From Candidatus Latescibacterota bacterium (lineage in GTDB: Bacteria; Latescibacterota; UBA2968; UBA8231), in assembly GCA_965217585.1 (NCBI GenBank), contig OZ244561.1, positions 4,768,001-4,832,000 on the forward strand: 64,000 nucleotides of DNA, given 5' to 3'. Numbering within the stretch: position 1 is the first letter of the stretch; every line of letters begins with the position of its first letter. The position numbers and the translations under genes were made by a program. The notes beneath the pieces were generated by a model that saw only the letters and a list, made by a program, of their open reading frames with translations, was not told the DNA's origin and made no database searches. Shown here one piece after another: positions 1 through 64,000 of the stretch.

Positions 1-717
1 GGCGTCGCCGCTGCGTGCTCGCTGCCGCAGGATTTCCGCGTCGGCTGCTTCCACCCAAAAGCGCGGGATGTCCACGGGCACTTGGAGGAATTTTTCGGCG
101 GCCTCGCTGCGGGTGACGCGGCCATCGTCGTACAGCAGAATAGCTTGCGCGCCCAAGGCCCGCGCTTCGACGTGGGCGTTGCCCGAGCCAAATCCCATCA
201 GCGCGACGCTGCCCGCTAGCTGCTGGCCGTCCATTTCGGCTAAGCTGCCGCGCCCCATGTCTATGAGGTGACCGGAGACGCCGCCCGGCGGCAGGGACGG
301 CGGGCGCACGTGATTGGGCCACAATCCGTAGATGGGGATAGCTGCGTCTGAGCCGGCCAAGCGGAGCCGACCTCCGCGATCTATGGGGACGGAAAGAGAA
401 AAAAATTCGCTGGTGACTTGGAGGCCGAGGCGGCGGAATTCCCCTTCGATATAGCGGGCCGCGTTGGTGGCGCCCGCATAGCCGGTGACGCGGGACGAGT
501 CCGCGGTGAGGATGCGGAGGTGGCGCTCTAGATCGGCGGCGTTTATTTGCGCGACGGCTTCGCGCAGCGAGGGCGCTTGGTCGGTCGCCGGAGATTCGCG
601 CAGGGGCACCCAGCCAATGGTCCGTTCAATCCAGCGCGAAATTGTGGCCGGGTCAAAGACCGTGACCGATAGCAGGAAGAAAGCCGCGGTGGCGAATAGG
701 AGGAATTTGGTCAGCAT
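1..717 (-). CDS. N-terminal part of an M28 peptidase-like / PA-domain membrane-anchored protein (runs off the window edge)
   Basis: Manual translation from ATG at 717 is open to position 1: MLTKFLLFATAAFFLL (hydrophobic), LERHLRILTADSSRVTGYAGATNAARYIEGEFRRLGL (M28 N-terminal pattern), PA-like GSVALM...ALGAQAILLY. Absent from the ORF track because it is truncated. Confidence 0.65.
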   Translation of the reverse strand, partial: MLTKFLLFATAAFFLLSVTVFDPATISRWIERTIGWVPLRESPATDQAPSLREAVAQINAADLERHLRILTADSSRVTGYAGATNAARYIEGEFRRLGLQVTSEFFSLSVPIDRGGRLRLAGSDAAIPIYGLWPNHVRPPSLPPGGVSGHLIDMGRGSLAEMDGQQLAGSVALMGFGSGNAHVEARALGAQAILLYDDGRVTRSEAAEKFLQVPVDIPRFWVEAADAEILRQRARSGDA

Positions 718-736
718 TGAACGGGTGCCGGACAGC

Positions 737-765
737 AAAAGAGGCAGGCCGCGGGGCCTGCCCCT
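737..765 (-). terminator. Rho-independent terminator after the lipoprotein gene
   Basis: GGCAGGCC-4nt-GGCCTGCC hairpin (743-762) followed by a short T tract on the minus strand. Confidence 0.6.
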
Positions 766-791
766 AAGTTATCCGGCTTGGCTGGTCTTGG

Positions 792-1556
792 CTAGTTGGT
801 CGCCAGTTTGTCGATGTTTTTGACCTTCTTAATGTCGCGCTTGAAGCGGAAGCGGAGGTCAATGGTCTCCACGGGTTCGTTGCGGAAGTTGTAGCGCAAC
901 CCGAGCTCGGGAATCTCGACGACGACCTCGGCGACATCGTCGTGGATCTTGGAAAACATCACGTAGCCTTCGACCTCTTGCCCTGAAAAGCAAAACTCGT
1001 CGTCTGGGTACTTGGCGTGGGTGTAGAGGTCGCTGCGCTCCTTGAAGCGCAAATAGCCCAAGCCGTTGAAAGCTAGCGGGAAGCGCCGGAAGTACTCCTT
1101 CATGTCATAACCCCCCCAAGGATAATACTGCCGCCCATTCGCAGACTCCACGTTCACCATTAGCGGGTCGAACTTGACTTTGGGGTATTCGTAGTTTTTG
1201 ACCGTGATCTTGAAGATGGACAAGCGCTGCGGCGACTTGCCCGTGCGCGGATCAATCCAATTGCCATAGGTGAAAGGATTGGATGGCAGTTCGTCGGTCG
1301 GACCACTGGCGTTGGTGGACTCGGTCGGGAACTGGCGGTTGATCTCCTCATCGGTCATGGGTCGCACGGACACTTCGAGGCGGTTATGTACGAAGGTGAC
1401 CGTGCCGTCGTCGAGGATTCTCATGCTCGACCCTTGAATGTCGGTCTGCTGCTGGGCCGCCTCGAAGGGCTGAAACCGCCCGGGAACTAGGTAGTGGCCG
1501 CAGCCCAACAAGAGGGTCGCAGCGGCGAGGATGGAAATTTTTTGGTAAGCGTACAT
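792..1556 (-). CDS. Hypothetical lipoprotein (254 aa)
   Basis: Start moved to MYAYQKISILAAATLLLGC (lipobox LLGC) with GAGGAG RBS; the longer ORF overlaps the upstream gene. Confidence 0.8.
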   Translation of the reverse strand: MYAYQKISILAAATLLLGCGHYLVPGRFQPFEAAQQQTDIQGSSMRILDDGTVTFVHNRLEVSVRPMTDEEINRQFPTESTNASGPTDELPSNPFTYGNWIDPRTGKSPQRLSIFKITVKNYEYPKVKFDPLMVNVESANGRQYYPWGGYDMKEYFRRFPLAFNGLGYLRFKERSDLYTHAKYPDDEFCFSGQEVEGYVMFSKIHDDVAEVVVEIPELGLRYNFRNEPVETIDLRFRFKRDIKKVKNIDKLATN

Positions 1557-1578
1557 GGAACACTCCTCTCTGACGGAC

Positions 1579-2886
1579 TTATAGCTCGACTGGATTTGCA
1601 GCCTGTCTGCGCCGGGAGACAAATTCCCCCAACGGCCCTTCCTCCACCGCGACGACCGCGGCGTATTTCTCGCGCAGTTGCTCGATGTAGCGGTCGAATA
1701 GGGGCACGGCTTGAGCGTCGCGCAAATCGCGCACGACTTGCGCTTGCAGTTGTCGCCCGACTGCCCCCGAGCGGACGTAGCGTTGCGCGTTGGCCTCGTA
1801 AAAGGCGCGTACCTGCGCGGGGTCAATCTGAATGTGCGCGAAAATTTCCCGCTCCCACAAGGCCTGGATGAGCTTCTGTTCGCGCACCGTTGCGCGGCGC
1901 GGCTCCAACTCGGCGTAAAGATTGTGCTTGCGCGCCTCCTGCGGCAGAATCTGGTCGACGACAAAGGCTCGCGTCACCTTGAACCCGAGGGCGCTGACAT
2001 CGGTCGGCAGCGGCTCGGCGTCTGCACCGAGCCGGACGAGGGCCTGCTGATAGTCTGCCGTGCTCCAGTCGCCCGCGTTACTGCGGACCAACCGTACCTC
2101 TGGCCGCGCCGCACCCGCGACGACCTGTCGCAATGCAGCCGTGTCTAACTGCACCGCGTATTGGCTTGTCAACTGTTCTAGATAGGCCAAGTTCGCCTGT
2201 TGCTTCTTGTGCCGAGTGAGGGCCGCTTCCACGAGTGGGCGGCGGTCCGCCAATGAGACCTCGCGCTCGGCCGCAATGGTTATCAACAAATACTGCCCGT
2301 CGGTTTCCACCAACTCAACGTCCCCCACTTCGCGCAGGAAAAGGGCGGCCCCGCGCGCGTCGCCTGCGTTGAGCGCGTTGAGCCATCCGCTCTCGCCCCA
2401 CTCCCCGGGCAAATCTGCTCCATCCTGAGCTTTTCTGAGCATCTCCATGGCCGCGGCCCGCTCGCGCACGGGCAGGCGACGCAGGCGAATTTCGCGGGCC
2501 GCGCCCGATTCGGCGAAGAATTCCGCAAGCTCCGTTTCCGCATGAGCCAACTGCTCGCCCATCTCGCGCACGAGCAATTGCTCGACTAGCGCTTTGCGCT
2601 CCCAAGCTGCCACCGCACCGGCGACCGCTTCGTCTAGCCCTTGGGCACGGGCTTCGAGCAGCAGGAGTTCCTTGTCGATGAGGGCCTGAAATTGGCGTCG
2701 CCAATCCGCGAGAGTCTGAGCTTCACTGCCGGCGGGTAGCTTTTCTAGGGCCGCGGCAAAATCCCGCTCGCTAATCTCAGCCTCGCCCACCCGGGCCAAG
2801 ACCGCCGCCGCGCTTTCTGGCGGTGCGTCGGCACAGGCCCAGAATCCCAAGGCTAGGAGGGCCGCCTGCGGCTTTAGAAGCTCCAT
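1579..2886 (-). CDS. SurA/PpiC-like chaperone lipoprotein (degenerate parvulin region)
   Basis: Lipobox-like FWAC; VLARVGEAEISERDF and LIDKELLLLEARAQGLD are SurA-N/PrsA patterns; EIRLRRL parvulin-like strand. Confidence 0.75.
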   Translation of the reverse strand: MELLKPQAALLALGFWACADAPPESAAAVLARVGEAEISERDFAAALEKLPAGSEAQTLADWRRQFQALIDKELLLLEARAQGLDEAVAGAVAAWERKALVEQLLVREMGEQLAHAETELAEFFAESGAAREIRLRRLPVRERAAAMEMLRKAQDGADLPGEWGESGWLNALNAGDARGAALFLREVGDVELVETDGQYLLITIAAEREVSLADRRPLVEAALTRHKKQQANLAYLEQLTSQYAVQLDTAALRQVVAGAARPEVRLVRSNAGDWSTADYQQALVRLGADAEPLPTDVSALGFKVTRAFVVDQILPQEARKHNLYAELEPRRATVREQKLIQALWEREIFAHIQIDPAQVRAFYEANAQRYVRSGAVGRQLQAQVVRDLRDAQAVPLFDRYIEQLREKYAAVVAVEEGPLGEFVSRRRQAANPVEL

Positions 2887-5492
2887 CCCCTTCTTTCGGC
2901 TGGCCGGCCACCCAAACGCTCTTCCTCTTGCCCGGCATAGATTTCGATGAAGGCAATCGTATTGCTCACGTCTTGGTCGGCGAGGTTGACAAAGTTGATG
3001 TCGTTGACCTGAAAGCCAACGTTGGATGTGATGCTATACCCTAGGTACTGCACCCGATTGGTGTACTGCACGGTGAACACCTTGCCGATGAAGTCGTCGA
3101 TGTACTCGGGCGGCAGCGGATCTGGGATCGCCTCGGCGTTGCGGAAGATTATGGCTTCGACCCCGACCTCGACGCGGCTTCTGGTCAGCACCGGAAACAC
3201 GGCGGACAGGGAGAAAATTTCGCTTAATTCGTTGATCTCAAGCTGGACGGCGCGCGGTTGGGTGCGCTTGCGCCATATGTTTTTCCAGCGCGGGATCAAG
3301 GTGACGTTGCGCCCAATAGAAAACGGATAGTCCGCCTTGTTGATCGCGCCGAAGAACGCGCTGTCGCGGAGGCGCTCGGCTGCTTCATCGCGCTGCTTGA
3401 AGTGATCGAGGCGGAACTTGTTGACAAAGGTCAGGTTGCCGCGGGTGTACTTGTAGCCGACGAAGCTCTGGTTGACGATGGTGTTTTCGGTGATCAGGGG
3501 ATCGTCAAAAGGTTGCAAGCCACCAATGGAGCCGGGGCGCTGCACCCATTGCAGCAGATTGTCGGCGATGTTATCCTCGACGGACTTGAGCATGTGAAAG
3601 ACCTCGAACTTGCCCGTCCTAGAGACATCGCGCACCGCGCTGAGCAACGCGTACACGGCTGTTGACCGCTCTTCGCCAGCGATCAGCCACTCGCGATTGC
3701 GACCTATGGTAATATTGATCCCTGGGTAAATCTCGGCCCCCCCGTACAGGTTCCAGCCGCGATGGCCCTTGCGGTAGGGATAGTCGGCGTCGTCGTCGTT
3801 TTCAAAGCGATCCACCACGGTGTTGTGGTTCATATCGACGCCGAAGAGGAAGTCGGGTGCGTCGATGTAGTGGCGCAAGAACGGCTCTTCGTAGTCCGGG
3901 GTGAGGTTGGAGTTTTCGTTGAAGTCCGAGAGCAGGTCGTTGTTTTCGTCGAGGCCGGGAAAGACGGCGTTGTCGCCGCCCGAGCCGCCAAAGCGCGGCC
4001 AATCGACGAGCTGGTCGTTGTCGTCGTTGTCGTCGATGTACTCGAACCAGTTCTGCCGCTGGTTTTCGTAATCCACGACACCGTTTTGGTCGGTGATGTA
4101 GCCGCGCGTGGCGTACCCGTAGTCCATGCTGAACACTTCGCCGTAGCCAAAGTAGCGGCCCGTGCGGCGCGTGGCGTTGAGGAACCAAGCATCGGCCGTG
4201 CGGTCGCTCTTTTTGAGGTTGCTCAGTTTCTGGATGTTGATGTTGGGATAGCGCTGAAACTGAGTATTGCGCGCGAATTCGCCGTGCACTTCCATGCCCC
4301 ACACATCCTCGATGACCAAGTCCACGCTGGCGATTTGGTTGGCCGAGGGCAGTCCGTAGTCAAAGCGGACGACGCGCTGGTTGGTGTTGTCGCGCACATT
4401 GCCTTCGGAGCGGGCGACCGGCAAGAAGATGGGCTGGCCGTTGATATTCGTCTGCAAGTTGGAGGTTATCTCCACTCGGTAGTCGTTGGAGAGCACCATG
4501 GCAAAGCTGACCTTTTGCACCACCAGCGGGTCGGGCACTCGGTAGCGGAGGAGGATGGGGGCCTCTTCGAGGGCTTCGAGAAAGCCCTCGCGCTGGCGAC
4601 CGCCCTCAATAGTGGGATTGACGGAGGTCTCTTGGCCATCGACGATCATCCGCGCCGAGAAAAACAGGGCACCGGAGCCATCGCCGGGCGAGTCGTCGGC
4701 GATGCGGATGACGATTTCGGTGACGTTGCCCGAATTCTGGCTGCTGGTCAGCAAGCCGGCGCGCGAGTTTTCCGCGAAATTGCTGCTCGCCGAGCTGAAG
4801 TTTGTATTGACATACGTGACCCCTAAGCCCATGAAGTCGCCGACTTGGGCGGTACCGCGCAGACCGACGAAGTTGGTGAAGTCCGTGTTTTGCACCCGGT
4901 TGCCGAACCCCCCGACCACCCTTACCGGCTGATTGACGCGAGACAACAGCACGGTGGCCTCGTACTTGTCGGACGCAAAGTCCCACTGGACGCCGTTGAA
5001 GCGCGAGCGGCTGAAGGTCAGCGGGGTCAGGGTCGTGCGGATTCGGTCGCCGATGGTCAGAGAGGAGTAGTACTGGCCCTTGGAGTCCGCGGCTACGATT
5101 AGGTTTTGGAACCACTGGCTGAATTTGGCGTCTTTGAAGACCGTGCTGCCAAAGGCCAGCGGCTGCTGTTGGCGCCACTCGTAGATGCGCCAGCCGCGGG
5201 TGATCCAATTGCCAAAAATATCGTACTGGCCCGTGCCCTCTAGCTGCGTGCTGACGTAGCGCTGGTAAGGCTCTTTAGCGTAGTTGGTGTACTTGTAGCC
5301 TCCCCAATGGTAGATGTAGTAGAGGTCTTGGGGCACGTACCACTTGCGCAGGGTCGGGATCAGCGGGTCGAAGCCCTCGATCCTAACCTGCGAAGTGGCG
5401 CCCCGCTCGCGCCCCGGGGTCGCCGCTTGGACGCTGGACGCCGCAACGGCTAGAACCAGCAAGGCAACCCCCCAGAACATAACTTTGCGCAT
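2874..5492 (-). CDS. Large secreted / probable outer-membrane protein with acidic Ca-binding-like repeats
   Basis: 872 aa, signal peptide (SVQA), DDNDDND, DENNDLLSD and DMNHNTVVD segments, alternating beta-strand patterns, terminal Phe. Confidence 0.75.
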   Translation of the reverse strand: MRKVMFWGVALLVLAVAASSVQAATPGRERGATSQVRIEGFDPLIPTLRKWYVPQDLYYIYHWGGYKYTNYAKEPYQRYVSTQLEGTGQYDIFGNWITRGWRIYEWRQQQPLAFGSTVFKDAKFSQWFQNLIVAADSKGQYYSSLTIGDRIRTTLTPLTFSRSRFNGVQWDFASDKYEATVLLSRVNQPVRVVGGFGNRVQNTDFTNFVGLRGTAQVGDFMGLGVTYVNTNFSSASSNFAENSRAGLLTSSQNSGNVTEIVIRIADDSPGDGSGALFFSARMIVDGQETSVNPTIEGGRQREGFLEALEEAPILLRYRVPDPLVVQKVSFAMVLSNDYRVEITSNLQTNINGQPIFLPVARSEGNVRDNTNQRVVRFDYGLPSANQIASVDLVIEDVWGMEVHGEFARNTQFQRYPNINIQKLSNLKKSDRTADAWFLNATRRTGRYFGYGEVFSMDYGYATRGYITDQNGVVDYENQRQNWFEYIDDNDDNDQLVDWPRFGGSGGDNAVFPGLDENNDLLSDFNENSNLTPDYEEPFLRHYIDAPDFLFGVDMNHNTVVDRFENDDDADYPYRKGHRGWNLYGGAEIYPGINITIGRNREWLIAGEERSTAVYALLSAVRDVSRTGKFEVFHMLKSVEDNIADNLLQWVQRPGSIGGLQPFDDPLITENTIVNQSFVGYKYTRGNLTFVNKFRLDHFKQRDEAAERLRDSAFFGAINKADYPFSIGRNVTLIPRWKNIWRKRTQPRAVQLEINELSEIFSLSAVFPVLTRSRVEVGVEAIIFRNAEAIPDPLPPEYIDDFIGKVFTVQYTNRVQYLGYSITSNVGFQVNDINFVNLADQDVSNTIAFIEIYAGQEEERLGGRPAERRGWSF

Positions 5493-5582
5493 AACAACCC
5501 TCCCTTAGGCGTTCACTTGTGCTTGGTGCGCGGCTAGCCACGCGGTAAAAAGTCGGCGGCCGAGATACCCCGGCCATGTCGG

Positions 5583-7364
5583 TCAGTACACTACGGCAAT
5601 GCTCCGCATCTGCGTGGCGATGCCGGCGTCGGTAGCGGCCTTGAGGCGAAGCAGGTACATACCCGGCGGCACTGCGCCGGCGGCGTCGCGGCCATCCCAG
5701 CTAACTTGGTTGGGGCCGGAGCGGTCGTGGGCTTTGTAGAGACGATGCACCGGCCGGCCGCTCAAGTCGTACACGACGACCTCGACTTCAACCTCGTGGG
5801 TCGCCTTGAGCAGGATGTAGTCGAGGGTGATCTGGTCGTTGATGTCATCGCCATTGGGCGTTATTACCGCGGACGAAAACACGACGCCGGTAAAAAGCTC
5901 GTCGTCGATGCGGGCACTGACGACGAGCGTGTTGTCGGTGACTTCCTCGGCTGCATCGCCAAAGGCGACTCGCTGCGGAAACGCGTCGGACTGGCTGTCG
6001 GCGACCTCGCCGCGAAATTCCGTGCCAGAGACGGTTACCAAACTAGCGAAGCGCACGGCGACTTCTTGGCCACTGCGGGTGATGCGCTCATCGGGGAAGC
6101 TCACCTGTAAGCGGCCCAAATCGGACGCCGAGGTGAAGTTGTCAATCTCGACACCATCGACGCTCACTCCCGTGGCGCGGGCCGCAAACGGAGTGTGGAT
6201 GATCACGGTGTCGAAGCCGCGATTGCCGCTCGAGACGACCGAGCGCAGGTGATAGGTAAATTCGTTCTCCTGCCCAAGGGTCGCCGTGGCCGGGCTGATT
6301 TCGGCGATGACCGAATCGGCGAGGGCCGGCACCGTGTAGTTGAAGACCACCGAGTCGATGATGGCTTTGTCGAGCAAGCTGCTCGACAGGAGCTTGAATT
6401 GGAACTGGAGGTAGCGCCGGTTGTCCGGCGAATTGATCGGGGAGCCGAGGAGCTCGGCATAGGGCGGGGACCACGCACTCCAGTCGCGGTCGTTTTCGAC
6501 AATGATGCCGGCGTACGACGGATCGAGCATGCGATCGAAGTCTTCGATAGCCACTTCCTCGTATGCGCCGGGAATGCCCGTCTGGCGGAAGTAGAGCGAG
6601 TCCGTGGCGACAAAGCCGGTCTTGGTGCTGAACTGGGCTTGGGCGCTGCTGTCGATGCGGCTGTACATATCGACCGGCCCGAAGTTGGCCGCTTCACCTA
6701 GATCAATCACTTGCGATATGTACTGGGCGAAGGGCGTGACACCGACGCCAAAAACTTCGAGATCGCCCATCTGGAAGCCGCGTTCGCCCGTGCTGCGCAG
6801 CCTAAAAAAGCGCACCTGCGTCGGCGTGAAGCTCAAATCCAGCCCGGGCAGGCCGTGCGAGCGGTCTTGTGCTATGATCACGTAAATGGGATTGCCGCCG
6901 ACAAAGTTGAGCGAATCGCCGTCGTTGACGTAGAACTCGTAGCCGCGCAGCGAGCGCTCGTCGTCGTTGAGGACGCCCCGCAACAGGCGAATGCGGTGCA
7001 GGACGAAAATCGCGCCCATATCGACTTCGAGTTCGGCACCGTTGGGGTTGGTGTACACGCGCCAGCCCGTGGTGTACTCGCCGTCGATGAGTTCGTTGAG
7101 TATCTGGTTGGAGCGCGCTGCGGCCGTGCGCACCGAGGTGGTCGCGCTGCCGCCGAGTTCCTTGATGCGCGGCAGGATATTTTCCTCGGGATCGGCCTCC
7201 AGCGGCGAGAGACCGCCCTCGTCGGTGACTTCGAGAGCGTTGAAGACGAGCGAGTTGCTCTCCCACTCCAGCCCATCGCCGCCTATTTTGAGCCGTTCCG
7301 CGGCCGTGGCCGGAGTGCTGCATCCCATCGCTAGGCAGGCTAATGCGAGTGCGGCACGGATCAT
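5583..7364 (-). CDS. Secreted discoidin-like + C-terminal FlgD-Ig domain protein (paralog type A)
   Basis: Signal peptide; LIDG..TTGW...DMG discoidin-like motif; TPNGDDIND, YDLSGRPV, WDGRD, PPGMY C-terminal FlgD-Ig motifs. Confidence 0.85.
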   Translation of the reverse strand: MIRAALALACLAMGCSTPATAAERLKIGGDGLEWESNSLVFNALEVTDEGGLSPLEADPEENILPRIKELGGSATTSVRTAAARSNQILNELIDGEYTTGWRVYTNPNGAELEVDMGAIFVLHRIRLLRGVLNDDERSLRGYEFYVNDGDSLNFVGGNPIYVIIAQDRSHGLPGLDLSFTPTQVRFFRLRSTGERGFQMGDLEVFGVGVTPFAQYISQVIDLGEAANFGPVDMYSRIDSSAQAQFSTKTGFVATDSLYFRQTGIPGAYEEVAIEDFDRMLDPSYAGIIVENDRDWSAWSPPYAELLGSPINSPDNRRYLQFQFKLLSSSLLDKAIIDSVVFNYTVPALADSVIAEISPATATLGQENEFTYHLRSVVSSGNRGFDTVIIHTPFAARATGVSVDGVEIDNFTSASDLGRLQVSFPDERITRSGQEVAVRFASLVTVSGTEFRGEVADSQSDAFPQRVAFGDAAEEVTDNTLVVSARIDDELFTGVVFSSAVITPNGDDINDQITLDYILLKATHEVEVEVVVYDLSGRPVHRLYKAHDRSGPNQVSWDGRDAAGAVPPGMYLLRLKAATDAGIATQMRSIAVVY

Positions 7365-7405
7365 CGCTGTTCCTTTTTGCTGTAAGGTGGCAAAAGCACG
7401 TCCTC

Positions 7406-9760
7406 TTAGTAGGCCACCGGCACGATCCGCTGCACCGTCTCGGTCAGGGAGTCGCCGGCAATCTCAATCTGCACTAAATAGGTCCCCGGTTTCACGAGCG
7501 CTCCTGCGCCGTCGCGGCCGTTCCAAGTGAAGCGGTAGCGCCGAGCGAGCCCATCGCCGCTGTCGAGGACGCGCACTTGGCGGCCGGCCAAGTCGTAGAT
7601 GTGGACCCGGATCGGCCGCGGCGTCACCAGCTTGAGCGCGTCGAATTCAACGGCTAGCTCGTCGCCGACCCCATCGCCATTGGGCGTCAGCACGGGCGTC
7701 GAAAGGGCGATGTTGGCCAGCAAGAGATCGTTGATCGGCAGTTGCACCGAGACGGATTCGCTTGGCACATCGGTTTTGGCATCGCCTTGGTCAACGAGCT
7801 GGCGCACGTCGGTGCCGAGGTTGCTGTTGCCGAGAAAAAGGTCGAAGCGCGTCTGGTTTTGGTAAATGGTACTGCTGAACGAGAGTTCGATTAGATCCGA
7901 GCGGCGGACTGTGGTTGGTAGATCGACGACAAACCCCTCGGCGAGCGGAGTGATTTCGACTTCCACTGGCTCGTCGCCCAATTTCAGACTGGTGAAATCA
8001 ACGGGCACGGACGCGGTCATGGTCAGGCGGTCAAAGCCCTGCGAGCGCCCGCCAAAGATCGGCAGGACGAAGTACGTAAAGTCCTTTTTGACGCCCGGTT
8101 CGACCTGACTGGGGAAGACCTCGGCGCGGGTTTCGAGGGCAATGGGATTTTCCGCGTTCAAATGTAGAGCATTGATCGACGGTGCCGCGTTGGGATCGTC
8201 TGAGATCAGGCGCAAGTCGAGTTGGACATAGCGGCGCGGCGAGGGCGAGCTAAAGAGCGCGCCCGAGGTCACATAGGGATCGCTCCAGACGCTCCAGTCC
8301 GAGCCGACGGAAATCGTGACTTCGGTCGGCCCGCGCAAGCTCTTGGGCGTTTTGTTCCACTTCCGCTCGGTGATCTCTTTGCCCTTCTTGTCGAAGTAGT
8401 GAATATTCTCGACGACTTCATTGCCGGTGCGGCTGCGCAGCTCGATGCGCGTGCTGGGCAGGACCTCGGCGTCCCACTCAACCGAGGTCAGGGCTTTGGC
8501 TGCACCGAGGTCGAGGATCGGCGAAGTTAGCTGCAACTCGGCTGGAAAGCCTTCGCCGTAGATCTGGAACTCGCTAATCAGGGCGAAGAGGCGGTAGTAG
8601 GAGCGGCCGCCGTGGCGGGAGGAAGGGAAATACTGCTTGATGTAGCGGATTTTCTGCAACTCGAATTGGTGGTCGAAGTTGCGGATATCCGTCTCGTTCA
8701 GCGGGCTGTCGTCGACAAAGGCGATCTCGTGGAAATTCAGGGTGCCGTCTGGAGCGATCGAGCCGTTGGAAGCGAGGAGTTGGTACCAAAAAAAGTTGGC
8801 GTAGCGGCTGCGAATCCGCGACGGGGCACCGGCCGGCTCGCCGATGATGCGGATCTGGTCAATCCAGTAATGGGCCCCTAGATCGAAGATGATGCGATTG
8901 AAGATGTCGAAGCCGGTTTGGGTCTGGTGATAAGTCTGCATGGCCCAGTAGGTGACAATATCGCCGTCAACCATGTTCTCGCCGCCGGAGAGCACGGCCT
9001 GCAAGTCGGTGATGATGTCGATATTGCCACCGCGCTCAATGATCCCGAGGGAGATGTTGTCGCCGATAGTGGAGACCGAAATCTCGGCCAGGGCGGCACC
9101 CTCGACGAACTTGGACAGCTCAATGCGGATGATGCGAACTAGGCCCGAGGATTCCTTGAACTTGCGGACGGTTCCATCGACAAAGCCGCCACCGATGTCG
9201 TTCGAGCCGGATGCGCTCAAGCCCAAGGTGCGCTGGCGGGGGTCGAGGACGAGTTCGTGGCTCTCATTGAAGCCAATCCCCTTGGAGAGACTGTAGCCCA
9301 AGGTGCCTTCTATAGGTACCAGTGCGTTGGTAAAAAACTGCTCGCCACTCGACAGCAGGATGGTGAAAAACTCAAAGGGCGGCGCAGACTTGTCAAAAGT
9401 GATGACGATCTCGGAGGCAGTCACCAAGCGGCCCAAGTCGAGTGCGATATAGGCGTTTTCAATGCCGTCGGCTGGGTTGGGCGACCAGCTAGTCGCCGGG
9501 TCGCCATCCATGATGTGGCCAGCGTCGCGGGCGTTGCTGCCAACGCTGCGGATGCCGCCGCCAAAATCCTCGGCATCGCGCACGGCGTCGATGTTTTTGC
9601 GCACGGGCACGGGCTGGATGCGGCCAGTCGCTTGTAGTTCCACAGAGCCGACCGGGTGCGTCCACTCTTGCCAAGCGGAGCGGGAGTCAAACGAGACGCG
9701 CTCGCCAAAGACGAAGCTGCTCAATGCTATAACGAGTCCTAGTACACGAGTGATTGTCAT
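7406..9760 (-). CDS. Secreted discoidin-like + FlgD-Ig protein (paralog type B, ~784 aa)
   Basis: Start moved to MTITRVLGLVIALSS (GGGAG RBS 7 nt upstream); two discoidin-like segments (MDGDPATSW, VDGDIVTYW); TPNGDGVGD, YDLAGRQVR, WNGRD. Confidence 0.85.
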   Translation of the reverse strand: MTITRVLGLVIALSSFVFGERVSFDSRSAWQEWTHPVGSVELQATGRIQPVPVRKNIDAVRDAEDFGGGIRSVGSNARDAGHIMDGDPATSWSPNPADGIENAYIALDLGRLVTASEIVITFDKSAPPFEFFTILLSSGEQFFTNALVPIEGTLGYSLSKGIGFNESHELVLDPRQRTLGLSASGSNDIGGGFVDGTVRKFKESSGLVRIIRIELSKFVEGAALAEISVSTIGDNISLGIIERGGNIDIITDLQAVLSGGENMVDGDIVTYWAMQTYHQTQTGFDIFNRIIFDLGAHYWIDQIRIIGEPAGAPSRIRSRYANFFWYQLLASNGSIAPDGTLNFHEIAFVDDSPLNETDIRNFDHQFELQKIRYIKQYFPSSRHGGRSYYRLFALISEFQIYGEGFPAELQLTSPILDLGAAKALTSVEWDAEVLPSTRIELRSRTGNEVVENIHYFDKKGKEITERKWNKTPKSLRGPTEVTISVGSDWSVWSDPYVTSGALFSSPSPRRYVQLDLRLISDDPNAAPSINALHLNAENPIALETRAEVFPSQVEPGVKKDFTYFVLPIFGGRSQGFDRLTMTASVPVDFTSLKLGDEPVEVEITPLAEGFVVDLPTTVRRSDLIELSFSSTIYQNQTRFDLFLGNSNLGTDVRQLVDQGDAKTDVPSESVSVQLPINDLLLANIALSTPVLTPNGDGVGDELAVEFDALKLVTPRPIRVHIYDLAGRQVRVLDSGDGLARRYRFTWNGRDGAGALVKPGTYLVQIEIAGDSLTETVQRIVPVAY

Positions 9761-9806
9761 AGCCATGCTCCCCATGCCATAGTGAGATGGACGCGGGCCG
9801 CGCTCT

Positions 9807-11606
9807 TCAGTACGCCAGCCCCACCAGCAGCGACCGGTCTTCAGAGCCGGTATCCGTATCAATGGAAAGTCGCAAGATGTAGAGCCCCGGCGGCACGGTG
9901 GCACCACTTTCGTCCAAGCCGTCCCAAGCCACTTGCTGCGGTCCGTTGAGCGCGCCGCTTTTTTGCAAGTGCCGTACCGAGCGGCCCGCGAGGTCGTACA
10001 AGGTCAGATCGGCGGGTACCTGCGAGAGAGCACGCAGCAAGATATAGGACACATATAGCTGGTCGTTGATCCCATCGCCGTTGGGGCTGAAAATCGGCGG
10101 ATCAGCCTTCAACTCGAGGACAAGCTCTTGGCGCAACACGCCTTGGATGGACAGGCGATCGGCCTGCGCCTCAGGGGTCGCGTCCCCGGCCACCACGTCT
10201 TGGCCGAGTTCACCGGTCTGACTGTCGAAAACTTTAGCGAAAAAAGTAGTGCCATAGACGGTTACCATGGCCTCGAAGCGGATGCGCAAAAGCTGGCCTG
10301 ATTCGGTCACTCGGTCGTCGGTCAGTTGGATGGCCAGCCTGCTCTCGTCCTGCGCGTCCTCTTCTGTAAAGGATACGGACACTCCGTCTAGCTCGACGCT
10401 ATTGACCGTCGCCTTGAAAGGCGTGCGTATTTCCACGCGGTCGAATCCGTCGTTGGCAGCGCCGAAAGTCGAGCGGATGTAGTAGTCGAAGATGTTGCTC
10501 TCGCCGAGAGTGACCGTCGCTGGAGTGACTTCGGCCGTCAACTCTTCGGCCAGCGTCGGGATTGAATAGTCAAAGGAGAACGAATCGACAAAGGCCGACT
10601 GGCGCGCGTCGTCGGACGAAAACAACAGGCGGAACTGGATGTAGCGGCGGTTGCCCGGCGAGAGTAGATCGCCAAAGAAATCCTCGTATGGTGCCGACCA
10701 AGGGCTCCACTCGTCGATGTTGTCGACGATCTCGCCCTTATTGGACGAGGTCAGATCGTCGTACTCGGCGGCCGCCTCGGGCGAGCCGATCGGCAAGATA
10801 GGCTCTTCCTGCCGATCCTCGCCCTCAAAGATCTCGGTTTTGCGATAGTAAATTTTGGGATCGGGCACCGTGCCCGTGCGCGTCTGCAATACCACGTTAG
10901 TCAAGGGGTCGGAGCGGGTCGGCAAGCGAATTTGGCCAAAGTTGGCCGTCTCGCCGAGGTCGATGACTTCGGCGAGATAACTGCCGGTGGGCGCGAAGCC
11001 GTCGCCAAAGACCTCGACTTCCTCGATGATGAACTCTTGGCCCGAGCGGCTGATTAGGCGGATGAAGCGCACGAATTGGAGGGGGATATGAGCGTCGATA
11101 TCCGCTTCGCTCTGTTCGAGGTTTGCGCTGACTTGGTTGATGAAGGCGATCGGAAGGTCTTCGCGCAGTTGCGCGGGGTCGCCGTCGTGAACAAAAAGCT
11201 CATAGGCGCGGAGGAAGATGTCGGGGTTACACTGAAAGCGAATGCGGTTGATCGGCAGGATCGCGCCTAAGTCGATGAGCATGGAGGTGCCGTCGGGGCG
11301 TCGCCCGCGCGTGACGCGCCAGAAGGTATCGGCATTGCCATCGGTGAGCAGGCCGGTCAGATCTTCGCGCGACTGCGGCGAGGAGATGTTGCCACCTCGC
11401 CGCCTCAGAGTGAGGTTTTCGACGGCATTGGTGGTCGAGTCCACCACGGCCGGGAACAGGGCGGATTCGTCGGTGGTGAGTCCGGTCAACCCACCAACAT
11501 CGTCCCATACAAAGCCAGAGCCTCCCGCGGTCCACACATCCACAGCGCCGGCCGCCCTAGCGCCCATCGCAATGCAGATCAACAGCCTAAATCGCCATTT
11601 GAACAT
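9807..11606 (-). CDS. Secreted discoidin-like + FlgD-Ig protein (paralog type A)
   Basis: LTDGNADTFW..IDLG; SPNGDGIND, YDLAGRSVR, WDGLD, PPGLY; colinear with 5583-7364. Confidence 0.85.
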   Translation of the reverse strand: MFKWRFRLLICIAMGARAAGAVDVWTAGGSGFVWDDVGGLTGLTTDESALFPAVVDSTTNAVENLTLRRRGGNISSPQSREDLTGLLTDGNADTFWRVTRGRRPDGTSMLIDLGAILPINRIRFQCNPDIFLRAYELFVHDGDPAQLREDLPIAFINQVSANLEQSEADIDAHIPLQFVRFIRLISRSGQEFIIEEVEVFGDGFAPTGSYLAEVIDLGETANFGQIRLPTRSDPLTNVVLQTRTGTVPDPKIYYRKTEIFEGEDRQEEPILPIGSPEAAAEYDDLTSSNKGEIVDNIDEWSPWSAPYEDFFGDLLSPGNRRYIQFRLLFSSDDARQSAFVDSFSFDYSIPTLAEELTAEVTPATVTLGESNIFDYYIRSTFGAANDGFDRVEIRTPFKATVNSVELDGVSVSFTEEDAQDESRLAIQLTDDRVTESGQLLRIRFEAMVTVYGTTFFAKVFDSQTGELGQDVVAGDATPEAQADRLSIQGVLRQELVLELKADPPIFSPNGDGINDQLYVSYILLRALSQVPADLTLYDLAGRSVRHLQKSGALNGPQQVAWDGLDESGATVPPGLYILRLSIDTDTGSEDRSLLVGLAY

Positions 11607-11633
11607 AGCGCGTGTCGCCTCTCACCCCATAGA

Positions 11634-11671
11634 CAAAACAAGGGGAGGGGAATCCATTCCCCTCCCCTTGT
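11634..11671 (-). terminator. Strong hairpin / intrinsic terminator downstream of the CBM9-like gene
   Basis: Perfect 16-bp inverted repeat ACAAGGGGAGGGGAAT (11638-11653) / ATTCCCCTCCCCTTGT (11656-11671), followed by T-rich sequence on the minus strand. Confidence 0.75.
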
Positions 11672-11707
11672 GAACGTAAACTTAAGACGAAGACTGCTAA
11701 AGCTGGT

Positions 11708-12619
11708 TTAGAGTTCTTCGCCTACCAGCGACTTGATCTGGCCCCAAGAGCTTTCCTCAACCGCTGTATCCACGGCTTCGATCGGCGTCAGGTAAATGTC
11801 GGGCATGCCGCCGCTGTTCATAAACTGCTCGGCCATGCTGTACTGGGCCTGCCAGAAGAAACCTTCATCGGCACCCCCCTCAACGGTCGGATCGTTGCCG
11901 TTGGCGTTGAGACCTTCGTCGGCGTCGTCAATCGAGATCGACATGCCGATGGTCTGCTCGGCCGTTAGCGTCCACACCGTGCTGGCGTCCGGGCCGCCGC
12001 TGATCGAGATCGGGTCCATCAGCTCGGCGCTGAACTCGTAGTAGTACTCTTGGCCTTGGTTGACGTGACCGGCCTCTACGAAGTCCGTATGGGTCCACCA
12101 GAAGTTCAGGGCGTCCTGCTCGAAATTGCTCAGCGCGCCGTTGTACATTTGGACGCGCGAGAACTGCTCGGAGAAGCTCAGGCACATCTGGTAGGCTGGC
12201 TGCAGGTCTTGGTCGTTGGGTGCCGAGTACGGGCCGCCGCCTTGGTTGTCGGGATCGAAATGCACTTCGCAGTTGTCGTCGCGAAAAGTGCAGTTGGGGT
12301 TCTTATCGACGATCAGGAAGTCGTCGTGGACGTGAACCATAGCGTGGATGCGGTTGTTGGCATCGCTCCAGCCGATGATCAGGTCAATGAACAGGTCATC
12401 GGCATCGTCGGCACCGCCGGTCAGCGGATTCATGTCTTCAATGGTGACCTCAAAGCTGCGATCAACCCAAGCCCAGTCGGCATTGTCGCCATCGATGGTG
12501 GGCAGGGCGTTGCCGGGGATACCCACGGCAAAAAAGAGCGGTACTTCAGCCGGCTCCTGCGCGAAAGCAGCACCAGCGACGAGCAACGCACCTAGATTCA
12601 AAGCTAGGACTTTGCGCAT
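11708..12619 (-). CDS. Secreted CBM9/DOMON-like protein with C-terminal WGxIK tail
   Basis: Signal peptide (AFA); PTIDGDNADW, GWSD..NRIH...VHDD, DNCEVHFDPD, IGMSISIDDAD resemble the CBM9-like sugar-binding fold; ends TAVEESSWGQIKS; AAGGAGG RBS. Confidence 0.8.
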   Translation of the reverse strand: MRKVLALNLGALLVAGAAFAQEPAEVPLFFAVGIPGNALPTIDGDNADWAWVDRSFEVTIEDMNPLTGGADDADDLFIDLIIGWSDANNRIHAMVHVHDDFLIVDKNPNCTFRDDNCEVHFDPDNQGGGPYSAPNDQDLQPAYQMCLSFSEQFSRVQMYNGALSNFEQDALNFWWTHTDFVEAGHVNQGQEYYYEFSAELMDPISISGGPDASTVWTLTAEQTIGMSISIDDADEGLNANGNDPTVEGGADEGFFWQAQYSMAEQFMNSGGMPDIYLTPIEAVDTAVEESSWGQIKSLVGEEL

Positions 12620-12660
12620 TGTTAAATCCTCCTTGATGATGATTCTGTACGTGAAAAGTT

Positions 12661-12693
12661 AAAAGAAAAGGCCCGCCACAGGGTTCAACGGGC
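12661..12693 (-). terminator. Terminator-like hairpin inside the 5-prime leader of the CBM9-like gene
   Basis: Minus strand GCCCGTT...GGCGGGC stem followed by CTTTTCTTTT, about 40 nt upstream of the start codon. Confidence 0.5.
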
Positions 12694-12783
12694 GAAATTA
12701 CGAGGTTACTTAAGTAGCGGTTGGTACTTCGAACCTCCTTTCATCGGCGATTTTTGGTCCATTCTTCTTAATTAGTCGAGTAA

Positions 12784-12810
12784 ACAAATAAATATGTGCT
12801 TATTTGTCAA
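12784..12810 (-). promoter_or_regulatory. Putative promoter -35 (TTGACA) overlapped by an 8-8-8 palindromic operator
   Basis: ACAAATAA-N8-TTATTTGT (12784-12807); TTGACA on the minus strand at 12810-12805; AT-rich intergenic. No convincing -10 box. Confidence 0.5.
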
Positions 12811-12832
12811 GATTTTTTTGCCAGCGAATCCC

Positions 12833-15178
12833 CTAGTAGGCTACGGCAATGAGGGCTTGCGCTTTCTCGTCACCAGCATCGCCCTCGACGAGGACTTCGA
12901 GCACGTACAGGCCTGGGGCCACGCGATCTCCACGGTTGTCGTGGCCATCCCAAACGAGCTTGCGCTGGCCGGCGCGGCTGTCTTCGCTGTGGTCGTACAC
13001 TGGGCGGCCGGCGAGGTCGTACAGGCGCAATCGCAGGGGGCGCGGTGCCAGCACATTGACCAGCGCGATCTCCAGCGTCAGTTCGTCGTTGATCCCGTCG
13101 CCATTGGGGGTAATCGCCTTGGACGAGAGAGACATATTGGCGAGTAGCTCCAGAGAGACCGGCAAGCTGACGATGTTGGTGCTGCTCTCGACCAAGTCGG
13201 TGGCGTCGCCCGGGTCCACGCGCTGCCGCACGCTCTCGTCTTGGCGGCTGTCCTGCAAAAAGACGTCGAAGCGCGTCGATTGCCGGAATACCGAAGATTC
13301 AAACTTCAGTTCGATGAGCTGATCGGTGCGGATGCGGTTGGGCAGATGGACTAGGAAACCGCTTGCGGTAGTGTCTATCTGTGCGCCGAGCGCGGTCCCA
13401 TTGTGCGCGACGCTCGTAAATTGCACCGGTGTGTCCGACTCGACGGCGAGGCGGTCGAATCCGCTGGCGTTTTTGGGCCGCAAGTAATAAGTGAACTCGG
13501 TCGGCACCCCCGGCAGGGCATGATGAGGAGAAATTTCGCCCAGCACGCGATCGGCGAGGGGTTGGGTAAAATTGACGGCCAAGTAGTCGAGGGAAGCGCC
13601 CACAGCCGGCGATTCCGAAGTCATGCGCACATCCATTTCGAGGTAGCGGCGCGGCGAGGGCGAGAGAAAAGCTTCGCCAGAGAAGCTGTAGATGCGGCTC
13701 CATGCACTCCAATCGCCGGCGGGGGTAAAGGAGGTGTCAATAGGACCTTTGAAACTAGGAATGAGCTTGTTGTACTTCCTCTCGGAGACTTCCTTGCCGT
13801 TTTTGTCGCGGTATGTGTAGGTCTCGACGACCTCATTACCAGTACGAGTGCGGATCTCGATGCCCGTACCGAGCGGCTCGTCTCCGCTCCACTCCACGGA
13901 GTTGAGATTCTTGCCTACGCCCAAGTCGATCAGGGGCGAGCGGAAACCGACCTCCGACGGGAACCCCTCGCCGAAAATTTGGATCTCGTCGGTGTTTCCG
14001 CCAGCCCCACAGCCCGAGACCTGGCTGACACTGCCCTCCTCGGTTAGTCGCTGCAAGGAGAAGCAATTAGTGTCCCAGAATTTCCAGAAGATGCGGACAA
14101 AGCGCGTTGGCAGCAGGTCGAAGTGGTGATCGACCAAGCCCTTGGATGTTTGCTCTCCGGGCGCGGCACCGGAAAAATGCTTGGTCCACAGGCGCGTCCC
14201 GTCAGGAGAGATCGAGCCATCCGAGGTCATAAACTCGTAGAAGCGGAAGCCCCAACGCCGGCGCGAGACGTAGTGTCTAGTGGTAATGCCGCCGCCAAAG
14301 CCGGAGCGCACGACCACGCCGCCGATAATCCGCGTTTGATTGACCCAATAGACCGCGCCCAAGTCGAGGACGATGTGGGCGAGGATGTCGTTTTGGCCAC
14401 GCGAGGCCGTGCCGGCAGCCCAACGCTCGTACAAATCGCCGTCGAACAAGGCCCGCGCCTTGCCCAAAGGCTGCTGGTCGTTGCTGGCGAGATTGATATT
14501 GACATCAACAGCCCCGCCGCGCTCCAACAGCCCGAGGGCGATGTTGTCGCCAATGGTCTCGACCTCGACCTCGGCGAGGCGGGCATCGGGCACTACGAGC
14601 AGTGGCTCGAAGCGGATGAATTGGATCAGCTCTTCGTCGATTTGTTCTATTTGGTACGTCACCCGATGGCGGCTGTTTTCCTTAATGCGCTCTTTGACGC
14701 GATAGACCAAGGAACCTTCAACCGGCGCGGCGATAAAGTCGGTCTCCGGCTCGCCAGTCGAGAGCAAGAGGTCGAACAGCGCGAAGGGCGCGGCTTGCAC
14801 GTCGAACACTAGGGTGACGCTTTTGGCCGAGACTGCGCGGCCCAAGTTAATCTCGATAAACCAGTCTTTGGGGTCGGCTTCCGGATCGGGTGCCCAGCCG
14901 GTTGCTGGGTTGCCGTCAATGGCCAAACGAGCGGTGTTGAGGTTGGAGCCCGCGTTGCGGATGCCGCCGCCGAATTCGTCCGAATCGCGCACGGCGTCGG
15001 TTCCCTTCTCAATCCGGGTTGGCTGGATCACGCCCGACGGCGTCAATTCCACCGCGCCCAAGGGCAGATCCTCCCATTGCCGCCAGTCGCGTGCCGAGTC
15101 GTAGCGTAGCTGATCGGCCGCTAGCGGATAGCTACTGCCCAAGACCAAGACGGCGGCGAGGGCCATGCAAAAATTCAT
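12833..15178 (-). CDS. Secreted discoidin-like + FlgD-Ig protein (paralog type B, ~781 aa)
   Basis: Start moved to MNFCMALAAVLVLG; IDGNPATGW, FDGDLYERW; TPNGDGIND, YDLAGRPV, WDGHD, APGLY; colinear with 7406-9760. Confidence 0.85.
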   Translation of the reverse strand: MNFCMALAAVLVLGSSYPLAADQLRYDSARDWRQWEDLPLGAVELTPSGVIQPTRIEKGTDAVRDSDEFGGGIRNAGSNLNTARLAIDGNPATGWAPDPEADPKDWFIEINLGRAVSAKSVTLVFDVQAAPFALFDLLLSTGEPETDFIAAPVEGSLVYRVKERIKENSRHRVTYQIEQIDEELIQFIRFEPLLVVPDARLAEVEVETIGDNIALGLLERGGAVDVNINLASNDQQPLGKARALFDGDLYERWAAGTASRGQNDILAHIVLDLGAVYWVNQTRIIGGVVVRSGFGGGITTRHYVSRRRWGFRFYEFMTSDGSISPDGTRLWTKHFSGAAPGEQTSKGLVDHHFDLLPTRFVRIFWKFWDTNCFSLQRLTEEGSVSQVSGCGAGGNTDEIQIFGEGFPSEVGFRSPLIDLGVGKNLNSVEWSGDEPLGTGIEIRTRTGNEVVETYTYRDKNGKEVSERKYNKLIPSFKGPIDTSFTPAGDWSAWSRIYSFSGEAFLSPSPRRYLEMDVRMTSESPAVGASLDYLAVNFTQPLADRVLGEISPHHALPGVPTEFTYYLRPKNASGFDRLAVESDTPVQFTSVAHNGTALGAQIDTTASGFLVHLPNRIRTDQLIELKFESSVFRQSTRFDVFLQDSRQDESVRQRVDPGDATDLVESSTNIVSLPVSLELLANMSLSSKAITPNGDGINDELTLEIALVNVLAPRPLRLRLYDLAGRPVYDHSEDSRAGQRKLVWDGHDNRGDRVAPGLYVLEVLVEGDAGDEKAQALIAVAY

Positions 15179-15368
15179 AAAAGCCTGCTTTCGCGCACGT
15201 ATCACAAAAGGTAAACGTCCCAATCGCTTTTAATATTTAATGCTAAAAATACCCGCGGCGCGGAACAAGGCAAACGAGTTGCCCGCAGGCTGGAGCGAAA
15301 TTTCTGCTCTATATTTATATCTTACTTTCTGAAAGCCCACACCAAGCCTTTGCTGGAGGATTGCCAAT

Positions 15369-16280
15369 ATGATCGGTCGAATTGCCCTCTGCGCCCTGAT
15401 TGCCCTGCCCGTCTGCGCCCAACACGAGAAAGTCGAGCGGACGGTTAACCTGCCCACGGGTTGGCCCACCACCATGGTCCTAGTGCCGGCCGGGTCTTTT
15501 CCCCGGGGCATGGAAGGCGAAGCCTTTGACGAGCAGCCCGTGCGCGAGATTTACCTCGACGCGTACCTGATCGACAAATACGAAGTCACGGTGGCTCAAT
15601 GGGGAGAGTACCAGCGCGACACGGGTGCGCTGCTCCCAGAGTGGACTTTGCAGAACACGGCTGCGCGGCAAAACCACCCCATTACGCTGGTGACGTGGTA
15701 CGACGCAGCGGCCTTCTGCCAGTGGGCTGGCAAGCGATTGCCCACGGAAGCCGAGTGGGAGCGCGCCGCGCGCTGCGACGACGGTCGCAAGTATCCTTGG
15801 GGCGACGGACTCGATGCCTTTCGCGCCAATTACTTCCAAAGCGACGATCCGTTTGAGAGCGGCTTCGGGGCCATCCTCAGCACCAACTCGGTCGGCTTTT
15901 TCGATGGTTCCAACAGGGACGGCTACCAAACGAGGGACGGCTCCAGTCCCTTTGGAGCCTACGACATGGTGGGCAATGTCTTCGAGTGGACCAACGACTG
16001 GTACCATCCGAGTTACTATGCTCTCAGCCCAGACACCAATCCCCAAGGGCCGGACGAGGGCGTCGTCAAGGCCGTGCGCGGCGGCTCGTACGCGGTTGAC
16101 GCCAGCCACGTGCGGCCCACGTACCGAGCGCGGGACGCCCCGAACTTCAAAGGCCCGGACGTGGGGTTTCGCTGCGCTGCCAGCGCCAGCCTAGGCACGG
16201 GCACGATGCTGCGCCGCGAGACATGGGGCGCGATAAAGAGAACCTCGCTACTCTGGCCCAAAGGGGGGGACGATGAATAA
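15369..16280 (+). CDS. Secreted FGE-sulfatase (SUMF1) domain protein with TWGAIK tail
   Basis: IDKYEVT, VTWYDAAAFCQWAGKRLPTEAEWERAAR, DMVGNVFEW, RGGS, GFRC; lacks the catalytic cysteine pair. Confidence 0.9.
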   Translation: MIGRIALCALIALPVCAQHEKVERTVNLPTGWPTTMVLVPAGSFPRGMEGEAFDEQPVREIYLDAYLIDKYEVTVAQWGEYQRDTGALLPEWTLQNTAARQNHPITLVTWYDAAAFCQWAGKRLPTEAEWERAARCDDGRKYPWGDGLDAFRANYFQSDDPFESGFGAILSTNSVGFFDGSNRDGYQTRDGSSPFGAYDMVGNVFEWTNDWYHPSYYALSPDTNPQGPDEGVVKAVRGGSYAVDASHVRPTYRARDAPNFKGPDVGFRCAASASLGTGTMLRRETWGAIKRTSLLWPKGGDDE

Positions 16281-17883
16281 ACAGAGGCGTCTAGCCGTTG
16301 CCGCGGCGCTGGCCTTGCTCGCCAGTGCCGCGAGCGCGCTGGGGCAGGAAGACGACCTGCGGCAGCGCTTCGGCCTACAGCCGCTGCCGCCGCTGCCCTA
16401 TCCCGAGAACAACCCCTACAACTCCGACCGCGTCGAGTTGGGTCGTCTGCTGTTCTTCGACCCCATCCTCAGCGGCGAGAAGGACACGGCCTGCGGCACC
16501 TGCCATCTGCCGACCTTTGGCATGGCCGACGGCCTACCGCTCGCGGTAGGTGTCGGGGGTACGGGTTTGGGGCCGGATCGGGTGACGGGGCATTCGGCGG
16601 TCACCGGCGACACCGTGATTTCCGAGCCGCGGCACACCATGACCATCTTTAACGTCGGCTACAACGGCGACGAGTCCGGGTTGCCCTCGGCCAAGGGCTT
16701 TATGCTATGGGACGGCAAGGACCGCGGCTTGGAGGCCCAAGCACTGCGGCCGCTCATCGTACGGGTCGAGCTACGCGGCGACGCCTATGAGCGCGAGATG
16801 GCCGTTGACAGCGTACTGACGCGGCTGCGGGGGATTCCCGAATACGTCACCCTCTTTGAGCAAGCCTTCCCGGCCGAAGCCGACTCCGTGGCCCGGCAGT
16901 TGCCGCGCCTCGGCTGCGCGTACGATCCGACGCCCTTGCAGTCGGTCATCACGCGCTCGACCTTTGGCCGGGCCATCGCCGCGTTTGAGCGCGAGCAGAA
17001 CACGGTCAACACGGCGTATGATCGCTACGTGGTCGGCGACGACGAGGCCCTTAGCGCAGCGCAAAAGCGCGGGCTTGAACTCTTCCACATTAAGGCGCGC
17101 TGCGTCAACTGCCACAGCGGCCCGCTGTTTACGGATTCGACCTTCCGCGCCCAAGGCGTTGAGCAGATCGGGCCGGGCCGGGCGTCGGCTACGACCAACA
17201 CGGGAACTCCGCGTCCGACGGGGAAAGACGAAGGCCGCTTCCTCAATTCAGGTAACCTCAGTGACATCGGTGCCTTCCGCGTCGTTGGGCTGCGCCAGAT
17301 TGTGCAGACGGCCCCCTACATGCACGACGGCGCTCTTGCGACGCTGGAGGATGTCATCGAGTTCTACGACCGCGGCGGTGGCGACGAAGCCTCCATCCCC
17401 GCCGAGAATATCGATCCCGAATTAGTCCCCCTAAACCTGAGCGCTGAGGAGAAGCAAGACCTGTTGGCTTTCATGCACGCCCTGACCGATTCGACGATAG
17501 CGGTTCACGTGCCTGCACGAGTGCCCAGTGGGTTGCCGCCAGCGGGTCTCGAATTGGCTGCCGAGGCGGGCCTCGTGGTCCCGGTTCCCGCGCCGGCAGC
17601 TCGACCTGTGGCCGTGCGGGTATTCAACTTTCCCAACCCCTTTAATGCCTCAACCTCGATCTCAGTGACACTGCCGGAGGCGGGCGAAGTCAATATCGAG
17701 GTGTATAATATCTTGGGTCAGGCGGTGCGGCGGCTCTTTAGGGGATACCGGCCAGCCGGCGTCTATCAGCTAGCGTGGGATGGGCGCGACGAGGGCGGGC
17801 GAGTGGCTGCCAGCGGAGTATATCTCGTCTCGGCGCAGATGGGTGGCGCGCGCTACCTAGCGCGGATGACCCTCGTGCACTAA
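16273..17883 (+). CDS. Di-haem cytochrome c peroxidase (MauG/CcpA family) with C-terminal FlgD-Ig domain
   Basis: LGRLLFFDPILS, CGTCH, CVNCH, TAPYMHDG; C-terminal NFPNPFN...YNILGQAVR...WDGRD...ASGVY. Confidence 0.9.
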   Translation: MNKQRRLAVAAALALLASAASALGQEDDLRQRFGLQPLPPLPYPENNPYNSDRVELGRLLFFDPILSGEKDTACGTCHLPTFGMADGLPLAVGVGGTGLGPDRVTGHSAVTGDTVISEPRHTMTIFNVGYNGDESGLPSAKGFMLWDGKDRGLEAQALRPLIVRVELRGDAYEREMAVDSVLTRLRGIPEYVTLFEQAFPAEADSVARQLPRLGCAYDPTPLQSVITRSTFGRAIAAFEREQNTVNTAYDRYVVGDDEALSAAQKRGLELFHIKARCVNCHSGPLFTDSTFRAQGVEQIGPGRASATTNTGTPRPTGKDEGRFLNSGNLSDIGAFRVVGLRQIVQTAPYMHDGALATLEDVIEFYDRGGGDEASIPAENIDPELVPLNLSAEEKQDLLAFMHALTDSTIAVHVPARVPSGLPPAGLELAAEAGLVVPVPAPAARPVAVRVFNFPNPFNASTSISVTLPEAGEVNIEVYNILGQAVRRLFRGYRPAGVYQLAWDGRDEGGRVAASGVYLVSAQMGGARYLARMTLVH

Positions 17884-17888
17884 ACCAG

Positions 17889-18368
17889 ATGCGATACTTG
17901 CGCTCGCTCAAATTGCTCTTGATCGTCGCGGTCGTCGGCGCTGCCCTAGCCTTTTTTGAACGGCAGCGCACGGCCGAGTACGGGCATCTTTTGGAACGCA
18001 CGCATGCGCGCGGGCAGCCGCAACTCAAAGGCACGTCCTTGCGAGAGTTGGCGCAGGTGTTGCTAGAGCTGTATCCAAAGGGAGCCGAAGCCAATCTGCT
18101 GATGGGTACTGCACTAGCCGAGGAGGGGCGGTTGGAGGAGGCCCGGGCACATCTAGAGAAGGCTATGGAAGTGGACCCGCGCAACTTGCAGCTACTCTTT
18201 TTGTACGCGCGACTCTTGCTAGATATGGGAGAGGATATGGAGAAAGTGCAAGAGGTAGTGGAGGAGTTGAGTCGGTACTTTCCGCGGTCGCGGGAGAAGG
18301 TGGAGCAGTACTTTGGGGAGGCTTCAAAGGGGAAGATGCGGTTTGGCGGGGATGATCTTTACCATTGA
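17889..18368 (+). CDS. Small TPR protein with N-terminal membrane anchor
   Basis: Start at MRYLRSLKLLLIVAVVG; TPR pattern ANLLMGTALAEEGRLEEARAHLEKAMEVDP. Confidence 0.75.
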   Translation: MRYLRSLKLLLIVAVVGAALAFFERQRTAEYGHLLERTHARGQPQLKGTSLRELAQVLLELYPKGAEANLLMGTALAEEGRLEEARAHLEKAMEVDPRNLQLLFLYARLLLDMGEDMEKVQEVVEELSRYFPRSREKVEQYFGEASKGKMRFGGDDLYH

Positions 18369-18391
18369 AGCGGCGTCTCCGTCGCGCCTGC

Positions 18392-20026
18392 TCAAGCCCC
18401 TTTGCGCAGGCGGTCCTCGTAGATGTGAATCTGGTCGGCGTACTGATCGTTAAGCTTGCCCAGCAACGCATCGAAGCGCTCTTGGGTCAGATCCTGGAGC
18501 AGGTGGGAGCGCGCCCGGCCCCAGACCTCATCTAGGCTCTGCTGGCGACTGGGAATCTTCTTGAGCACTTTGAAGACCGTAAAGCCCTGCGCGGTCTTGA
18601 CCGGGCCGACGATCTGGCCGATCTCGGCGTTTTTGGCCTCCCAACCTAAATTGCCATACTTGTCGGGACGCAGAAGCTGGATGCGTCCTTCGGCCCGGCG
18701 GATGCGGGTGCTGCGCCGCGAGTAGCGGCGAGCCAGATCGCCGAGGTCGCCGCCGCGTTCGATGGTGGCCAAAAGCGAGTCCGCTTGGACGCGAGTATCG
18801 ACGAGGATTTCGAGGATCGAGATCCGCTCCTCGCGCACGTATAGTTCCTTGTGTGCCTCGTAGTACGCGCCAATTTCCTCCTTGGATGGGTTGAGCGTTT
18901 CGAGCACTTTGACTTGGCGGATGCGCTCGACTAGGGCTTGACGGCGCGTGGTTTCAATGCCCTTGGCAACGCGCTCGGCCTCGTGGATGCCTATTTCGCG
19001 GGCGTGACGGGGCAACAGGACCTTGAGGGCATAGAGGCGACGGGCGAAGCGGCGCAAGTCGTCCAATTCGCGGATCTCCGCCGGATTGCGCTCGCTGGTC
19101 ATGGCCGCCATGAAGTTACTCAGCGTCCACGGCTCGCCGTCGAGTTCGAGCAGCACTAGCTGGGTCTCCCCTTTTTTGAACGTGGGCATTTCTTCGCCGA
19201 CTGCGCTGAGCCGGGCCAAGAGCAGCTCGAAGGTCTCGCGCCGTTCCGCAATGTCGGCGCGGTTGGCCAGCCCTTCGAGGAATTTAAAGGTGGCGATGGC
19301 GTGCTTCTGCTCCTGCATGGCCTCAACGACGGCGGGGGCCATATCCTCGAAGGGCACTTCGCGCGCGTCGGTGACGACGAAGACCGAGAAGCCGTCTGGC
19401 TCCTGCACGGGACCGATGATCTCGCCAGGTTTGGCCCTGAAGATCTGGCGGCGCAAAACGTAGTTTTTGAAATCGAGACGGCTCTTCCAGCCGAGATCGC
19501 CACCTTGCTGGGCGGTGTTGCCATCGTCGGAGAGTTCACTGGCCACCACGGCAAAGTTGTCGGGGCCGCGCAGGCGGGCAAGCACTTGGTCGATGGCGGC
19601 TGGCCCACTGGCGAGGATGCGGCTCACGCGGCGCTGCTGGCCGATGCGGTGCTGCTCAAAGTACTGGCGGGCCTCGTCGCGGCTTATGTCCTCGGCGACA
19701 GCGACCACGCCGCGACGGTACATTTCGTCGAGGATGAGTTCCTGTTCCCGCTGCGCGACTTTGCTTTTGACTTGGAAATCGTTTTCTAGGCCGTCTTGGC
19801 GGGCCGCTAACAGCAAGATCTCAATGTCGATGAGCCGCTCAAGTGCTTGGCGCTGGAGGTCGCCTAGGGCGTTTTTGGGAAAGAGCCGCGAGGCAGCGCG
19901 CTCGACGCGGTCGCGCGTGATGGTGACGTCACCGACGCGGGCGAGTACGTCTGGGCTAGGCGGGGGTTCGGGGGAGGTGCAGGCGGAGAGTAATGCAGTG
20001 AGCAACGAGAGAAAAAGACGCAGCAA
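18392..20026 (-). CDS. PpiC-type peptidyl-prolyl isomerase lipoprotein (two parvulin domains)
   Basis: Lipobox LSAC; FAVVASELSDD...GGDLGW; LARRYS; IVGPVKTAQGF. Confidence 0.9.
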   Translation of the reverse strand: MLRLFLSLLTALLSACTSPEPPPSPDVLARVGDVTITRDRVERAASRLFPKNALGDLQRQALERLIDIEILLLAARQDGLENDFQVKSKVAQREQELILDEMYRRGVVAVAEDISRDEARQYFEQHRIGQQRRVSRILASGPAAIDQVLARLRGPDNFAVVASELSDDGNTAQQGGDLGWKSRLDFKNYVLRRQIFRAKPGEIIGPVQEPDGFSVFVVTDAREVPFEDMAPAVVEAMQEQKHAIATFKFLEGLANRADIAERRETFELLLARLSAVGEEMPTFKKGETQLVLLELDGEPWTLSNFMAAMTSERNPAEIRELDDLRRFARRLYALKVLLPRHAREIGIHEAERVAKGIETTRRQALVERIRQVKVLETLNPSKEEIGAYYEAHKELYVREERISILEILVDTRVQADSLLATIERGGDLGDLARRYSRRSTRIRRAEGRIQLLRPDKYGNLGWEAKNAEIGQIVGPVKTAQGFTVFKVLKKIPSRQQSLDEVWGRARSHLLQDLTQERFDALLGKLNDQYADQIHIYEDRLRKGA

Positions 20027-20139
20027 AAAGGCCTCCTAGTGAAAATTTTTATCTATCCCAATAAATATATTAGGGCCGTGTAATTTTGCGAAGTACTAAT
20101 TATGTTATTGTGGACAGGACGCAGTTCTGTATCAAAGTG

Positions 20140-23100
20140 ATGATTATTCCAAACAGACTTTCAACGTGCATTGTCGCTTTAGTGTGCGGCTGTGCTGTGA
20201 GCGATTCACCGCCTGTGCCCGCCGTGCGCTTTGTCGATGCGACCGCTGCAGCGGGAATCGACTTTGTGCATACCAGCGGCCGCTCCGGGCGCAAATACGG
20301 GGTGGAGACGATTGGTTCTGGAGCGGCGTTTTTCGATTACAATCGCGACGGGTGGATGGATTTGTACGTGGTCAATGGGGCGGATTTGCCTGGGTACGTC
20401 TCGGCGGTGCTGCCGCAAAACGCGCTGTATCGCAACGATGGCGGGCACTTTGCCGAAGTCGGCGCAAGCCTCGGGGTGGCGGACGCGGGCTACGGCATGG
20501 GCGCGTCCGCCGGGGACTACGACAACGATGGGGACGCCGATCTTTTCGTCACCAACTTTGGCCGCAACCGGCTCTATCGCAACGAAGGGGCGGCGATGGA
20601 TTGGGCTTTTGCGGATGTGACGGCCGCGGCCGGGATCGGGGCGGACGAGCGGTGGTCAACCGGATCGTCGTTTGTCGATTGCGATCTCGACGGCGACTTA
20701 GACCTGTACGTGGCGAATTACTTGCACTACGAATTTGAGCGCGGCGAGCTGAGCGCGGGCGGAACGCTGCGCTGGCCGCGGCGGCACTTGGCCCCCACCG
20801 AATACCCGGGGCAGCGGAACGCGCTCTGGCGCAACGACGGCGGCCGCTTTGTGGATGTGACTGCCGAGGCTGGGCTGCTCACGCGCGAAGGCCGCGAGTT
20901 GGGCGCGGTGTTTTTCGACTGCGACCTCGACGGCGATCCCGATTTGTTTCAGGGCAATGACGCCACGCCGAATTTTCTTTGGCGCAACGACGGCGGTCGC
21001 TTTGCCGAAGTGGGACTCGTGGCCGGGGTGGCGTACAACGCCGGCGGCAAGCCCGAGGGGACGATGGGTGTGGATGTGGCCGATGGCGATGGCGATGGCC
21101 GCCTCGACTTGGCGATGACCAATTTCCAATGGGAGAGTAACACCCTGTATCACAACGCGGGTGGTGGGATGTTTGCCGACGAATCGCTGGCCGCGGGTAT
21201 AGCCGCTAACAGCTTGGACAAGCTGGCCTTTGGCATCAACTTCCTCGACGCCGACAACGACGGCGATCCCGATCTCTATATGGCCAATGGCCATATAGAT
21301 GAAGACATCGACCGGTTTGATCCACAGGCTGCGTATGGCCAGAGCGATCAGTTGTACCTCAACGATGGCCAAGGCCGCTTTGCCGACGCGAGTGCGGCTG
21401 CCGGCGTGGCCGCGCCGACGCGGGATTTGGTCGGGCGCGGCTCGGCTGTGGCCGATTACGACAACGACGGCGACCTAGATCTTTTCTTAGTCAACACCGG
21501 GCAGCGCGCCCTGCTTTGGCGCAACGACACTCAAGCGGGCCACTACTTGGCGCTGGCGCTAGAGGGGCGGACGAGCAACCGCGATGGCTACGGTGCCCGC
21601 GTGGTGGTGCGCGTGGATGGCCGGACGCTGGTGGCGGAAAAGCGCAGCGCGGCGAGCTATTTGTCGCAAAACGACGCGCGGATGTTTTTTGGGTTGGGGT
21701 CGAGCGAGGAGGCCGAGCAGGTGGAGATCGCGTGGCCTTCGGGCCTGCGCCAAGTTTTAACGGGCGTGCGCGCCGGACAGGTGCTGCGGGTCGTCGAGCC
21801 GGATACGAGCGCACCGCAAGAGGCGGCTGACGCAGCTATCGCGCCGGCTGTGCCCCAAGGCGGCGATACCGAGGATCTGGAGCAATTCTGGCGGCAAGCG
21901 CCCTTAGTCCTGCCGGAAAAGACGCGGGCCCCGCTGCCGCCCGCAGTTCCTCTGTCCGAGTTGCGCGCTGCGGTCCGCGCCCAGCCGGAGGTAGCCGCCG
22001 TCCACATCGAGCTAGCCGCCGCGCTTGCGCGAGATCGCGCGTACGACGAGGCGGAGGCTTCTTATCGCCGTGCTTTACAGCTCGACGCGGGCGCGGCCCA
22101 AGCCTACGTGGGCTTGGGCTGGCTCTACGCCGACCGCGGTGCGCTCAGGCAAGCGGTCGGCGCACTCAGGCAGGCACTGGTGATCGACAGCACCTTGGCC
22201 GAGCCGCACTACGTGCTGGGCAACATCCACCTGCGCCAACAGCGTTTGGCCGCAGCCGTGCCGTTCTACGAGTGCGCCATCGCGCTGTCGCCGCGCTATC
22301 TCCAAGCCTATTTCAACTTGGCCGGCTTGCACGCGCGGCAGACCGATTACGGCCCGGCCATAGCCGTATTGCGCCAAGGCCTCGCGGCTCTACCCGAGGA
22401 AGTGGAGCTGATGCTGCAATTGGCGCGGATCCATTTTGCCCAAGCGCAATACGAAGACGCGCTCGCGCAGCTCGCCAGTGTGGTGCAAACGCAGCCCGCG
22501 CGCGCTGAAGCACACGAGCTGACGGCCCAGATCTGGATGGCGCGCGAGGACGCGGATGCCGCTCGCGCCGCTTTGCAGCAGGGGTTGGAACACGCCCCGA
22601 ACAGCGCCGCGCTCTTGGGGCGGCTGGGCATTCTGCTCTTGCAGGAGGGCACGGACGCCGAGGCCATACCCCTATTGCAGCGGGCCTTAGCCGCGGACCC
22701 GGACCGCGCGGAAGTGTACTATCACTTGGGTCAGGCGTTATTGCGGCGCGGCACGGCTGTGCGCGGCCGCCAACTCCTCGACTATTTCCACTCGTTGCAG
22801 CAGGAACACCAAAAGTTGCTGGCCCACAAGACGGCCGTGGTGCTCAATCCCAACGACGCGGATGCGTACTACAAGTTAGGTGCGGTCTATGCGCGGATTG
22901 GCCGCTACGAGGCCGCCAGCCAAGCGTACCAAGCGGCTTTAGCGGTGGCGCCGGGTCATCTAGATGCCCGCAACAACTTGGGCAACATCTACCTCCGTCG
23001 CCGCGCCTTGGGGCTGGCCATTGCTGCGTACCAAGAGGTGTTGCGCCGCGACCCCCACTACGCCCGCGCCCACTACAACTTGGGCAACGCGTACCTGTTG

Positions 23101-23223
23101 GCCGGTGATAAGACGCGCGCTATGGCAGCGTTTGCTAAAGCGGTCGAAGCCGACCCCAAACATCGCAAGGCGCAGCAGATGCTCGCCGAATTGCGTCGAC
23201 GCGAGGCCCAAGGTGAGCGCTGA
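20140..23223 (+). CDS. CRTAC1-family protein (FG-GAP repeats + ASPIC/UnbV) fused to a TPR array
   Basis: Repeated DYDNDGDxDL(F/Y)VxN motifs, SYLSQND..FGLG..WPSG ASPIC/UnbV domain, many C-terminal TPRs. Start uncertain (20086 or 20140). Confidence 0.9.
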   Translation: MIIPNRLSTCIVALVCGCAVSDSPPVPAVRFVDATAAAGIDFVHTSGRSGRKYGVETIGSGAAFFDYNRDGWMDLYVVNGADLPGYVSAVLPQNALYRNDGGHFAEVGASLGVADAGYGMGASAGDYDNDGDADLFVTNFGRNRLYRNEGAAMDWAFADVTAAAGIGADERWSTGSSFVDCDLDGDLDLYVANYLHYEFERGELSAGGTLRWPRRHLAPTEYPGQRNALWRNDGGRFVDVTAEAGLLTREGRELGAVFFDCDLDGDPDLFQGNDATPNFLWRNDGGRFAEVGLVAGVAYNAGGKPEGTMGVDVADGDGDGRLDLAMTNFQWESNTLYHNAGGGMFADESLAAGIAANSLDKLAFGINFLDADNDGDPDLYMANGHIDEDIDRFDPQAAYGQSDQLYLNDGQGRFADASAAAGVAAPTRDLVGRGSAVADYDNDGDLDLFLVNTGQRALLWRNDTQAGHYLALALEGRTSNRDGYGARVVVRVDGRTLVAEKRSAASYLSQNDARMFFGLGSSEEAEQVEIAWPSGLRQVLTGVRAGQVLRVVEPDTSAPQEAADAAIAPAVPQGGDTEDLEQFWRQAPLVLPEKTRAPLPPAVPLSELRAAVRAQPEVAAVHIELAAALARDRAYDEAEASYRRALQLDAGAAQAYVGLGWLYADRGALRQAVGALRQALVIDSTLAEPHYVLGNIHLRQQRLAAAVPFYECAIALSPRYLQAYFNLAGLHARQTDYGPAIAVLRQGLAALPEEVELMLQLARIHFAQAQYEDALAQLASVVQTQPARAEAHELTAQIWMAREDADAARAALQQGLEHAPNSAALLGRLGILLLQEGTDAEAIPLLQRALAADPDRAEVYYHLGQALLRRGTAVRGRQLLDYFHSLQQEHQKLLAHKTAVVLNPNDADAYYKLGAVYARIGRYEAASQAYQAALAVAPGHLDARNNLGNIYLRRRALGLAIAAYQEVLRRDPHYARAHYNLGNAYLLAGDKTRAMAAFAKAVEADPKHRKAQQMLAELRRREAQGER

Positions 23224-23659
23224 GCGGCGGCAGCTCGGCGTGGGGCTGGTGGCCGCGCGCGTTGGGTTGACGCTGGCTCTCGTCGCGCCACTCGGAATGT
23301 TGCTGGGGACCTGCTTCCCGGCCTGCCTGCGCTTGGGTGGTTCGCAACATGCAGGACTGGTCCCTTGGCTATGGGCCGTCAATGGTTTCTTCTCGGTGCT
23401 CGGTTCGGTCGGGGCTGTGGCTTTGGGCATGGAGTGGGGAGCGAGCGCATCGCTGGCGGTCGGCGCGGCCGCGTATGTGGCGGTGGGGACGGCGCTCTTT
23501 TTTGGCAGCCGCCGAACTTCCTCGGGCGAGGAGGTGGTCCGGCCGGCCGATGTGGGCCGCTGGGCGGTGGGTGCTCTGCTCTTGGTTGCGCTGCTGTGGT
23601 ATGCGGCCTTTAGCTTTATCGGCGCGCGCTATTGGGGCTTTTCAGGAGCGTCCCCATGA
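23213..23659 (+). pseudogene. C-terminal fragment of a spermidine-synthase-like membrane protein
   Basis: PLGMLLGTCFP...VPWLWAVNGFFSVLGSV is the typical C-terminal TM motif of much longer proteins; no N-terminal or SAM domain present. Confidence 0.5.
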
Positions 23660-24321
23660 ACGCACCCGCCGATTCCTATCCTCTCCGCTTTGACGTCGAT
23701 TATCCCGACCGGCCTCTCAGTCGCCTCACGACCTTCTTCCGGCTGTTTACCGTCATTCCTATTTTTATCGTCTTGGCCAGCATAGACGCCAGTTTTACTA
23801 TGCAGTACTTCTCCGATACCTTTTTCGGATGGGACCAAGACAAAGGCTGGAATCGGGGAGCTTCCAGCGGCCTTGGCCTACTCTTTGTCCCGGCCCTGCT
23901 CATGCTGCTCTTCCATCGCAAGTACCCTCGCTGGTGGTTCGACTGGAACCTTGAACTCCTGCGCTTCTCCTCCCGAGTTTCGGCCTATCTCTCGCTGCTG
24001 CGCGACGAATATCCCTCCACCGACGAGGAACAGGCCGTCCACCTCGATATCGATTACCCAGATGCCCAGCAAGATCTCAACCGCTGGTTGCCCCTAGTCA
24101 AGTGGTTTTTGGCCATTCCCCACTACATCGTCCTAACCCTGCTCGGGGTCGTGGTTTTGCTCTGCCTTATCGGAGCTTGGTTCGCCATCCTCTTCACCGG
24201 GCACTATCCTCGCGCCTTGTTCGATCTGATCATCGGTTTCAATCGCTGGTGGCTGCGCGTTATCGCTTACGCTTTCATCCTAGTAACCGACCAGTATCCG
24301 CCCTTCCGGCTATCCGACTAG
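23656..24321 (+). CDS. DUF4389 membrane protein
   Basis: Duplicated motif LSRLTTFFRL / LNRWLPLVKWFLAIPH, ILFTGHYPR, TDQYPPF; ATGA overlap with the upstream ORF. Confidence 0.85.
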   Translation: MNAPADSYPLRFDVDYPDRPLSRLTTFFRLFTVIPIFIVLASIDASFTMQYFSDTFFGWDQDKGWNRGASSGLGLLFVPALLMLLFHRKYPRWWFDWNLELLRFSSRVSAYLSLLRDEYPSTDEEQAVHLDIDYPDAQQDLNRWLPLVKWFLAIPHYIVLTLLGVVVLLCLIGAWFAILFTGHYPRALFDLIIGFNRWWLRVIAYAFILVTDQYPPFRLSD

Positions 24322-24328
24322 GACGCTT

Positions 24329-25327
24329 ATGCCCGCCTTTTCCAGCCTGCGCCTCGCCGCCCCGCCATCCTCTCGGGATGCTTGGGAAGCTCAACGTCCC
24401 GCTCTCTTGGGGGCCATGCAGCAGATCATGGGGCCTCTGCCTGGGCCGGAAAAGCGCGGGCCGCTCGATGTCCAAGTCCAAGAGGAAACAGACTGCGGCT
24501 CTTATACTCGTCGTCTCATTACCTACGTTTCTGAGCCGGACTGTCGGGTGCCAGCCTATTTGCTGATTCCACACGCCGCTCTACAATCTCCGGTGCCGGC
24601 TGTGCTTTGTCCCCATCCCACGGACGACCGCATCGGCCACAAGGTGGTCGTCGGCTTGGGTGGCCGAGCCAACCGCGCGTATGCGAGTGAACTAGCCCAA
24701 GCTGGCTTTGTTACCCTAGCTCCGGCCTATCCCTTGCTGGCGGACTATCGCACCGACTGGCGTGCTCTCGGCTATCAGTCGGGGACTATGAAGGCGATAT
24801 GGGACAATGTGCGCGGCCTCGATCTGCTGGCCGAACTGCCCTTTGTCGCAGGGGAGTCTTTCGCCTCCATCGGCCACTCCCTGGGCGGTCACAACTCGAT
24901 CTACACCGCGGTCTTCGACCCGCGTATCGCCGCTGTCGTCTCCAGTTGCGGCCTCGATTCCTATCAAGATTATATGGACGGCGATATCACGGGCTGGACT
25001 AGCGATCGCTACATGCCGCGCTTAAAGGACTATGTCCTATCGGATCTTCCGTTCGACTTCCACGATATGATCGCTGCGTTAGCACCGCGCCCTTGCTTCA
25101 TCTCCGCGCCTTTGGGCGACTCCAATTTCCGCTGGCGCAGCGTCGCTTCGGTGGTCGAAACCGCCCGAGCGGTGTACGATCTGTACGGTGCTGGCGAGGC
25201 CCTTCAAGTGGTCCATCCCGACTGCGGTCACGACTTTCCCGACGACATCCGGCAGCGGGCCTATCGGTTTATTGCCGAGGCATTGGGATGTTTGGGAGCT
25301 TTTGACGCGCGCGAGACGCGTAATTAG
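24329..25327 (+). CDS. Alpha/beta hydrolase (dienelactone hydrolase / acetyl esterase-like)
   Basis: GHSLGG nucleophile elbow, ALAPRP, C-terminal GHDFP. Confidence 0.9.
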   Translation: MPAFSSLRLAAPPSSRDAWEAQRPALLGAMQQIMGPLPGPEKRGPLDVQVQEETDCGSYTRRLITYVSEPDCRVPAYLLIPHAALQSPVPAVLCPHPTDDRIGHKVVVGLGGRANRAYASELAQAGFVTLAPAYPLLADYRTDWRALGYQSGTMKAIWDNVRGLDLLAELPFVAGESFASIGHSLGGHNSIYTAVFDPRIAAVVSSCGLDSYQDYMDGDITGWTSDRYMPRLKDYVLSDLPFDFHDMIAALAPRPCFISAPLGDSNFRWRSVASVVETARAVYDLYGAGEALQVVHPDCGHDFPDDIRQRAYRFIAEALGCLGAFDARETRN

Positions 25328-25357
25328 GTTCAATGGTAGTTACCAAGAGGATGAGGC

Positions 25358-26584
25358 ATGAGCGATAATCACCACAACTATCAGTTGCTATTGGCGAAAG
25401 CGGCGAGGCTTTACGAAAAGCATGGGGTCGGACGACCGGAACCATTCAATGTCTTCTCTTCTCTTCAAAATAAAAATGGGTACCTGAACGAGACTCTGCA
25501 CTCACGGTTTCTTTACGCACTGCTTGACTATAAGAAGCCGAGAGATGAAACCAGAGAAAACCTGAAGGACTTCTTGCAGCATGTTGGCATAAAGAATTTT
25601 GAACTATGCGGCGTAAAGGTCGAGCCGGAGTGCGACGACATTGATATCCTGATTATCAACGCTGACAAAAAGGCAGTGGTGATTGAGAACAAAATCAAGG
25701 CCGTAGATCAACCTAAGCAACTACAGAGATACTACGAAAAATTAAAAAAACAGGGTTACGGTGACAGGGACATACATCTACTGTACCTGACGCTTTATGG
25801 CCACCATCCTTCCAAGGATAGTGCCGGCGACCGGCTCTACAAAACCATTTCCTACAAGGACGATCTTTCGCCTTGGTTAGAACGTTGCCAAAAACGCGCC
25901 TACGACGAACCCGAATTGCGAGAGTCGGTCATACAATACTTACAGCTTGTCCGAAGGCTGACAGGCACAGACTTCTGGGGGAAGTATATGAGTGACTTAA
26001 AGAAACTTTGTTTGGAGGACAACAACCTCGTTCTAGTCCATGACTTGAATGATGTTATGCTTGAAGCAATACGCGAGGCAATATGGAGCGAGATTGAAGC
26101 TGAGTTGAGATCAGAGGATATAGATTTTATCGATGTGGCAGTGAGCAAATATGGCCTAAGCTATGAACTAAACGAAGTTTCTCAGATACACGTTGGGGCT
26201 CATGGTGTAAATGGCCGTATCTGGTTTGGTGTGTATTGTTCCGAAAAGGATCACAAGCACAAGTACGACAAAATAAAAAAATCACTGGAGAGCTTCTTAA
26301 GTGGTGGAGAACTAGACACTGAAAAGGAGTATCCTTGGTGGATATATGCTGATACAGGATATGTTGATACAGATCTAAACCTGAAGAATCCCACCCGAGA
26401 AGCCCTTGAGATCCTGTCGAACGAAGAGAAAAGGAAAAAGGTCGTGAGAAAGGTCGCCCAAGGCTTGCAAGAGCTTTTGGAGGTTATTGAAGATATTGCC
26501 ATGGTGAATGCAATAGAAGAAGGAGCAAAAACAGGGCTCGCTTCCAGAGAGCAGGTATTTAAAATTTTAAGGGGTCAAGAGTAA
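25358..26584 (+). CDS. PD-(D/E)XK nuclease (PDDEXK_4-like) with antitoxin-like C-terminal tail
   Basis: FNVF...ETLHSRFLYALLD, IDILI...IENKI.A.DQPKQLQRY, YLTLYG; low GC; tail EVIEDIAMVNAIEEG...SREQVFKIL. Confidence 0.8.
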   Translation: MSDNHHNYQLLLAKAARLYEKHGVGRPEPFNVFSSLQNKNGYLNETLHSRFLYALLDYKKPRDETRENLKDFLQHVGIKNFELCGVKVEPECDDIDILIINADKKAVVIENKIKAVDQPKQLQRYYEKLKKQGYGDRDIHLLYLTLYGHHPSKDSAGDRLYKTISYKDDLSPWLERCQKRAYDEPELRESVIQYLQLVRRLTGTDFWGKYMSDLKKLCLEDNNLVLVHDLNDVMLEAIREAIWSEIEAELRSEDIDFIDVAVSKYGLSYELNEVSQIHVGAHGVNGRIWFGVYCSEKDHKHKYDKIKKSLESFLSGGELDTEKEYPWWIYADTGYVDTDLNLKNPTREALEILSNEEKRKKVVRKVAQGLQELLEVIEDIAMVNAIEEGAKTGLASREQVFKILRGQE

Positions 26585-26587
26585 AGT

Positions 26588-26854
26588 ATGAAGGTCGAAT
26601 TTAGCAACGGTTTTGCAAGGGATATCGGTCGTATCAGAAATCAATCTATTAGAGAGCGCATTGAAAAGGCGATAGAGCAAATCGAGAGAATAGATAATTT
26701 TACAGAAGCAAGTAATATTAAAAAACTACGTGCTGGTGGAAACCATTTCCGCATACGAGTCGGCGACTACAGACTTGGCTTTCGGTTGGAAAATGATACC
26801 GTAGTGTTCACGCGATGTCTGCCGCGCCGAAATTTTTACCAACAATTTCCCTAG
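26588..26854 (+). CDS. relE: RelE/ParE family toxin
   Basis: MKVEFSNGFARDI...IKKL...FRIRVGDYRLGF...RCLPRRNFYQQFP. Confidence 0.9.
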   Translation: MKVEFSNGFARDIGRIRNQSIRERIEKAIEQIERIDNFTEASNIKKLRAGGNHFRIRVGDYRLGFRLENDTVVFTRCLPRRNFYQQFP

Positions 26855-26865
26855 CTCCTCACCTG

Positions 26866-28494
26866 ATGCTCAAGTTTCTTCTGCTTCTACTTCTTTTATC
26901 CGTCCCCCTCTACGCCAACCCTCGCTTCCATGACGCCACCCAAGAAGCGGGCATCGGCTTTGTCCACGTCAACGGAGCCAACGGCCATAAATTCGTCATC
27001 GAAACGATCGGCCCTGGAGGCGGTTTTTTCGATTACGACGGCGACGGTCGTCTCGACATCTATCTAATCAACGGAGCCGCCGTGCCTGGGACCGAATACG
27101 ATCCTGCGCCGCAAAACGCGCTCTACCGAAATAGAGGCGACGGCACCTTTGCCGATGTAACGGAGCACGCCGGTGTCGGCGACACGAGCTACGGCATGGG
27201 CTGCGCGGTCGGCGACACCGACAACGACGGCGACCTCGATCTGTACGTGACCAACTTCGGCGCGAATGTGCTGTATCGGAACGAGGGGGATGGCACGTTT
27301 GCGGATGTGACGGTCGCGGCCCAAGTCGGCGACGAGGGCTGGGGGGCGAGTGCCGCGTTTGCCGACATCGACCGCGACGGCTTCGTCGATTTATACGCGG
27401 GCAATTACCACAACTTTTCCTATGCCAATCACCGCGTCTGCGACGAGGGTGGCAGCGGTTTGCAACTCTATTGCGGCCCGGAGGCCTTTGACGGGGTGAC
27501 CGATGTGCTGTATCGGAACGAGGGCGACGGCACCTTTGCCGACATCACGGTCGCGGCCGGGTTGGGCAGCACCGAGGGCAAGGAGCTAGGCGTGGTTTTC
27601 GGCGACGTGGATCTAGACGGCGACCCAGATCTGTACTTGGCCAACGACAGGACCTTGAACTTCTTATATCTCAACGACGGCACCGGCCACTTTGCGGAAG
27701 AGGCGCTGCTAGCTGGAGTCGCGTACAACGAGGACGGCGATATCGAAGCGGGCATGGGCGTTGACATGGGCGACTACGACAACGACGGCGACCCAGACCT
27801 CTTCGTCACCAACTTTCAATGGGAGACTAATACCCTGTACAAGAACCTCGGCGACGGCACCTTTGTCGATGAAACTTTCCTAGCTGGGTTGGGCAAGGAC
27901 AGCATTGCCTACCTAGCGTGGGGGACGCGCTTTTTCGATGCCGACAACGACGGCGACCGCGACCTTTTCATCGCCAATGGCCACTTGGAAATCGATGTCG
28001 AGCAATACCAGAACGCGACCTTCCCCCAGCGGAATCAGCTCTTTCTCAACGTTGGTGACGGCCGCTTCAAGGAATACTCAGAGGACGGCGGTGCCCTGTC
28101 GTTGAAACGGGTCAGTCGCGGCGCGGCCTTTGGCGACTACGACGACGATGGCGATATCGACGTGCTAGTGGCCAATGTCGCCGTCCAGCCGACCTTGATG
28201 CGCAACGACGGCGCGAGTGGTCACTGGGTGCGCCTGCAGCTAGAAGGCCGCGACAGCAACCGCGCTGGTATCGGGACCCGCGTCGAAGTTACAAGCGGCG
28301 GGCGGGTGCAGACCGACGAAGTGCGCTCGGGTGCCAGCTACCTCTCGCAGAGCGATGTGCGACTGCACTTCGGGCTAGGAACGGCCACCAGCATCGAGCG
28401 CGTAGTCGTCTATTGGCCGAGCGGTCGGGTTGAGGAATACGCGAACTTAGGTGTAAACCAAGAGCATCTGCTCGTCGAAGGGGAGACGCGATGA
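26866..28494 (+). CDS. CRTAC1-family protein (FG-GAP + ASPIC/UnbV)
   Basis: Signal peptide MLKFLLLLLLLSVPLYA; DYDGDGRLDIY repeats; SYLSQSD.RLHFGLG. Confidence 0.9.
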   Translation: MLKFLLLLLLLSVPLYANPRFHDATQEAGIGFVHVNGANGHKFVIETIGPGGGFFDYDGDGRLDIYLINGAAVPGTEYDPAPQNALYRNRGDGTFADVTEHAGVGDTSYGMGCAVGDTDNDGDLDLYVTNFGANVLYRNEGDGTFADVTVAAQVGDEGWGASAAFADIDRDGFVDLYAGNYHNFSYANHRVCDEGGSGLQLYCGPEAFDGVTDVLYRNEGDGTFADITVAAGLGSTEGKELGVVFGDVDLDGDPDLYLANDRTLNFLYLNDGTGHFAEEALLAGVAYNEDGDIEAGMGVDMGDYDNDGDPDLFVTNFQWETNTLYKNLGDGTFVDETFLAGLGKDSIAYLAWGTRFFDADNDGDRDLFIANGHLEIDVEQYQNATFPQRNQLFLNVGDGRFKEYSEDGGALSLKRVSRGAAFGDYDDDGDIDVLVANVAVQPTLMRNDGASGHWVRLQLEGRDSNRAGIGTRVEVTSGGRVQTDEVRSGASYLSQSDVRLHFGLGTATSIERVVVYWPSGRVEEYANLGVNQEHLLVEGETR

Positions 28495-29861
28495 GGGCCC
28501 TGCTAATCTGCCTCGCGCTATACGCCTGCGCGGAGGAAAGTCCGCAAAAAAAAGTGCGTCCCGGCGCGGCCATGGACGCCGAAGTGCTCTTTGCGCGCGG
28601 TACCGCGCTCGCCTCCGAGGGCCGCCATACCGAGGCCATCGACGCCTACCAGCAGGCCGCCGCGCTCGCGCCTAGGTCCGTCAAGGTTCACTACAACCTC
28701 GGCAATGCCTACGCGCGCCGGCTCGATTACCCCCGCGCGATTGCGGCCTATCAGCGCGTATTGGCGCTGGACTCGACGCACGTATCAGCGCGGCACAATC
28801 TCGCGGCGATGTACGTCAAACAGCTCAACTACGCCCAAGCCATTGACGAACACCGCCGGGTACTCGCGTTAGACCCCGGCCATCTGACGACCTACTACGA
28901 CCTCGGCTACATCTACTTCTTGCGCGGCGAGTACGGCGAGGTGGAAACGCTGCTACAAGCGGGTCTGGATCGCGACTCGACCAATGCCTCCTTCTACCGG
29001 CTCTTGGGCCGGACGCGCCTGAAGGAACTCGACTTTGAGCGGGCCGCGGCCGCCCTGACACGCGCCGTCGCGCTGGATAGCACGGACGCAGCCGCGTACG
29101 TCGATCTGGCGCAGGTGGAACTCAAGCGGCGCGAGTACGCGGCGGCTGAACGCGCCGTCCGCCGCGCCATCGCACTTGACCCCCTGTTCAAGGAGGCGTA
29201 TTTCGCGCTGGCCAATGCTCTCAAGCGGCTCGGCCGCCGCGAGGAGAGCACCGAAGTGCTGGCGCAGTTTCGGGCGCTCGACCAGCAGTTCGACAAAATC
29301 GACGACCAGCTGCGGATGCTGGGCAATGTGCCCGACGACCACGAGGCGCGAGCGCAACTGGGCCTGCTGTACACCGAGCAGGGTCGCTTGGCCGAAGCGG
29401 CCGAAGCGTATCGGCTGGCCGTGCGCCTCGCACCGGACAGCCTGCGCTACCGCAACAACTTAGGCAACCTCTACCTGCGCTTGGGCCAATTCGTCGAGGC
29501 CGTCGCCGAGTATCAAGCCGCGCTGGCCTTGGACCCAGAATACGCCAAGGCCCACTACAATTTGGGTCAGGCCTACATGCGCTTGCAGCGCTTTGACGAG
29601 GCCGTAGCGAGCCTCGCCGAAGCGCGTCGCCGCGCCCCAGAAGACGCGGAAACCCATTACTTTTTGGGGCTGCTACACGCGCGGGCCGGCGACTACGCCG
29701 AGGCCGCCGAGATGCTGACCGTCGCGGTGGCGGCGCGGCCAGACTGGCTCGACGCGCGGCAGAAGTTGGCCGTGGCGTACTTGAAGTCTGGCAAGGTAGA
29801 AGAAAGCAAGCGAGAGTTGGAGGCGATCCGGCAAATGAAAGAGAGCGGGCAGCATGAATAA
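28491..29861 (+). CDS. TPR-repeat lipoprotein
   Basis: LYAC lipobox-like; repeated HYNLG/HNLA TPR units. Confidence 0.9.
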   Translation: MRALLICLALYACAEESPQKKVRPGAAMDAEVLFARGTALASEGRHTEAIDAYQQAAALAPRSVKVHYNLGNAYARRLDYPRAIAAYQRVLALDSTHVSARHNLAAMYVKQLNYAQAIDEHRRVLALDPGHLTTYYDLGYIYFLRGEYGEVETLLQAGLDRDSTNASFYRLLGRTRLKELDFERAAAALTRAVALDSTDAAAYVDLAQVELKRREYAAAERAVRRAIALDPLFKEAYFALANALKRLGRREESTEVLAQFRALDQQFDKIDDQLRMLGNVPDDHEARAQLGLLYTEQGRLAEAAEAYRLAVRLAPDSLRYRNNLGNLYLRLGQFVEAVAEYQAALALDPEYAKAHYNLGQAYMRLQRFDEAVASLAEARRRAPEDAETHYFLGLLHARAGDYAEAAEMLTVAVAARPDWLDARQKLAVAYLKSGKVEESKRELEAIRQMKESGQHE

Positions 29862-31425
29862 GCGTTGGCTGGGAACGGCACTTTGTTCGGCGCTGGTCGG
29901 CCTAAGCGGCTGCGCCGAGGACGGCCCGGCCGTGGCCGCTGAAGATGCCGTCTTGGTGGAGGTGGGGCAAACGGCGATTCGGGTGGCGGACTACCGCCAG
30001 TACATCGCGCGGGTGGCACCGGAATTGCGGGCGGAGTACGGGGCCGATCAGTTCTTGGAAGCCATCGTCGAGCAAGCGCTGCTCGTGCAGGAAGCCGAGC
30101 GGCGAGGCTTGGGCAAGAGCGCGGAGTTTTTGCAATGGCTAGCGCAGGCGCAGGCGCGGCTGGTGCAGCAGGCCTTGTACGAGCGCGCCGGAATCGTCCA
30201 GCCCGAGGTCGCCGAGGAGGAGCTATGGGCTTACTTCCAGCACAGCCCGCACAACCGCCGCGTGCGCTTCAGCCTGCTGATGGTGCGCGACCAAGAGCAG
30301 CTACCGGGGATTTTGGCCGCACTCGCCGAGGGCGCGGACTTTGAGCAGCTGTCGATGCAGCACTCGCAGGATTCGCGAATTCTAGAGCGCCGCGCCGACA
30401 TGGGCTATCACCGCTGGGGCGAGACCATGGCCTCGCACGCCGCCCTGACCGAAAGGGCCTTCTCCATGCAGATCGGGGAGATCTCCGAGCCGATGCAGGT
30501 GGCCGATGGGTACTTTCTCATCAAGCTCACGGACATGCACCCGGTCAGCTTTGAGCAGGAGCGGGAGACCATCCAGCGCTTGGTGCTGCGGGAAAAGCTC
30601 GGGCGGCAGCTATTGGCTTATTACGATACCCTGCACGTGCGCTATAATGTGCGCTACGAGCCGGACGGGCTGGCGGCGGACCGGTCGCCAGAGGCCGTCG
30701 TGGCCGCGTACGACGGCGGGGTGCTAACGGTCGCCCAGGCCCGCGAACTGCTAAAGGGCCAGGGTGCGAGCGAGAAGGTGCTGCGGCGCGAGGTCGGGCG
30801 GCGCGTGTTGGTCCCGCTCGAAACCGCGCGACTCGCGCTCGCTACCGACCTGGACCTGCAGCGCGAACTGGAGCGACTACGGCAGGTGCAGCTTGCGCGG
30901 CGCTTGCAGGACGCGCTGCAAGAGCAGGTGCCACCGCCCAATCTCAACGGCCTGAGCCTGTTTTACGAGGAGCACAAGCTCCGCTACACCGCGCCAGCCG
31001 AGGTGGAGGTGCGTCGGCTCCTCGCCGGCGACGAGACCGAGGGCACCGCCATCGTCGAGCGGATGCGCGCCGGCCGCGATACGACTGAGCTAGTCGACCG
31101 CTTCGTCAGCGTGATCTACGGCAGCGGTGCGCTGGAGGGCGACAATCCGGTCGGCCGCGCCCTGCGCGCCGACGAAGGGACTTTCCACGGTCCTTTTGCC
31201 ACGGATAATGGTTATATTGTCTTACAGGTGTTGCGCCGCCGCCCGCCCCGACTGCCGCCACTGGACGAAATCCGCGAGCAGGTAGAGGCGGATTGGGCGG
31301 CGGCCCAGCTCCAAGCTGCGGTCAAGACGCTGGCCGCGTCCCTGCGTCAGCGCCGCGCCAACGAAATCCGCTTCAGCCCAGACGCTGTAGCACTAGCCCT
31401 TTTGGCCACTCCTCATGGCGAATAA
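29854..31425 (+). CDS. SurA/PpiC-like peptidyl-prolyl isomerase lipoprotein
   Basis: Lipobox LSGC; GADFEQLSMQHSQD, GEISEP, GPFATDNGY. Confidence 0.85.
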   Translation: MNKRWLGTALCSALVGLSGCAEDGPAVAAEDAVLVEVGQTAIRVADYRQYIARVAPELRAEYGADQFLEAIVEQALLVQEAERRGLGKSAEFLQWLAQAQARLVQQALYERAGIVQPEVAEEELWAYFQHSPHNRRVRFSLLMVRDQEQLPGILAALAEGADFEQLSMQHSQDSRILERRADMGYHRWGETMASHAALTERAFSMQIGEISEPMQVADGYFLIKLTDMHPVSFEQERETIQRLVLREKLGRQLLAYYDTLHVRYNVRYEPDGLAADRSPEAVVAAYDGGVLTVAQARELLKGQGASEKVLRREVGRRVLVPLETARLALATDLDLQRELERLRQVQLARRLQDALQEQVPPPNLNGLSLFYEEHKLRYTAPAEVEVRRLLAGDETEGTAIVERMRAGRDTTELVDRFVSVIYGSGALEGDNPVGRALRADEGTFHGPFATDNGYIVLQVLRRRPPRLPPLDEIREQVEADWAAAQLQAAVKTLAASLRQRRANEIRFSPDAVALALLATPHGE

Positions 31426-32467
31426 TTCCATCGTCCTGCAACCTGCTTATATCGTCGATCGTCGGCAGGACTATATCTGGTTTGTGAGCCTGCCCTTTGC
31501 CGCGGTCTGCTTTGCGCTCGTGTCGGGGCACTACCTGCCGGGGGCGGCGCTGGCGGCGATTGCCTTGTGGGTGACCATCCCCCACCACTTCGTCACTTGG
31601 CTGCGCGTCTATGGCTCGCCTGCGGAGTTCGCCCGCTTCAAGGAGCGCTTCATTCTCGGGCCGGTGCTCTTGGTTGCCTTTGCCTACGGCCTGATCCAGT
31701 GGGCGCCGTTGAGCTTGGTGTTGATCGTTACTTTGTGGGATCACCAGCACAGCTTGATGCAGCAATACGGCTTTGCGCGCGTGTACGATTTCAAGGCCAA
31801 GGCCGGTTCGCCCGCCACGGCCAAGTTTGATCTGGCCTTCAATTGGATCTTCTTTGGCAACATGCTCGTAGTGTCGCCGCTGTTTTCCACGGTCTGGGTG
31901 CGCATGTTGCACGAGTGGCGCTTGCCTATAAGCGCGGAGGCCGTGCAATGGGTACACCAAATTTCGTGGACCATTGCCATTGCCTACGGCCTGATCTACT
32001 TGGGACACATCGCCTATTGCGCCCGGCGCGGCTTGGTGCTCAACCCCCTCAAATACGCCTTTCTGCTGTCGAGCTATTTCCTGTGGTACTTCACTAGTTT
32101 TGCCACGGCCTATCTACTCGTCTTTGCGGTGGCGCACCGGATCATGCACGGGATCCAGTACATCGTCATGGTGTATTTCTACAACCGCCACAAGGTCGAG
32201 CGCACGGGCGGCGACTCGGCCCTGCTGCGCTACGTGTCGGGCAAAGGCGGCGTCAAGTTCTTTCTCATGATGTGCGCAGCCTACGCCGTCGTCTTTCACG
32301 CGCTGAGCGAGGGCTTGGTGCGCGACTTTGGCTTTGGCCTAGTCGGCTTCAATACCAATTTCGACCTCTTCAGCTATTCGCTGCTCAGTTCCTTTGCCCT
32401 GATCCACTACTACTACGACGCATTTATATGGAAAGTGCGGAAAAAGGACGTGCAGGAGGGGCTGTAG
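31415..32467 (+). CDS. Uncharacterised polytopic membrane protein with conserved His motifs
   Basis: Multiple hydrophobic helices; PHHFVTW, WDHQH..QQYGF, HRIMHGIQY, IHYYYDAFIWK. Confidence 0.75.
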   Translation: MANNSIVLQPAYIVDRRQDYIWFVSLPFAAVCFALVSGHYLPGAALAAIALWVTIPHHFVTWLRVYGSPAEFARFKERFILGPVLLVAFAYGLIQWAPLSLVLIVTLWDHQHSLMQQYGFARVYDFKAKAGSPATAKFDLAFNWIFFGNMLVVSPLFSTVWVRMLHEWRLPISAEAVQWVHQISWTIAIAYGLIYLGHIAYCARRGLVLNPLKYAFLLSSYFLWYFTSFATAYLLVFAVAHRIMHGIQYIVMVYFYNRHKVERTGGDSALLRYVSGKGGVKFFLMMCAAYAVVFHALSEGLVRDFGFGLVGFNTNFDLFSYSLLSSFALIHYYYDAFIWKVRKKDVQEGL

Positions 32468-32532
32468 CAGTGGCCCTGTTGCGCTGCGGCAAAGTAGCTA
32501 CTGACCACTCATCAGGACTAGGAGATTGAGCT

Positions 32533-34374
32533 ATGCTCGAAGTCGTCCTCGCCGTCGCTATGTTCGCCGTCGCTGCGGCCATTGTCCGCCAAGCTGCGAC
32601 CGATGCGTGTTACGATCTCTCCGACGGAGAGCGCCATCCGCATAAGTGGGGCTACACGGACACCCGCTTTGAGTTCGACGGGCCGAAGACCGTGCGGGTC
32701 ACCGGCAGCCGCTATCCGCTGGCCGGCTTCACCATGCCGCACTTCATCCCCTTTGTCGAAGAAATGCTCCAGGTCCCGATTGATCCCAATGAGATGGCCG
32801 TTGAAAAAGAGGCCCAAGCCGTGCCGCCCTCGCGGGCAGACGAAAGCCTCGTCGCCGCTTGGCAGGACGCGCTCGGCGCAGAGTGCGTTTCACTCGACGA
32901 CGAGGAGCGCCTGATCCACAGCCACGGCCAGCTCAGCGTCGATGAGGTCTATCGCTTGCTCTACGGCGACGCCTTGGAGCGAGTGGTCGATTTGGTGCTT
33001 TATCCAGAGAGCGAAGATCACGTGCGCACCATCGTGCGTCTCGCCTCCGAGCACAATGTTTGTCTCGTGCCCTACGGCGGTGGCACCAACGTCAGCGGTG
33101 CGCTGGCCCTGCCCGCCGCCGATGGCCGCGTCTTCGCCTCGGTCGATATGCGGCGCATGAAGCGGATCGTCTCTGTCGACGAGGAAAACCTCCAAGCCTG
33201 CATCGAAGCGGGGATTTCGGGCAAGGAGCTGGAGCGGGAACTCGCCGCCCGGGGCTACACCGTCGGCCACGACCCCGACAGCATCGAGCTTTCGACCTTG
33301 GGCGGCTGGATCGCCACCAATGCCAGCGGCATGAAGAAAAACCGCTACGGCAATATCGAAGACATCGTCCTCGAAGCGACCTTGGTGACGCCGACCGGCG
33401 CGGTGGAGACCCTGCACACCACGCCGCGCAACTCGACCGGCATCCAGCCGCGCGGGCTGCTTTTTGGCTCGGAGGGCAACCTCGGCATCATCACCAAAGC
33501 CGTGCTCAAGATCCATCCCCAACCGGAAGTGCGCGAATACGGTTCGCTGGTGTTCAAGTCCTTTGCCCAAGGCGTGGAGTACTTGCAGGCGCTGCGGCAG
33601 ACCGGGACTTTGCCGGCGAGTATTCGCTTGGTCAACAACCAAGAATTCCGCTTCGGACAGGCCCTCAAGGCCGCGCCCTCTCCTGTGAAGCACTTCAAAG
33701 AGAAGGTGCAGAAGTTTGTCTTATTGAAGGTGTTGGGATTTGACCCGCTAAAAATGACGGCGTGTACGATCGCCATGGAGGGGACTCGCGCCGAGGTCGC
33801 GTATCAGAAGCGGACGATCTTCAAGCTGGCCAAGGCCCACGGCGGCAAGAGCGCTGGCGCTACCAACGGCCGGCGCGGCTACATGCTGACCTTTGGCATC
33901 GCCTATATCCGCGACTTTTTAAACCAGTTCGATTTCTTGGGCGAGACCTTCGAGACCTCTGTGCCTTGGAGCCGCATCCACGACGTGACGCAGGCCGTGC
34001 AAGCGGAGTTGACCGCGCAGTGTAGCGCGCGCGGCGTCGCCGGGCGGCCCTACCTGTCGTACCGGGTGACGCAGACGTATCACACGGGGGTCTGCATCTA
34101 CTTTACGATGGGGTTTTCCGGGCGGGGATTGGCGCAACCCATTGAGGTCTATCACGACATCGAGTACACGCTGCGGCAGACGATTTTGGACCACGGTGGC
34201 TCGCTGTCGCACCACCACGGAATAGGCAAAATCCGGCAGAGCTTCGTCCGGCACATCCAGAGCGACAACAGCATCGAAGTATTGCGAAAGACCAAAGAAG
34301 CGCTGGATCCGCAGAATATCTTTGGCATTCAGAATGGGATTTTTGGCAGTGCGTGCCGGGAGCCTGAGGAATAA
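32533..34374 (+). CDS. Alkyldihydroxyacetonephosphate synthase (AGPS-like FAD-linked oxidase)
   Basis: PYGGGTNVS, GHDPDS.E.STLGGW.ATNASGMKKNRYGNIED, GSEGNLG, PASIRL, RVTQTY, GGSLSHHHGIG match AGPS signatures. Confidence 0.85.
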   Translation: MLEVVLAVAMFAVAAAIVRQAATDACYDLSDGERHPHKWGYTDTRFEFDGPKTVRVTGSRYPLAGFTMPHFIPFVEEMLQVPIDPNEMAVEKEAQAVPPSRADESLVAAWQDALGAECVSLDDEERLIHSHGQLSVDEVYRLLYGDALERVVDLVLYPESEDHVRTIVRLASEHNVCLVPYGGGTNVSGALALPAADGRVFASVDMRRMKRIVSVDEENLQACIEAGISGKELERELAARGYTVGHDPDSIELSTLGGWIATNASGMKKNRYGNIEDIVLEATLVTPTGAVETLHTTPRNSTGIQPRGLLFGSEGNLGIITKAVLKIHPQPEVREYGSLVFKSFAQGVEYLQALRQTGTLPASIRLVNNQEFRFGQALKAAPSPVKHFKEKVQKFVLLKVLGFDPLKMTACTIAMEGTRAEVAYQKRTIFKLAKAHGGKSAGATNGRRGYMLTFGIAYIRDFLNQFDFLGETFETSVPWSRIHDVTQAVQAELTAQCSARGVAGRPYLSYRVTQTYHTGVCIYFTMGFSGRGLAQPIEVYHDIEYTLRQTILDHGGSLSHHHGIGKIRQSFVRHIQSDNSIEVLRKTKEALDPQNIFGIQNGIFGSACREPEE

Positions 34375-35167
34375 GATCGTCGTTATCACCGGTGCTTCTG
34401 CGGGCTTGGGCGCGACGCTGGCGTTGGAGTGCGCCCAGCAGGGAGCGCGGTTGGTTGTCTTGGCGCGGAATGCCGAAAGGCTGGAGGCCGTCGCCCGAGA
34501 GTGCGAGCAGTTGGGGAGTGAGGTGCTGACGGTCGTCGGGGATGTCGCCGTAGCCGAGGATGGTAAGCGGCTGGTGGAGGCCTCGATCGAGCGCTTTGGG
34601 CGCATAGACTACTTGGTCGCCAACGCCGGCGTCAGCATGTGGACCGAGTTTGCCGCGATTGAGGATGTGGATCTGTTCCGCAAGCTGATAGAAGTGAATT
34701 ACTTGGGGGCTGTGCACTGCGTGCATCCGGCGCTGCCGCATCTCAAAAAAAGCAAGGGCCTATTCGTGGTCATTTCGTCCATTCAGGGGCAGGTGGGGGT
34801 GCCGCTGCACACTGGATACTCGGCGTCCAAACACGCGCTACAGGGGTTTTGCGACGCTTTGCGGATGGAAGTGGCCGAGAGCGGGATGGGGGTGATGACC
34901 GTGCTCTTGCACTGGCTCAAAGGGACGGAGCTGCGGCAACGTGCACTGGGGAAAGACGGGAAGGCGTTGGGCACTGCATCGCGCAGACACCGGGCGGGAG
35001 CGGTGAGTTTAGAAGAGGCGGCGCAGGCGATTGTGCGCGGGATGCAGAAGCGACAGCAGCGGCTCTATGTGCCGAGGCGACTCAGGCTGCTAGCCGCGGT
35101 TCACGCCCTGTGGCCGTCGCTGGCCGAGTGGGTCGTCAAGGGGAAGGTGGCGCGGGAGGAAGGGTAG
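34349..35167 (+). CDS. SDR family oxidoreductase (DHRS7/DHRS7B-like)
   Basis: TGASAGLG, NAG, SSIQG, YSASK; start uncertain (34334 or 34349), overlaps the AGPS stop. Confidence 0.85.
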   Translation: MRAGSLRNKIVVITGASAGLGATLALECAQQGARLVVLARNAERLEAVARECEQLGSEVLTVVGDVAVAEDGKRLVEASIERFGRIDYLVANAGVSMWTEFAAIEDVDLFRKLIEVNYLGAVHCVHPALPHLKKSKGLFVVISSIQGQVGVPLHTGYSASKHALQGFCDALRMEVAESGMGVMTVLLHWLKGTELRQRALGKDGKALGTASRRHRAGAVSLEEAAQAIVRGMQKRQQRLYVPRRLRLLAAVHALWPSLAEWVVKGKVAREEG

Positions 35168-35175
35168 GTTGGGGG

Positions 35176-37953
35176 CTATGATCGTTCGACTTGCACCTGA
35201 TCCTTCAGTTCGAGATCATCGAGAACCTGCCGTAGCTCGGTTTCCATGTTCTGGGCAAATTGCGACCGGACACTCACGGTAAATTCTATGCCGACGCTAA
35301 GGTCTTCCCCGGAGCGCAGCTTGGGCAGCATCTTGGTTCCTAGCCGGTTCCAGATTTCGGGAGGCACGGTGCCGGTAAGCCGAAGCGTTGTCTTTTGATT
35401 GTCTGTGTCTGGCGGGGGTTCGAGACCCGGACTAGGCTTAGACGCAGGCTCAGGCTCCGCACCAGCTTTAGGTTCGGGTTCCGTTTGCGGTGGGGGCGCA
35501 TTGGCCGTCGTCTGGAGTTGCTCGGCCTTGGCCTTGGTCACCAAGAAGACATTGGTTTCAAACGCTACTTCTTCCGTGCGGATCGGCTCCGCGTACCACA
35601 GCCGCCCGAAGCTACCATCGCTCCCGGTGCCGGATGCCAAGCCAAAATCTCCTCTCGACACGAACTCGACAATCTGCCGTTGAAGGATCGCGTCGGGGTC
35701 AATCAGCCGCGTCAATGCGCCGTTCAGAAAGCTCTGGCGCAGACTTGTGAGCGGCCAAGCGCCGGTGTCTTTGAACGCCGCCGGCCAGTGGCGATCAATG
35801 TAGCCCGCACCCACGTTCTCGTTGAGCAGGGCCTCGGATTTCAAGGCACTGATAATCCGTCCGCAGAGGGTTTCGCTGGCGCTCGCGTGGCCGGCCCCGA
35901 GGTCGATGATCTTGAGCCCATGCTTTTCCTGAGTATCCGCAAGCGCGACGAAGCGATAGCCGGCCCATACTTCGTCCTTGGCCGCGGTCTCCGCGTCCCG
36001 AACATGGGTCTGAATCTCGGCGCGGTCGGTGCGGTCGTATTCTGAGCCGAGGACGCCCTCGGACACCTCTTGCGATACGCGCTTCCAGGCGAGCCATAGC
36101 TCGACCTTATCGCGCAGTTCGCGCCCCGGTTTCCGCGCACACCACACCAGCGAACCTGGGTATAGCCGTGGCGAAGTGCCCCGCTCTTGCGTCCAATGAC
36201 CAATGCGCTCGACCACTTGGTTGCCGTTTATCCATTCCTGATCGGGGTCGAGGACGATTAGGGTGAGGCGCGGAGAATCTTGGACTGTGGTGCTGTCCTG
36301 TGGGAAGAAATTTACCGGCAGGGTTGCGCCGCGTTTGAACTCCTCCTCGACGAGTTTGCGGATCGCCGGCTTGATCTCTGTAGCCTCGTCGAGTGAAGCC
36401 CGTCGGTCGCTGACGACCTTGCGCAGTGTCGCTTGATGGTGAATGCGATAGCCGTCCGTGCCGACCGTGCGGATAAAGAACCCCGATCCTTCGATAGCTG
36501 TCGCCGCGCTGTCAATAGTCGTGGTCTCGACCTCGGGCTCGCCGAGCGCAAAGCGCAATTCCGGTAGATGGGCCACCTTGTCCACCTGTCCACCGGAGGA
36601 CTCGAACAGGATGGCCGTGCCTACCCGGCGGTGGATGTCGCGCAGCGCTCCCGTGGCGTCCGCATCTAGGGATCTGGCATGTGCCATCGGCCCGGCGAGG
36701 TCGGCGTCAATTGCCACGTCGAGCCGCGACTCGCCCAACTGGCCCAAGACCACGGCGCGAAATTCGGGCACGTCCAAAGGTGCCGACCCCAGCGTAATCA
36801 GCGATTCGGTTCGCGCCCTTGTGAACTGCTCGCGTGCGGCCCAAGAAATCCACTGCGCCAGCATGGCCAGCGCGCCTCGGGTTTGTTGGAACTGGGTGAG
36901 CGCACGCCACTTGCGCTGGAAGACCGAAAGGGTTGCCGGATGGAAGGGATAGCACGCCTCGAATCGCGCCCGCAGAAATTCTCTTGCTTTGGCCTCGGTC
37001 GTCGAGGTATCGACCGCTAGCCACTCGGTGGGTAGGCGAGCGGTGCGTTCAAAGCACCAGTCCGCGTAGGTTTTGGCGACGCGCTTGCGAATGCGCTCGT
37101 TGCCGAGATCCTCGAATAGCCGCCGGCGCACCACCTCGCTGATTTCGGATTCGTCATTGGCGATTAGGTCGCGGGCGACGCGGCGCACCACCTTGGTGAT
37201 CCGATCCTGCCACTGCTGATCCCAATCGGTCATCTCGACTTGGCTGCGCGGCAGGCTGATGACCGCAGCGGCCTGAGTGGTGCCGGTGACGGCGACGGTC
37301 AGGTTTTGTAGGAAGGCGTGGAAAGGCTCGGCCATGGGGCGATGGCGATTGACGAAGTTCAGGACTTCATCGAACAACAGCAGCACGGGCGCATCCGCAG
37401 CGGCGAATACATTGGCTAGTGCCTCGGTTCCCGGTGGTGTGGTCTGCGCGGCAGCACCGAGCGCAGCGACGCCCTTATCGCCGGCTAGTTGGCGTGCTAG
37501 GTCGATCCAAGGCGTTTCCTTGCCTTCCACAGGATCCCAGGCATTGCCGACGAAGACGCCGACGCGGGCGGGAGGAGCTTCAGCAATTCCCGCTTCGTTC
37601 AGGAGGTCCGCCACGCCGGGGAACTTAGCGGAGTCCGCGCCAGCATTGGCGATATGGTACAGGGAAGCCAGGGTATGCGTCTTGCCGCCGCCGAATTGGG
37701 TGACGAGCGTGAGGACTGGTGCTGTGTTCTCGGTCTTGCCGGAAAGACGACGGAGGACCATGCCGGCGTGTTCCTTCAGGGCGCGGGTGAAGCAGGTGCG
37801 CGAGAAAAATTGCGCTGGATCGCGGTAATCCACGGGGGCGGTTTGGGCTACGATCTGCTCAAGGGCGATGGCGAACTCGTCCGGGCTGAACGAGCGGCCT
37901 TCGCGGACTTCTTTACGGAGCGTTACGATTTTATACCAAGGGTCGAGGGCCAT
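35176..37953 (-). CDS. DUF499 AAA+ ATPase (BrxC/PglY-related)
   Basis: F.RT.FT..L, Walker A TQFGGGKTH, Walker B LLLFDE, EVVRRRLF, CYPFHP, FQQTRGAL. Confidence 0.9.
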   Translation of the reverse strand: MALDPWYKIVTLRKEVREGRSFSPDEFAIALEQIVAQTAPVDYRDPAQFFSRTCFTRALKEHAGMVLRRLSGKTENTAPVLTLVTQFGGGKTHTLASLYHIANAGADSAKFPGVADLLNEAGIAEAPPARVGVFVGNAWDPVEGKETPWIDLARQLAGDKGVAALGAAAQTTPPGTEALANVFAAADAPVLLLFDEVLNFVNRHRPMAEPFHAFLQNLTVAVTGTTQAAAVISLPRSQVEMTDWDQQWQDRITKVVRRVARDLIANDESEISEVVRRRLFEDLGNERIRKRVAKTYADWCFERTARLPTEWLAVDTSTTEAKAREFLRARFEACYPFHPATLSVFQRKWRALTQFQQTRGALAMLAQWISWAAREQFTRARTESLITLGSAPLDVPEFRAVVLGQLGESRLDVAIDADLAGPMAHARSLDADATGALRDIHRRVGTAILFESSGGQVDKVAHLPELRFALGEPEVETTTIDSAATAIEGSGFFIRTVGTDGYRIHHQATLRKVVSDRRASLDEATEIKPAIRKLVEEEFKRGATLPVNFFPQDSTTVQDSPRLTLIVLDPDQEWINGNQVVERIGHWTQERGTSPRLYPGSLVWCARKPGRELRDKVELWLAWKRVSQEVSEGVLGSEYDRTDRAEIQTHVRDAETAAKDEVWAGYRFVALADTQEKHGLKIIDLGAGHASASETLCGRIISALKSEALLNENVGAGYIDRHWPAAFKDTGAWPLTSLRQSFLNGALTRLIDPDAILQRQIVEFVSRGDFGLASGTGSDGSFGRLWYAEPIRTEEVAFETNVFLVTKAKAEQLQTTANAPPPQTEPEPKAGAEPEPASKPSPGLEPPPDTDNQKTTLRLTGTVPPEIWNRLGTKMLPKLRSGEDLSVGIEFTVSVRSQFAQNMETELRQVLDDLELKDQVQVERS

Positions 37954-37996
37954 TCTGTATCTCTCTTTGATCGGTTATCTACGCGGTGGTTCAATC

Positions 37997-38623
37997 TCAT
38001 CTCCTTAGCGACTCCAAGCTCGTTACCCAGTCGTTGAATCGAGGACATTCAGCGCGAATCTTGTCCAAGCCTATCTCCATTGCCAGAAGGGGACCGTCAA
38101 CTTTCTTCTCGTACCGGGGTATAACCTTCTTAATCCGTTTGCTCGGAGCCGTGTTCTCGTTGTCATTGATGTCTTCGGGCGTCGGGAATTGTGAACGGAT
38201 GTTTCGCAGGGCCTGTATGGATGTATGCGATACACCGATCAACTTGGTAAAGGCATCCACATCAGAAAACAACAGCCCCTCAAACTCATGTCGTTGGACA
38301 TATGGGAATACTTTTTGGGGATGCCATAGGTGGTCGAGTTTCTGGCGAAGGTTTTCCTCCAATTCATCGACTGTTTTATTTCCTTTGCTACGAAACCCAT
38401 AGAAGTCAACGAGCGATGTCACGGCATCGAAGCGGTGGAGTAAGTGGGTCATTTCCGACACGAGTTGCTTCACCGAAACATTTCCACCGGTAGATCTGCC
38501 GCGGGCGCGGCCAAACAGAATCGGTGTCGGTTCGACTCCTCTTCCCCGTAAGTGATCTGCGAGAAAATGTTTGACAAATTCCTCTTCGGTTTGGCCTTCC
38601 ACCGATATGGCCAGTCGGATCAC
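37997..38623 (-). CDS. DUF4276 family (TOPRIM-like) protein
   Basis: GTG start overlapping the ATPase stop; VEGQTEEEF, VDFYG, HEFEGLLFSD, PEDIND, PSKRI, CPRFNDW. Confidence 0.85.
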   Translation of the reverse strand: MIRLAISVEGQTEEEFVKHFLADHLRGRGVEPTPILFGRARGRSTGGNVSVKQLVSEMTHLLHRFDAVTSLVDFYGFRSKGNKTVDELEENLRQKLDHLWHPQKVFPYVQRHEFEGLLFSDVDAFTKLIGVSHTSIQALRNIRSQFPTPEDINDNENTAPSKRIKKVIPRYEKKVDGPLLAMEIGLDKIRAECPRFNDWVTSLESLRR

Positions 38624-39777
38624 GGGCGTCCTCCGAGCAGGTTCTTCTGCCAAAGCTCGCCCGATGTGAAGTTGTCGTCGAGCCATACTTGATAGTCGTC
38701 CGGGGACAGTTTGCGAAACTCAGTACGACCGTCCTGTAGATCTAACACGAAAATTTCGTCGAGACCGAACTCATCAACCAACAAGGGCGATTGCGTTGCC
38801 ACAATGACCTGCCTCTCCTCGGCGAGGGACTTTATCATACCCCCAATCAAGGCGATGGCTGCTGGATGCAGGCCCAGTTCTGGCTCGTCCAACAGGAGTA
38901 CGTCGGGCAACATCTCGGGTGGTAGATTGAGCAGTGTCACCAAGGCAAAGAACCGTAGAGAGCCGTCGGACGTGAGGTGCGCGCCAAAGGTCTTGTCCGT
39001 TCCCTTGGCCTTCCACCTTAGCAGCACTTTTCCGTAGCTCTCCTCGATCTGAAAACGGTCGAAGACTGGCAAGACTCGGCTGATATGCTGACAGATCAGC
39101 TCATATCGCTTGATATTTTCTCGCTCCAACCGGTGGAGAACGGCGGCTAAGTTGCCCCCGTGGCTAAGAAGGTAGTTGTTGTCCTCAGCATCCCATCTCT
39201 TTTTGAAGTTCGACTCGTCAGATGTATCGTGAAATTGGTATACCGAGCATCTCCGCAGCCTATTGACAATGCGCTCGGCGGTAAGCGGATTGGCTTCGAG
39301 CCAGTCGAGGGAGTAGTGAGCCGAAGGCGAGGGAGGTTGTGTGGCTTCGACGATCTTCGCTTCCAAATGACCACTTCCGAGATAATACCAGGATGTCGGG
39401 GGATAGAGATCGTTGGGATCGACGAATCGGAATGCCTCCTCCGCGAATATGAAATGGTCGGGCTGAGCACGGGAAAGCATGAACCGATAGTCGTTACGGC
39501 CTTCATCGGTTCGCAATCTAACCTCTGCCTCTATGCGTGGCGTGCGTCGGTTCCCGCCATGTAATTGGTCATCGGCCCCTCCTCGGCTAGCGACGAACTC
39601 TGCGAGTCTGCGAGACCCGAGCATCCAGCTCAGCATTTCGAAGAAGCGAACAAAATTGGACTTGCCCGAGCCGTTGGCACCAATTAGGACCGCCGCCTTG
39701 GGAATTCCCGCAAGCTCGACATCGGCTAACGATCGGAAGCCCTGGATGCGGACGTATTCAATCCTTGTTAGTCCCAT
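38620..39777 (-). CDS. AAA_21/AbiEii-type ABC ATPase
   Basis: Start moved to MGLTRIEYVRIQGFRS (AAGGA RBS); GANGSGKSN, SDGSLR, LLDEPELGLHP, ATQSP. Confidence 0.9.
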   Translation of the reverse strand: MGLTRIEYVRIQGFRSLADVELAGIPKAAVLIGANGSGKSNFVRFFEMLSWMLGSRRLAEFVASRGGADDQLHGGNRRTPRIEAEVRLRTDEGRNDYRFMLSRAQPDHFIFAEEAFRFVDPNDLYPPTSWYYLGSGHLEAKIVEATQPPSPSAHYSLDWLEANPLTAERIVNRLRRCSVYQFHDTSDESNFKKRWDAEDNNYLLSHGGNLAAVLHRLERENIKRYELICQHISRVLPVFDRFQIEESYGKVLLRWKAKGTDKTFGAHLTSDGSLRFFALVTLLNLPPEMLPDVLLLDEPELGLHPAAIALIGGMIKSLAEERQVIVATQSPLLVDEFGLDEIFVLDLQDGRTEFRKLSPDDYQVWLDDNFTSGELWQKNLLGGRP

Positions 39778-39789
39778 CTCGTTCCTTTC

Positions 39790-39925
39790 ACCTCGGCACC
39801 GCCAACAACATGGCGTCGAGTAGGCGTTTTTCGTTGCAGCCTTGAGGGTAGAGTGCCGATAGGGCGTTGGCAAGGCGAAGGAAGTCGGGGCCGCGATCTT
39901 GCTCGGCACCGATCAGCGTCCGCAG
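39790..39925 (-). repeat. 136-bp direct duplicate of the 3-prime end of the DUF1156 methyltransferase gene (copy of 40581-40716)
   Basis: Manual alignment: 7 mismatches in 136 bp, no gaps; encodes LRTLIGAEQDRGPDFLRLANALSALYPQGCNEKRLLDAMLLAVPR and is followed by TGA. Confidence 0.95.
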
Positions 39926-39928
39926 CCT

Positions 39929-40285
39929 CTAAGGTGACGGCGGATGGGAAATGCGGATACGACCGTCGCGGATCGTGACAACCGCCTGTATTTCCAGCGC
40001 TTGGCGATGTCGCTCGAGTACCTCGGCGATCAAGGCAATGCGTCGCTCCGCCGGCACGTCTGGGAGGCGCACCAAGCCTGCATGCGGGACCTTTTGCACG
40101 TAGACAAGCTCTCCGAAGTCGGTATCGATCGTCACCAAAATTCTGCCATCGGCGGCAGCGCGTTCCAGTAGCGCCCGATCTCCCGGGTCGGCTCCAAGCT
40201 CACGGGCCTCGACCACGTCATGCCCCTGGTCGCGCAGCCATGCTGCCAGACGGTGGCCGGCACACCGATCTACTAGGAATCTCAC
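39929..40285 (-). CDS. DUF5615 PIN-like toxin (VapC45-like)
   Basis: MRFLVD, LRDQGHDV, D..LL..A..DGRILVTIDTDFGEL. Confidence 0.9.
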   Translation of the reverse strand: MRFLVDRCAGHRLAAWLRDQGHDVVEARELGADPGDRALLERAAADGRILVTIDTDFGELVYVQKVPHAGLVRLPDVPAERRIALIAEVLERHRQALEIQAVVTIRDGRIRISHPPSP

Positions 40286-40533
40286 GAATCTGCAATCGAT
40301 ACGGCGGCCAGTGAATCTTTGGCGATAACTGCGTGCGCGTAGGCGGTACAGGCGCGAATGTCGTCCGGTTCTAGTTCGGGGTAATCCTCCAAAATGGCCT
40401 CCGTCGTTACGCCCTGCGTCATCAGACTCAGGATGAGTTCCACCGAAATTCGCATGTCGCGAATGATGGGCTTGCCACCAAAGACATCCGGGCGTGCGGT
40501 GATGCGCTTGAGCAATTGGGGATTAGTGGTCAT
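40282..40533 (-). CDS. DUF433 antitoxin (VapB45-like)
   Basis: RITARPDVFGGKPIIRDMRISV..IL...EDYPEL...DIRAC; GTGA overlap with the toxin. Confidence 0.92.
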   Translation of the reverse strand: MTTNPQLLKRITARPDVFGGKPIIRDMRISVELILSLMTQGVTTEAILEDYPELEPDDIRACTAYAHAVIAKDSLAAVSIADS

Positions 40534-40578
40534 GTCTCTCTCCGTGGTTATTACGTCCGACGTAAGTCTTCCGTCCGG

Positions 40579-43545
40579 CTACCTCGGCACCGCCAACAGC
40601 ATGGCGTCGAGTAGGCGTTTCTCGTTGCAGCCTTGAGGGTAGAGGGCGGATAGGGCGTTGGCAAGGCGGAGGAAGTCGGGGCCGCGATCTTGCTCGGCGT
40701 CGATCAGCGTCCGCAGTGCGTTGGCGTGACCGCTGGACTGGAGCAGCATGGCGGTGTGGACGCGGTCGAGGGTGGTGTCTCCAAGGGTCGCGGCGAGATG
40801 GTCGTCGGAGGCTTCGCCGTATCTCGGGCGTGGCTCCCGGACGAGAGTGGGTGCGCCGTCCTGCAAGTCGGGGAAGAGTGTCTGCTGCGAGCTGGTGTGC
40901 GGGTCGCTTTCGATGTAGTTGGCTGCGGCGGCAGCGCCGTCCTCGCCGAAGAGGTTCTTGGCGCGCTCGGACACTGGTAATAGGCGTACGACGCCCTTTT
41001 CTTGGCCGATGATGCGGTCGGTCCAGGTGTCGAGGTCAATGCCCATAGGCTGGGCGAAGCGGCGCACTACGTCGAAGGGGAGAGCAAATCCCGTGGCCGC
41101 TGCTTTGGCGACGGCTTCTTCGTCGGCCTCGTCTGTTTGTTCTTGATTCTCTGCAACAGGGGCTGTGCTCTGGAGCGTCCATAGGAAGAGCGCGGTTAGG
41201 CGGGCGTCCTCTTCCAGCGCGCCGGACAGGCCGTTGCGCGCTCGCGCTTCTGCGGTGCCGAGCACCTGTTGCAGCGCGGCGCGGCCGACTACCTCCCAGA
41301 CTTTCTCCAAATAATCGGGCAGGCCGATTATATCGCCCTCGGCGGTTTCGACGGCGCGGTAGCGGCTGAAGATTTCGAGCGCCGGGCCGATGCAGGCGAA
41401 GACCAGATCGGCACCTCGGATGCCCTCGCCCTGCAAGCGCTCGATCCAGTCAGCGACGCGGATCGGCAGTTCCCGCAGGACATCGGCCCAGTCGCCGATG
41501 GGGGCGTCTTCGGGACGTGGGCGGCAGATGAGGTGGATGCTGGTGGCGAGGGCGGCGGTGTCGCGTGCGTTGAGTCTGGACCCCATCTCGGTCGCAATCG
41601 GCCAGGAGCCGGTGATGGTCCAGCCGCCTTGGATCATGCCAGAGAGCAACGCCTCCCATCCCTCGGTGGTTTTGTGTGCGAAGACGACGGAGCCTACGCC
41701 ATCTTCTCTCAAAACCCGACGTCCCTCGGCGAAGGCTCGGGCCATAGCTCCTTCGTAGAATTCTTTATCCTTGGGTGCTCCATTAGCGTCTTTGACCTTC
41801 TCACACTGCACCGCTTCGCGGCTCTTGGGCGAAAGTACATTGTTCGCATCGAATGGGTCCCGTAGCAGCGGGTGGCTTGGTAGTGTGCGCTTGAGCCAGA
41901 CGAGGAAGAAGTCCGAGAGGTCAGCATAGGGTACAGCATCGTAGTAAGGAGGATCGGTGAACCAGACATCGGAGGCTTGATCGGGTAAAGGATGGTCAGT
42001 AGCATCAGCCGTTTGAACTTGACCGCCGCCACGGTTGACCGATGCATCAACCACGTCGGCAATCAGCACGAATCCACTTTTCCAGTTGCCTGGAGCCTCG
42101 GCTGTGATCACGACCTCTGCAAAGTCCCATACCATGGGGAGTGCCTGCCGGCCAAACGTATGCTGCATCTTTTCTGCCACGGCATTCCATCGAGTACACG
42201 ACATGTTGCTCATCGACACACGATTGAAAGCACAGGCCAATACCGATACCAATCCGGCTGTAGTTCCATTACGTACTGTGTCGAGCAACTCCACCAATGC
42301 CACCTTCTGCCGCGCCGTGAACAAGTCGCCGAAGGTCGTAATGCCGTATAAAGGGATCTGACTCCCAACAGCACGATGCGTGTCTTTTGTTGGAGCTGGT
42401 TCATCTGGCACCGGGCAAAGCCCCTGTTTACCTCCTCGCTCCCACTCGCCGAGTATATCCACCATCCGCTCCTGAGCCTTTCGCACCGCCTCGTAGTCCG
42501 CGTCTGTCGGCAGCCGATAGTGCCGCCCCGTCTGTCCAGACTTTATCGTCACCACCGCCGTCATCCGCGCCCCACCTGTCCGCCGCCCCTCCGCGTCAAA
42601 AATCACATCCGCGCCGCCCCGCTCAGCCGCAAGCTGCGCCCGCACTCGCTCCGGCGGTAGCACCGCGCCGCAGCACAGACAAGTCGCCCGCGCTCGCGTC
42701 ACCGTGCCGCCACGCACCTCTCTATCCGCCTTCGGCTCGAACACCTCAAACTCGACGCTCGGTGGCTCCCCTTCGGATCGCTCGACTCGATGCCGCAGCG
42801 CCCGCTTGCGCTTGGCCTTCTTGCACAGCCAAAATGAACGCATCAGCGGAATCTCCGCGCCGCAGTTGGGCGCTTCGCAGCGCACCGTCCGCGCCCACAA
42901 ATAGGCAATCGGCATCGCCCCGTCCGGGTCCTTGGGATACAGATCGGCCAACTCCTGCTCGGCCTGCCGCTTAATCTCGCCGCCGACCCGGCGCAGATCG
43001 TCGGCCAGCCCCGGCCCGTGCCGCGGAATGTCCTCCAGCATCACCTTGAGAATCAGGCAGGCCACCGGATTCAGATCGCTGGCGAACGCCTCGCAGCCCA
43101 GCCGCAATGCCTCCAGCGGAATCGAGCCACCGCCCGCAAACGGGTCCACCACAAGCGGCGGCTCCTCGCCATGCGCCGCCTTCACCAGCGCCCGACCCAC
43201 GTTGAGATGAGTGCGATCCGCAGCATTGTCCCAATTGGCGAAGTTGGCGATAAACGACAGCAACCCCTGTCGCAGTTCCGCGTCATTCGCCGGCGGTTGC
43301 CGCACCTCGCGCAGAATCTCCCGCGCTTGCTGCTTAAAGTCCTCCGGGCAGTGCGCGTCGCACGGGTCCGGCAGCAGCAACGCCAGCAACACTGCCCGCG
43401 ACGAAGCCAACGGCCGCCGCGCCCACCACAAGTGCAGCGTACTCGGATGCCCATGCCGAATCGACTTCTCCCGCGTCGCGTGCCGCGACACTTCGGCGAT
43501 GGGGAAATCCACTTCGGCCAGACGCTTGCATTCGCGGGGGATCAT
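40579..43545 (-). CDS. DUF1156-domain adenine-specific DNA methyltransferase
   Basis: LHLWWARRPL (DUF1156), DPFAGGGSIP (motif I), TDPPYY (motif IV), Zn ribbon CEAPNC / CLCC. Confidence 0.92.
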   Translation of the reverse strand: MIPRECKRLAEVDFPIAEVSRHATREKSIRHGHPSTLHLWWARRPLASSRAVLLALLLPDPCDAHCPEDFKQQAREILREVRQPPANDAELRQGLLSFIANFANWDNAADRTHLNVGRALVKAAHGEEPPLVVDPFAGGGSIPLEALRLGCEAFASDLNPVACLILKVMLEDIPRHGPGLADDLRRVGGEIKRQAEQELADLYPKDPDGAMPIAYLWARTVRCEAPNCGAEIPLMRSFWLCKKAKRKRALRHRVERSEGEPPSVEFEVFEPKADREVRGGTVTRARATCLCCGAVLPPERVRAQLAAERGGADVIFDAEGRRTGGARMTAVVTIKSGQTGRHYRLPTDADYEAVRKAQERMVDILGEWERGGKQGLCPVPDEPAPTKDTHRAVGSQIPLYGITTFGDLFTARQKVALVELLDTVRNGTTAGLVSVLACAFNRVSMSNMSCTRWNAVAEKMQHTFGRQALPMVWDFAEVVITAEAPGNWKSGFVLIADVVDASVNRGGGQVQTADATDHPLPDQASDVWFTDPPYYDAVPYADLSDFFLVWLKRTLPSHPLLRDPFDANNVLSPKSREAVQCEKVKDANGAPKDKEFYEGAMARAFAEGRRVLREDGVGSVVFAHKTTEGWEALLSGMIQGGWTITGSWPIATEMGSRLNARDTAALATSIHLICRPRPEDAPIGDWADVLRELPIRVADWIERLQGEGIRGADLVFACIGPALEIFSRYRAVETAEGDIIGLPDYLEKVWEVVGRAALQQVLGTAEARARNGLSGALEEDARLTALFLWTLQSTAPVAENQEQTDEADEEAVAKAAATGFALPFDVVRRFAQPMGIDLDTWTDRIIGQEKGVVRLLPVSERAKNLFGEDGAAAAANYIESDPHTSSQQTLFPDLQDGAPTLVREPRPRYGEASDDHLAATLGDTTLDRVHTAMLLQSSGHANALRTLIDAEQDRGPDFLRLANALSALYPQGCNEKRLLDAMLLAVPR
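43520..43544 (-). repeat. Methyltransferase start sequence, copy 1 (functional)
   Basis: AGACGCTTGCATTCGCGGGGGATCA on +; ATGA overlap with the OLD nuclease stop. Confidence 0.95.
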
Positions 43546-45518
43546 ACCGAGGCTTTCGTCTGAGTCTTGAGGGCTATGATGCTGGCGACGATCTTCTTGA
43601 GTGACTTGCTGGTCTTGCCATTGGAATCGGCATTTTCGATGATGTGTTGAATCACTGCGGCGTTCTTAAGCGCCTGGTCCCTTTTTGCTATCTCCAATTC
43701 CTTCTGCGCCTCCGAGAGCAACTGAGCAAAAAGGTCCTTTCCCACTTCGTCTTCCAGCGTTTTTTCCAACTTGACCTTGAAGCAAGCGCATGAGTCCCCA
43801 ACAAAGTCGGGCCAGTCCTCCTCCGGTTGGCGAAGAAGGCGCAGAAGGTACTTGTTACTTTCCGGCTTAGCGTTGTTTCCGTTGTGATCACCATCCCATA
43901 CACCATACACAGGAACTCCAAGTTGGCGAAAAATGACTAAAGGCCGATCCAGGTTGGCCTTTCCAAAGCAGGGGATGACGGTGACTCCTTGGCTGTCGAA
44001 ATCATGATTCATTGATTTTGCGACCCCAAGAATTGCCGCACGGTCGTCTTCGCCTTCAACCAACACCACTATATCTGCAAAGAATCCTTCGCTCATCCAG
44101 GGAGTCATTATCGTTTGAAGGCGGGGACGTAGTGTTTCGGCCGTATATCTTGTCCCTTGAGAGTTGTTTGCGGTCCATAGCTCATCGGCTACTACATCCA
44201 TATCCGCCTTCTTTAGTCGGGTGACCTTCGGTTTTCCATTCTCGTGAGTGCTTTTTCGTAAGACCCGGATATGTTCGAAGCGATCCAAGCCGACGAGCAG
44301 TGGGGAGTGGGTGGTATAAACGACCTGGGTGTTCTCGGCTACACCCGGAATCGTGCCAGTGGCAAGTTTCAATAGGACTGACGCCAGATGGCGTTGGCGA
44401 CTGGGATGCTGATACAACTCTGGTTCCTCAATCGCTAGGACAAGGCTAGGTAAATGAGGGTCGCCGGATTCCTGACTCGCATCTTCCTCCGAGATTCCGT
44501 CTTCTGGTATCATCTCTGCCCCTCGTGCCGCGATAAGGTGCTGTAACATCGTGACTATGAACGCTCGTTGGAGGCCGTGCCCCGTTCTCTCCACTCTCGA
44601 TTCATAACCATCTTCCAGAAGCTTGACTTGTGCCTGAGGCATAGGGATCGAAATATCCGCGAACTCGGACCATCTCAGAAGAACGCTGGCATCCGGCACA
44701 TAGGATTGAAGGGTGTTAGATAAACCACGCTCTAGGTCGTTCAACTCCGTGAGCTGTTTGGGGTCCATGATTTCCTTGAACTGATCTTGTGTGTGCTGTT
44801 TGAAATCCGCAAGGTCTTTCCGGTCTGTCAGTGCATTTCGCACTACGAGGTCCATTATTTCTGTGATGGGTGAACCCTTGTTCTCAGTAGCGTCTTCCTG
44901 TGCATCCCTCACTGCTGGTATGTGTATGAATCTGGTGTACCGCCCTAGATAGCCTTGGGCTACCTGTGTGAATCCAAAGAATTGTCCATCGTCCCGTAGG
45001 GGTGAACACTGTGTAGGGTTCTGGCTTTCCCACGTGGCCAATGCTCCGAGCACCTCATCTGCCGAACGGGCAGAGGGCAACGATGAGTACTCTTGTGTCT
45101 CTCTGATCTCGTTGTACTTGCTTCTGATACCTGTTTTGCTATCAGCGTTTCTGACGCAGACAAAGTCAGGATTTTGTAGGCGCATCCCGTAATAGGTGCC
45201 TGGCTTCCTCCCCTGTGTTTCAGAGAAGACCCGAACGACTGTCAGGACATCGTTGTCGATATAGGCCGAGAAAAAGTCTTTCGCGTCTGCGCTAAGATCG
45301 GTAAACGTAACCGCGATTTCTATATCCTGGGTTGTATCCTCAGAGTAAAAGTCCTCTACCGTAGTTTTGGCCAACGGGTTGTAGAAAAGCTCGAGTGCGC
45401 TCAGAAACGAGGACTTTCCTGAGCCGTTCCGTCCCACCAATGCAGTAAGGGAATCACAGGTGAGTGATTCGTCCAAAATAGATCGAAAATTCTTCACATG
45501 GACTTTTTGAATGAGCAT
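43542..45518 (-). CDS. OLD-family ATP-dependent endonuclease (ABC ATPase + TOPRIM)
   Basis: GRNGSGKSS, GHGLQR, IEEPELYQHP, TTHSP, LVEGEDD, WDGD. Confidence 0.9.
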   Translation of the reverse strand: MLIQKVHVKNFRSILDESLTCDSLTALVGRNGSGKSSFLSALELFYNPLAKTTVEDFYSEDTTQDIEIAVTFTDLSADAKDFFSAYIDNDVLTVVRVFSETQGRKPGTYYGMRLQNPDFVCVRNADSKTGIRSKYNEIRETQEYSSLPSARSADEVLGALATWESQNPTQCSPLRDDGQFFGFTQVAQGYLGRYTRFIHIPAVRDAQEDATENKGSPITEIMDLVVRNALTDRKDLADFKQHTQDQFKEIMDPKQLTELNDLERGLSNTLQSYVPDASVLLRWSEFADISIPMPQAQVKLLEDGYESRVERTGHGLQRAFIVTMLQHLIAARGAEMIPEDGISEEDASQESGDPHLPSLVLAIEEPELYQHPSRQRHLASVLLKLATGTIPGVAENTQVVYTTHSPLLVGLDRFEHIRVLRKSTHENGKPKVTRLKKADMDVVADELWTANNSQGTRYTAETLRPRLQTIMTPWMSEGFFADIVVLVEGEDDRAAILGVAKSMNHDFDSQGVTVIPCFGKANLDRPLVIFRQLGVPVYGVWDGDHNGNNAKPESNKYLLRLLRQPEEDWPDFVGDSCACFKVKLEKTLEDEVGKDLFAQLLSEAQKELEIAKRDQALKNAAVIQHIIENADSNGKTSKSLKKIVASIIALKTQTKASV

Positions 45519-45525
45519 TGTGTCG

Positions 45526-45738
45526 TTACCTCACCCGTATGAACGAATACCGGTCCTTGATGTTTTGGTGGAAGTAGGAACCCTTTGAGGCGGCTCGTAT
45601 TAGGCCCCGATAGATCACCTCCGGCACACCAGAGTACCGGTAGACTCCCCCACTATGAAACTCCAACTCCAGCATTTGGGCTTCTACCTCATACCCGACC
45701 GAACGGATGTTGCTGGAACTAACCGGCTGCCTGTCCAT
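45526..45738 (-). CDS. KTSC domain protein (70 aa)
   Basis: MDRQPVSSSNIRSVGYE...LELEFHSGGVYRYSGVP...A.SKGSYF..NIK; own AAGGAG RBS. Confidence 0.9.
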   Translation of the reverse strand: MDRQPVSSSNIRSVGYEVEAQMLELEFHSGGVYRYSGVPEVIYRGLIRAASKGSYFHQNIKDRYSFIRVR

Positions 45739-45756
45739 TGAATTCTCCTTTCTATG

Positions 45757-45891
45757 CGGCGGCTCCTCGCCGTGTGCCGCTTTCACTAGGTTGCGTACGA
45801 CCCGCTGTGGCCGCAGCGTACTCGAATGCCCGTGCCTAATTGACTTCTCCCACGCCGCGTGCTTGGAAACTTCGGCAATGGGAAAGTCCAC
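45757..45891 (-). pseudogene. Internally deleted relic of a DUF1156 methyltransferase N-terminus
   Basis: VDFPIAEVSKHAAWEKSIRHGHSSTL and LVKAAHGEEPP match the full gene (VDFPIAEVSRHATREKSIRHGHPSTL ... LVKAAHGEEPP) with most of the ~80 intervening residues missing. Confidence 0.85.
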
Positions 45892-45932
45892 GCATGGTGT
45901 TCTCTTTTCCTTGGTTACTCTGTTGGTCCTTT

Positions 45933-47156
45933 TTACTTTTTGCCTTTCCCGGCTTTGCCTCGCGGCCTTTTCGCCCGGGTTTTTGTCTCTTGTTTCGGTT
46001 TCCCTACCGTCAGTTCGCCACGCAAGGTCGGAGCCCCTGCCCTTATCTCGGCACGCAAGTTTACCACCTCCCGCGTGCGGTCGATTTCCGCCGCCAAGAT
46101 CGCCTCGTCCGGCAAAGCAGTTTTGTATTCGGCAGCCATCACCTTGTTCGGCAATCCATCGAGCGCGTACCGGGCAACGGCCTCATCCTTCTGGGCACAC
46201 AGAATTAGCCCGACCGGCGGGTTCTCATCCTCGTGCATCCAGTGTTCACGGGCGTAGTTGAGATAGAGGTGCATCTGCCCGGCGTCGGCGTGGGTGAATT
46301 TGCCTACCTTTAGATCGATGACCACCAAGCAGCGCAGACGCCGGTGGAAGAATAGCAGATCTACCCGGTACCACTCATCGCCGACGCGAAGCCGCCTCTG
46401 CCGACCCATGAAGCAGAAATCCCCACCTAGCTCTAGGAGGAATGTCTCCAAGCGGTCAATCAGCGATTCTTCAAGGTCGCTTTCGGAGTACTCGTCCTTG
46501 AGATCGAGGAATTCGAGGACGAATGGGTCCTTGATTCCCTCTTCGGGCAGGACGCGATCCTCGGGCCGCGCCTTCCGCCCCCGGGTGAGCATGACGGCCT
46601 TGTTCTTTGAAAGAGCAGTGCGTTCATAGAACTGGGAATTAATTTGCCGGTCGAGTTGGCGAACCGACCAACCTCCGCGCAGCGCCTCGGTTTCGTAGAA
46701 TTCACGGGCGTGCGTGTTATTGACCGATAGTAGCCGCACATAGGCGGACCAAGGAAGCGGAAAGTGCGAGGCGACGCTGGCCAGCGAAGATTCTCCAGAC
46801 GCTGTCTGGAGATTTCCGCTGGATTCTGATTCTGCAGACGCTGTCTGCGGAATCGGCCATGCGAGGTAGAACGCCTTCATGTTCCAGACATTGCGGATCG
46901 AGAATCCACGGCCGTAATGGGCGGAGAGGTCAGTGGCAAGCCGTTCGACAATCTCCTCTCCATAGTCCGCTCGCTGTTCGCCTGACTGCTCAAACTCCAC
47001 GATGTGCCGTCCGATCATCCAATACGCGGCGGTCATAACGGCATTCACTGACCGAGCGGCCGACTGCCTAGCGGCGTCAACAATCCTCGACACATCGCCA
47101 AAGATGGCTTGGTACTGAGCATCCGGCTTGTCGTCTGTGAGTACCGGCTTTTTCAT
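45933..47156 (-). CDS. yhcG: DUF1016 / YhcG PD-(D/E)XK nuclease
   Basis: YWMIGRHIVEFEQ, GRGFS, WSVRQLDRQI, IKDPFVLEFL, FLLELG, DLLFFHRRLRC, DLK, GQMHLYLNY, PVGLILC. Confidence 0.92.
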   Translation of the reverse strand: MKKPVLTDDKPDAQYQAIFGDVSRIVDAARQSAARSVNAVMTAAYWMIGRHIVEFEQSGEQRADYGEEIVERLATDLSAHYGRGFSIRNVWNMKAFYLAWPIPQTASAESESSGNLQTASGESSLASVASHFPLPWSAYVRLLSVNNTHAREFYETEALRGGWSVRQLDRQINSQFYERTALSKNKAVMLTRGRKARPEDRVLPEEGIKDPFVLEFLDLKDEYSESDLEESLIDRLETFLLELGGDFCFMGRQRRLRVGDEWYRVDLLFFHRRLRCLVVIDLKVGKFTHADAGQMHLYLNYAREHWMHEDENPPVGLILCAQKDEAVARYALDGLPNKVMAAEYKTALPDEAILAAEIDRTREVVNLRAEIRAGAPTLRGELTVGKPKQETKTRAKRPRGKAGKGKK

Positions 47157-47189
47157 GATCTGCTCTGCTCCCCGTAGAGGGTTTTAGCG

Positions 47190-47214
47190 AGACGCTTGCA
47201 TTCGCGGGGGATCA
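47190..47214 (-). repeat. Methyltransferase start sequence, copy 2
   Basis: 25/25 identical to 43520-43544; GTGA overlap with the HEPN stop. Confidence 0.95.
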
Positions 47215-47604
47215 CAGTATGCGTTCCTCGGCCCAGCGGATGACGACTTCGGCGATGGCTAGCGCTTCCCGATACTCCTGTTCGGTGACTGTCTGGTTCA
47301 TAGGGTAGCGAGTAACTGTGGCGAATCGAGTGAGCTTTCTGGCCTGTCCGACGGCGTCTGGGATCGCTTCGCCTGCTTCCTTGAGCAGGGAAAGTAATCG
47401 GGCCAAATCATGTACGTAGGGGAAGTCGATGTCGCGCTTAATCATCAACGCCTTGATGGCTTTCTCGGCTGCTTGCTGGGCCTCAAAGCACAGGTCTTCT
47501 AGGTAGGCTTGTGGTACGCGGTTTTTCGCCATCGCCAGACTGCTTCTGGCGCGATTCATCCATTCGCGAGGATCGTCGGCGGGAAAACGCTCAGGTTCCT
47601 TCAT
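47212..47604 (-). CDS. HEPN domain protein
   Basis: Start MKEPERF; CFEAQQAAEKAIKA, HDLARL, TRYP. Confidence 0.9.
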   Translation of the reverse strand: MKEPERFPADDPREWMNRARSSLAMAKNRVPQAYLEDLCFEAQQAAEKAIKALMIKRDIDFPYVHDLARLLSLLKEAGEAIPDAVGQARKLTRFATVTRYPMNQTVTEQEYREALAIAEVVIRWAEERIL

Positions 47605-47917
47605 ATACGACCCTGCCTTCTTGCAATGCCGGCTTGACAATCACCGCGTGGCTATCCTTATACCGCTCTACATCGTCGGGCGTGACGACAACAGCATCGA
47701 CGGCTGCGCCGACGCCATCGAGATTCATATAGATATCGCCCATAAGTTCAAGCGGGTTCTCACATTCTTTGATGATGAGCAGATCGACGTCGCTGTGGCG
47801 GTTCATCTCGCCGCGAGCAGCAGACCCGAAGAGGATGATCTTCTCCGGTTGAGCCACCTCTACAATGCGCCGGATGATGTCGTCCAATGTTTGTTGGTCA
47901 AGCATCCCCTTGTTCAT
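47591..47917 (-). CDS. Minimal nucleotidyltransferase (MNT) partner of HEPN
   Basis: LFGSAARG....SDVDLLII (GSx10DxD). Confidence 0.9.
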   Translation of the reverse strand: MNKGMLDQQTLDDIIRRIVEVAQPEKIILFGSAARGEMNRHSDVDLLIIKECENPLELMGDIYMNLDGVGAAVDAVVVTPDDVERYKDSHAVIVKPALQEGRVVYEGT

Positions 47918-47946
47918 GGCTTCTCTCCTAGCAGCAAGCCGCGCCT

Positions 47947-48085
47947 GTTCTTGACCGATAGCAGTCGCACATAGATGGACTAAGGAAGTGAAAAGCGTGA
48001 GGCGACGCTGGCCAGAGAAGATCCGACAGACAGTGTCTGGCGAATCTCGTCACCTGCCAATTTTCAGACGGTGTCTGAAAAATTC
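47947..48085 (-). pseudogene. Degenerate fragment of a second DUF1016/YhcG gene
   Basis: Minus strand encodes IFQTPSE and QTLSVGSSLASVASRFSLP*SIYVRLLSVKN versus QTASGESSLASVASHFPLPWSAYVRLLSVNN in the intact gene; in-frame TAG. Confidence 0.8.
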
Positions 48086-48131
48086 GTTCGGCTGACCGCC
48101 AAGCAACGCCGCCGCCGATAGAAACCGACTG

Positions 48132-48398
48132 TCACTCACCGATCCAAGGATTGACGACTTCAACGCCGGTATTCCGATATGCGTAGTGCCTAGACTCCGG
48201 CAACTCGACCCCATGCTCGGGGCCAAAATACCGCCTGAAAGCCTCGGAAGGCGTTGCGCGGTGCTCAGCCTTGGCGCGCTTCTCGCGGATCAGACGGCGG
48301 ATGAACTCTTCCATTGACACGCCGACTTGGCGCGCTTCCCGTTTGAGCCAGGCTTTGTCCGCCGGGTCGATATCGCGGACAGTGACAGTGGAACTCAT
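48132..48398 (-). CDS. FitA-like ribbon-helix-helix antitoxin fused to the C-terminal tail of a deleted VapC/FitB toxin
   Basis: TVTVRDID..DK..LK..A...GVSMEE.IRRLI (RHH); terminal TGVEVVNPW is typical of PIN toxins; AAGGAGG RBS. Confidence 0.75.
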   Translation of the reverse strand: MSSTVTVRDIDPADKAWLKREARQVGVSMEEFIRRLIREKRAKAEHRATPSEAFRRYFGPEHGVELPESRHYAYRNTGVEVVNPWIGE

Positions 48399-48446
48399 CG
48401 CGGCCTCCTTATCAGGTATTGCGTTTGATCAACAAAAAAGCCTAAT

Positions 48447-48465
48447 GACAGCAAAATATGCTGTC
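48447..48465. promoter_or_regulatory. Palindromic operator upstream of the FitA-like gene
   Basis: GACAGCA-N5-TGCTGTC perfect inverted repeat ~50 bp upstream of the start. Confidence 0.55.
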
Positions 48466-48499
48466 GAGTACCCTGATCGGCGAATCCAGAACACAGGAA

Positions 48500-48524
48500 A
48501 GACGCTTGCATTCGCCGGGGATCA
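48500..48524 (-). repeat. Methyltransferase start sequence, copy 3
   Basis: 24/25 identical to 43520-43544; GTGA overlap with the AlbA_2 gene stop. Confidence 0.92.
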
Positions 48525-49760
48525 CGCTGGCTTCGCTTCCTTCCATAGGCGCACGGTGAAGCGGTACTCCTCCGCGATCAGGTCCGGCTCGGTGCCGTTG
48601 TGGGCCAACATGCCGGGAATGATTTTGTTCCGAATGCCCATGCCACGTGCATCCACATAGCCGTAGTCGCGCATCACGTTGACTAAGGTCTGGTTGCGGG
48701 CGTAGCGCAGCCCCAATCGCATCCCAGCGGGCGTCACCGTGTTGGGCAGGCGGCCCGGGCTGACCACTTCGAGGCGATCCGAGTAGATGACGAGCATGAT
48801 GTCAGTCCCCACGATGCTGTAATCGCGGTGTACAAGGGCATTGACCACGGCCTCGCGCACCACGTCTTCGGGAAATTCCCAGCGGTCGATCCGACGCGCC
48901 CCTTCCAAATAGGCAGTGGGCGTCGTATTGCGCCGCACGAAATCCCACGCCTTATCTACAAGACCCAGCTTGACAAGCTCCCCGTCCTCGGGGTCGCAGA
49001 GTGGAACCATGGGGCCTTTGAGGTCCTCGTCCGCACGGGTTGCATAATCCGGCTCCGGGCCTAAGTAGCAAATAGCTCGAATGCCCGATTGCGGAAGAAA
49101 CCGCTTGGGGTTCTTGCCAAACAGAAGCATTCCGTCGATGGTTGCGACCATCCGGCCCGCTGCTGGGGTCGCAAGTTCGAGGTTTTGCAGCAGCCTTTGC
49201 CACTGATCGACATCGTTTGTCGGCGGAACGCTGCCGCCTAGAACGCGGCCAAAATAGTCGCGCAAATGCCGCTGGTTGAGCGAGTCGAGCACCGTGCCGG
49301 GGACGGGCTTTAAGCCGTAACGGAACAATCCTCCCTGTCGGTAGAGCCGTTCTTCTTCCTCGCGGCCTGCGGTACGCGTAGTCGTTCCGACGCGCACCTG
49401 AGTAACCCAATTTTCCCCGCGCTTGGCCTTGTAAGGCTTATCCGGCGCATCTCTGGGAAGAGATATAACGCCGACCGTTTTCCCGTTTCCCCAGTCCACG
49501 GTCTCCCAAAAGGGAATCGTTGCCGGCAAGACGTGGGTACGCGCTGTCTCCATCACCCATTCCTCCACCTTGCGCGGCTCTCGCATGAGACCGGTAACCG
49601 AGCCATTGTCCTCGACGCCGAGGAAAATGTACCCGCCTTCCAGATTGAGCAGAGCTGCAATTTCCGTGGCCAGTCGTTCCGGGCGAAGGTCAGCGCGCTT
49701 GAACTCCACGCCAGAGTTCTCGCCGCTGCGGATCAGTTCGATCAAATCGGCTTTGTTCAT
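48522..49760 (-). CDS. AlbA_2 (Schlafen-like) + HATPase_c_4 (RecG-C-like) protein
   Basis: Start moved to MNKADL; GENSGVEFKR, ALLNLEGG.IFLGVED.G, REAVVNALVHRDY, SPGRLP, RNQTL, GMGI. Confidence 0.9.
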   Translation of the reverse strand: MNKADLIELIRSGENSGVEFKRADLRPERLATEIAALLNLEGGYIFLGVEDNGSVTGLMREPRKVEEWVMETARTHVLPATIPFWETVDWGNGKTVGVISLPRDAPDKPYKAKRGENWVTQVRVGTTTRTAGREEEERLYRQGGLFRYGLKPVPGTVLDSLNQRHLRDYFGRVLGGSVPPTNDVDQWQRLLQNLELATPAAGRMVATIDGMLLFGKNPKRFLPQSGIRAICYLGPEPDYATRADEDLKGPMVPLCDPEDGELVKLGLVDKAWDFVRRNTTPTAYLEGARRIDRWEFPEDVVREAVVNALVHRDYSIVGTDIMLVIYSDRLEVVSPGRLPNTVTPAGMRLGLRYARNQTLVNVMRDYGYVDARGMGIRNKIIPGMLAHNGTEPDLIAEEYRFTVRLWKEAKPA

Positions 49761-49814
49761 GGTTGCCTCAGAAGCCGTACTACCAGCGGCACCCCACATT
49801 CCATTTTGGCCTTC

Positions 49815-52800
49815 TCATTCATCTCGTGTCTTCCATCTTCCGGATGTCTTCTGGCCTTCCCGAATTTCCATCGGCTGCTTGAGAGTGTCAACGCTCAGAT
49901 AGTAGTGGGCGACCTTGATGACCTCGTGCCACGGGAACCGGGCCGGGTCTTTGACCGGCTCCTGAAGCTCTGGGGTACTGGCGCAGTTGGTCACCACGTA
50001 GAGCCAGTAGCAGTCGCGGCGATCCTCGGCGACGCGACGCTCGTTGGGCGTCAGCAGAATGCTGCCGGTGGCGGCGGCGAGACCTTTAATCTCGATCAGA
50101 CGCAACTCGCCGGACGCTGGATCGAGGCTAGTTATATCGTAGCCAAGATTCTTCTCGTGGACATCTTCGACCTGACGACCTTGCGAAATCTCGTACTCCA
50201 TGACCACTCGCATCGCCGTCATCTCAGTTTCGGGATGTGGACGCAGACGCCGGACATCGAGGGTGTCGCGTTCGGGATGGGGCAGGATCAAGACGCTGGC
50301 GAGCCGCTCAACTCCCTGCAAGGTCAGCGCCCGCTGCCGCTCAAATTCATCGCGCCGACGGTCGCGGCGCGCCATCACCTCGGCATGGCGGGCTTCGGCC
50401 TGCGCCAAGCGGCCCTCGGCACCGATTACGTTGTTATCCCTCTCCTCGGCGGCACGGCCAATCTCCTCATCGGTCCGCTGTAGAACCTCCGTCAAGGACA
50501 GTTTGACGTGATCGGCAATGCGCTCAACTTCGGCCAGACGCTCGGCGCGAACCTCGTTGATAAAAGCGACCAAGGCGTTTTCATTGAGCCAAGCGGTCGC
50601 CTCTGGTAGCGCGGCTACCGGCGGCAGATCGCCCGGAGCGGTGGTGGGGCTGAGATTGCCAAGGGCATCCGGCTCGCGGAGACAGGGAGATCCGTCATTG
50701 GTCAACTCCACGGTGAACAACCGTTCGTGAATGACGTGTCCGAGACCATCCACGACCCGCGCCCGGTAGAAATCGAGACGCGCCGGTGCTGCGTGCGCTA
50801 GGGAATGGAAACAGGCTCCCTTGGCAAAGGCATCCTGGCCGAGATTGAGACTGTGCCGGCGCAGGGCCTCAAACAGGGGATGCCCTGGGGTGACCCATTC
50901 GAGGTTGTGCTCCTCTGCTGTGTCGCGGTCCGTTGACAAGCGCGGATAGCGCATCGCTAGCTCTGGGAGTTTCCAGTCTGGATTGTGCTCGTATTCCTTC
51001 AATTTGGGTGGTATCCGCCCTGGATCGAAGGTATGCGCCAAGTGGCCCACCGGCTTCAGAGTTAGGGCCGCGTGTTGGGCGCACTCCGCGATGAATCGCG
51101 CAATGGTTTCGGGTACGACGCGCCGCTCTTGGGCCTTGGCTCGGCGCTCGACGAGCATGTCGAGGTTGAGCTTTTTAGAGGCCAAGCCTTCCAGTGCCGT
51201 CTGGCAGATGGCCCGGAAGTGGCCTTCATCCACGTCCTGCAAAAGCCGCTCTTCAAGGTCAGCGTCCCCCAACTTTTCCGCGTAGTAGTCCCGTAGCACG
51301 CGCTCCACGTGGGCGGACGGCAAGACTTCGCCGACCACGTTGAATACCGAGTCGTCATCGAGGGCGTCGCGAATCTCCTGGAGCTTGTCCAACAACCGCT
51401 GGAGCACCCGCCCCTCAATGGTGTTGGTTGCCACGAAGTTGAAGATCAGGCAATCGCGCCGCTGGCCGTAGCGGTGAATGCGGCCCATGCGCTGTTCGAG
51501 CCGGTTCGGATTCCAGGGGATGTCGTAGTTGAAGAGGATGTGGCAGCACTGAAGGTTGATGCCTTCCCCAGCCGCCTCGGTAGCCACCAAAACTTGGATG
51601 GCACCTTCGCGGAACTGCTGTTCGGTATAGAGCCGGCTTCCTGGTTCGTCGCGTGAGCCGGGCTTCATGCCGCCGTGGATGCAGCCGACGCTGAAGCCCC
51701 AGTCTCGCAAGCACTCCATCAGGTGGTCGAGGGTGTCCTTGAACTCGGTGAAGAGCAGCAGTTGCTGATCGGGCCGGTCGAAGAACCCCTCCTCCTGCAT
51801 GATTTTGCGGAGATGTCCGAGTTTCGCTTGGCTGCCCGAGTCTTCGGCGGCCTTGGCCTCTTCGGCAAGCTGGAGAAGTTCGCTGATCTCTTCGCGTATC
51901 TGCTCGGCGTTGCCAGCCAGCGTGATAGCCTCCAGCATCTCCTCTAAGCGCTCGCGCTCGGCATCTTCCAATTCCTCCAGCTCTTCTAGGTCGGGAAGGT
52001 CCGGCGGTGCAGTCCGCACCAACTCCTGGGCGCGCTTGAGTCCCTCCTCCAGACGCCGGGCGCGGTTTTCGAGCGACCGCCGCATAGCGTAGGTGCTGGA
52101 GGCGAGACGCCGCTGGTACAGCGACATCAGGAAACCGACCGCCCGAGCACGCGGGTTGTCGCCCTGCGCGGCGGCGCGAGCGCTCTGCCGTTTGACAAAC
52201 CGCGTGATCTTTTGGTAAAGCTCAAGCTCTGGACCATCTATAGCGAAGTCCGCGGTGCGTGGGATGCGCTTGGTGAAAACAGGCTTCGCAGTCCACGTTC
52301 CGTCCGTCTGGCGCTCCGGGAAGTACACCATCGCTTCCTTGGTGCGCCGCAGGTAAAAAGGCGCTCGCCTCCGTTCCATAGCCTCGCGGATTGAACTCAC
52401 ATCGGCGTAGGCATCCTGATCGAGCAGTTGCAGAAACAGCGTGAAATTCTGCGGATCGCCCTTGTGGGGCGTGGCGGTCAGCAGCAGTACGTGATCGGCG
52501 CTGTCGCGCAGCAATTCTCCCAGCCGGTAGCGCTGGCTCTTGTGGGTCTCGTCGCGCGCCGACATGCGGTGTGCCTCATCGACAATCACCAAATCCCAAC
52601 GCACCTGTTGCAGGCCGGGCAAGATCTCGGTGCGCTTGGCGAGGTCGAGCGAGGTGATGATCTGCTTTTGCTCCAGCCACTGGTTGACACCGAATTGATC
52701 GCGGATGTCGCTGCCTTTTAACACTAGGAACTTCTCGTCGAACTTTTCCTTGAGCTCACGCTGCCACTGGAACGTCAGGTTCGCGGGGCAGACGACGAGT

Positions 52801-53273
52801 ACCTGTTCGATGAGGCCCCGGAGCTTCAACTCGCGGATCAGAAGGCCGGCCATGATAGTCTTGCCCGCACCCGCATCGTCGGCGAGCAAGAAGCGCACGG
52901 TGGGCAGCTTGAGGAGGTGCTCGTACACCGCTTCGAGCTGGTGCGGTAGGGGATCTACGCGCGAGATGGAAAGCCCGAAATAGGGATCGAACTCGTAGGC
53001 GATGCCGAGCGCATAGGCTTGGAGGCCGATTCGCAAAAGCCGTCCATCGCCATTGTAGGAAAGAGCGGCCTCGGCGATGGTCAGGTTGGAAATGTCATCG
53101 GCAGTGAGCGTGACCTGACGGAACTGCTCGGACCGCTGGCCGACGAGGCCCGCCTCCACGTAATCAGTACCGTTCGCGCGAACGGTTACCACTCGCATTG
53201 GCTCGCTAAACAGCGGGCCGGTCAGAACCTGTCCTTCGCGGATGGCGGGTTCAACTACCACTTCACCACTCAA
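49815..53273 (-). CDS. SNF2-family helicase with C-terminal DUF3883 nuclease domain
   Basis: LLADDAGAGKT, DEAH, LTATP, EGINLQ, WNPNRLEQRMGRIHRYGQ; C-terminal GYDITS...IEIKG...LTPNE. Confidence 0.93.
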   Translation of the reverse strand: MSGEVVVEPAIREGQVLTGPLFSEPMRVVTVRANGTDYVEAGLVGQRSEQFRQVTLTADDISNLTIAEAALSYNGDGRLLRIGLQAYALGIAYEFDPYFGLSISRVDPLPHQLEAVYEHLLKLPTVRFLLADDAGAGKTIMAGLLIRELKLRGLIEQVLVVCPANLTFQWQRELKEKFDEKFLVLKGSDIRDQFGVNQWLEQKQIITSLDLAKRTEILPGLQQVRWDLVIVDEAHRMSARDETHKSQRYRLGELLRDSADHVLLLTATPHKGDPQNFTLFLQLLDQDAYADVSSIREAMERRRAPFYLRRTKEAMVYFPERQTDGTWTAKPVFTKRIPRTADFAIDGPELELYQKITRFVKRQSARAAAQGDNPRARAVGFLMSLYQRRLASSTYAMRRSLENRARRLEEGLKRAQELVRTAPPDLPDLEELEELEDAERERLEEMLEAITLAGNAEQIREEISELLQLAEEAKAAEDSGSQAKLGHLRKIMQEEGFFDRPDQQLLLFTEFKDTLDHLMECLRDWGFSVGCIHGGMKPGSRDEPGSRLYTEQQFREGAIQVLVATEAAGEGINLQCCHILFNYDIPWNPNRLEQRMGRIHRYGQRRDCLIFNFVATNTIEGRVLQRLLDKLQEIRDALDDDSVFNVVGEVLPSAHVERVLRDYYAEKLGDADLEERLLQDVDEGHFRAICQTALEGLASKKLNLDMLVERRAKAQERRVVPETIARFIAECAQHAALTLKPVGHLAHTFDPGRIPPKLKEYEHNPDWKLPELAMRYPRLSTDRDTAEEHNLEWVTPGHPLFEALRRHSLNLGQDAFAKGACFHSLAHAAPARLDFYRARVVDGLGHVIHERLFTVELTNDGSPCLREPDALGNLSPTTAPGDLPPVAALPEATAWLNENALVAFINEVRAERLAEVERIADHVKLSLTEVLQRTDEEIGRAAEERDNNVIGAEGRLAQAEARHAEVMARRDRRRDEFERQRALTLQGVERLASVLILPHPERDTLDVRRLRPHPETEMTAMRVVMEYEISQGRQVEDVHEKNLGYDITSLDPASGELRLIEIKGLAAATGSILLTPNERRVAEDRRDCYWLYVVTNCASTPELQEPVKDPARFPWHEVIKVAHYYLSVDTLKQPMEIREGQKTSGRWKTRDE

Positions 53274-54375
53274 AAAGCTCGCCCGCTTCCATCGTCAGCT
53301 CGCGGCCCTGACCGCCGTCCTCTCGCACCACGAGCTGGCCCTCGGCGTATCCGACATCGGCGACGCCGGCGAAGTCGGCGGGAATCTCCATGAGAAAGTT
53401 GGCATAGGTGAAAACCTGGGTCTCGTCGGCGTCGATAAAGCGCAAGATTGGCCGGCCAAATATATGGCCCTTTTGCACGAGTACTGGTCCGGGTTGGTGC
53501 AGACCGGTGGTACCAAACTCCAAGCCACGCGCAAAGGGCTTGCCGTCCCGGACGTGCCGCCAAGCGTCGAACCAAGGGTATTCCTCCATCGGCCAGATAT
53601 AGCCAATCAGCAATCCCGCGCTGGCATTGATGGCGGTGGTCCAGCCGTATTCTTCGTCAATTATATACGAAACGACCGCTGGCGAAGCGTCGTCGGTTAG
53701 GCCGCGAATATCGACCTCGGTGCCGTCCTTTTTGAGTGCATGGGGCCAGCGCACCTCTGGGTCTTCCGGCGTCGGCATGGGCGTTTCCTGCATAAAGCCG
53801 CGCGTGCCATTGGCATCAACGCGGGTGCTCTCGTCCAAAAAGGGCGGACCAATGGTCGGATGCTGGACGATGTTGTACACGCGGCCCAAATGGCGGGTGT
53901 TGGTAACGGCCTCGGCGACCGCAAAGACCGCCTGATCCTGATCCATGCGAATCGAGCGCGCGACCTTGAGGCCGGCCAAGGGCAGCTCGGCTGACATTTG
54001 GGCCATGAGGTAGCCGTCCTCTGCGCGTGAGTCCTCATCCAAGGTCCACCACACGCGCGTGGCCTCGCCGTGCCAGCCCATGCCGTGGGCCTGCTCGGCT
54101 TTGGTGGCTGGTCCCCAGCGGTCGAGGCAGAGGAAATGCCCCATCGAGCGCGGCTCCATCGGCGGCGCTTGATCGGGGGTATCGCCGAAGGACCAAGAGT
54201 CCCATTGCAGGGGGTTGAGCGGGTTGCTTTTGAGGTGGAAATCGGCAATGGAGCCGCCGCCTAAATCGACGACTAACATCGCTGCTTGGCCGTCGAGCAC
54301 GAGGCGGGGGCGGTCTTCGGCCGTGCCATGCGAGGCCGTCCAGAGGAGGGCGACGAGGAAGAGGGACCATCTCAT
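53263..54375 (-). CDS. Secreted hypothetical protein, possible galactose-mutarotase-like fold
   Basis: Signal peptide; GGSIADF, GHFLCLDRWG, HGEA, QHPTIG.PFL, GLEFGT; AGGAG RBS. Confidence 0.7.
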   Translation of the reverse strand: MRWSLFLVALLWTASHGTAEDRPRLVLDGQAAMLVVDLGGGSIADFHLKSNPLNPLQWDSWSFGDTPDQAPPMEPRSMGHFLCLDRWGPATKAEQAHGMGWHGEATRVWWTLDEDSRAEDGYLMAQMSAELPLAGLKVARSIRMDQDQAVFAVAEAVTNTRHLGRVYNIVQHPTIGPPFLDESTRVDANGTRGFMQETPMPTPEDPEVRWPHALKKDGTEVDIRGLTDDASPAVVSYIIDEEYGWTTAINASAGLLIGYIWPMEEYPWFDAWRHVRDGKPFARGLEFGTTGLHQPGPVLVQKGHIFGRPILRFIDADETQVFTYANFLMEIPADFAGVADVGYAEGQLVVREDGGQGRELTMEAGELFEW

Positions 54376-54473
54376 TATAGGTGCTCCTTTTATTGGTGAG
54401 GGGATGGCAAACGGGACGTAACAACGTACTAGAAATTGACAGGGGGCAAAAGACGGTGGATGTTGTTTCTGGT

Positions 54474-54629
54474 ATGAGAGTTCTTCTGGTCACCACCCTC
54501 GCCATCTTCGTCCTAAGCGGTTGCCAAGTGGCACGCGTACGCATCTTTGGCAGCGGACGACGATGGCGAGGCGCAGCGGCTAGACCCGCGGGCCGAGTGG
54601 TGCGCGTACGCATCCTTGGCGGCGAATGA
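54474..54629 (+). CDS. Very short putative lipoprotein (51 aa) or remnant
   Basis: MRVLLVTTLAIFVLSGC lipobox; internal imperfect 29-bp repeat; TTGACA at 54436. Confidence 0.35.
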   Translation: MRVLLVTTLAIFVLSGCQVARVRIFGSGRRWRGAAARPAGRVVRVRILGGE

Positions 54630-54665
54630 TGTGCGCTCGCGCCTGCAAACCTTGCAACAGGAGAA

Positions 54666-55535
54666 ATGATGATCGACTTAGTGGCTTTTGACCTCGACGG
54701 CACGGTGCTCGACTCAGAAGGGCGGCTGGCGGCTTCGGCTGTGGCGGCCATCGAGGAACTGATTGTGCGCGACATACCTACAGCTAGCGTCAGCGGGCGC
54801 AGCATCCGCCGCAGTCAATACCCTTTTGCGGCCTACCCCGCACTGGCGCGGGCGCTCTACATAGGTGGCTACAATGGCTCGGTGGTTCTCGGCCCAGGTG
54901 TGGGCGCGGAGCGAGAGGTGCTGCGCGAGGAGCGGTTGGACGAGGCATCCTTTGCCCAGATAGTCGAATACGGGTGCGCAGAGGGGCTAAACCTGATCTA
55001 CTGTCTGTTTGAACGCACGGTCGCCGGGGTCGCCGAGGAATACCGGTACGTCCGGCCCATGAATTACCTCGAATCGTTCGAAGAGCCGGGCATGGTGCGC
55101 GACGCCGATCTATACGCACGCTGCCAGAGCGGTGAACTGGGCACACCACCCAAGATCATGCTGGAAGTAGAACCGAAGCGGAGAGAACAGCACATCGCCG
55201 ATATCGAGGCGCTATGCGGAGATCAGATCTATGTGGCTTGGGCGAATCCCGGTATGGTGGAATTTATGCGCCGGGGAGTGAATAAGGGCGTGGCCCTGCG
55301 GACGCTAACCGAGCGGATAGGTGGACGTGCAGAGCGCATCTTGGCGATAGGGGATGCGAACAACGACTTGCCCATGTTGCGCGCGGCGGGGATCGGGGTG
55401 TTGCTGGGGAATGCAAAGGCCGAGGTGCAGGCGGCCGTGGCCGGGGATGGGGTGCGGATTGGACCGAGTTTTGCCGAGGATGGATTTGCCAAAGTGGTGC
55501 GGGAATACGCGCTGGATGGACAGGAGCCGAAATGA
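54666..55535 (+). CDS. Cof-type HAD hydrolase
   Basis: FDLDGT, SGR, NG, GVNKG.AL, IGDANNDLPML. Confidence 0.92.
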   Translation: MMIDLVAFDLDGTVLDSEGRLAASAVAAIEELIVRDIPTASVSGRSIRRSQYPFAAYPALARALYIGGYNGSVVLGPGVGAEREVLREERLDEASFAQIVEYGCAEGLNLIYCLFERTVAGVAEEYRYVRPMNYLESFEEPGMVRDADLYARCQSGELGTPPKIMLEVEPKRREQHIADIEALCGDQIYVAWANPGMVEFMRRGVNKGVALRTLTERIGGRAERILAIGDANNDLPMLRAAGIGVLLGNAKAEVQAAVAGDGVRIGPSFAEDGFAKVVREYALDGQEPK

Positions 55536-56239
55536 TGCAGGTATTTTGCGGGATCGCGCTGTGTGTTGCCGTTGCGGCTTCGGCTTTGGCCCAAGAAAAG
55601 CAAGCCGCGGCCGACTCCCTCAAGGGCGGGGAGATGGTAAAAATCACGAGGGAAAATCACAGGTTTTACATAGATAAATACGAGGTGACCAACGAGGAGT
55701 ACGCAGCGTTTCTGACCGAGGAGGGAAACGCCAAGGTGGAAGGCATGTACTGGGTGGAGTTGGGGAGTCAATATACGGCACTGGTGGAGGAGGACGGCGT
55801 GTACAAGGTCAAAGAAGGATTTGCGCGGCATCCGGTCATCGAGGTGTCGTGGTACGGGGCGATGGCCTATTGCCAGTGGGCGGGCAAGCGCTTGGCGATG
55901 CAGGAGGAATGGTACTTTGCCTGCGCGGGAACGGAAGGGCTAAAGTACCCGTGGGGGGAGGATTTTGAGAAGGGACGCGCCAACATCTTCGGAGACAAGG
56001 ATGGCTATGGGCGAACTGCGCCGGTGGGATCCTTTCCGAGTGGAGCTAGCCCCTTTGGACTCTTGGATATGGGCGGCAATGTGTGGGAGTGGACGCAAGG
56101 AGGCGAGAAATTGCAGTTCCTGCGCGGGGGATCGTGGATCAACGGCCCTACCTTGACCCAGTGTAACAAGCGAGCCAATACCAAGGATTCGCACTCGTAC
56201 ATCAAGGGCAACACCATAGGCTTCCGCTGCGCCCGCTAA
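55532..56239 (+). CDS. Secreted FGE-sulfatase domain protein
   Basis: IDKYEVTN, VSWYGA.AYC.WAGKRL, DMGGNVWEW, RGGSW, GFRC. Confidence 0.9.
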   Translation: MMQVFCGIALCVAVAASALAQEKQAAADSLKGGEMVKITRENHRFYIDKYEVTNEEYAAFLTEEGNAKVEGMYWVELGSQYTALVEEDGVYKVKEGFARHPVIEVSWYGAMAYCQWAGKRLAMQEEWYFACAGTEGLKYPWGEDFEKGRANIFGDKDGYGRTAPVGSFPSGASPFGLLDMGGNVWEWTQGGEKLQFLRGGSWINGPTLTQCNKRANTKDSHSYIKGNTIGFRCAR

Positions 56240-56243
56240 GTCT

Positions 56244-57851
56244 ATGGTGCTCGTCTTTTTGTTGCTCGCCGTCGCCAGCGCCCAGGCCGATCCCTTCTTC
56301 GTGGATGCGACGCGAGAAGCCGGCCTAGACTATCCCACCGTCAATGGCGGCCCGCACAAGCGCTTCATCCTCGAATCCACCGGCAGCGGCGCAGCGTTTT
56401 TCGATTACGACGGCGACGGCGATCTCGATCTCTATGTCGTGGATGGCTCGACCTATGCTCACTACTGTGCGGGGCCGGGCAATGTACTCTACCGCAACGA
56501 CGGCGGAGCCTTTGTGGCGGTTGCAGCCGGCGTCGAGGATCGCGGTTGGGGCATGGGGGTGGCTGTGGGCGATTACGACAGCGACGGACAGCGCGATCTC
56601 TATGTGACCAACTACGGGACCAATGCGCTCTATCGCAGTCGTGGCGATGGTGCCTTTGCCGCGGTCACAGCGCAGGCTGGGGTTGCCGGCGATGACTTTA
56701 GCACGAGCGCGGCATTTTTCGACTACGATCAAGACGGCGACCTCGACCTCTACGTTGCCAACTACGTGGTCTTCGACATCGAGCCGGTGCTGCAAGACCC
56801 GGCATTGGAGGATCCCTGCATCTATTTGGGCGGGCTGCGGGTCTTTTGCGGCCCGCAGGGCATGGAAGGCGGGCGGGACCGGCTCTACCGCAACGATGGC
56901 GAGGCTTTTGCCGACGTCACGGCCGCATCCGGCGTGGCCGCGGCCAATTCCTACTACGGCTTGGGCGTGGTGCCCGCAGACTTTGACCTCGACGGCGACC
57001 TGGACCTGTTCGTGGCCAACGACGAGACCCCCAATGTGCTGTTCCGCAACGACGGCGGTCGCTTGGGCGACATCGGCTTGGAGGCCGGCGTGGCGTACAA
57101 CGGCGACGGCGAACCCGAGGCGAGCATGGGGGTGGATGCGGGCGATTGCGACGGCGACGGCGACCTCGACCTCTATGTGACCAACTTCTACGGCGAGACC
57201 AACACGCTCTATTTGAACTCGGGCGGCGGGACCTTTATTGACGCTACGAGTGAGCGCGGCTTGGCCGCTTCGACCGTGGGCTATCTCGGCTGGGGCACGC
57301 GCTTTTTCGACTTTGACTTCGACGGCGACTTGGACCTGTTCGTAGCCAATGGCCACGTCTATCCCCAAGTCGATCACGCTAGCGCCGGGGGCACGTACGC
57401 CCAGCGCAATCAACTTTTCGCCAACGAGGGGACGGGCGTCTTCGCTGCGGTGGAAGGGGCCGGCCCTGGGCTGCTGGTGCAGAAGTCGAGCCGCGCGACC
57501 ATCAGCGGCGACTACGACCAAGACGGCGATGTCGATCTGTTCACAACCAATATCGACGACAGCCCGACGCTCTTGCGCAATGAGACGCGCGCTGGTCGTT
57601 ATCTCGTGGTGCAAATAGAACCGGAAGTCGTCGGCACTTGGGTGCGGCTGGTGGCGGGAGGGCGAACGCAGGTGCGGTCGGTCGGCGGGGCGGCGAGCTA
57701 TTTGGGACACAACGACGCGCGCCTCCACTTTGGCGTGGGCCGGGCCGAGCGCGTGGAGCGCGTAGAGGTGCGGTGGCCCGATGGCGCAGTGACGCAGTTG
57801 GAGGATTTGCCGGTGGATGAGGTGGTGGTGGTGAAGAGCGGGGGCAATTGA
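56244..57851 (+). CDS. CRTAC1-family protein (FG-GAP + ASPIC/UnbV)
   Basis: DYDGDGDLDLY repeats; SYLGHND.RLHFG.G; VRWPDG. Confidence 0.9.
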   Translation: MVLVFLLLAVASAQADPFFVDATREAGLDYPTVNGGPHKRFILESTGSGAAFFDYDGDGDLDLYVVDGSTYAHYCAGPGNVLYRNDGGAFVAVAAGVEDRGWGMGVAVGDYDSDGQRDLYVTNYGTNALYRSRGDGAFAAVTAQAGVAGDDFSTSAAFFDYDQDGDLDLYVANYVVFDIEPVLQDPALEDPCIYLGGLRVFCGPQGMEGGRDRLYRNDGEAFADVTAASGVAAANSYYGLGVVPADFDLDGDLDLFVANDETPNVLFRNDGGRLGDIGLEAGVAYNGDGEPEASMGVDAGDCDGDGDLDLYVTNFYGETNTLYLNSGGGTFIDATSERGLAASTVGYLGWGTRFFDFDFDGDLDLFVANGHVYPQVDHASAGGTYAQRNQLFANEGTGVFAAVEGAGPGLLVQKSSRATISGDYDQDGDVDLFTTNIDDSPTLLRNETRAGRYLVVQIEPEVVGTWVRLVAGGRTQVRSVGGAASYLGHNDARLHFGVGRAERVERVEVRWPDGAVTQLEDLPVDEVVVVKSGGN

Positions 57852-57876
57852 CGGGGCGATTTTTATTCCCTAGTTT
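57848..57876 (+). promoter_or_regulatory. Sigma70-like promoter of the ABC operon
   Basis: TTGACG-17 nt-TAGTTT, 34 bp upstream of the ATG at 57911. Confidence 0.5.
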
Positions 57877-57910
57877 TAATACTTTTCAAAATTCACCTCT
57901 ACATATACTC

Positions 57911-58921
57911 ATGTCTTGGAATTTTGTCGTCAAAAGGGTCGCCCTTTTCCTGATCGTAGTGTGGGCAGCGGCGAGCGTGAACTTCTTTGTGCCGCGGCTA
58001 GGCACGGGCCGCGATCCCATCCGCGAGAAGCTCGGCCAGCTAGCGGCCAGCGGAGGATTGCGCCAAGACGGCATTGAGGCCATGGTAAAGGCCTATCAGG
58101 CCAAGTTCGGCCTCGACAAGCCGCTTCACGTCCAATACCTCAACTTTCTCAGCGACACCTTTACGCTCGACTTGGGCTATTCGCTAGCCAACTATCCGGC
58201 CCGCGTCGGGCAGATCATCGGCAACGCCATCCCCTGGACCATTGGGCTGATGATCGTTTCGGTGCTGATCGGGTTTGCCTTGGGCACGCTCATGGGGGCG
58301 CTGGCGGCTTGGCCGACGGCACCACGCTTTATGCGCAACTTGGCGGTGCCGATGATGACCCTGTCGGCGATTCCGCCCTATCTGCTGGGGCTGATCGTGC
58401 TCTACATATTGGGTCTCAAGCTAAACCTCTTTCCGCTTTCGGGCGGGTACTCGCCTGGTATGTTGGCGATCTTCAACTTCTCCTTTGCCCTCGACGTGTT
58501 GCACCATTCGATTCTGCCGGCAATGGCCATTGTCTTGCAGCAGATCGGCTTCTGGGCGCTGGGGATGCGGGGGATGATGGTCACGACCTCGGGCGAGGAT
58601 TACATCACGCTGGCCGAGGCCAATGGTCTGCGCAACCGCACGATCTTCTTCCGCTTCGGCCTGCGCAACGCCCTGCTGCCGCAACTCACGGCGCTGGGGC
58701 TGTCGCTGGCCAACGTGGTCGCCGGCCAGGTTATCGTCGAGGTAATTTTCGCCTATCCGGGGATCGGCACGGTGCTCTTTCAGGCCATCCAAGCCTCGGA
58801 TTATACGGTCATCAACGGCGTGGTGCTGATTCTCATCATGTCCATCGGTTCGGTGACCCTGCTGATGGATTTCTTCTATCCGCTGCTCGACCCGCGGATT
58901 TCCCACAGCCGCCACCACTAG
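57911..58921 (+). CDS. Peptide/nickel ABC transporter permease (DppB/OppB-like)
   Basis: FGLDKPLHVQY, DLGYS, EDYITLAEANGL (EAA loop), YPLLDPRI. Confidence 0.93.
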   Translation: MSWNFVVKRVALFLIVVWAAASVNFFVPRLGTGRDPIREKLGQLAASGGLRQDGIEAMVKAYQAKFGLDKPLHVQYLNFLSDTFTLDLGYSLANYPARVGQIIGNAIPWTIGLMIVSVLIGFALGTLMGALAAWPTAPRFMRNLAVPMMTLSAIPPYLLGLIVLYILGLKLNLFPLSGGYSPGMLAIFNFSFALDVLHHSILPAMAIVLQQIGFWALGMRGMMVTTSGEDYITLAEANGLRNRTIFFRFGLRNALLPQLTALGLSLANVVAGQVIVEVIFAYPGIGTVLFQAIQASDYTVINGVVLILIMSIGSVTLLMDFFYPLLDPRISHSRHH

Positions 58922-58923
58922 CC

Positions 58924-59781
58924 ATGCACCGCTTCGACCAAATTCTCTACTACTTGCGCGAAAGCCCCATGCTCGCGGCCGGCTTGTGCATGATCCTGTT
59001 GGTGGTGCTCTTCGGGGTCTTGGGGCCGATCTTCGTCGATACCTCGCAGGCCCAGCCGCTGGCCACGCCGCCGCGGCAAGCGCCCTCGCTGGAGTACCCC
59101 TTTGGCACCGACGACTCCGGCCGCAACCTCCTCGCCGTGATGGTGGTGGGGGTGCCGCTGACCATGCGGATTGGTCTGTTGGCCGGCACGGTGGGGCTGG
59201 GGCTAGGCATTTTCCTCGGCTTTACGAGCGGTTATATGGGCGGCAAGATCGACACGGTCATCCGCGGCTTCGTGGATACGCTGCTGACCGTACCCGGCCT
59301 CGTGGTGCTGGTCTCCATCGCCTCGACGATCCGCGAGGAAATCAGCGTCAACATCATGGCCTTGGTGGTGGCTTCGCTGGCGTGGATGTGGCCGACGCGG
59401 ACGATTCGCTCGCAGGTCTTGACCATGCGCGAGCGGGCGTACGTGCAGATGGCCCAGCTCAACGGCATGAGCAATGCCGAGATCATCTGGAAGGAGCTTT
59501 TCCCCAATCTGCTGCCCTACCTCGCGGCCAATTTTACCAATGCCGTCAACTGGGCCATTCTCTCGTCAATCGGCCTAGAGGCCCTCGGCTTGGGGCCGCA
59601 GAACGATCCAACGGTTGGCATGACCATTTATTGGGCCATCACGTTCAGCGCGCTCATCCGCGGCATGTGGTGGTGGTGGGCAATTCCAATCTTCTTTATC
59701 GGCGTGATCTTCGTCGGCCTGTTGCTGACCGCGGCCGGTTTGGATGAGCTGGCCAACCCCAAACAGCGCAAGGCCGTATGA
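58924..59781 (+). CDS. Peptide/nickel ABC transporter permease (DppC/OppC-like)
   Basis: Start MHRFDQ; PFGTDDSGR, ERAYVQMAQLNG, LGLG, WWW. Confidence 0.93.
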   Translation: MHRFDQILYYLRESPMLAAGLCMILLVVLFGVLGPIFVDTSQAQPLATPPRQAPSLEYPFGTDDSGRNLLAVMVVGVPLTMRIGLLAGTVGLGLGIFLGFTSGYMGGKIDTVIRGFVDTLLTVPGLVVLVSIASTIREEISVNIMALVVASLAWMWPTRTIRSQVLTMRERAYVQMAQLNGMSNAEIIWKELFPNLLPYLAANFTNAVNWAILSSIGLEALGLGPQNDPTVGMTIYWAITFSALIRGMWWWWAIPIFFIGVIFVGLLLTAAGLDELANPKQRKAV

Positions 59782-60785
59782 GCAAGGCCGACAAAGAGAT
59801 CCTGCTGGACATTCGCGACTTGGAGGTCCACTTCGAGACCCGGCGCGGCATCGCCCGCGCCGTCAACAAGGTCGATCTAACTCTGTACAAAGGCGAGCGT
59901 TTTGGCCTAGTCGGCGAGTCTGGCAGCGGCAAGACCACGTTGATTTTGGCGCTGTTGCGGATGATTAAGACACCGGGCCTCATCGCCGGTGGTAGCGCGA
60001 CCTTAGACGACGGTACCGATCTGACCCGACTCGACCGCGAGCAAGTGCGGCAGGCCCGGCTCAAGCGGGTCGCGATGGTGCCGCAGGGCGCGATGAACTC
60101 GCTCAATCCGGTGATGCGGATCGGGGAGCAACTGATGCTGACGATGCGCGAGCACGCGACTGATTTGCCCCCGGTGCCCAAGGCCGAGCAGTTGGAGCGC
60201 GTGATCGAGCTGTTGGCCAAGGTCGGGCTGAAGCCGGAAGTGGCCCGCCTCTACCCTCACGAATTGAGCGGCGGCATGAAGCAGCGGGCCTGCATTGCCC
60301 AAGCCATCTCGCTCAATCCACAGCTCATCTTGGCCGACGAGCCGACCTCCGCCCTCGACGTGGTGGTGCAGCGGCAAATCATGCAGACTTTGCGCCAGCT
60401 ACAGCACCAGCTCAATGCCACCGTGCTCTTGGTGGGCCACGACATGGGCCTGATGGCGCAGTTTGCCGAGCGCGTGGGCATCATGTACGGCGGCAAATTG
60501 GTCGAGGTGGGCCGGGTCGAGGATATTTTTCACAATCCGCAACACCCCTATACCCAGCTTTTGATTGCCAGCATTCCCTCTTTTGAGGTCAAGGGCGAGT
60601 TCAAGGGCATTCCCGGGGTCGCGCTGTCGTTGTTGGACCCGCCGTCGGGCTGTCTCTTCCACCCGCGCTGCCCCCAGGCCATGGCCCAGTGCAGCCAGCG
60701 CACACCCACCCTGCAAACGGTCGCCCCGGACCACTTAGCGTCGTGTTTGTTGCACGAGGAGGTCGCAGATGCCCCCGCTTCTTGA
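59778..60785 (+). CDS. Peptide ABC transporter ATP-binding protein (DppD/OppD-like)
   Basis: GESGSGKT, LSGGMKQR, DEPTSALD, HPYT, GCLFHPRC. Confidence 0.95.
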   Translation: MSKADKEILLDIRDLEVHFETRRGIARAVNKVDLTLYKGERFGLVGESGSGKTTLILALLRMIKTPGLIAGGSATLDDGTDLTRLDREQVRQARLKRVAMVPQGAMNSLNPVMRIGEQLMLTMREHATDLPPVPKAEQLERVIELLAKVGLKPEVARLYPHELSGGMKQRACIAQAISLNPQLILADEPTSALDVVVQRQIMQTLRQLQHQLNATVLLVGHDMGLMAQFAERVGIMYGGKLVEVGRVEDIFHNPQHPYTQLLIASIPSFEVKGEFKGIPGVALSLLDPPSGCLFHPRCPQAMAQCSQRTPTLQTVAPDHLASCLLHEEVADAPAS

Positions 60786-61824
60786 GGCGCGCCACCTGCG
60801 CAAGGTCTTTCGCAGCGGCGGCCAGCGCTTCGGCGCGAGCACTGAGACCATAGCCGTCAGCGACTTTTCCCTGTCGATTGACGCGGATAGACCCTCCTTT
60901 ACCACGATTGCCGGCGAGTCGGGCAGTGGCAAGACCACGATCGCCCGCATGTTGCTCGGGGTACTCACCCCCAGCGCCGGCGAGGTGCTCTACCAAGGCC
61001 GCAATGTACACGACCTGCAAAAGGAGGAGCGGCAGCAATTCCGCAAAGACGTACAGGCGATCTTTCAAGATCCCTTTGAAGTGTACAATCCCTTCTACAA
61101 GATCGATCACATCCTGACGACGCCGGTGCGGAAGTTCGGGTTGGCCGCGTCTAAGGCCGATGCCTACGACAAGATACGCGAGGCTCTGCGCACGGTCGGG
61201 TTGCGGCCCGAGGAAACGTTGGGTCGCTATCCCCATCAGCTTTCGGGCGGGCAGCGCCAGCGCATCACCATTGCGCGCGCGCTGTTGCTCAAGCCCAAGC
61301 TGATCATCGCCGACGAGCCGGTGTCCATGGTGGACGCCTCGCTCCGCGCGACCATTCTCTCCACCCTGCACGCGCTGTATCGAGACTTCGGCATTTCCTT
61401 CATCTACATCACCCACGATCTGACGACCGCGTACCAAGTCAGCGAGAACATCGTCATCCTGTTCCACGGGGCCGTGGCCGAGGCTGGCCACACCGAGAAG
61501 GTGATCAAGGACCCGCAGCACCCCTATACGCGCGAGCTAATTCACTCGATTCCAGTGCCCGAGCCGGGGCGCGAGTGGATCGACGAAGCGGTAGAAGAAA
61601 AGGAAGTGGTTGATATAGAGGCTATAGAGGCCGAAGAGGCGGCTGCCGGCTGCCGCTACGTGCTGCGCTGCCCCCAAGCCATGGCCCAGTGTGCGGTCGC
61701 GCCGCCGTTTTACCGGCCGGAGGCCGAGCGGGCGGTGGCTTGTTTTCTGCACGCTGAGTCGCCGGTGTTGGAAAGCGGCGATCTAAACGAAGTGTTCTCG
61801 GCTGCAGCCGCCGCGCAAAAATAA
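60769..61824 (+). CDS. Peptide ABC transporter ATP-binding protein (DppF/OppF-like)
   Basis: GESGSGKT, LSGGQRQR, DEPVSMVD, HPYT. Confidence 0.95.
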   Translation: MPPLLEARHLRKVFRSGGQRFGASTETIAVSDFSLSIDADRPSFTTIAGESGSGKTTIARMLLGVLTPSAGEVLYQGRNVHDLQKEERQQFRKDVQAIFQDPFEVYNPFYKIDHILTTPVRKFGLAASKADAYDKIREALRTVGLRPEETLGRYPHQLSGGQRQRITIARALLLKPKLIIADEPVSMVDASLRATILSTLHALYRDFGISFIYITHDLTTAYQVSENIVILFHGAVAEAGHTEKVIKDPQHPYTRELIHSIPVPEPGREWIDEAVEEKEVVDIEAIEAEEAAAGCRYVLRCPQAMAQCAVAPPFYRPEAERAVACFLHAESPVLESGDLNEVFSAAAAAQK

Positions 61825-61841
61825 TTTTCCGGAGGAATATC

Positions 61842-63572
61842 ATGCAGGGCCTGTTGTTGTGCTTGGTGGGTGTGTTGTTGGTCGGCTGTGGGGACGGAGG
61901 GCACAAGAACGTGCCACGGGGCCGGACCTTGATCATGGATTGTTCCAGCTTGCAGGACTGTAGCGGGCAGATCAAGGACTACAACTCGTTTAACCCGTTT
62001 TTGCTGACCGGCGTCTCCAAGACGGGTTGGAACTTCCAGTACGAGCCGCTGTATTTCTATAACGCCTACAGCCAGCAAGCCGATAACGTCATCCCTTGGA
62101 TTGCCACCGGGCACGAGTACAACGAAGACTACTCCGAGGTCACCATCCACATTCGCGAGGGGGTCGAGTGGAGCGATGGACAGCCGTGGACCGCGGCCGA
62201 CTTGGTCTTTACGATCAACATGCTCAAGGACAACGCGCCGCATCTGTCTTTTTCCACCGACATGCAGGTTTGGGTAAAGAGCGCGGTGGCCACCGACGCC
62301 CACACAGCCAAAATCGCGCTCACCAAGCCCAATCCGCGCTTTGTCTTCAGCTACTTCACCAACAACTTCGACAACGGTATCCCCATTGTACCCAAGCACA
62401 TTTGGGAAGGCCAAGATCCGCAGACATTCAACAACTTCGACCAAGAGAAAGGCTGGCCCGTGGCCAGCGGCCCGTACGAGATCTTCATTTCCGTGCCTGC
62501 GCAGCGGGTGTGGGATTTGCGCCCGGGCTGGTGGGCACAGAAGACGGGCTTTCGCCAGCCGCCGGCGGTGGAGCGCATCATCTACCTGACGCACATGGAG
62601 GAGACCAAGCGGGTGCAGAACTTGATCTCCAACGATATGGACACCTGCCTCGACATCCGGCCGCCGAACATGCAGTCGATCCTCGACGCCAATCCCAACG
62701 TCTCTACTTGGACCGGACGCGACCTACCGCTCGGGTATCTCGACTGGTGGCCGGTATGCTTGGGGTTCAACAACTTGGAGCCGCCGTTTGACGACCCGGA
62801 GATCCGCCGCGCTATCAACTACGCTATCGACCGCGACCAATTAGTGGCCATTGGCTGGCAGGGGGCCGGGACCAAATCGCATCTGCCGCTGCCGGACTTC
62901 CCGCCCATCCGCCAATACACCGATACGATTCAAGACTTGGTGGAAAAGTACGAGATCGGCGTCCACGACCCGGTCAAGGCCGCGGCGATTATGCAGCGCA
63001 AGGGGTGGAGCAAGGACGCCGAGGGCTTCTGGACCAAAGAGGGCGAGCGGCTCAAGATCGTCATCGACATTTTCGATATTTTTACGGACTTAGCGCCGGT
63101 CTTGGTGGCGCAGTTGGAGCGGGCGGGTTTCGACGCCGACTTCCGCATGACGCCCGATGCGTTTTCGCGGATGGCACAGGGCACGGCGCGGGCCTTCTTG
63201 ATGGGCAACGGCGCGAGCGTGCGCGATCCGTACTTCACCTTGCGGCTCTACCACAGCCGCTTCGTCCAACCCACCGGCACGCACTCCGAGCGGTTCTGGC
63301 GCTGGTCGAACCCGGAGTTTGACGCGCTGGTCGATCAGATGGGGCAGACTGCGCCCGACGACCCGGCGCTGAAAACGCTCTTTCGCGAGGCCATGGAAAT
63401 CTGGCTGGCCGAGCTGCCCTCCATCCCCATTGTACAGTGGTATCACCGCATCCCGCACAACCAGACCTACTGGAAAAACTGGCCGGCGGCGGAAAATCCC
63501 TATATCAACAGCGCCTACTGGCACAATACTTGGCTTTTGGTGTTGCTCGGGCTGGAGCCGGTGGAGGGGTAG
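61842..63572 (+). CDS. Family 5 ABC substrate-binding lipoprotein
   Basis: Lipobox LVGC; YEPL, REGVEWSDG.P.TA.D..FT, FDDPEIRRAINYAIDR, ELPSIP. Confidence 0.95.
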   Translation: MQGLLLCLVGVLLVGCGDGGHKNVPRGRTLIMDCSSLQDCSGQIKDYNSFNPFLLTGVSKTGWNFQYEPLYFYNAYSQQADNVIPWIATGHEYNEDYSEVTIHIREGVEWSDGQPWTAADLVFTINMLKDNAPHLSFSTDMQVWVKSAVATDAHTAKIALTKPNPRFVFSYFTNNFDNGIPIVPKHIWEGQDPQTFNNFDQEKGWPVASGPYEIFISVPAQRVWDLRPGWWAQKTGFRQPPAVERIIYLTHMEETKRVQNLISNDMDTCLDIRPPNMQSILDANPNVSTWTGRDLPLGYLDWWPVCLGFNNLEPPFDDPEIRRAINYAIDRDQLVAIGWQGAGTKSHLPLPDFPPIRQYTDTIQDLVEKYEIGVHDPVKAAAIMQRKGWSKDAEGFWTKEGERLKIVIDIFDIFTDLAPVLVAQLERAGFDADFRMTPDAFSRMAQGTARAFLMGNGASVRDPYFTLRLYHSRFVQPTGTHSERFWRWSNPEFDALVDQMGQTAPDDPALKTLFREAMEIWLAELPSIPIVQWYHRIPHNQTYWKNWPAAENPYINSAYWHNTWLLVLLGLEPVEG

Positions 63573-63684
63573 GGTGTGTGGGGTTTGTGTCTCTTTTCTC
63601 GTATATTCCCTTTGTCGTGGGCCTAGCTTGAAGGTCATGCAGAAGAGCTCCTTCCAATCACGAGCAGTTTGAGGGCAAGAAACC

Positions 63685-64000
63685 ATGCGACAGCGTCAGA
63701 GCTACAAAAACCCGCCTATAGAGACGGATGAGCGAGATCTTTTCGATATACGGCCAAGCGAAGAAAAGGATGGCTTAGAGGCGGCAGCGGCTCAAAAAGC
63801 TCTTGTCGAAGATCGAGAGCGAGAACGACTCGCAAATAGGCTGTGGACGGCCTTTGCAGCCGATCCTCTCGAGGACGGAATGTCCCATCCAGCCGAGGAG
63901 ATCATTGGAGAAGCATTGCGATCCACGGAGGACAACCCCGTCCTCGATTGGTTTCGGACTTTTTCCTTGGACGCTGAGCGACCGAGTTTTGCGGCATCAG
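63685..64000 (+). CDS. Hypothetical protein, 5-prime part (runs off the window)
   Basis: Open frame from ATG 63685 (MRQRQSYKNPPIETDE...F.ADPLEDGMSHPAEEII) to the window end. Confidence 0.55.
   Translation, partial: MRQRQSYKNPPIETDERDLFDIRPSEEKDGLEAAAAQKALVEDRERERLANRLWTAFAADPLEDGMSHPAEEIIGEALRSTEDNPVLDWFRTFSLDAERPSFAAS

Follow-up and report, generated by a model that had tools for sequence, protein, structure and literature searches.

Partial copies of both hmaB ends as probable scars of cargo exchange in a bacterial Hma defense operon

Why should the beginning of a methyltransferase gene recur, always on the same strand, among the unrelated genes that precede it? This question is raised by a defense locus in a 64,000-nucleotide stretch of a Candidatus Latescibacterota genome (hereafter the window), and the answer depends on whether the repeats act in recombination or merely record it.

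An Hma operon with embedded cargo

Positions 35176–53273 of the window (18 kb) are a single Hma defense operon with embedded cargo. PADLOC recovered one copy each of the SNF2-type helicase HmaA, the DUF1156 N6-adenine methylase HmaB, and the DUF499 ATPase HmaC, all on the minus strand. HmaA (49815–53273, E = 1e-169) is a SNF2/DEAD helicase with a nuclease-like NOV_C C-terminus (Pfam Helicase_C, SNF2-rel_dom, ResIII, and NOV_C), HmaB (40579–43545, E = 2.7e-116, Pfam DUF1156) is an intact methyltransferase of 988 aa, and HmaC (35176–37953, E = 1.9e-94) carries Pfam DUF499. Anti-phage activity of the locus is predicted from family membership.

Seven cargo genes occupy the gap between hmaA and hmaB, and four lie between hmaB and hmaC, all likewise on the minus strand; defense-associated families are among them, with PADLOC matches to Old, PDC-S02, PDC-S09, HEC-01A, and HEC-01B. 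Reading from hmaA, the first gap holds a protein with Pfam AlbA_2 and HATPase_c_4 domains (48522–49799), a FitA-like RHH antitoxin-type gene without a partner toxin (48132–48398, PF22513) that has an inverted repeat, GACAGCA/TGCTGTC, upstream (48447–48465), and a toxin-antitoxin-type MNT-HEPN pair (47212–47917). The members of this pair, MNT (47591–47917, Pfam NTP_transf_2/Polbeta) and HEPN (47212–47640), are adjacent and overlap at 47591–47640, and the toxin role is predicted. These are followed by YhcG (45933–47156, Pfam and PADLOC PDC-S02), a KTSC-domain gene of 70 aa with a corrected start (45526–45738, PF13619), and an OLD-family ABC ATPase-TOPRIM nuclease (43542–45518, Pfam AAA_15 and OLD-like_TOPRIM, PADLOC Old E = 7e-56). 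Beyond hmaB come a DUF433 (40282–40533) and DUF5615/PIN-like (39929–40285) pair spanning 39929–40533, HEC-01A (38620–39777, AAA_21, start corrected, E = 3e-115), and HEC-01B (37997–38686, DUF4276, E = 6.8e-66). The domain and gene names from Pfam and PADLOC matched those given in the original prediction.

Embedding as such is known. Payne, Hughes, Fineran, and Jackson (bioRxiv 10.1101/2024.01.29.577857) report that 931 of 1,485 Hma systems contain embedded genes, that the cassettes fall into 376 types, and that mobility proteins make up 3.1%; HEC-01 is a candidate there that gave no protection in assays. The window locus is of the same type, with cargo among hmaA, hmaB, and hmaC and with HEC-01 present. 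The searched text of that preprint offers no mechanism, uses the word “recombination” zero times, treats embedding only under a “genomic sink” idea, and makes no mention of hmaB-end duplication scars. Its pipeline set a ceiling of three embedded genes for any gap and dropped pseudogenes, which may have removed stacked loci such as ours. The same gene set appears under another name as Type-1 “BR” (DUF499-centered BREX-related) systems (Nucleic Acids Res 2026, PMC12839542), where the methylase is described as having a helical DUF1156 domain at its N-terminus and the core loci as containing embedded auxiliary nucleases; the passages available from that paper contain nothing on how embedded genes arrive or on gene-end duplications. 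The belief that nothing of the kind had been described was thus wrong for embedding and held for the end-duplication scars, of which our literature searches found no description. What is new here is the recognition of the repeats as scars of HmaB ends.

Relics of both hmaB ends in the window

The repeated motif, TGATCCCCSGCGAATGCAAGCGTCT on the minus strand, was found at 43520–43544, 47190–47214, and 48500–48524 with 0 mismatches to its pattern, as originally predicted. The pattern had 0 matches in 100 shuffles, and a search of the whole genome (a single contig of 7,323,734 bases) with up to 3 mismatches returned the same three window sites only. The start codon is ATG at the real HmaB start and GTG at both other copies. 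Open reading frames end at 43542 (OLD), 47212 (HEPN), and 48522 (AlbA_2), all within copies of the 25-mer, so the TGA of each copy is the stop codon of a different upstream gene, also as predicted. No palindrome was evident in the 25-mer on inspection by eye.

The 25-nt core of this prediction stood, but its length did not, as the two upstream copies are relics of 26–40 nt. Relic 1 (48460–48525), which contains the AlbA_2 stop codon (48522–48524) and is joined to the promoter region of the RHH gene, consists of GTG plus HmaB nt 2–26 (24/25 identical) and is degenerate beyond nt 26 to about nt 40; the same junction class recurs in four relatives (L028, L081, G010, and G014). Within it, at exactly 48500, colinear homology with three further loci breaks off, and past this point G013, G002, and G007 run into YhcG, MNT, and more HmaB, respectively. 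The AlbA_2 block is 95–99.5% identical to those of G013 and G002, compared to only 87–94% for the HmaA gene upstream, although this excess could partly reflect constraint instead of recent exchange.

Relic 2 (47183–47215), which holds the HEPN stop, comprises HmaB nt 1–33 and is identical to the resident gene at 29/33 positions. Its GTG opens a mini-ORF of 20 codons (47215–47153) whose TGA overlaps the ATG of YhcG. This nt-33/YhcG junction recurs in G013, G002, G014, and L055, and it is preceded by HEPN in the window, L055, G014, and G002 and by AlbA_2 in G013.

The original prediction of a fourth, longer relic after YhcG was also correct. Relic 3 (45756–45891) comprises HmaB nt 34–126 and 352–391 with an internal deletion of nt 127–351; 45813–45891 is 84% identical to nt 34–112, and 45756–45789 is 88% identical to nt 358–391. 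Relic 2 stops at nt 33 where relic 3 starts at nt 34, and the YhcG cassette (45892–47182) sits cleanly between them. Relics 2 and 3 each represent half of a single old, diverged HmaB 5′ end (84–88% identity) that the YhcG cassette has split. We read both ends of this cassette by eye and saw no inverted repeat and no target duplication. A transposon or insertion-sequence origin was set aside for the same reason and for the lack of any transposase in the window locus.

At nt 391, relic 3 is joined to the ribosome-binding site of the KTSC gene. This innermost junction, together with a similar internal deletion, is shared with a locus of another family (G077, family f4), whose KTSC gene is 90% identical. 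YhcG interrupts the older relic left beside KTSC-OLD. The acquisition order proposed at first, with AlbA_2 oldest and KTSC-OLD newest, is unsupported because the KTSC-OLD junction is common to the other family, because YhcG was inserted into that older relic, and because these modules are arranged differently in G013.

The downstream end of hmaB is duplicated as well, as foreseen. The last 136 nt recur at 39790–39925, 95% identical to 40581–40716, and this relic keeps its own TGA stop, 10 nt upstream of the HEC-01A start. Its class recurs in G013, G126, and G019.

Could these repeats be assembly artifacts or chance? We consider this hardly credible given the zero shuffle matches, the assembly of the genome as one contig, and the recurrence of the same junction classes in separate assemblies. 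Furthermore, short-read contigs of run X19 match 43511–44070 and 45268–45996, two junction regions, with 0 differences; none of the X19 pieces listed bridges both relic 25-mers. The read data, all short contigs from mixed communities, show variant joints but cannot reveal excision or integration.

Cargo at these sites had been thought to be once directly coupled to the HmaB start, and this is supported because HEPN, OLD, and AlbA_2 each adjoin HmaB in other genomes. Genuine overlaps between a cargo stop and the start of a full or long HmaB occur for HEPN in 6 relatives, for OLD in G077 (as ATGA, as in the window), and for AlbA_2 in G150 and L027, and the MNT-HEPN pair adjoins full HmaB in G001, G005, G009, G013, G034, and G143. 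Overlap in the form NTGA is general, being present at 36 of 57 HmaB starts. The repeated motif is best read as a scar of former hmaB starts that marks cargo splice points, rather than as a recombination site; each 5′ copy continues to overlap the stop of whichever gene formerly preceded hmaB. New material does lie between the old starts and the intact gene.

Scars and breakpoints in related loci

To gauge how general these scars are, we compared 22 related loci with a near-full HmaB, each searched with its own HmaB; all fall within a single class of one phylum, and they are non-independent. HmaB fragments occurred elsewhere in the locus in 12 of the 22. All 29 scar matches were direct; 19 came from the 5′ part of HmaB and the other 10 from its final ~150 nt, and the only piece from past nt ~400 (nt 697–745) belongs to G014, where it is fused to a 5′ relic. 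Scored by exact 20-mers, HmaB was duplicated at its 5′ end in 7/22 loci, at its 3′ end in 7/22, and mid-gene in 0/22, a bias that may be inflated since the strong conservation of the N-terminus makes old relics easier to recognize there than in the rest of the gene. The corresponding counts were 0/12 for HmaA and 1/20 for HmaC. The window's genome has 3948 ORFs that encode at least 300 aa; of these, 160 had 5′, 189 had 3′, and 131 had mid-gene duplications, but only 24, HmaB among them, showed both ends without mid-gene. Scars are frequent at HmaB and specific to its ends, and the scars, the homology break at 48500, and the AlbA_2 identity step support the idea that HmaB ends mark recombination boundaries.

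This distribution bears on the possibility that the locus is a fusion of part-duplicated Hma loci, in which tandem variants formed by large homologous integration and deletions left hmaB stumps. Relics with internal deletions (nt 127–351 in the window, 262–696 in G014) are decayed from once-longer copies, G002 and G019 are degenerate loci with large deletions, and three further DUF1156 systems are present in the window's genome. However, random decay should also leave mid-gene fragments, of which there were none for HmaB (0/22) or HmaA (0/12), and both relic kinds are placed exactly at cargo-hmaB boundaries. We therefore regard a fusion as improbable.

Breakpoints varied widely. The 5′ relics ended at nt 26–40, 33, 37, 39, 50–52, 70–72, 85–91, 117–139, 174, 261, 281, and 391 (overall range 26–391), and the 3′ relics were 29–202 nt long. 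Third-codon (synonymous) positions of the 25-mer varied freely across 57 HmaB starts from several phyla, with relics from other phyla drawn from a motif-selected scan. Cargo genes also left fragments cut at arbitrary points: a YhcG relic (nt 345–448) at 47940–48043 is 82% identical to 46709–46812, and other YhcG fragments lie upstream of MNT in G001, G010, and G145. No integrase, recombinase, or transposase family was found among the 16 locus and 14 flank ORFs scanned in the window, and the 84 further cargo ORFs of relatives included 0 integrases and 3 DDE transposases, these in 3 relatives only.

Integrons stack cassettes one way beside a fixed point and express them as an operon, and the Hma locus resembles them in its same-orientation cassettes, fixed point, and operon expression. 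It differs in having no IntI beside the array, no attC-like site of fixed structure at defined positions, variable breakpoints, and no strict order with the newest cassette nearest the insertion point. The accretion mechanism first envisaged was both integrase-free and integron-like, and only the former is consistent with our data. A site-specific system, in which the hmaB start serves as an attachment site for a recombinase or for an Hma or cargo nuclease and insertion is ordered, would account for repeated insertion beside hmaB, for relics that are all direct, and for five junction classes in which the mini-ORF of the relic terminates in an ATGA shared with the start of the following gene. 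We nevertheless judge it very unlikely given the breakpoint spread, the variable synonymous sites, the missing integrases, the arbitrarily truncated cargo genes, and the differing module order; by our estimate, the ATGA relays are close to the rate expected if one-third of joints are in frame. Such a system would also fit the ~6 apparently independent junction classes that end within nt 33–44. This clustering could hint at a preferred break site, though we attribute it to a putative distance-decaying distribution and a detection floor near 25 nt.

Possible routes of cargo exchange

Together, these patterns suggest that unrelated defense and toxin-antitoxin modules have been repeatedly spliced in on both sides of hmaB. 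We think it probable that this occurred by cassette exchange anchored in homology, with a second joint that is illegitimate or uses short homology and with selection for an intact methylase, and with no dedicated integron-like machine. Donor DNA from another Hma locus, carrying cargo and an hmaB end, would recombine within the highly conserved hmaB termini, and the second joint would form illegitimately or via very short homology slightly inside the resident copy of that end. This resident copy would thereby be displaced outward as a relic, with the incoming end making the methylase intact again. Only methylase-restoring events would be seen because, in a restriction-like system, events that break the methylase should be eliminated. 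An existing relic could then accompany its cargo gene and offer a short stretch of homology for later swaps or deletions. In line with such movement, relics also occur away from the core genes: AlbA_2 with its relic lies outside hma genes in two relatives (G007 and G089), and in the window's genome an orphan HmaB 3′ relic lies directly upstream of a HEC-01-like pair ~0.8 Mb away. HmaB itself is a recombination mosaic, with flanks of 80–97% identity around a variable center of 43–60% and alleles patchily distributed among relatives. The scars with their variable breakpoints and direct orientation, their restriction to hmaB ends, the junctions shared across contexts, the mosaic hmaB, and the lack of integrases are observations, whereas the pathway, its illegitimate joint, which way the DNA moved, and how selection acted are inferred.

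Two known processes offer parallels. Homology-facilitated illegitimate recombination, found in naturally transformable bacteria, combines a homologous anchor with an illegitimate joint to insert DNA beside a conserved gene. It would yield exactly such partial duplications, and it is a putative route for this organism and locus, its fit being judged from the architecture and the mosaic hmaB. Integrative elements that target gene ends, for instance tRNA 3′ ends, depend on an integrase acting at a fixed core site and carry a replacement end; by rebuilding the end of the target gene, the DNA they bring in keeps that gene intact. The Hma scars are similar in that a displaced partial copy remains beside an intact target, but neither an integrase nor a fixed core site was found.

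The same architecture could arise by Campbell-type insertion, in which a circle bearing cargo and a short hmaB-end stretch enters by a single homologous crossover that duplicates the carried homology, and excision between the direct repeats gives circles again. This predicts the same direct-repeat layout at both hmaB ends, which makes it architecturally indistinguishable from homology-anchored exchange. The relics of 118–281 nt and the 136-nt 3′ duplication (95% identical) would suffice for a RecA-type crossover, and deletion between relics would account for the AlbA_2-relic-YhcG arrangement of G013 relative to the window. Homologous crossover requires a minimal length of homology, however, for which relics of 26–40 nt are marginal substrates. 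In addition, the origin of the circles without a recombinase lacks explanation, and no circle junction appeared in the short mixed-community contigs, which are unable to reveal excision. On balance, we consider Campbell-type insertion unlikely.

Homology-anchored exchange also allows a bolder extension, to which we give a slim chance: the hmaB termini may be built-in, recombinase-free homology arms that make Hma a self-organizing collector of defense genes with a preferred entry zone at nt ~33–44. Nucleases of the system or its cargo (YhcG, OLD, or the nuclease domain of HmaA) might cut near the hmaB start, and such breaks would stimulate the capture of cargo from other Hma loci, while the relic start codon and mini-ORF would keep newcomers translationally coupled.

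Methylase start sequences and the anatomy of the relics

The minus strand carries all genes between 35176 and 53273, where PADLOC places the three components of an Hma defence system: the SNF2/DEAD helicase HmaA (49815-53273), the DUF1156 methylase HmaB (40579-43545), and the DUF499 ATPase HmaC (35176-37953), all on that strand. Embedded between HmaA and HmaB are, in order, AlbA_2, a lone RHH gene, a YhcG fragment, MNT-HEPN, YhcG, KTSC, and OLD; the HmaB-HmaC interval holds a DUF433/DUF5615 pair and HEC-01A/B. Genes for metabolic and transport proteins flank the locus, and no integrase or transposase families were detected among the 14 flank ORFs scanned.

By searching the window, we found the 25-mer TGATCCCCSGCGAATGCAAGCGTCT on the minus strand at 43520-43544, 47190-47214, and 48500-48524, as originally predicted. 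It was never matched in 100 shuffles, and no further copies occurred in the 7.32-Mb single-contig genome with up to three mismatches allowed. Because ORFs end at 43542, 47212, and 48522, the TGA of each 25-mer is the stop codon of a separate gene, which also agrees with the prediction; these genes encode an OLD-family ATPase-TOPRIM nuclease, a HEPN protein, and an AlbA_2/HATPase_c_4 protein (Pfam, PADLOC). The predicted longer relic after YhcG (45813-45891 at 84% and 45756-45789 at 88%) and duplicated 3′ gene end (39790-39925 vs. 40581-40716, 95%) were likewise recovered.

Aligned to the HmaB start, from which nucleotides are counted, relic 2 (47183-47215) comprises nt 1-33 followed by the YhcG leader. 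Relic 3 (45756-45891) covers nt 34 to ~126 and, after an internal deletion, nt 352-391, ending against the KTSC ribosome-binding site. The two relics are therefore halves of a single older HmaB 5′ end that shares 84-88% identity with the resident gene and is cleanly interrupted by the YhcG cassette (45892-47182). Relic 1 (48460-48525) matches nt 1-26 well and continues in degenerate form to ~nt 40, an extension traced via the same junction in related loci L028 and L081, before giving way to the RHH promoter region. The 3′ relic (39790-39925) retains its own stop codon, 10 nt ahead of the HEC-01A start.

Relic 3 is also in frame with KTSC, so that an ORF of 121 codons (45526-45891) opens at a GTG, the former HmaB codon 12; the true KTSC start is likely the ATG at 45738, behind AAAGGAG. 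Ahead of the solitary RHH gene, at 48447-48465, the 7-bp arms GACAGCA/TGCTGTC form a perfect inverted repeat that overlaps a TTGACA-like box. This is likely an autoregulated promoter, left from a toxin-antitoxin pair that has lost its toxin. YhcG carries a 39-nt tandem duplication holding the palindromic CAGACAGCGTCTG (46788-46848), and similar palindromes lie in the YhcG relic region (48030-48075). A 61-nt piece of the duplication region is 98% conserved in the relative G010, where YhcG is mostly missing.

An HmaB start that overlaps the stop of whichever gene lies upstream is the norm: the upstream frame closed by the overlapping TGA was open for at least 80 codons at 36 of 57 scorable starts, compared with 3/58 and 1/58 for the two control frames. 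Relic 2 opens a 20-codon ORF (47215-47153), with its TGA overlapping the YhcG ATG, and this ending recurs in four more junction classes. We make no case for selection on these ATGA overlaps of relic mini-ORFs because, by our own estimate, in-frame joints to already-coupled genes would give about five such classes by chance.

Scars and module order in related loci

We compared loci from 13 genomes and then 14 further genomes, all of the same phylum, querying each locus with its own gene. Among the 22 loci holding a near-full HmaB, 12 contained HmaB fragments elsewhere (29 hits, all direct), although these loci are kin and the scar counts are descriptive rather than tests. Of these hits, 19 matched the 5′ region and 10 the final ~150 nt; the sole piece past nt ~400 (nt 697-745) was joined to a 5′ relic in G014. 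Of 20 loci, two held 5′ relics of HmaC, and another two held pieces from elsewhere in that gene. For HmaA, blastn returned no fragments in 12 loci, and tblastn found 3′ fragments in two decayed loci.

Under an exact-20-mer criterion, HmaB ends were duplicated in 7/22 loci at the 5′ end and 7/22 at the 3′ end, with mid-gene sequence at 0/22. HmaA scored 0/12 at all three positions, and HmaC scored 1/20, 0/20, and 0/20. For ORFs of 300 aa or more across the genome that holds the window, the corresponding values were 160/3948, 189/3948, and 131/3948, and HmaB was among only 24/3948 ORFs scoring at both ends without mid-gene. This per-ORF end test replaced the genome-wide density of local 20-mer repeats, an uninformative control dominated by tandem paralog arrays. 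A degenerate-motif scan of one genome per species yielded 73 stretches, recorded from Latescibacterota, Gemmatimonadota, Acidobacteriota, Proteobacteria, Opitutales, and others, and the relics among them supply additional junction classes.

The relatives' loci contain the same modules in differing arrangements. As anticipated, some carry HEPN or AlbA_2 directly against the methylase: MNT-HEPN adjoins a full HmaB with an ATGA/GTGA overlap in six genomes (G001, G005, G009, G013, G034, G143), and AlbA_2 adjoins HmaB in G150 and L027. OLD adjoins HmaB in G077, and YhcG adjoins HmaB relics in L019, L053, and L084, recorded as Longimicrobiales. The order in G013 (HmaA, AlbA_2, 33-mer, YhcG, ..., HmaB[1-174], MNT-HEPN, HmaB) differs from that of the window.

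In contrast to the original prediction, the array is not a chronological record of acquisition. The nt-391|KTSC junction, along with a comparable internal deletion, is also present in G077, a member of another family. This dates the junction as old and the entry of YhcG into the relic as later. Locus L076 was considered as evidence of wider spread and rejected, since its relic ends near nt 390, like that of the window, but without KTSC/OLD after it. No clear signal was found for a 5′ HmaB segment specific to both KTSC-OLD loci (window and G077). In L112 (G107), two HmaB pieces are separated by a DDE transposase gene of ISAZ013 type (9699-10907), an example of a broken methylase gene.

Variable breakpoints and a probable route of cargo entry

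A site-specific, integron-like process, as originally proposed, is disfavoured by the variability of both breakpoints and synonymous sites. The 5′ relics end at nt 26-40, 33, 37, 39, 50-52, 70-72, 85-91, 117-139, 174, 261, 281, and 391, and the 3′ relics are 29-202 nt long. The 57 HmaB starts compared encode an almost unchanging peptide (MIPRECKRL...) with freely variable third-codon positions, so the constraint is on the protein rather than a DNA site, which rules out the 25-mer as a conserved DNA site. Cargo genes were themselves cut at arbitrary points (YhcG aa 1-24, 116-156, 328-383; AlbA_2 aa 365-425; HEPN aa 111-142). Moreover, no integrases were found in the 84 cargo ORFs scanned in relatives. 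The hma intervals there held 102 further ORFs of 130 aa or more on the same strand, of which 18 were set aside because of their position at an interval edge or their overlap with a larger ORF. Three of the 84 were DDE transposases, and the remainder belonged to defence-type families or were unknown.

The sequence data are instead consistent with recombination that uses the conserved hmaB ends as its anchor; the other joint would be illegitimate or use very short homology. Incoming DNA would supply a replacement hmaB end, the displaced end would stay with the older cargo gene, and selection would remove methylase-breaking events. Campbell-type insertion of circles is a possible alternative that predicts an identical architecture. 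The model of hmaB-end-anchored exchange predicts recA-dependent, integrase-independent cassette gain from donors with an hmaB end.

Gene embedding in Hma, BREX, DISARM, and type I R-M loci has been published, and "guilt by embedding" has been used for system discovery. On how embedded genes arrive, the scars provide physical evidence at single-nucleotide resolution, indicating that cargo enters at methylase gene ends; the scars mark exchange boundaries afterwards. Scar catalogues could rebuild cassette histories across thousands of loci. Pipelines requiring one intact copy per hma gene, or few embedded genes, will miss the loci with the heaviest stacking, and short ORFs starting MIPRECKRL should be treated as relics, not genes. 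In the accessible part of Payne et al. 2024, embedding in Hma systems is described without a mechanism, and that of a 2026 BREX-related paper names the same systems (PMC12839542). Our literature searches (Hma embedding, DUF1156, defence-system recombination remnants) returned no account of hmaB-end duplications; the expectation of no earlier description thus holds, within these searches, for the duplications but not for Hma embedding.

Relics as exchange boundaries and travelling cargo

Colinearity of the window with G013, G002, and G007 spans HmaA and AlbA_2 and breaks off precisely where relic 1 ends, at 48500. Beyond this point lie YhcG in G013, MNT in G002, and further HmaB sequence in G007. 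Identity to G013 and G002 is 95-99.5% in the AlbA_2 block, compared with 87-94% in HmaA upstream, suggesting that the cassette was shared at a later date than the DNA around it. HmaB is itself a mosaic, its flanks 80-97% identical among relatives and its central ~900 nt (approximately 41400-42300) only 43-60%. The central alleles are patchily shared (G013 fully, G089 partly), a pattern that looks like swapping of a target-recognition segment.

Cargo also carries its own scar along, as seen in two settings. An orphan HmaB 3′ relic at G000:C1:4003557-4003700 (L114 7558-7701), 0.8 Mb from the Hma locus in the same genome, comprises the last ~104-144 nt of HmaB at 86.5% nt identity and ends in its own TGA. 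It sits directly ahead of an AAA_21 and DUF4276 (HEC-01-like) pair amid unrelated genes. AlbA_2 with an HmaB 5′ relic also occurs beyond HmaC, outside the hma genes, in G007 (L092 4267-5761) and G089 (L103 16983-19996), where the block also holds MNT-HEPN, part of YhcG, DUF433, and PIN. These look like exported copies of a cargo block.

Short-read Logan contigs from mixed communities, whose coverage is incomplete so that uncovered window parts are uninformative, contained variant joints: 47928 joined to 43511 in read run X24 (an HmaB nt ~35|MNT junction), a skip of 47930-48144 in X19, X23, and X24, and a skip of 46815-48063 in X23. These may be relatives' sequence rather than this strain, and no circles or excision products of this strain were seen among the contigs.

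The window's genome holds three further DUF1156/DUF499/helicase systems (G000:C1 ~880-892 kb, 3,076-3,087 kb, and 5,965-5,978 kb), two of them with MNT- or AlbA_2-like genes inside. Their methylases share ~32-43% aa identity with HmaB. A 90-nt patch (HmaB nt 67-156) has 92% nt identity to two of the paralog methylases, which may reflect gene conversion or codon bias.
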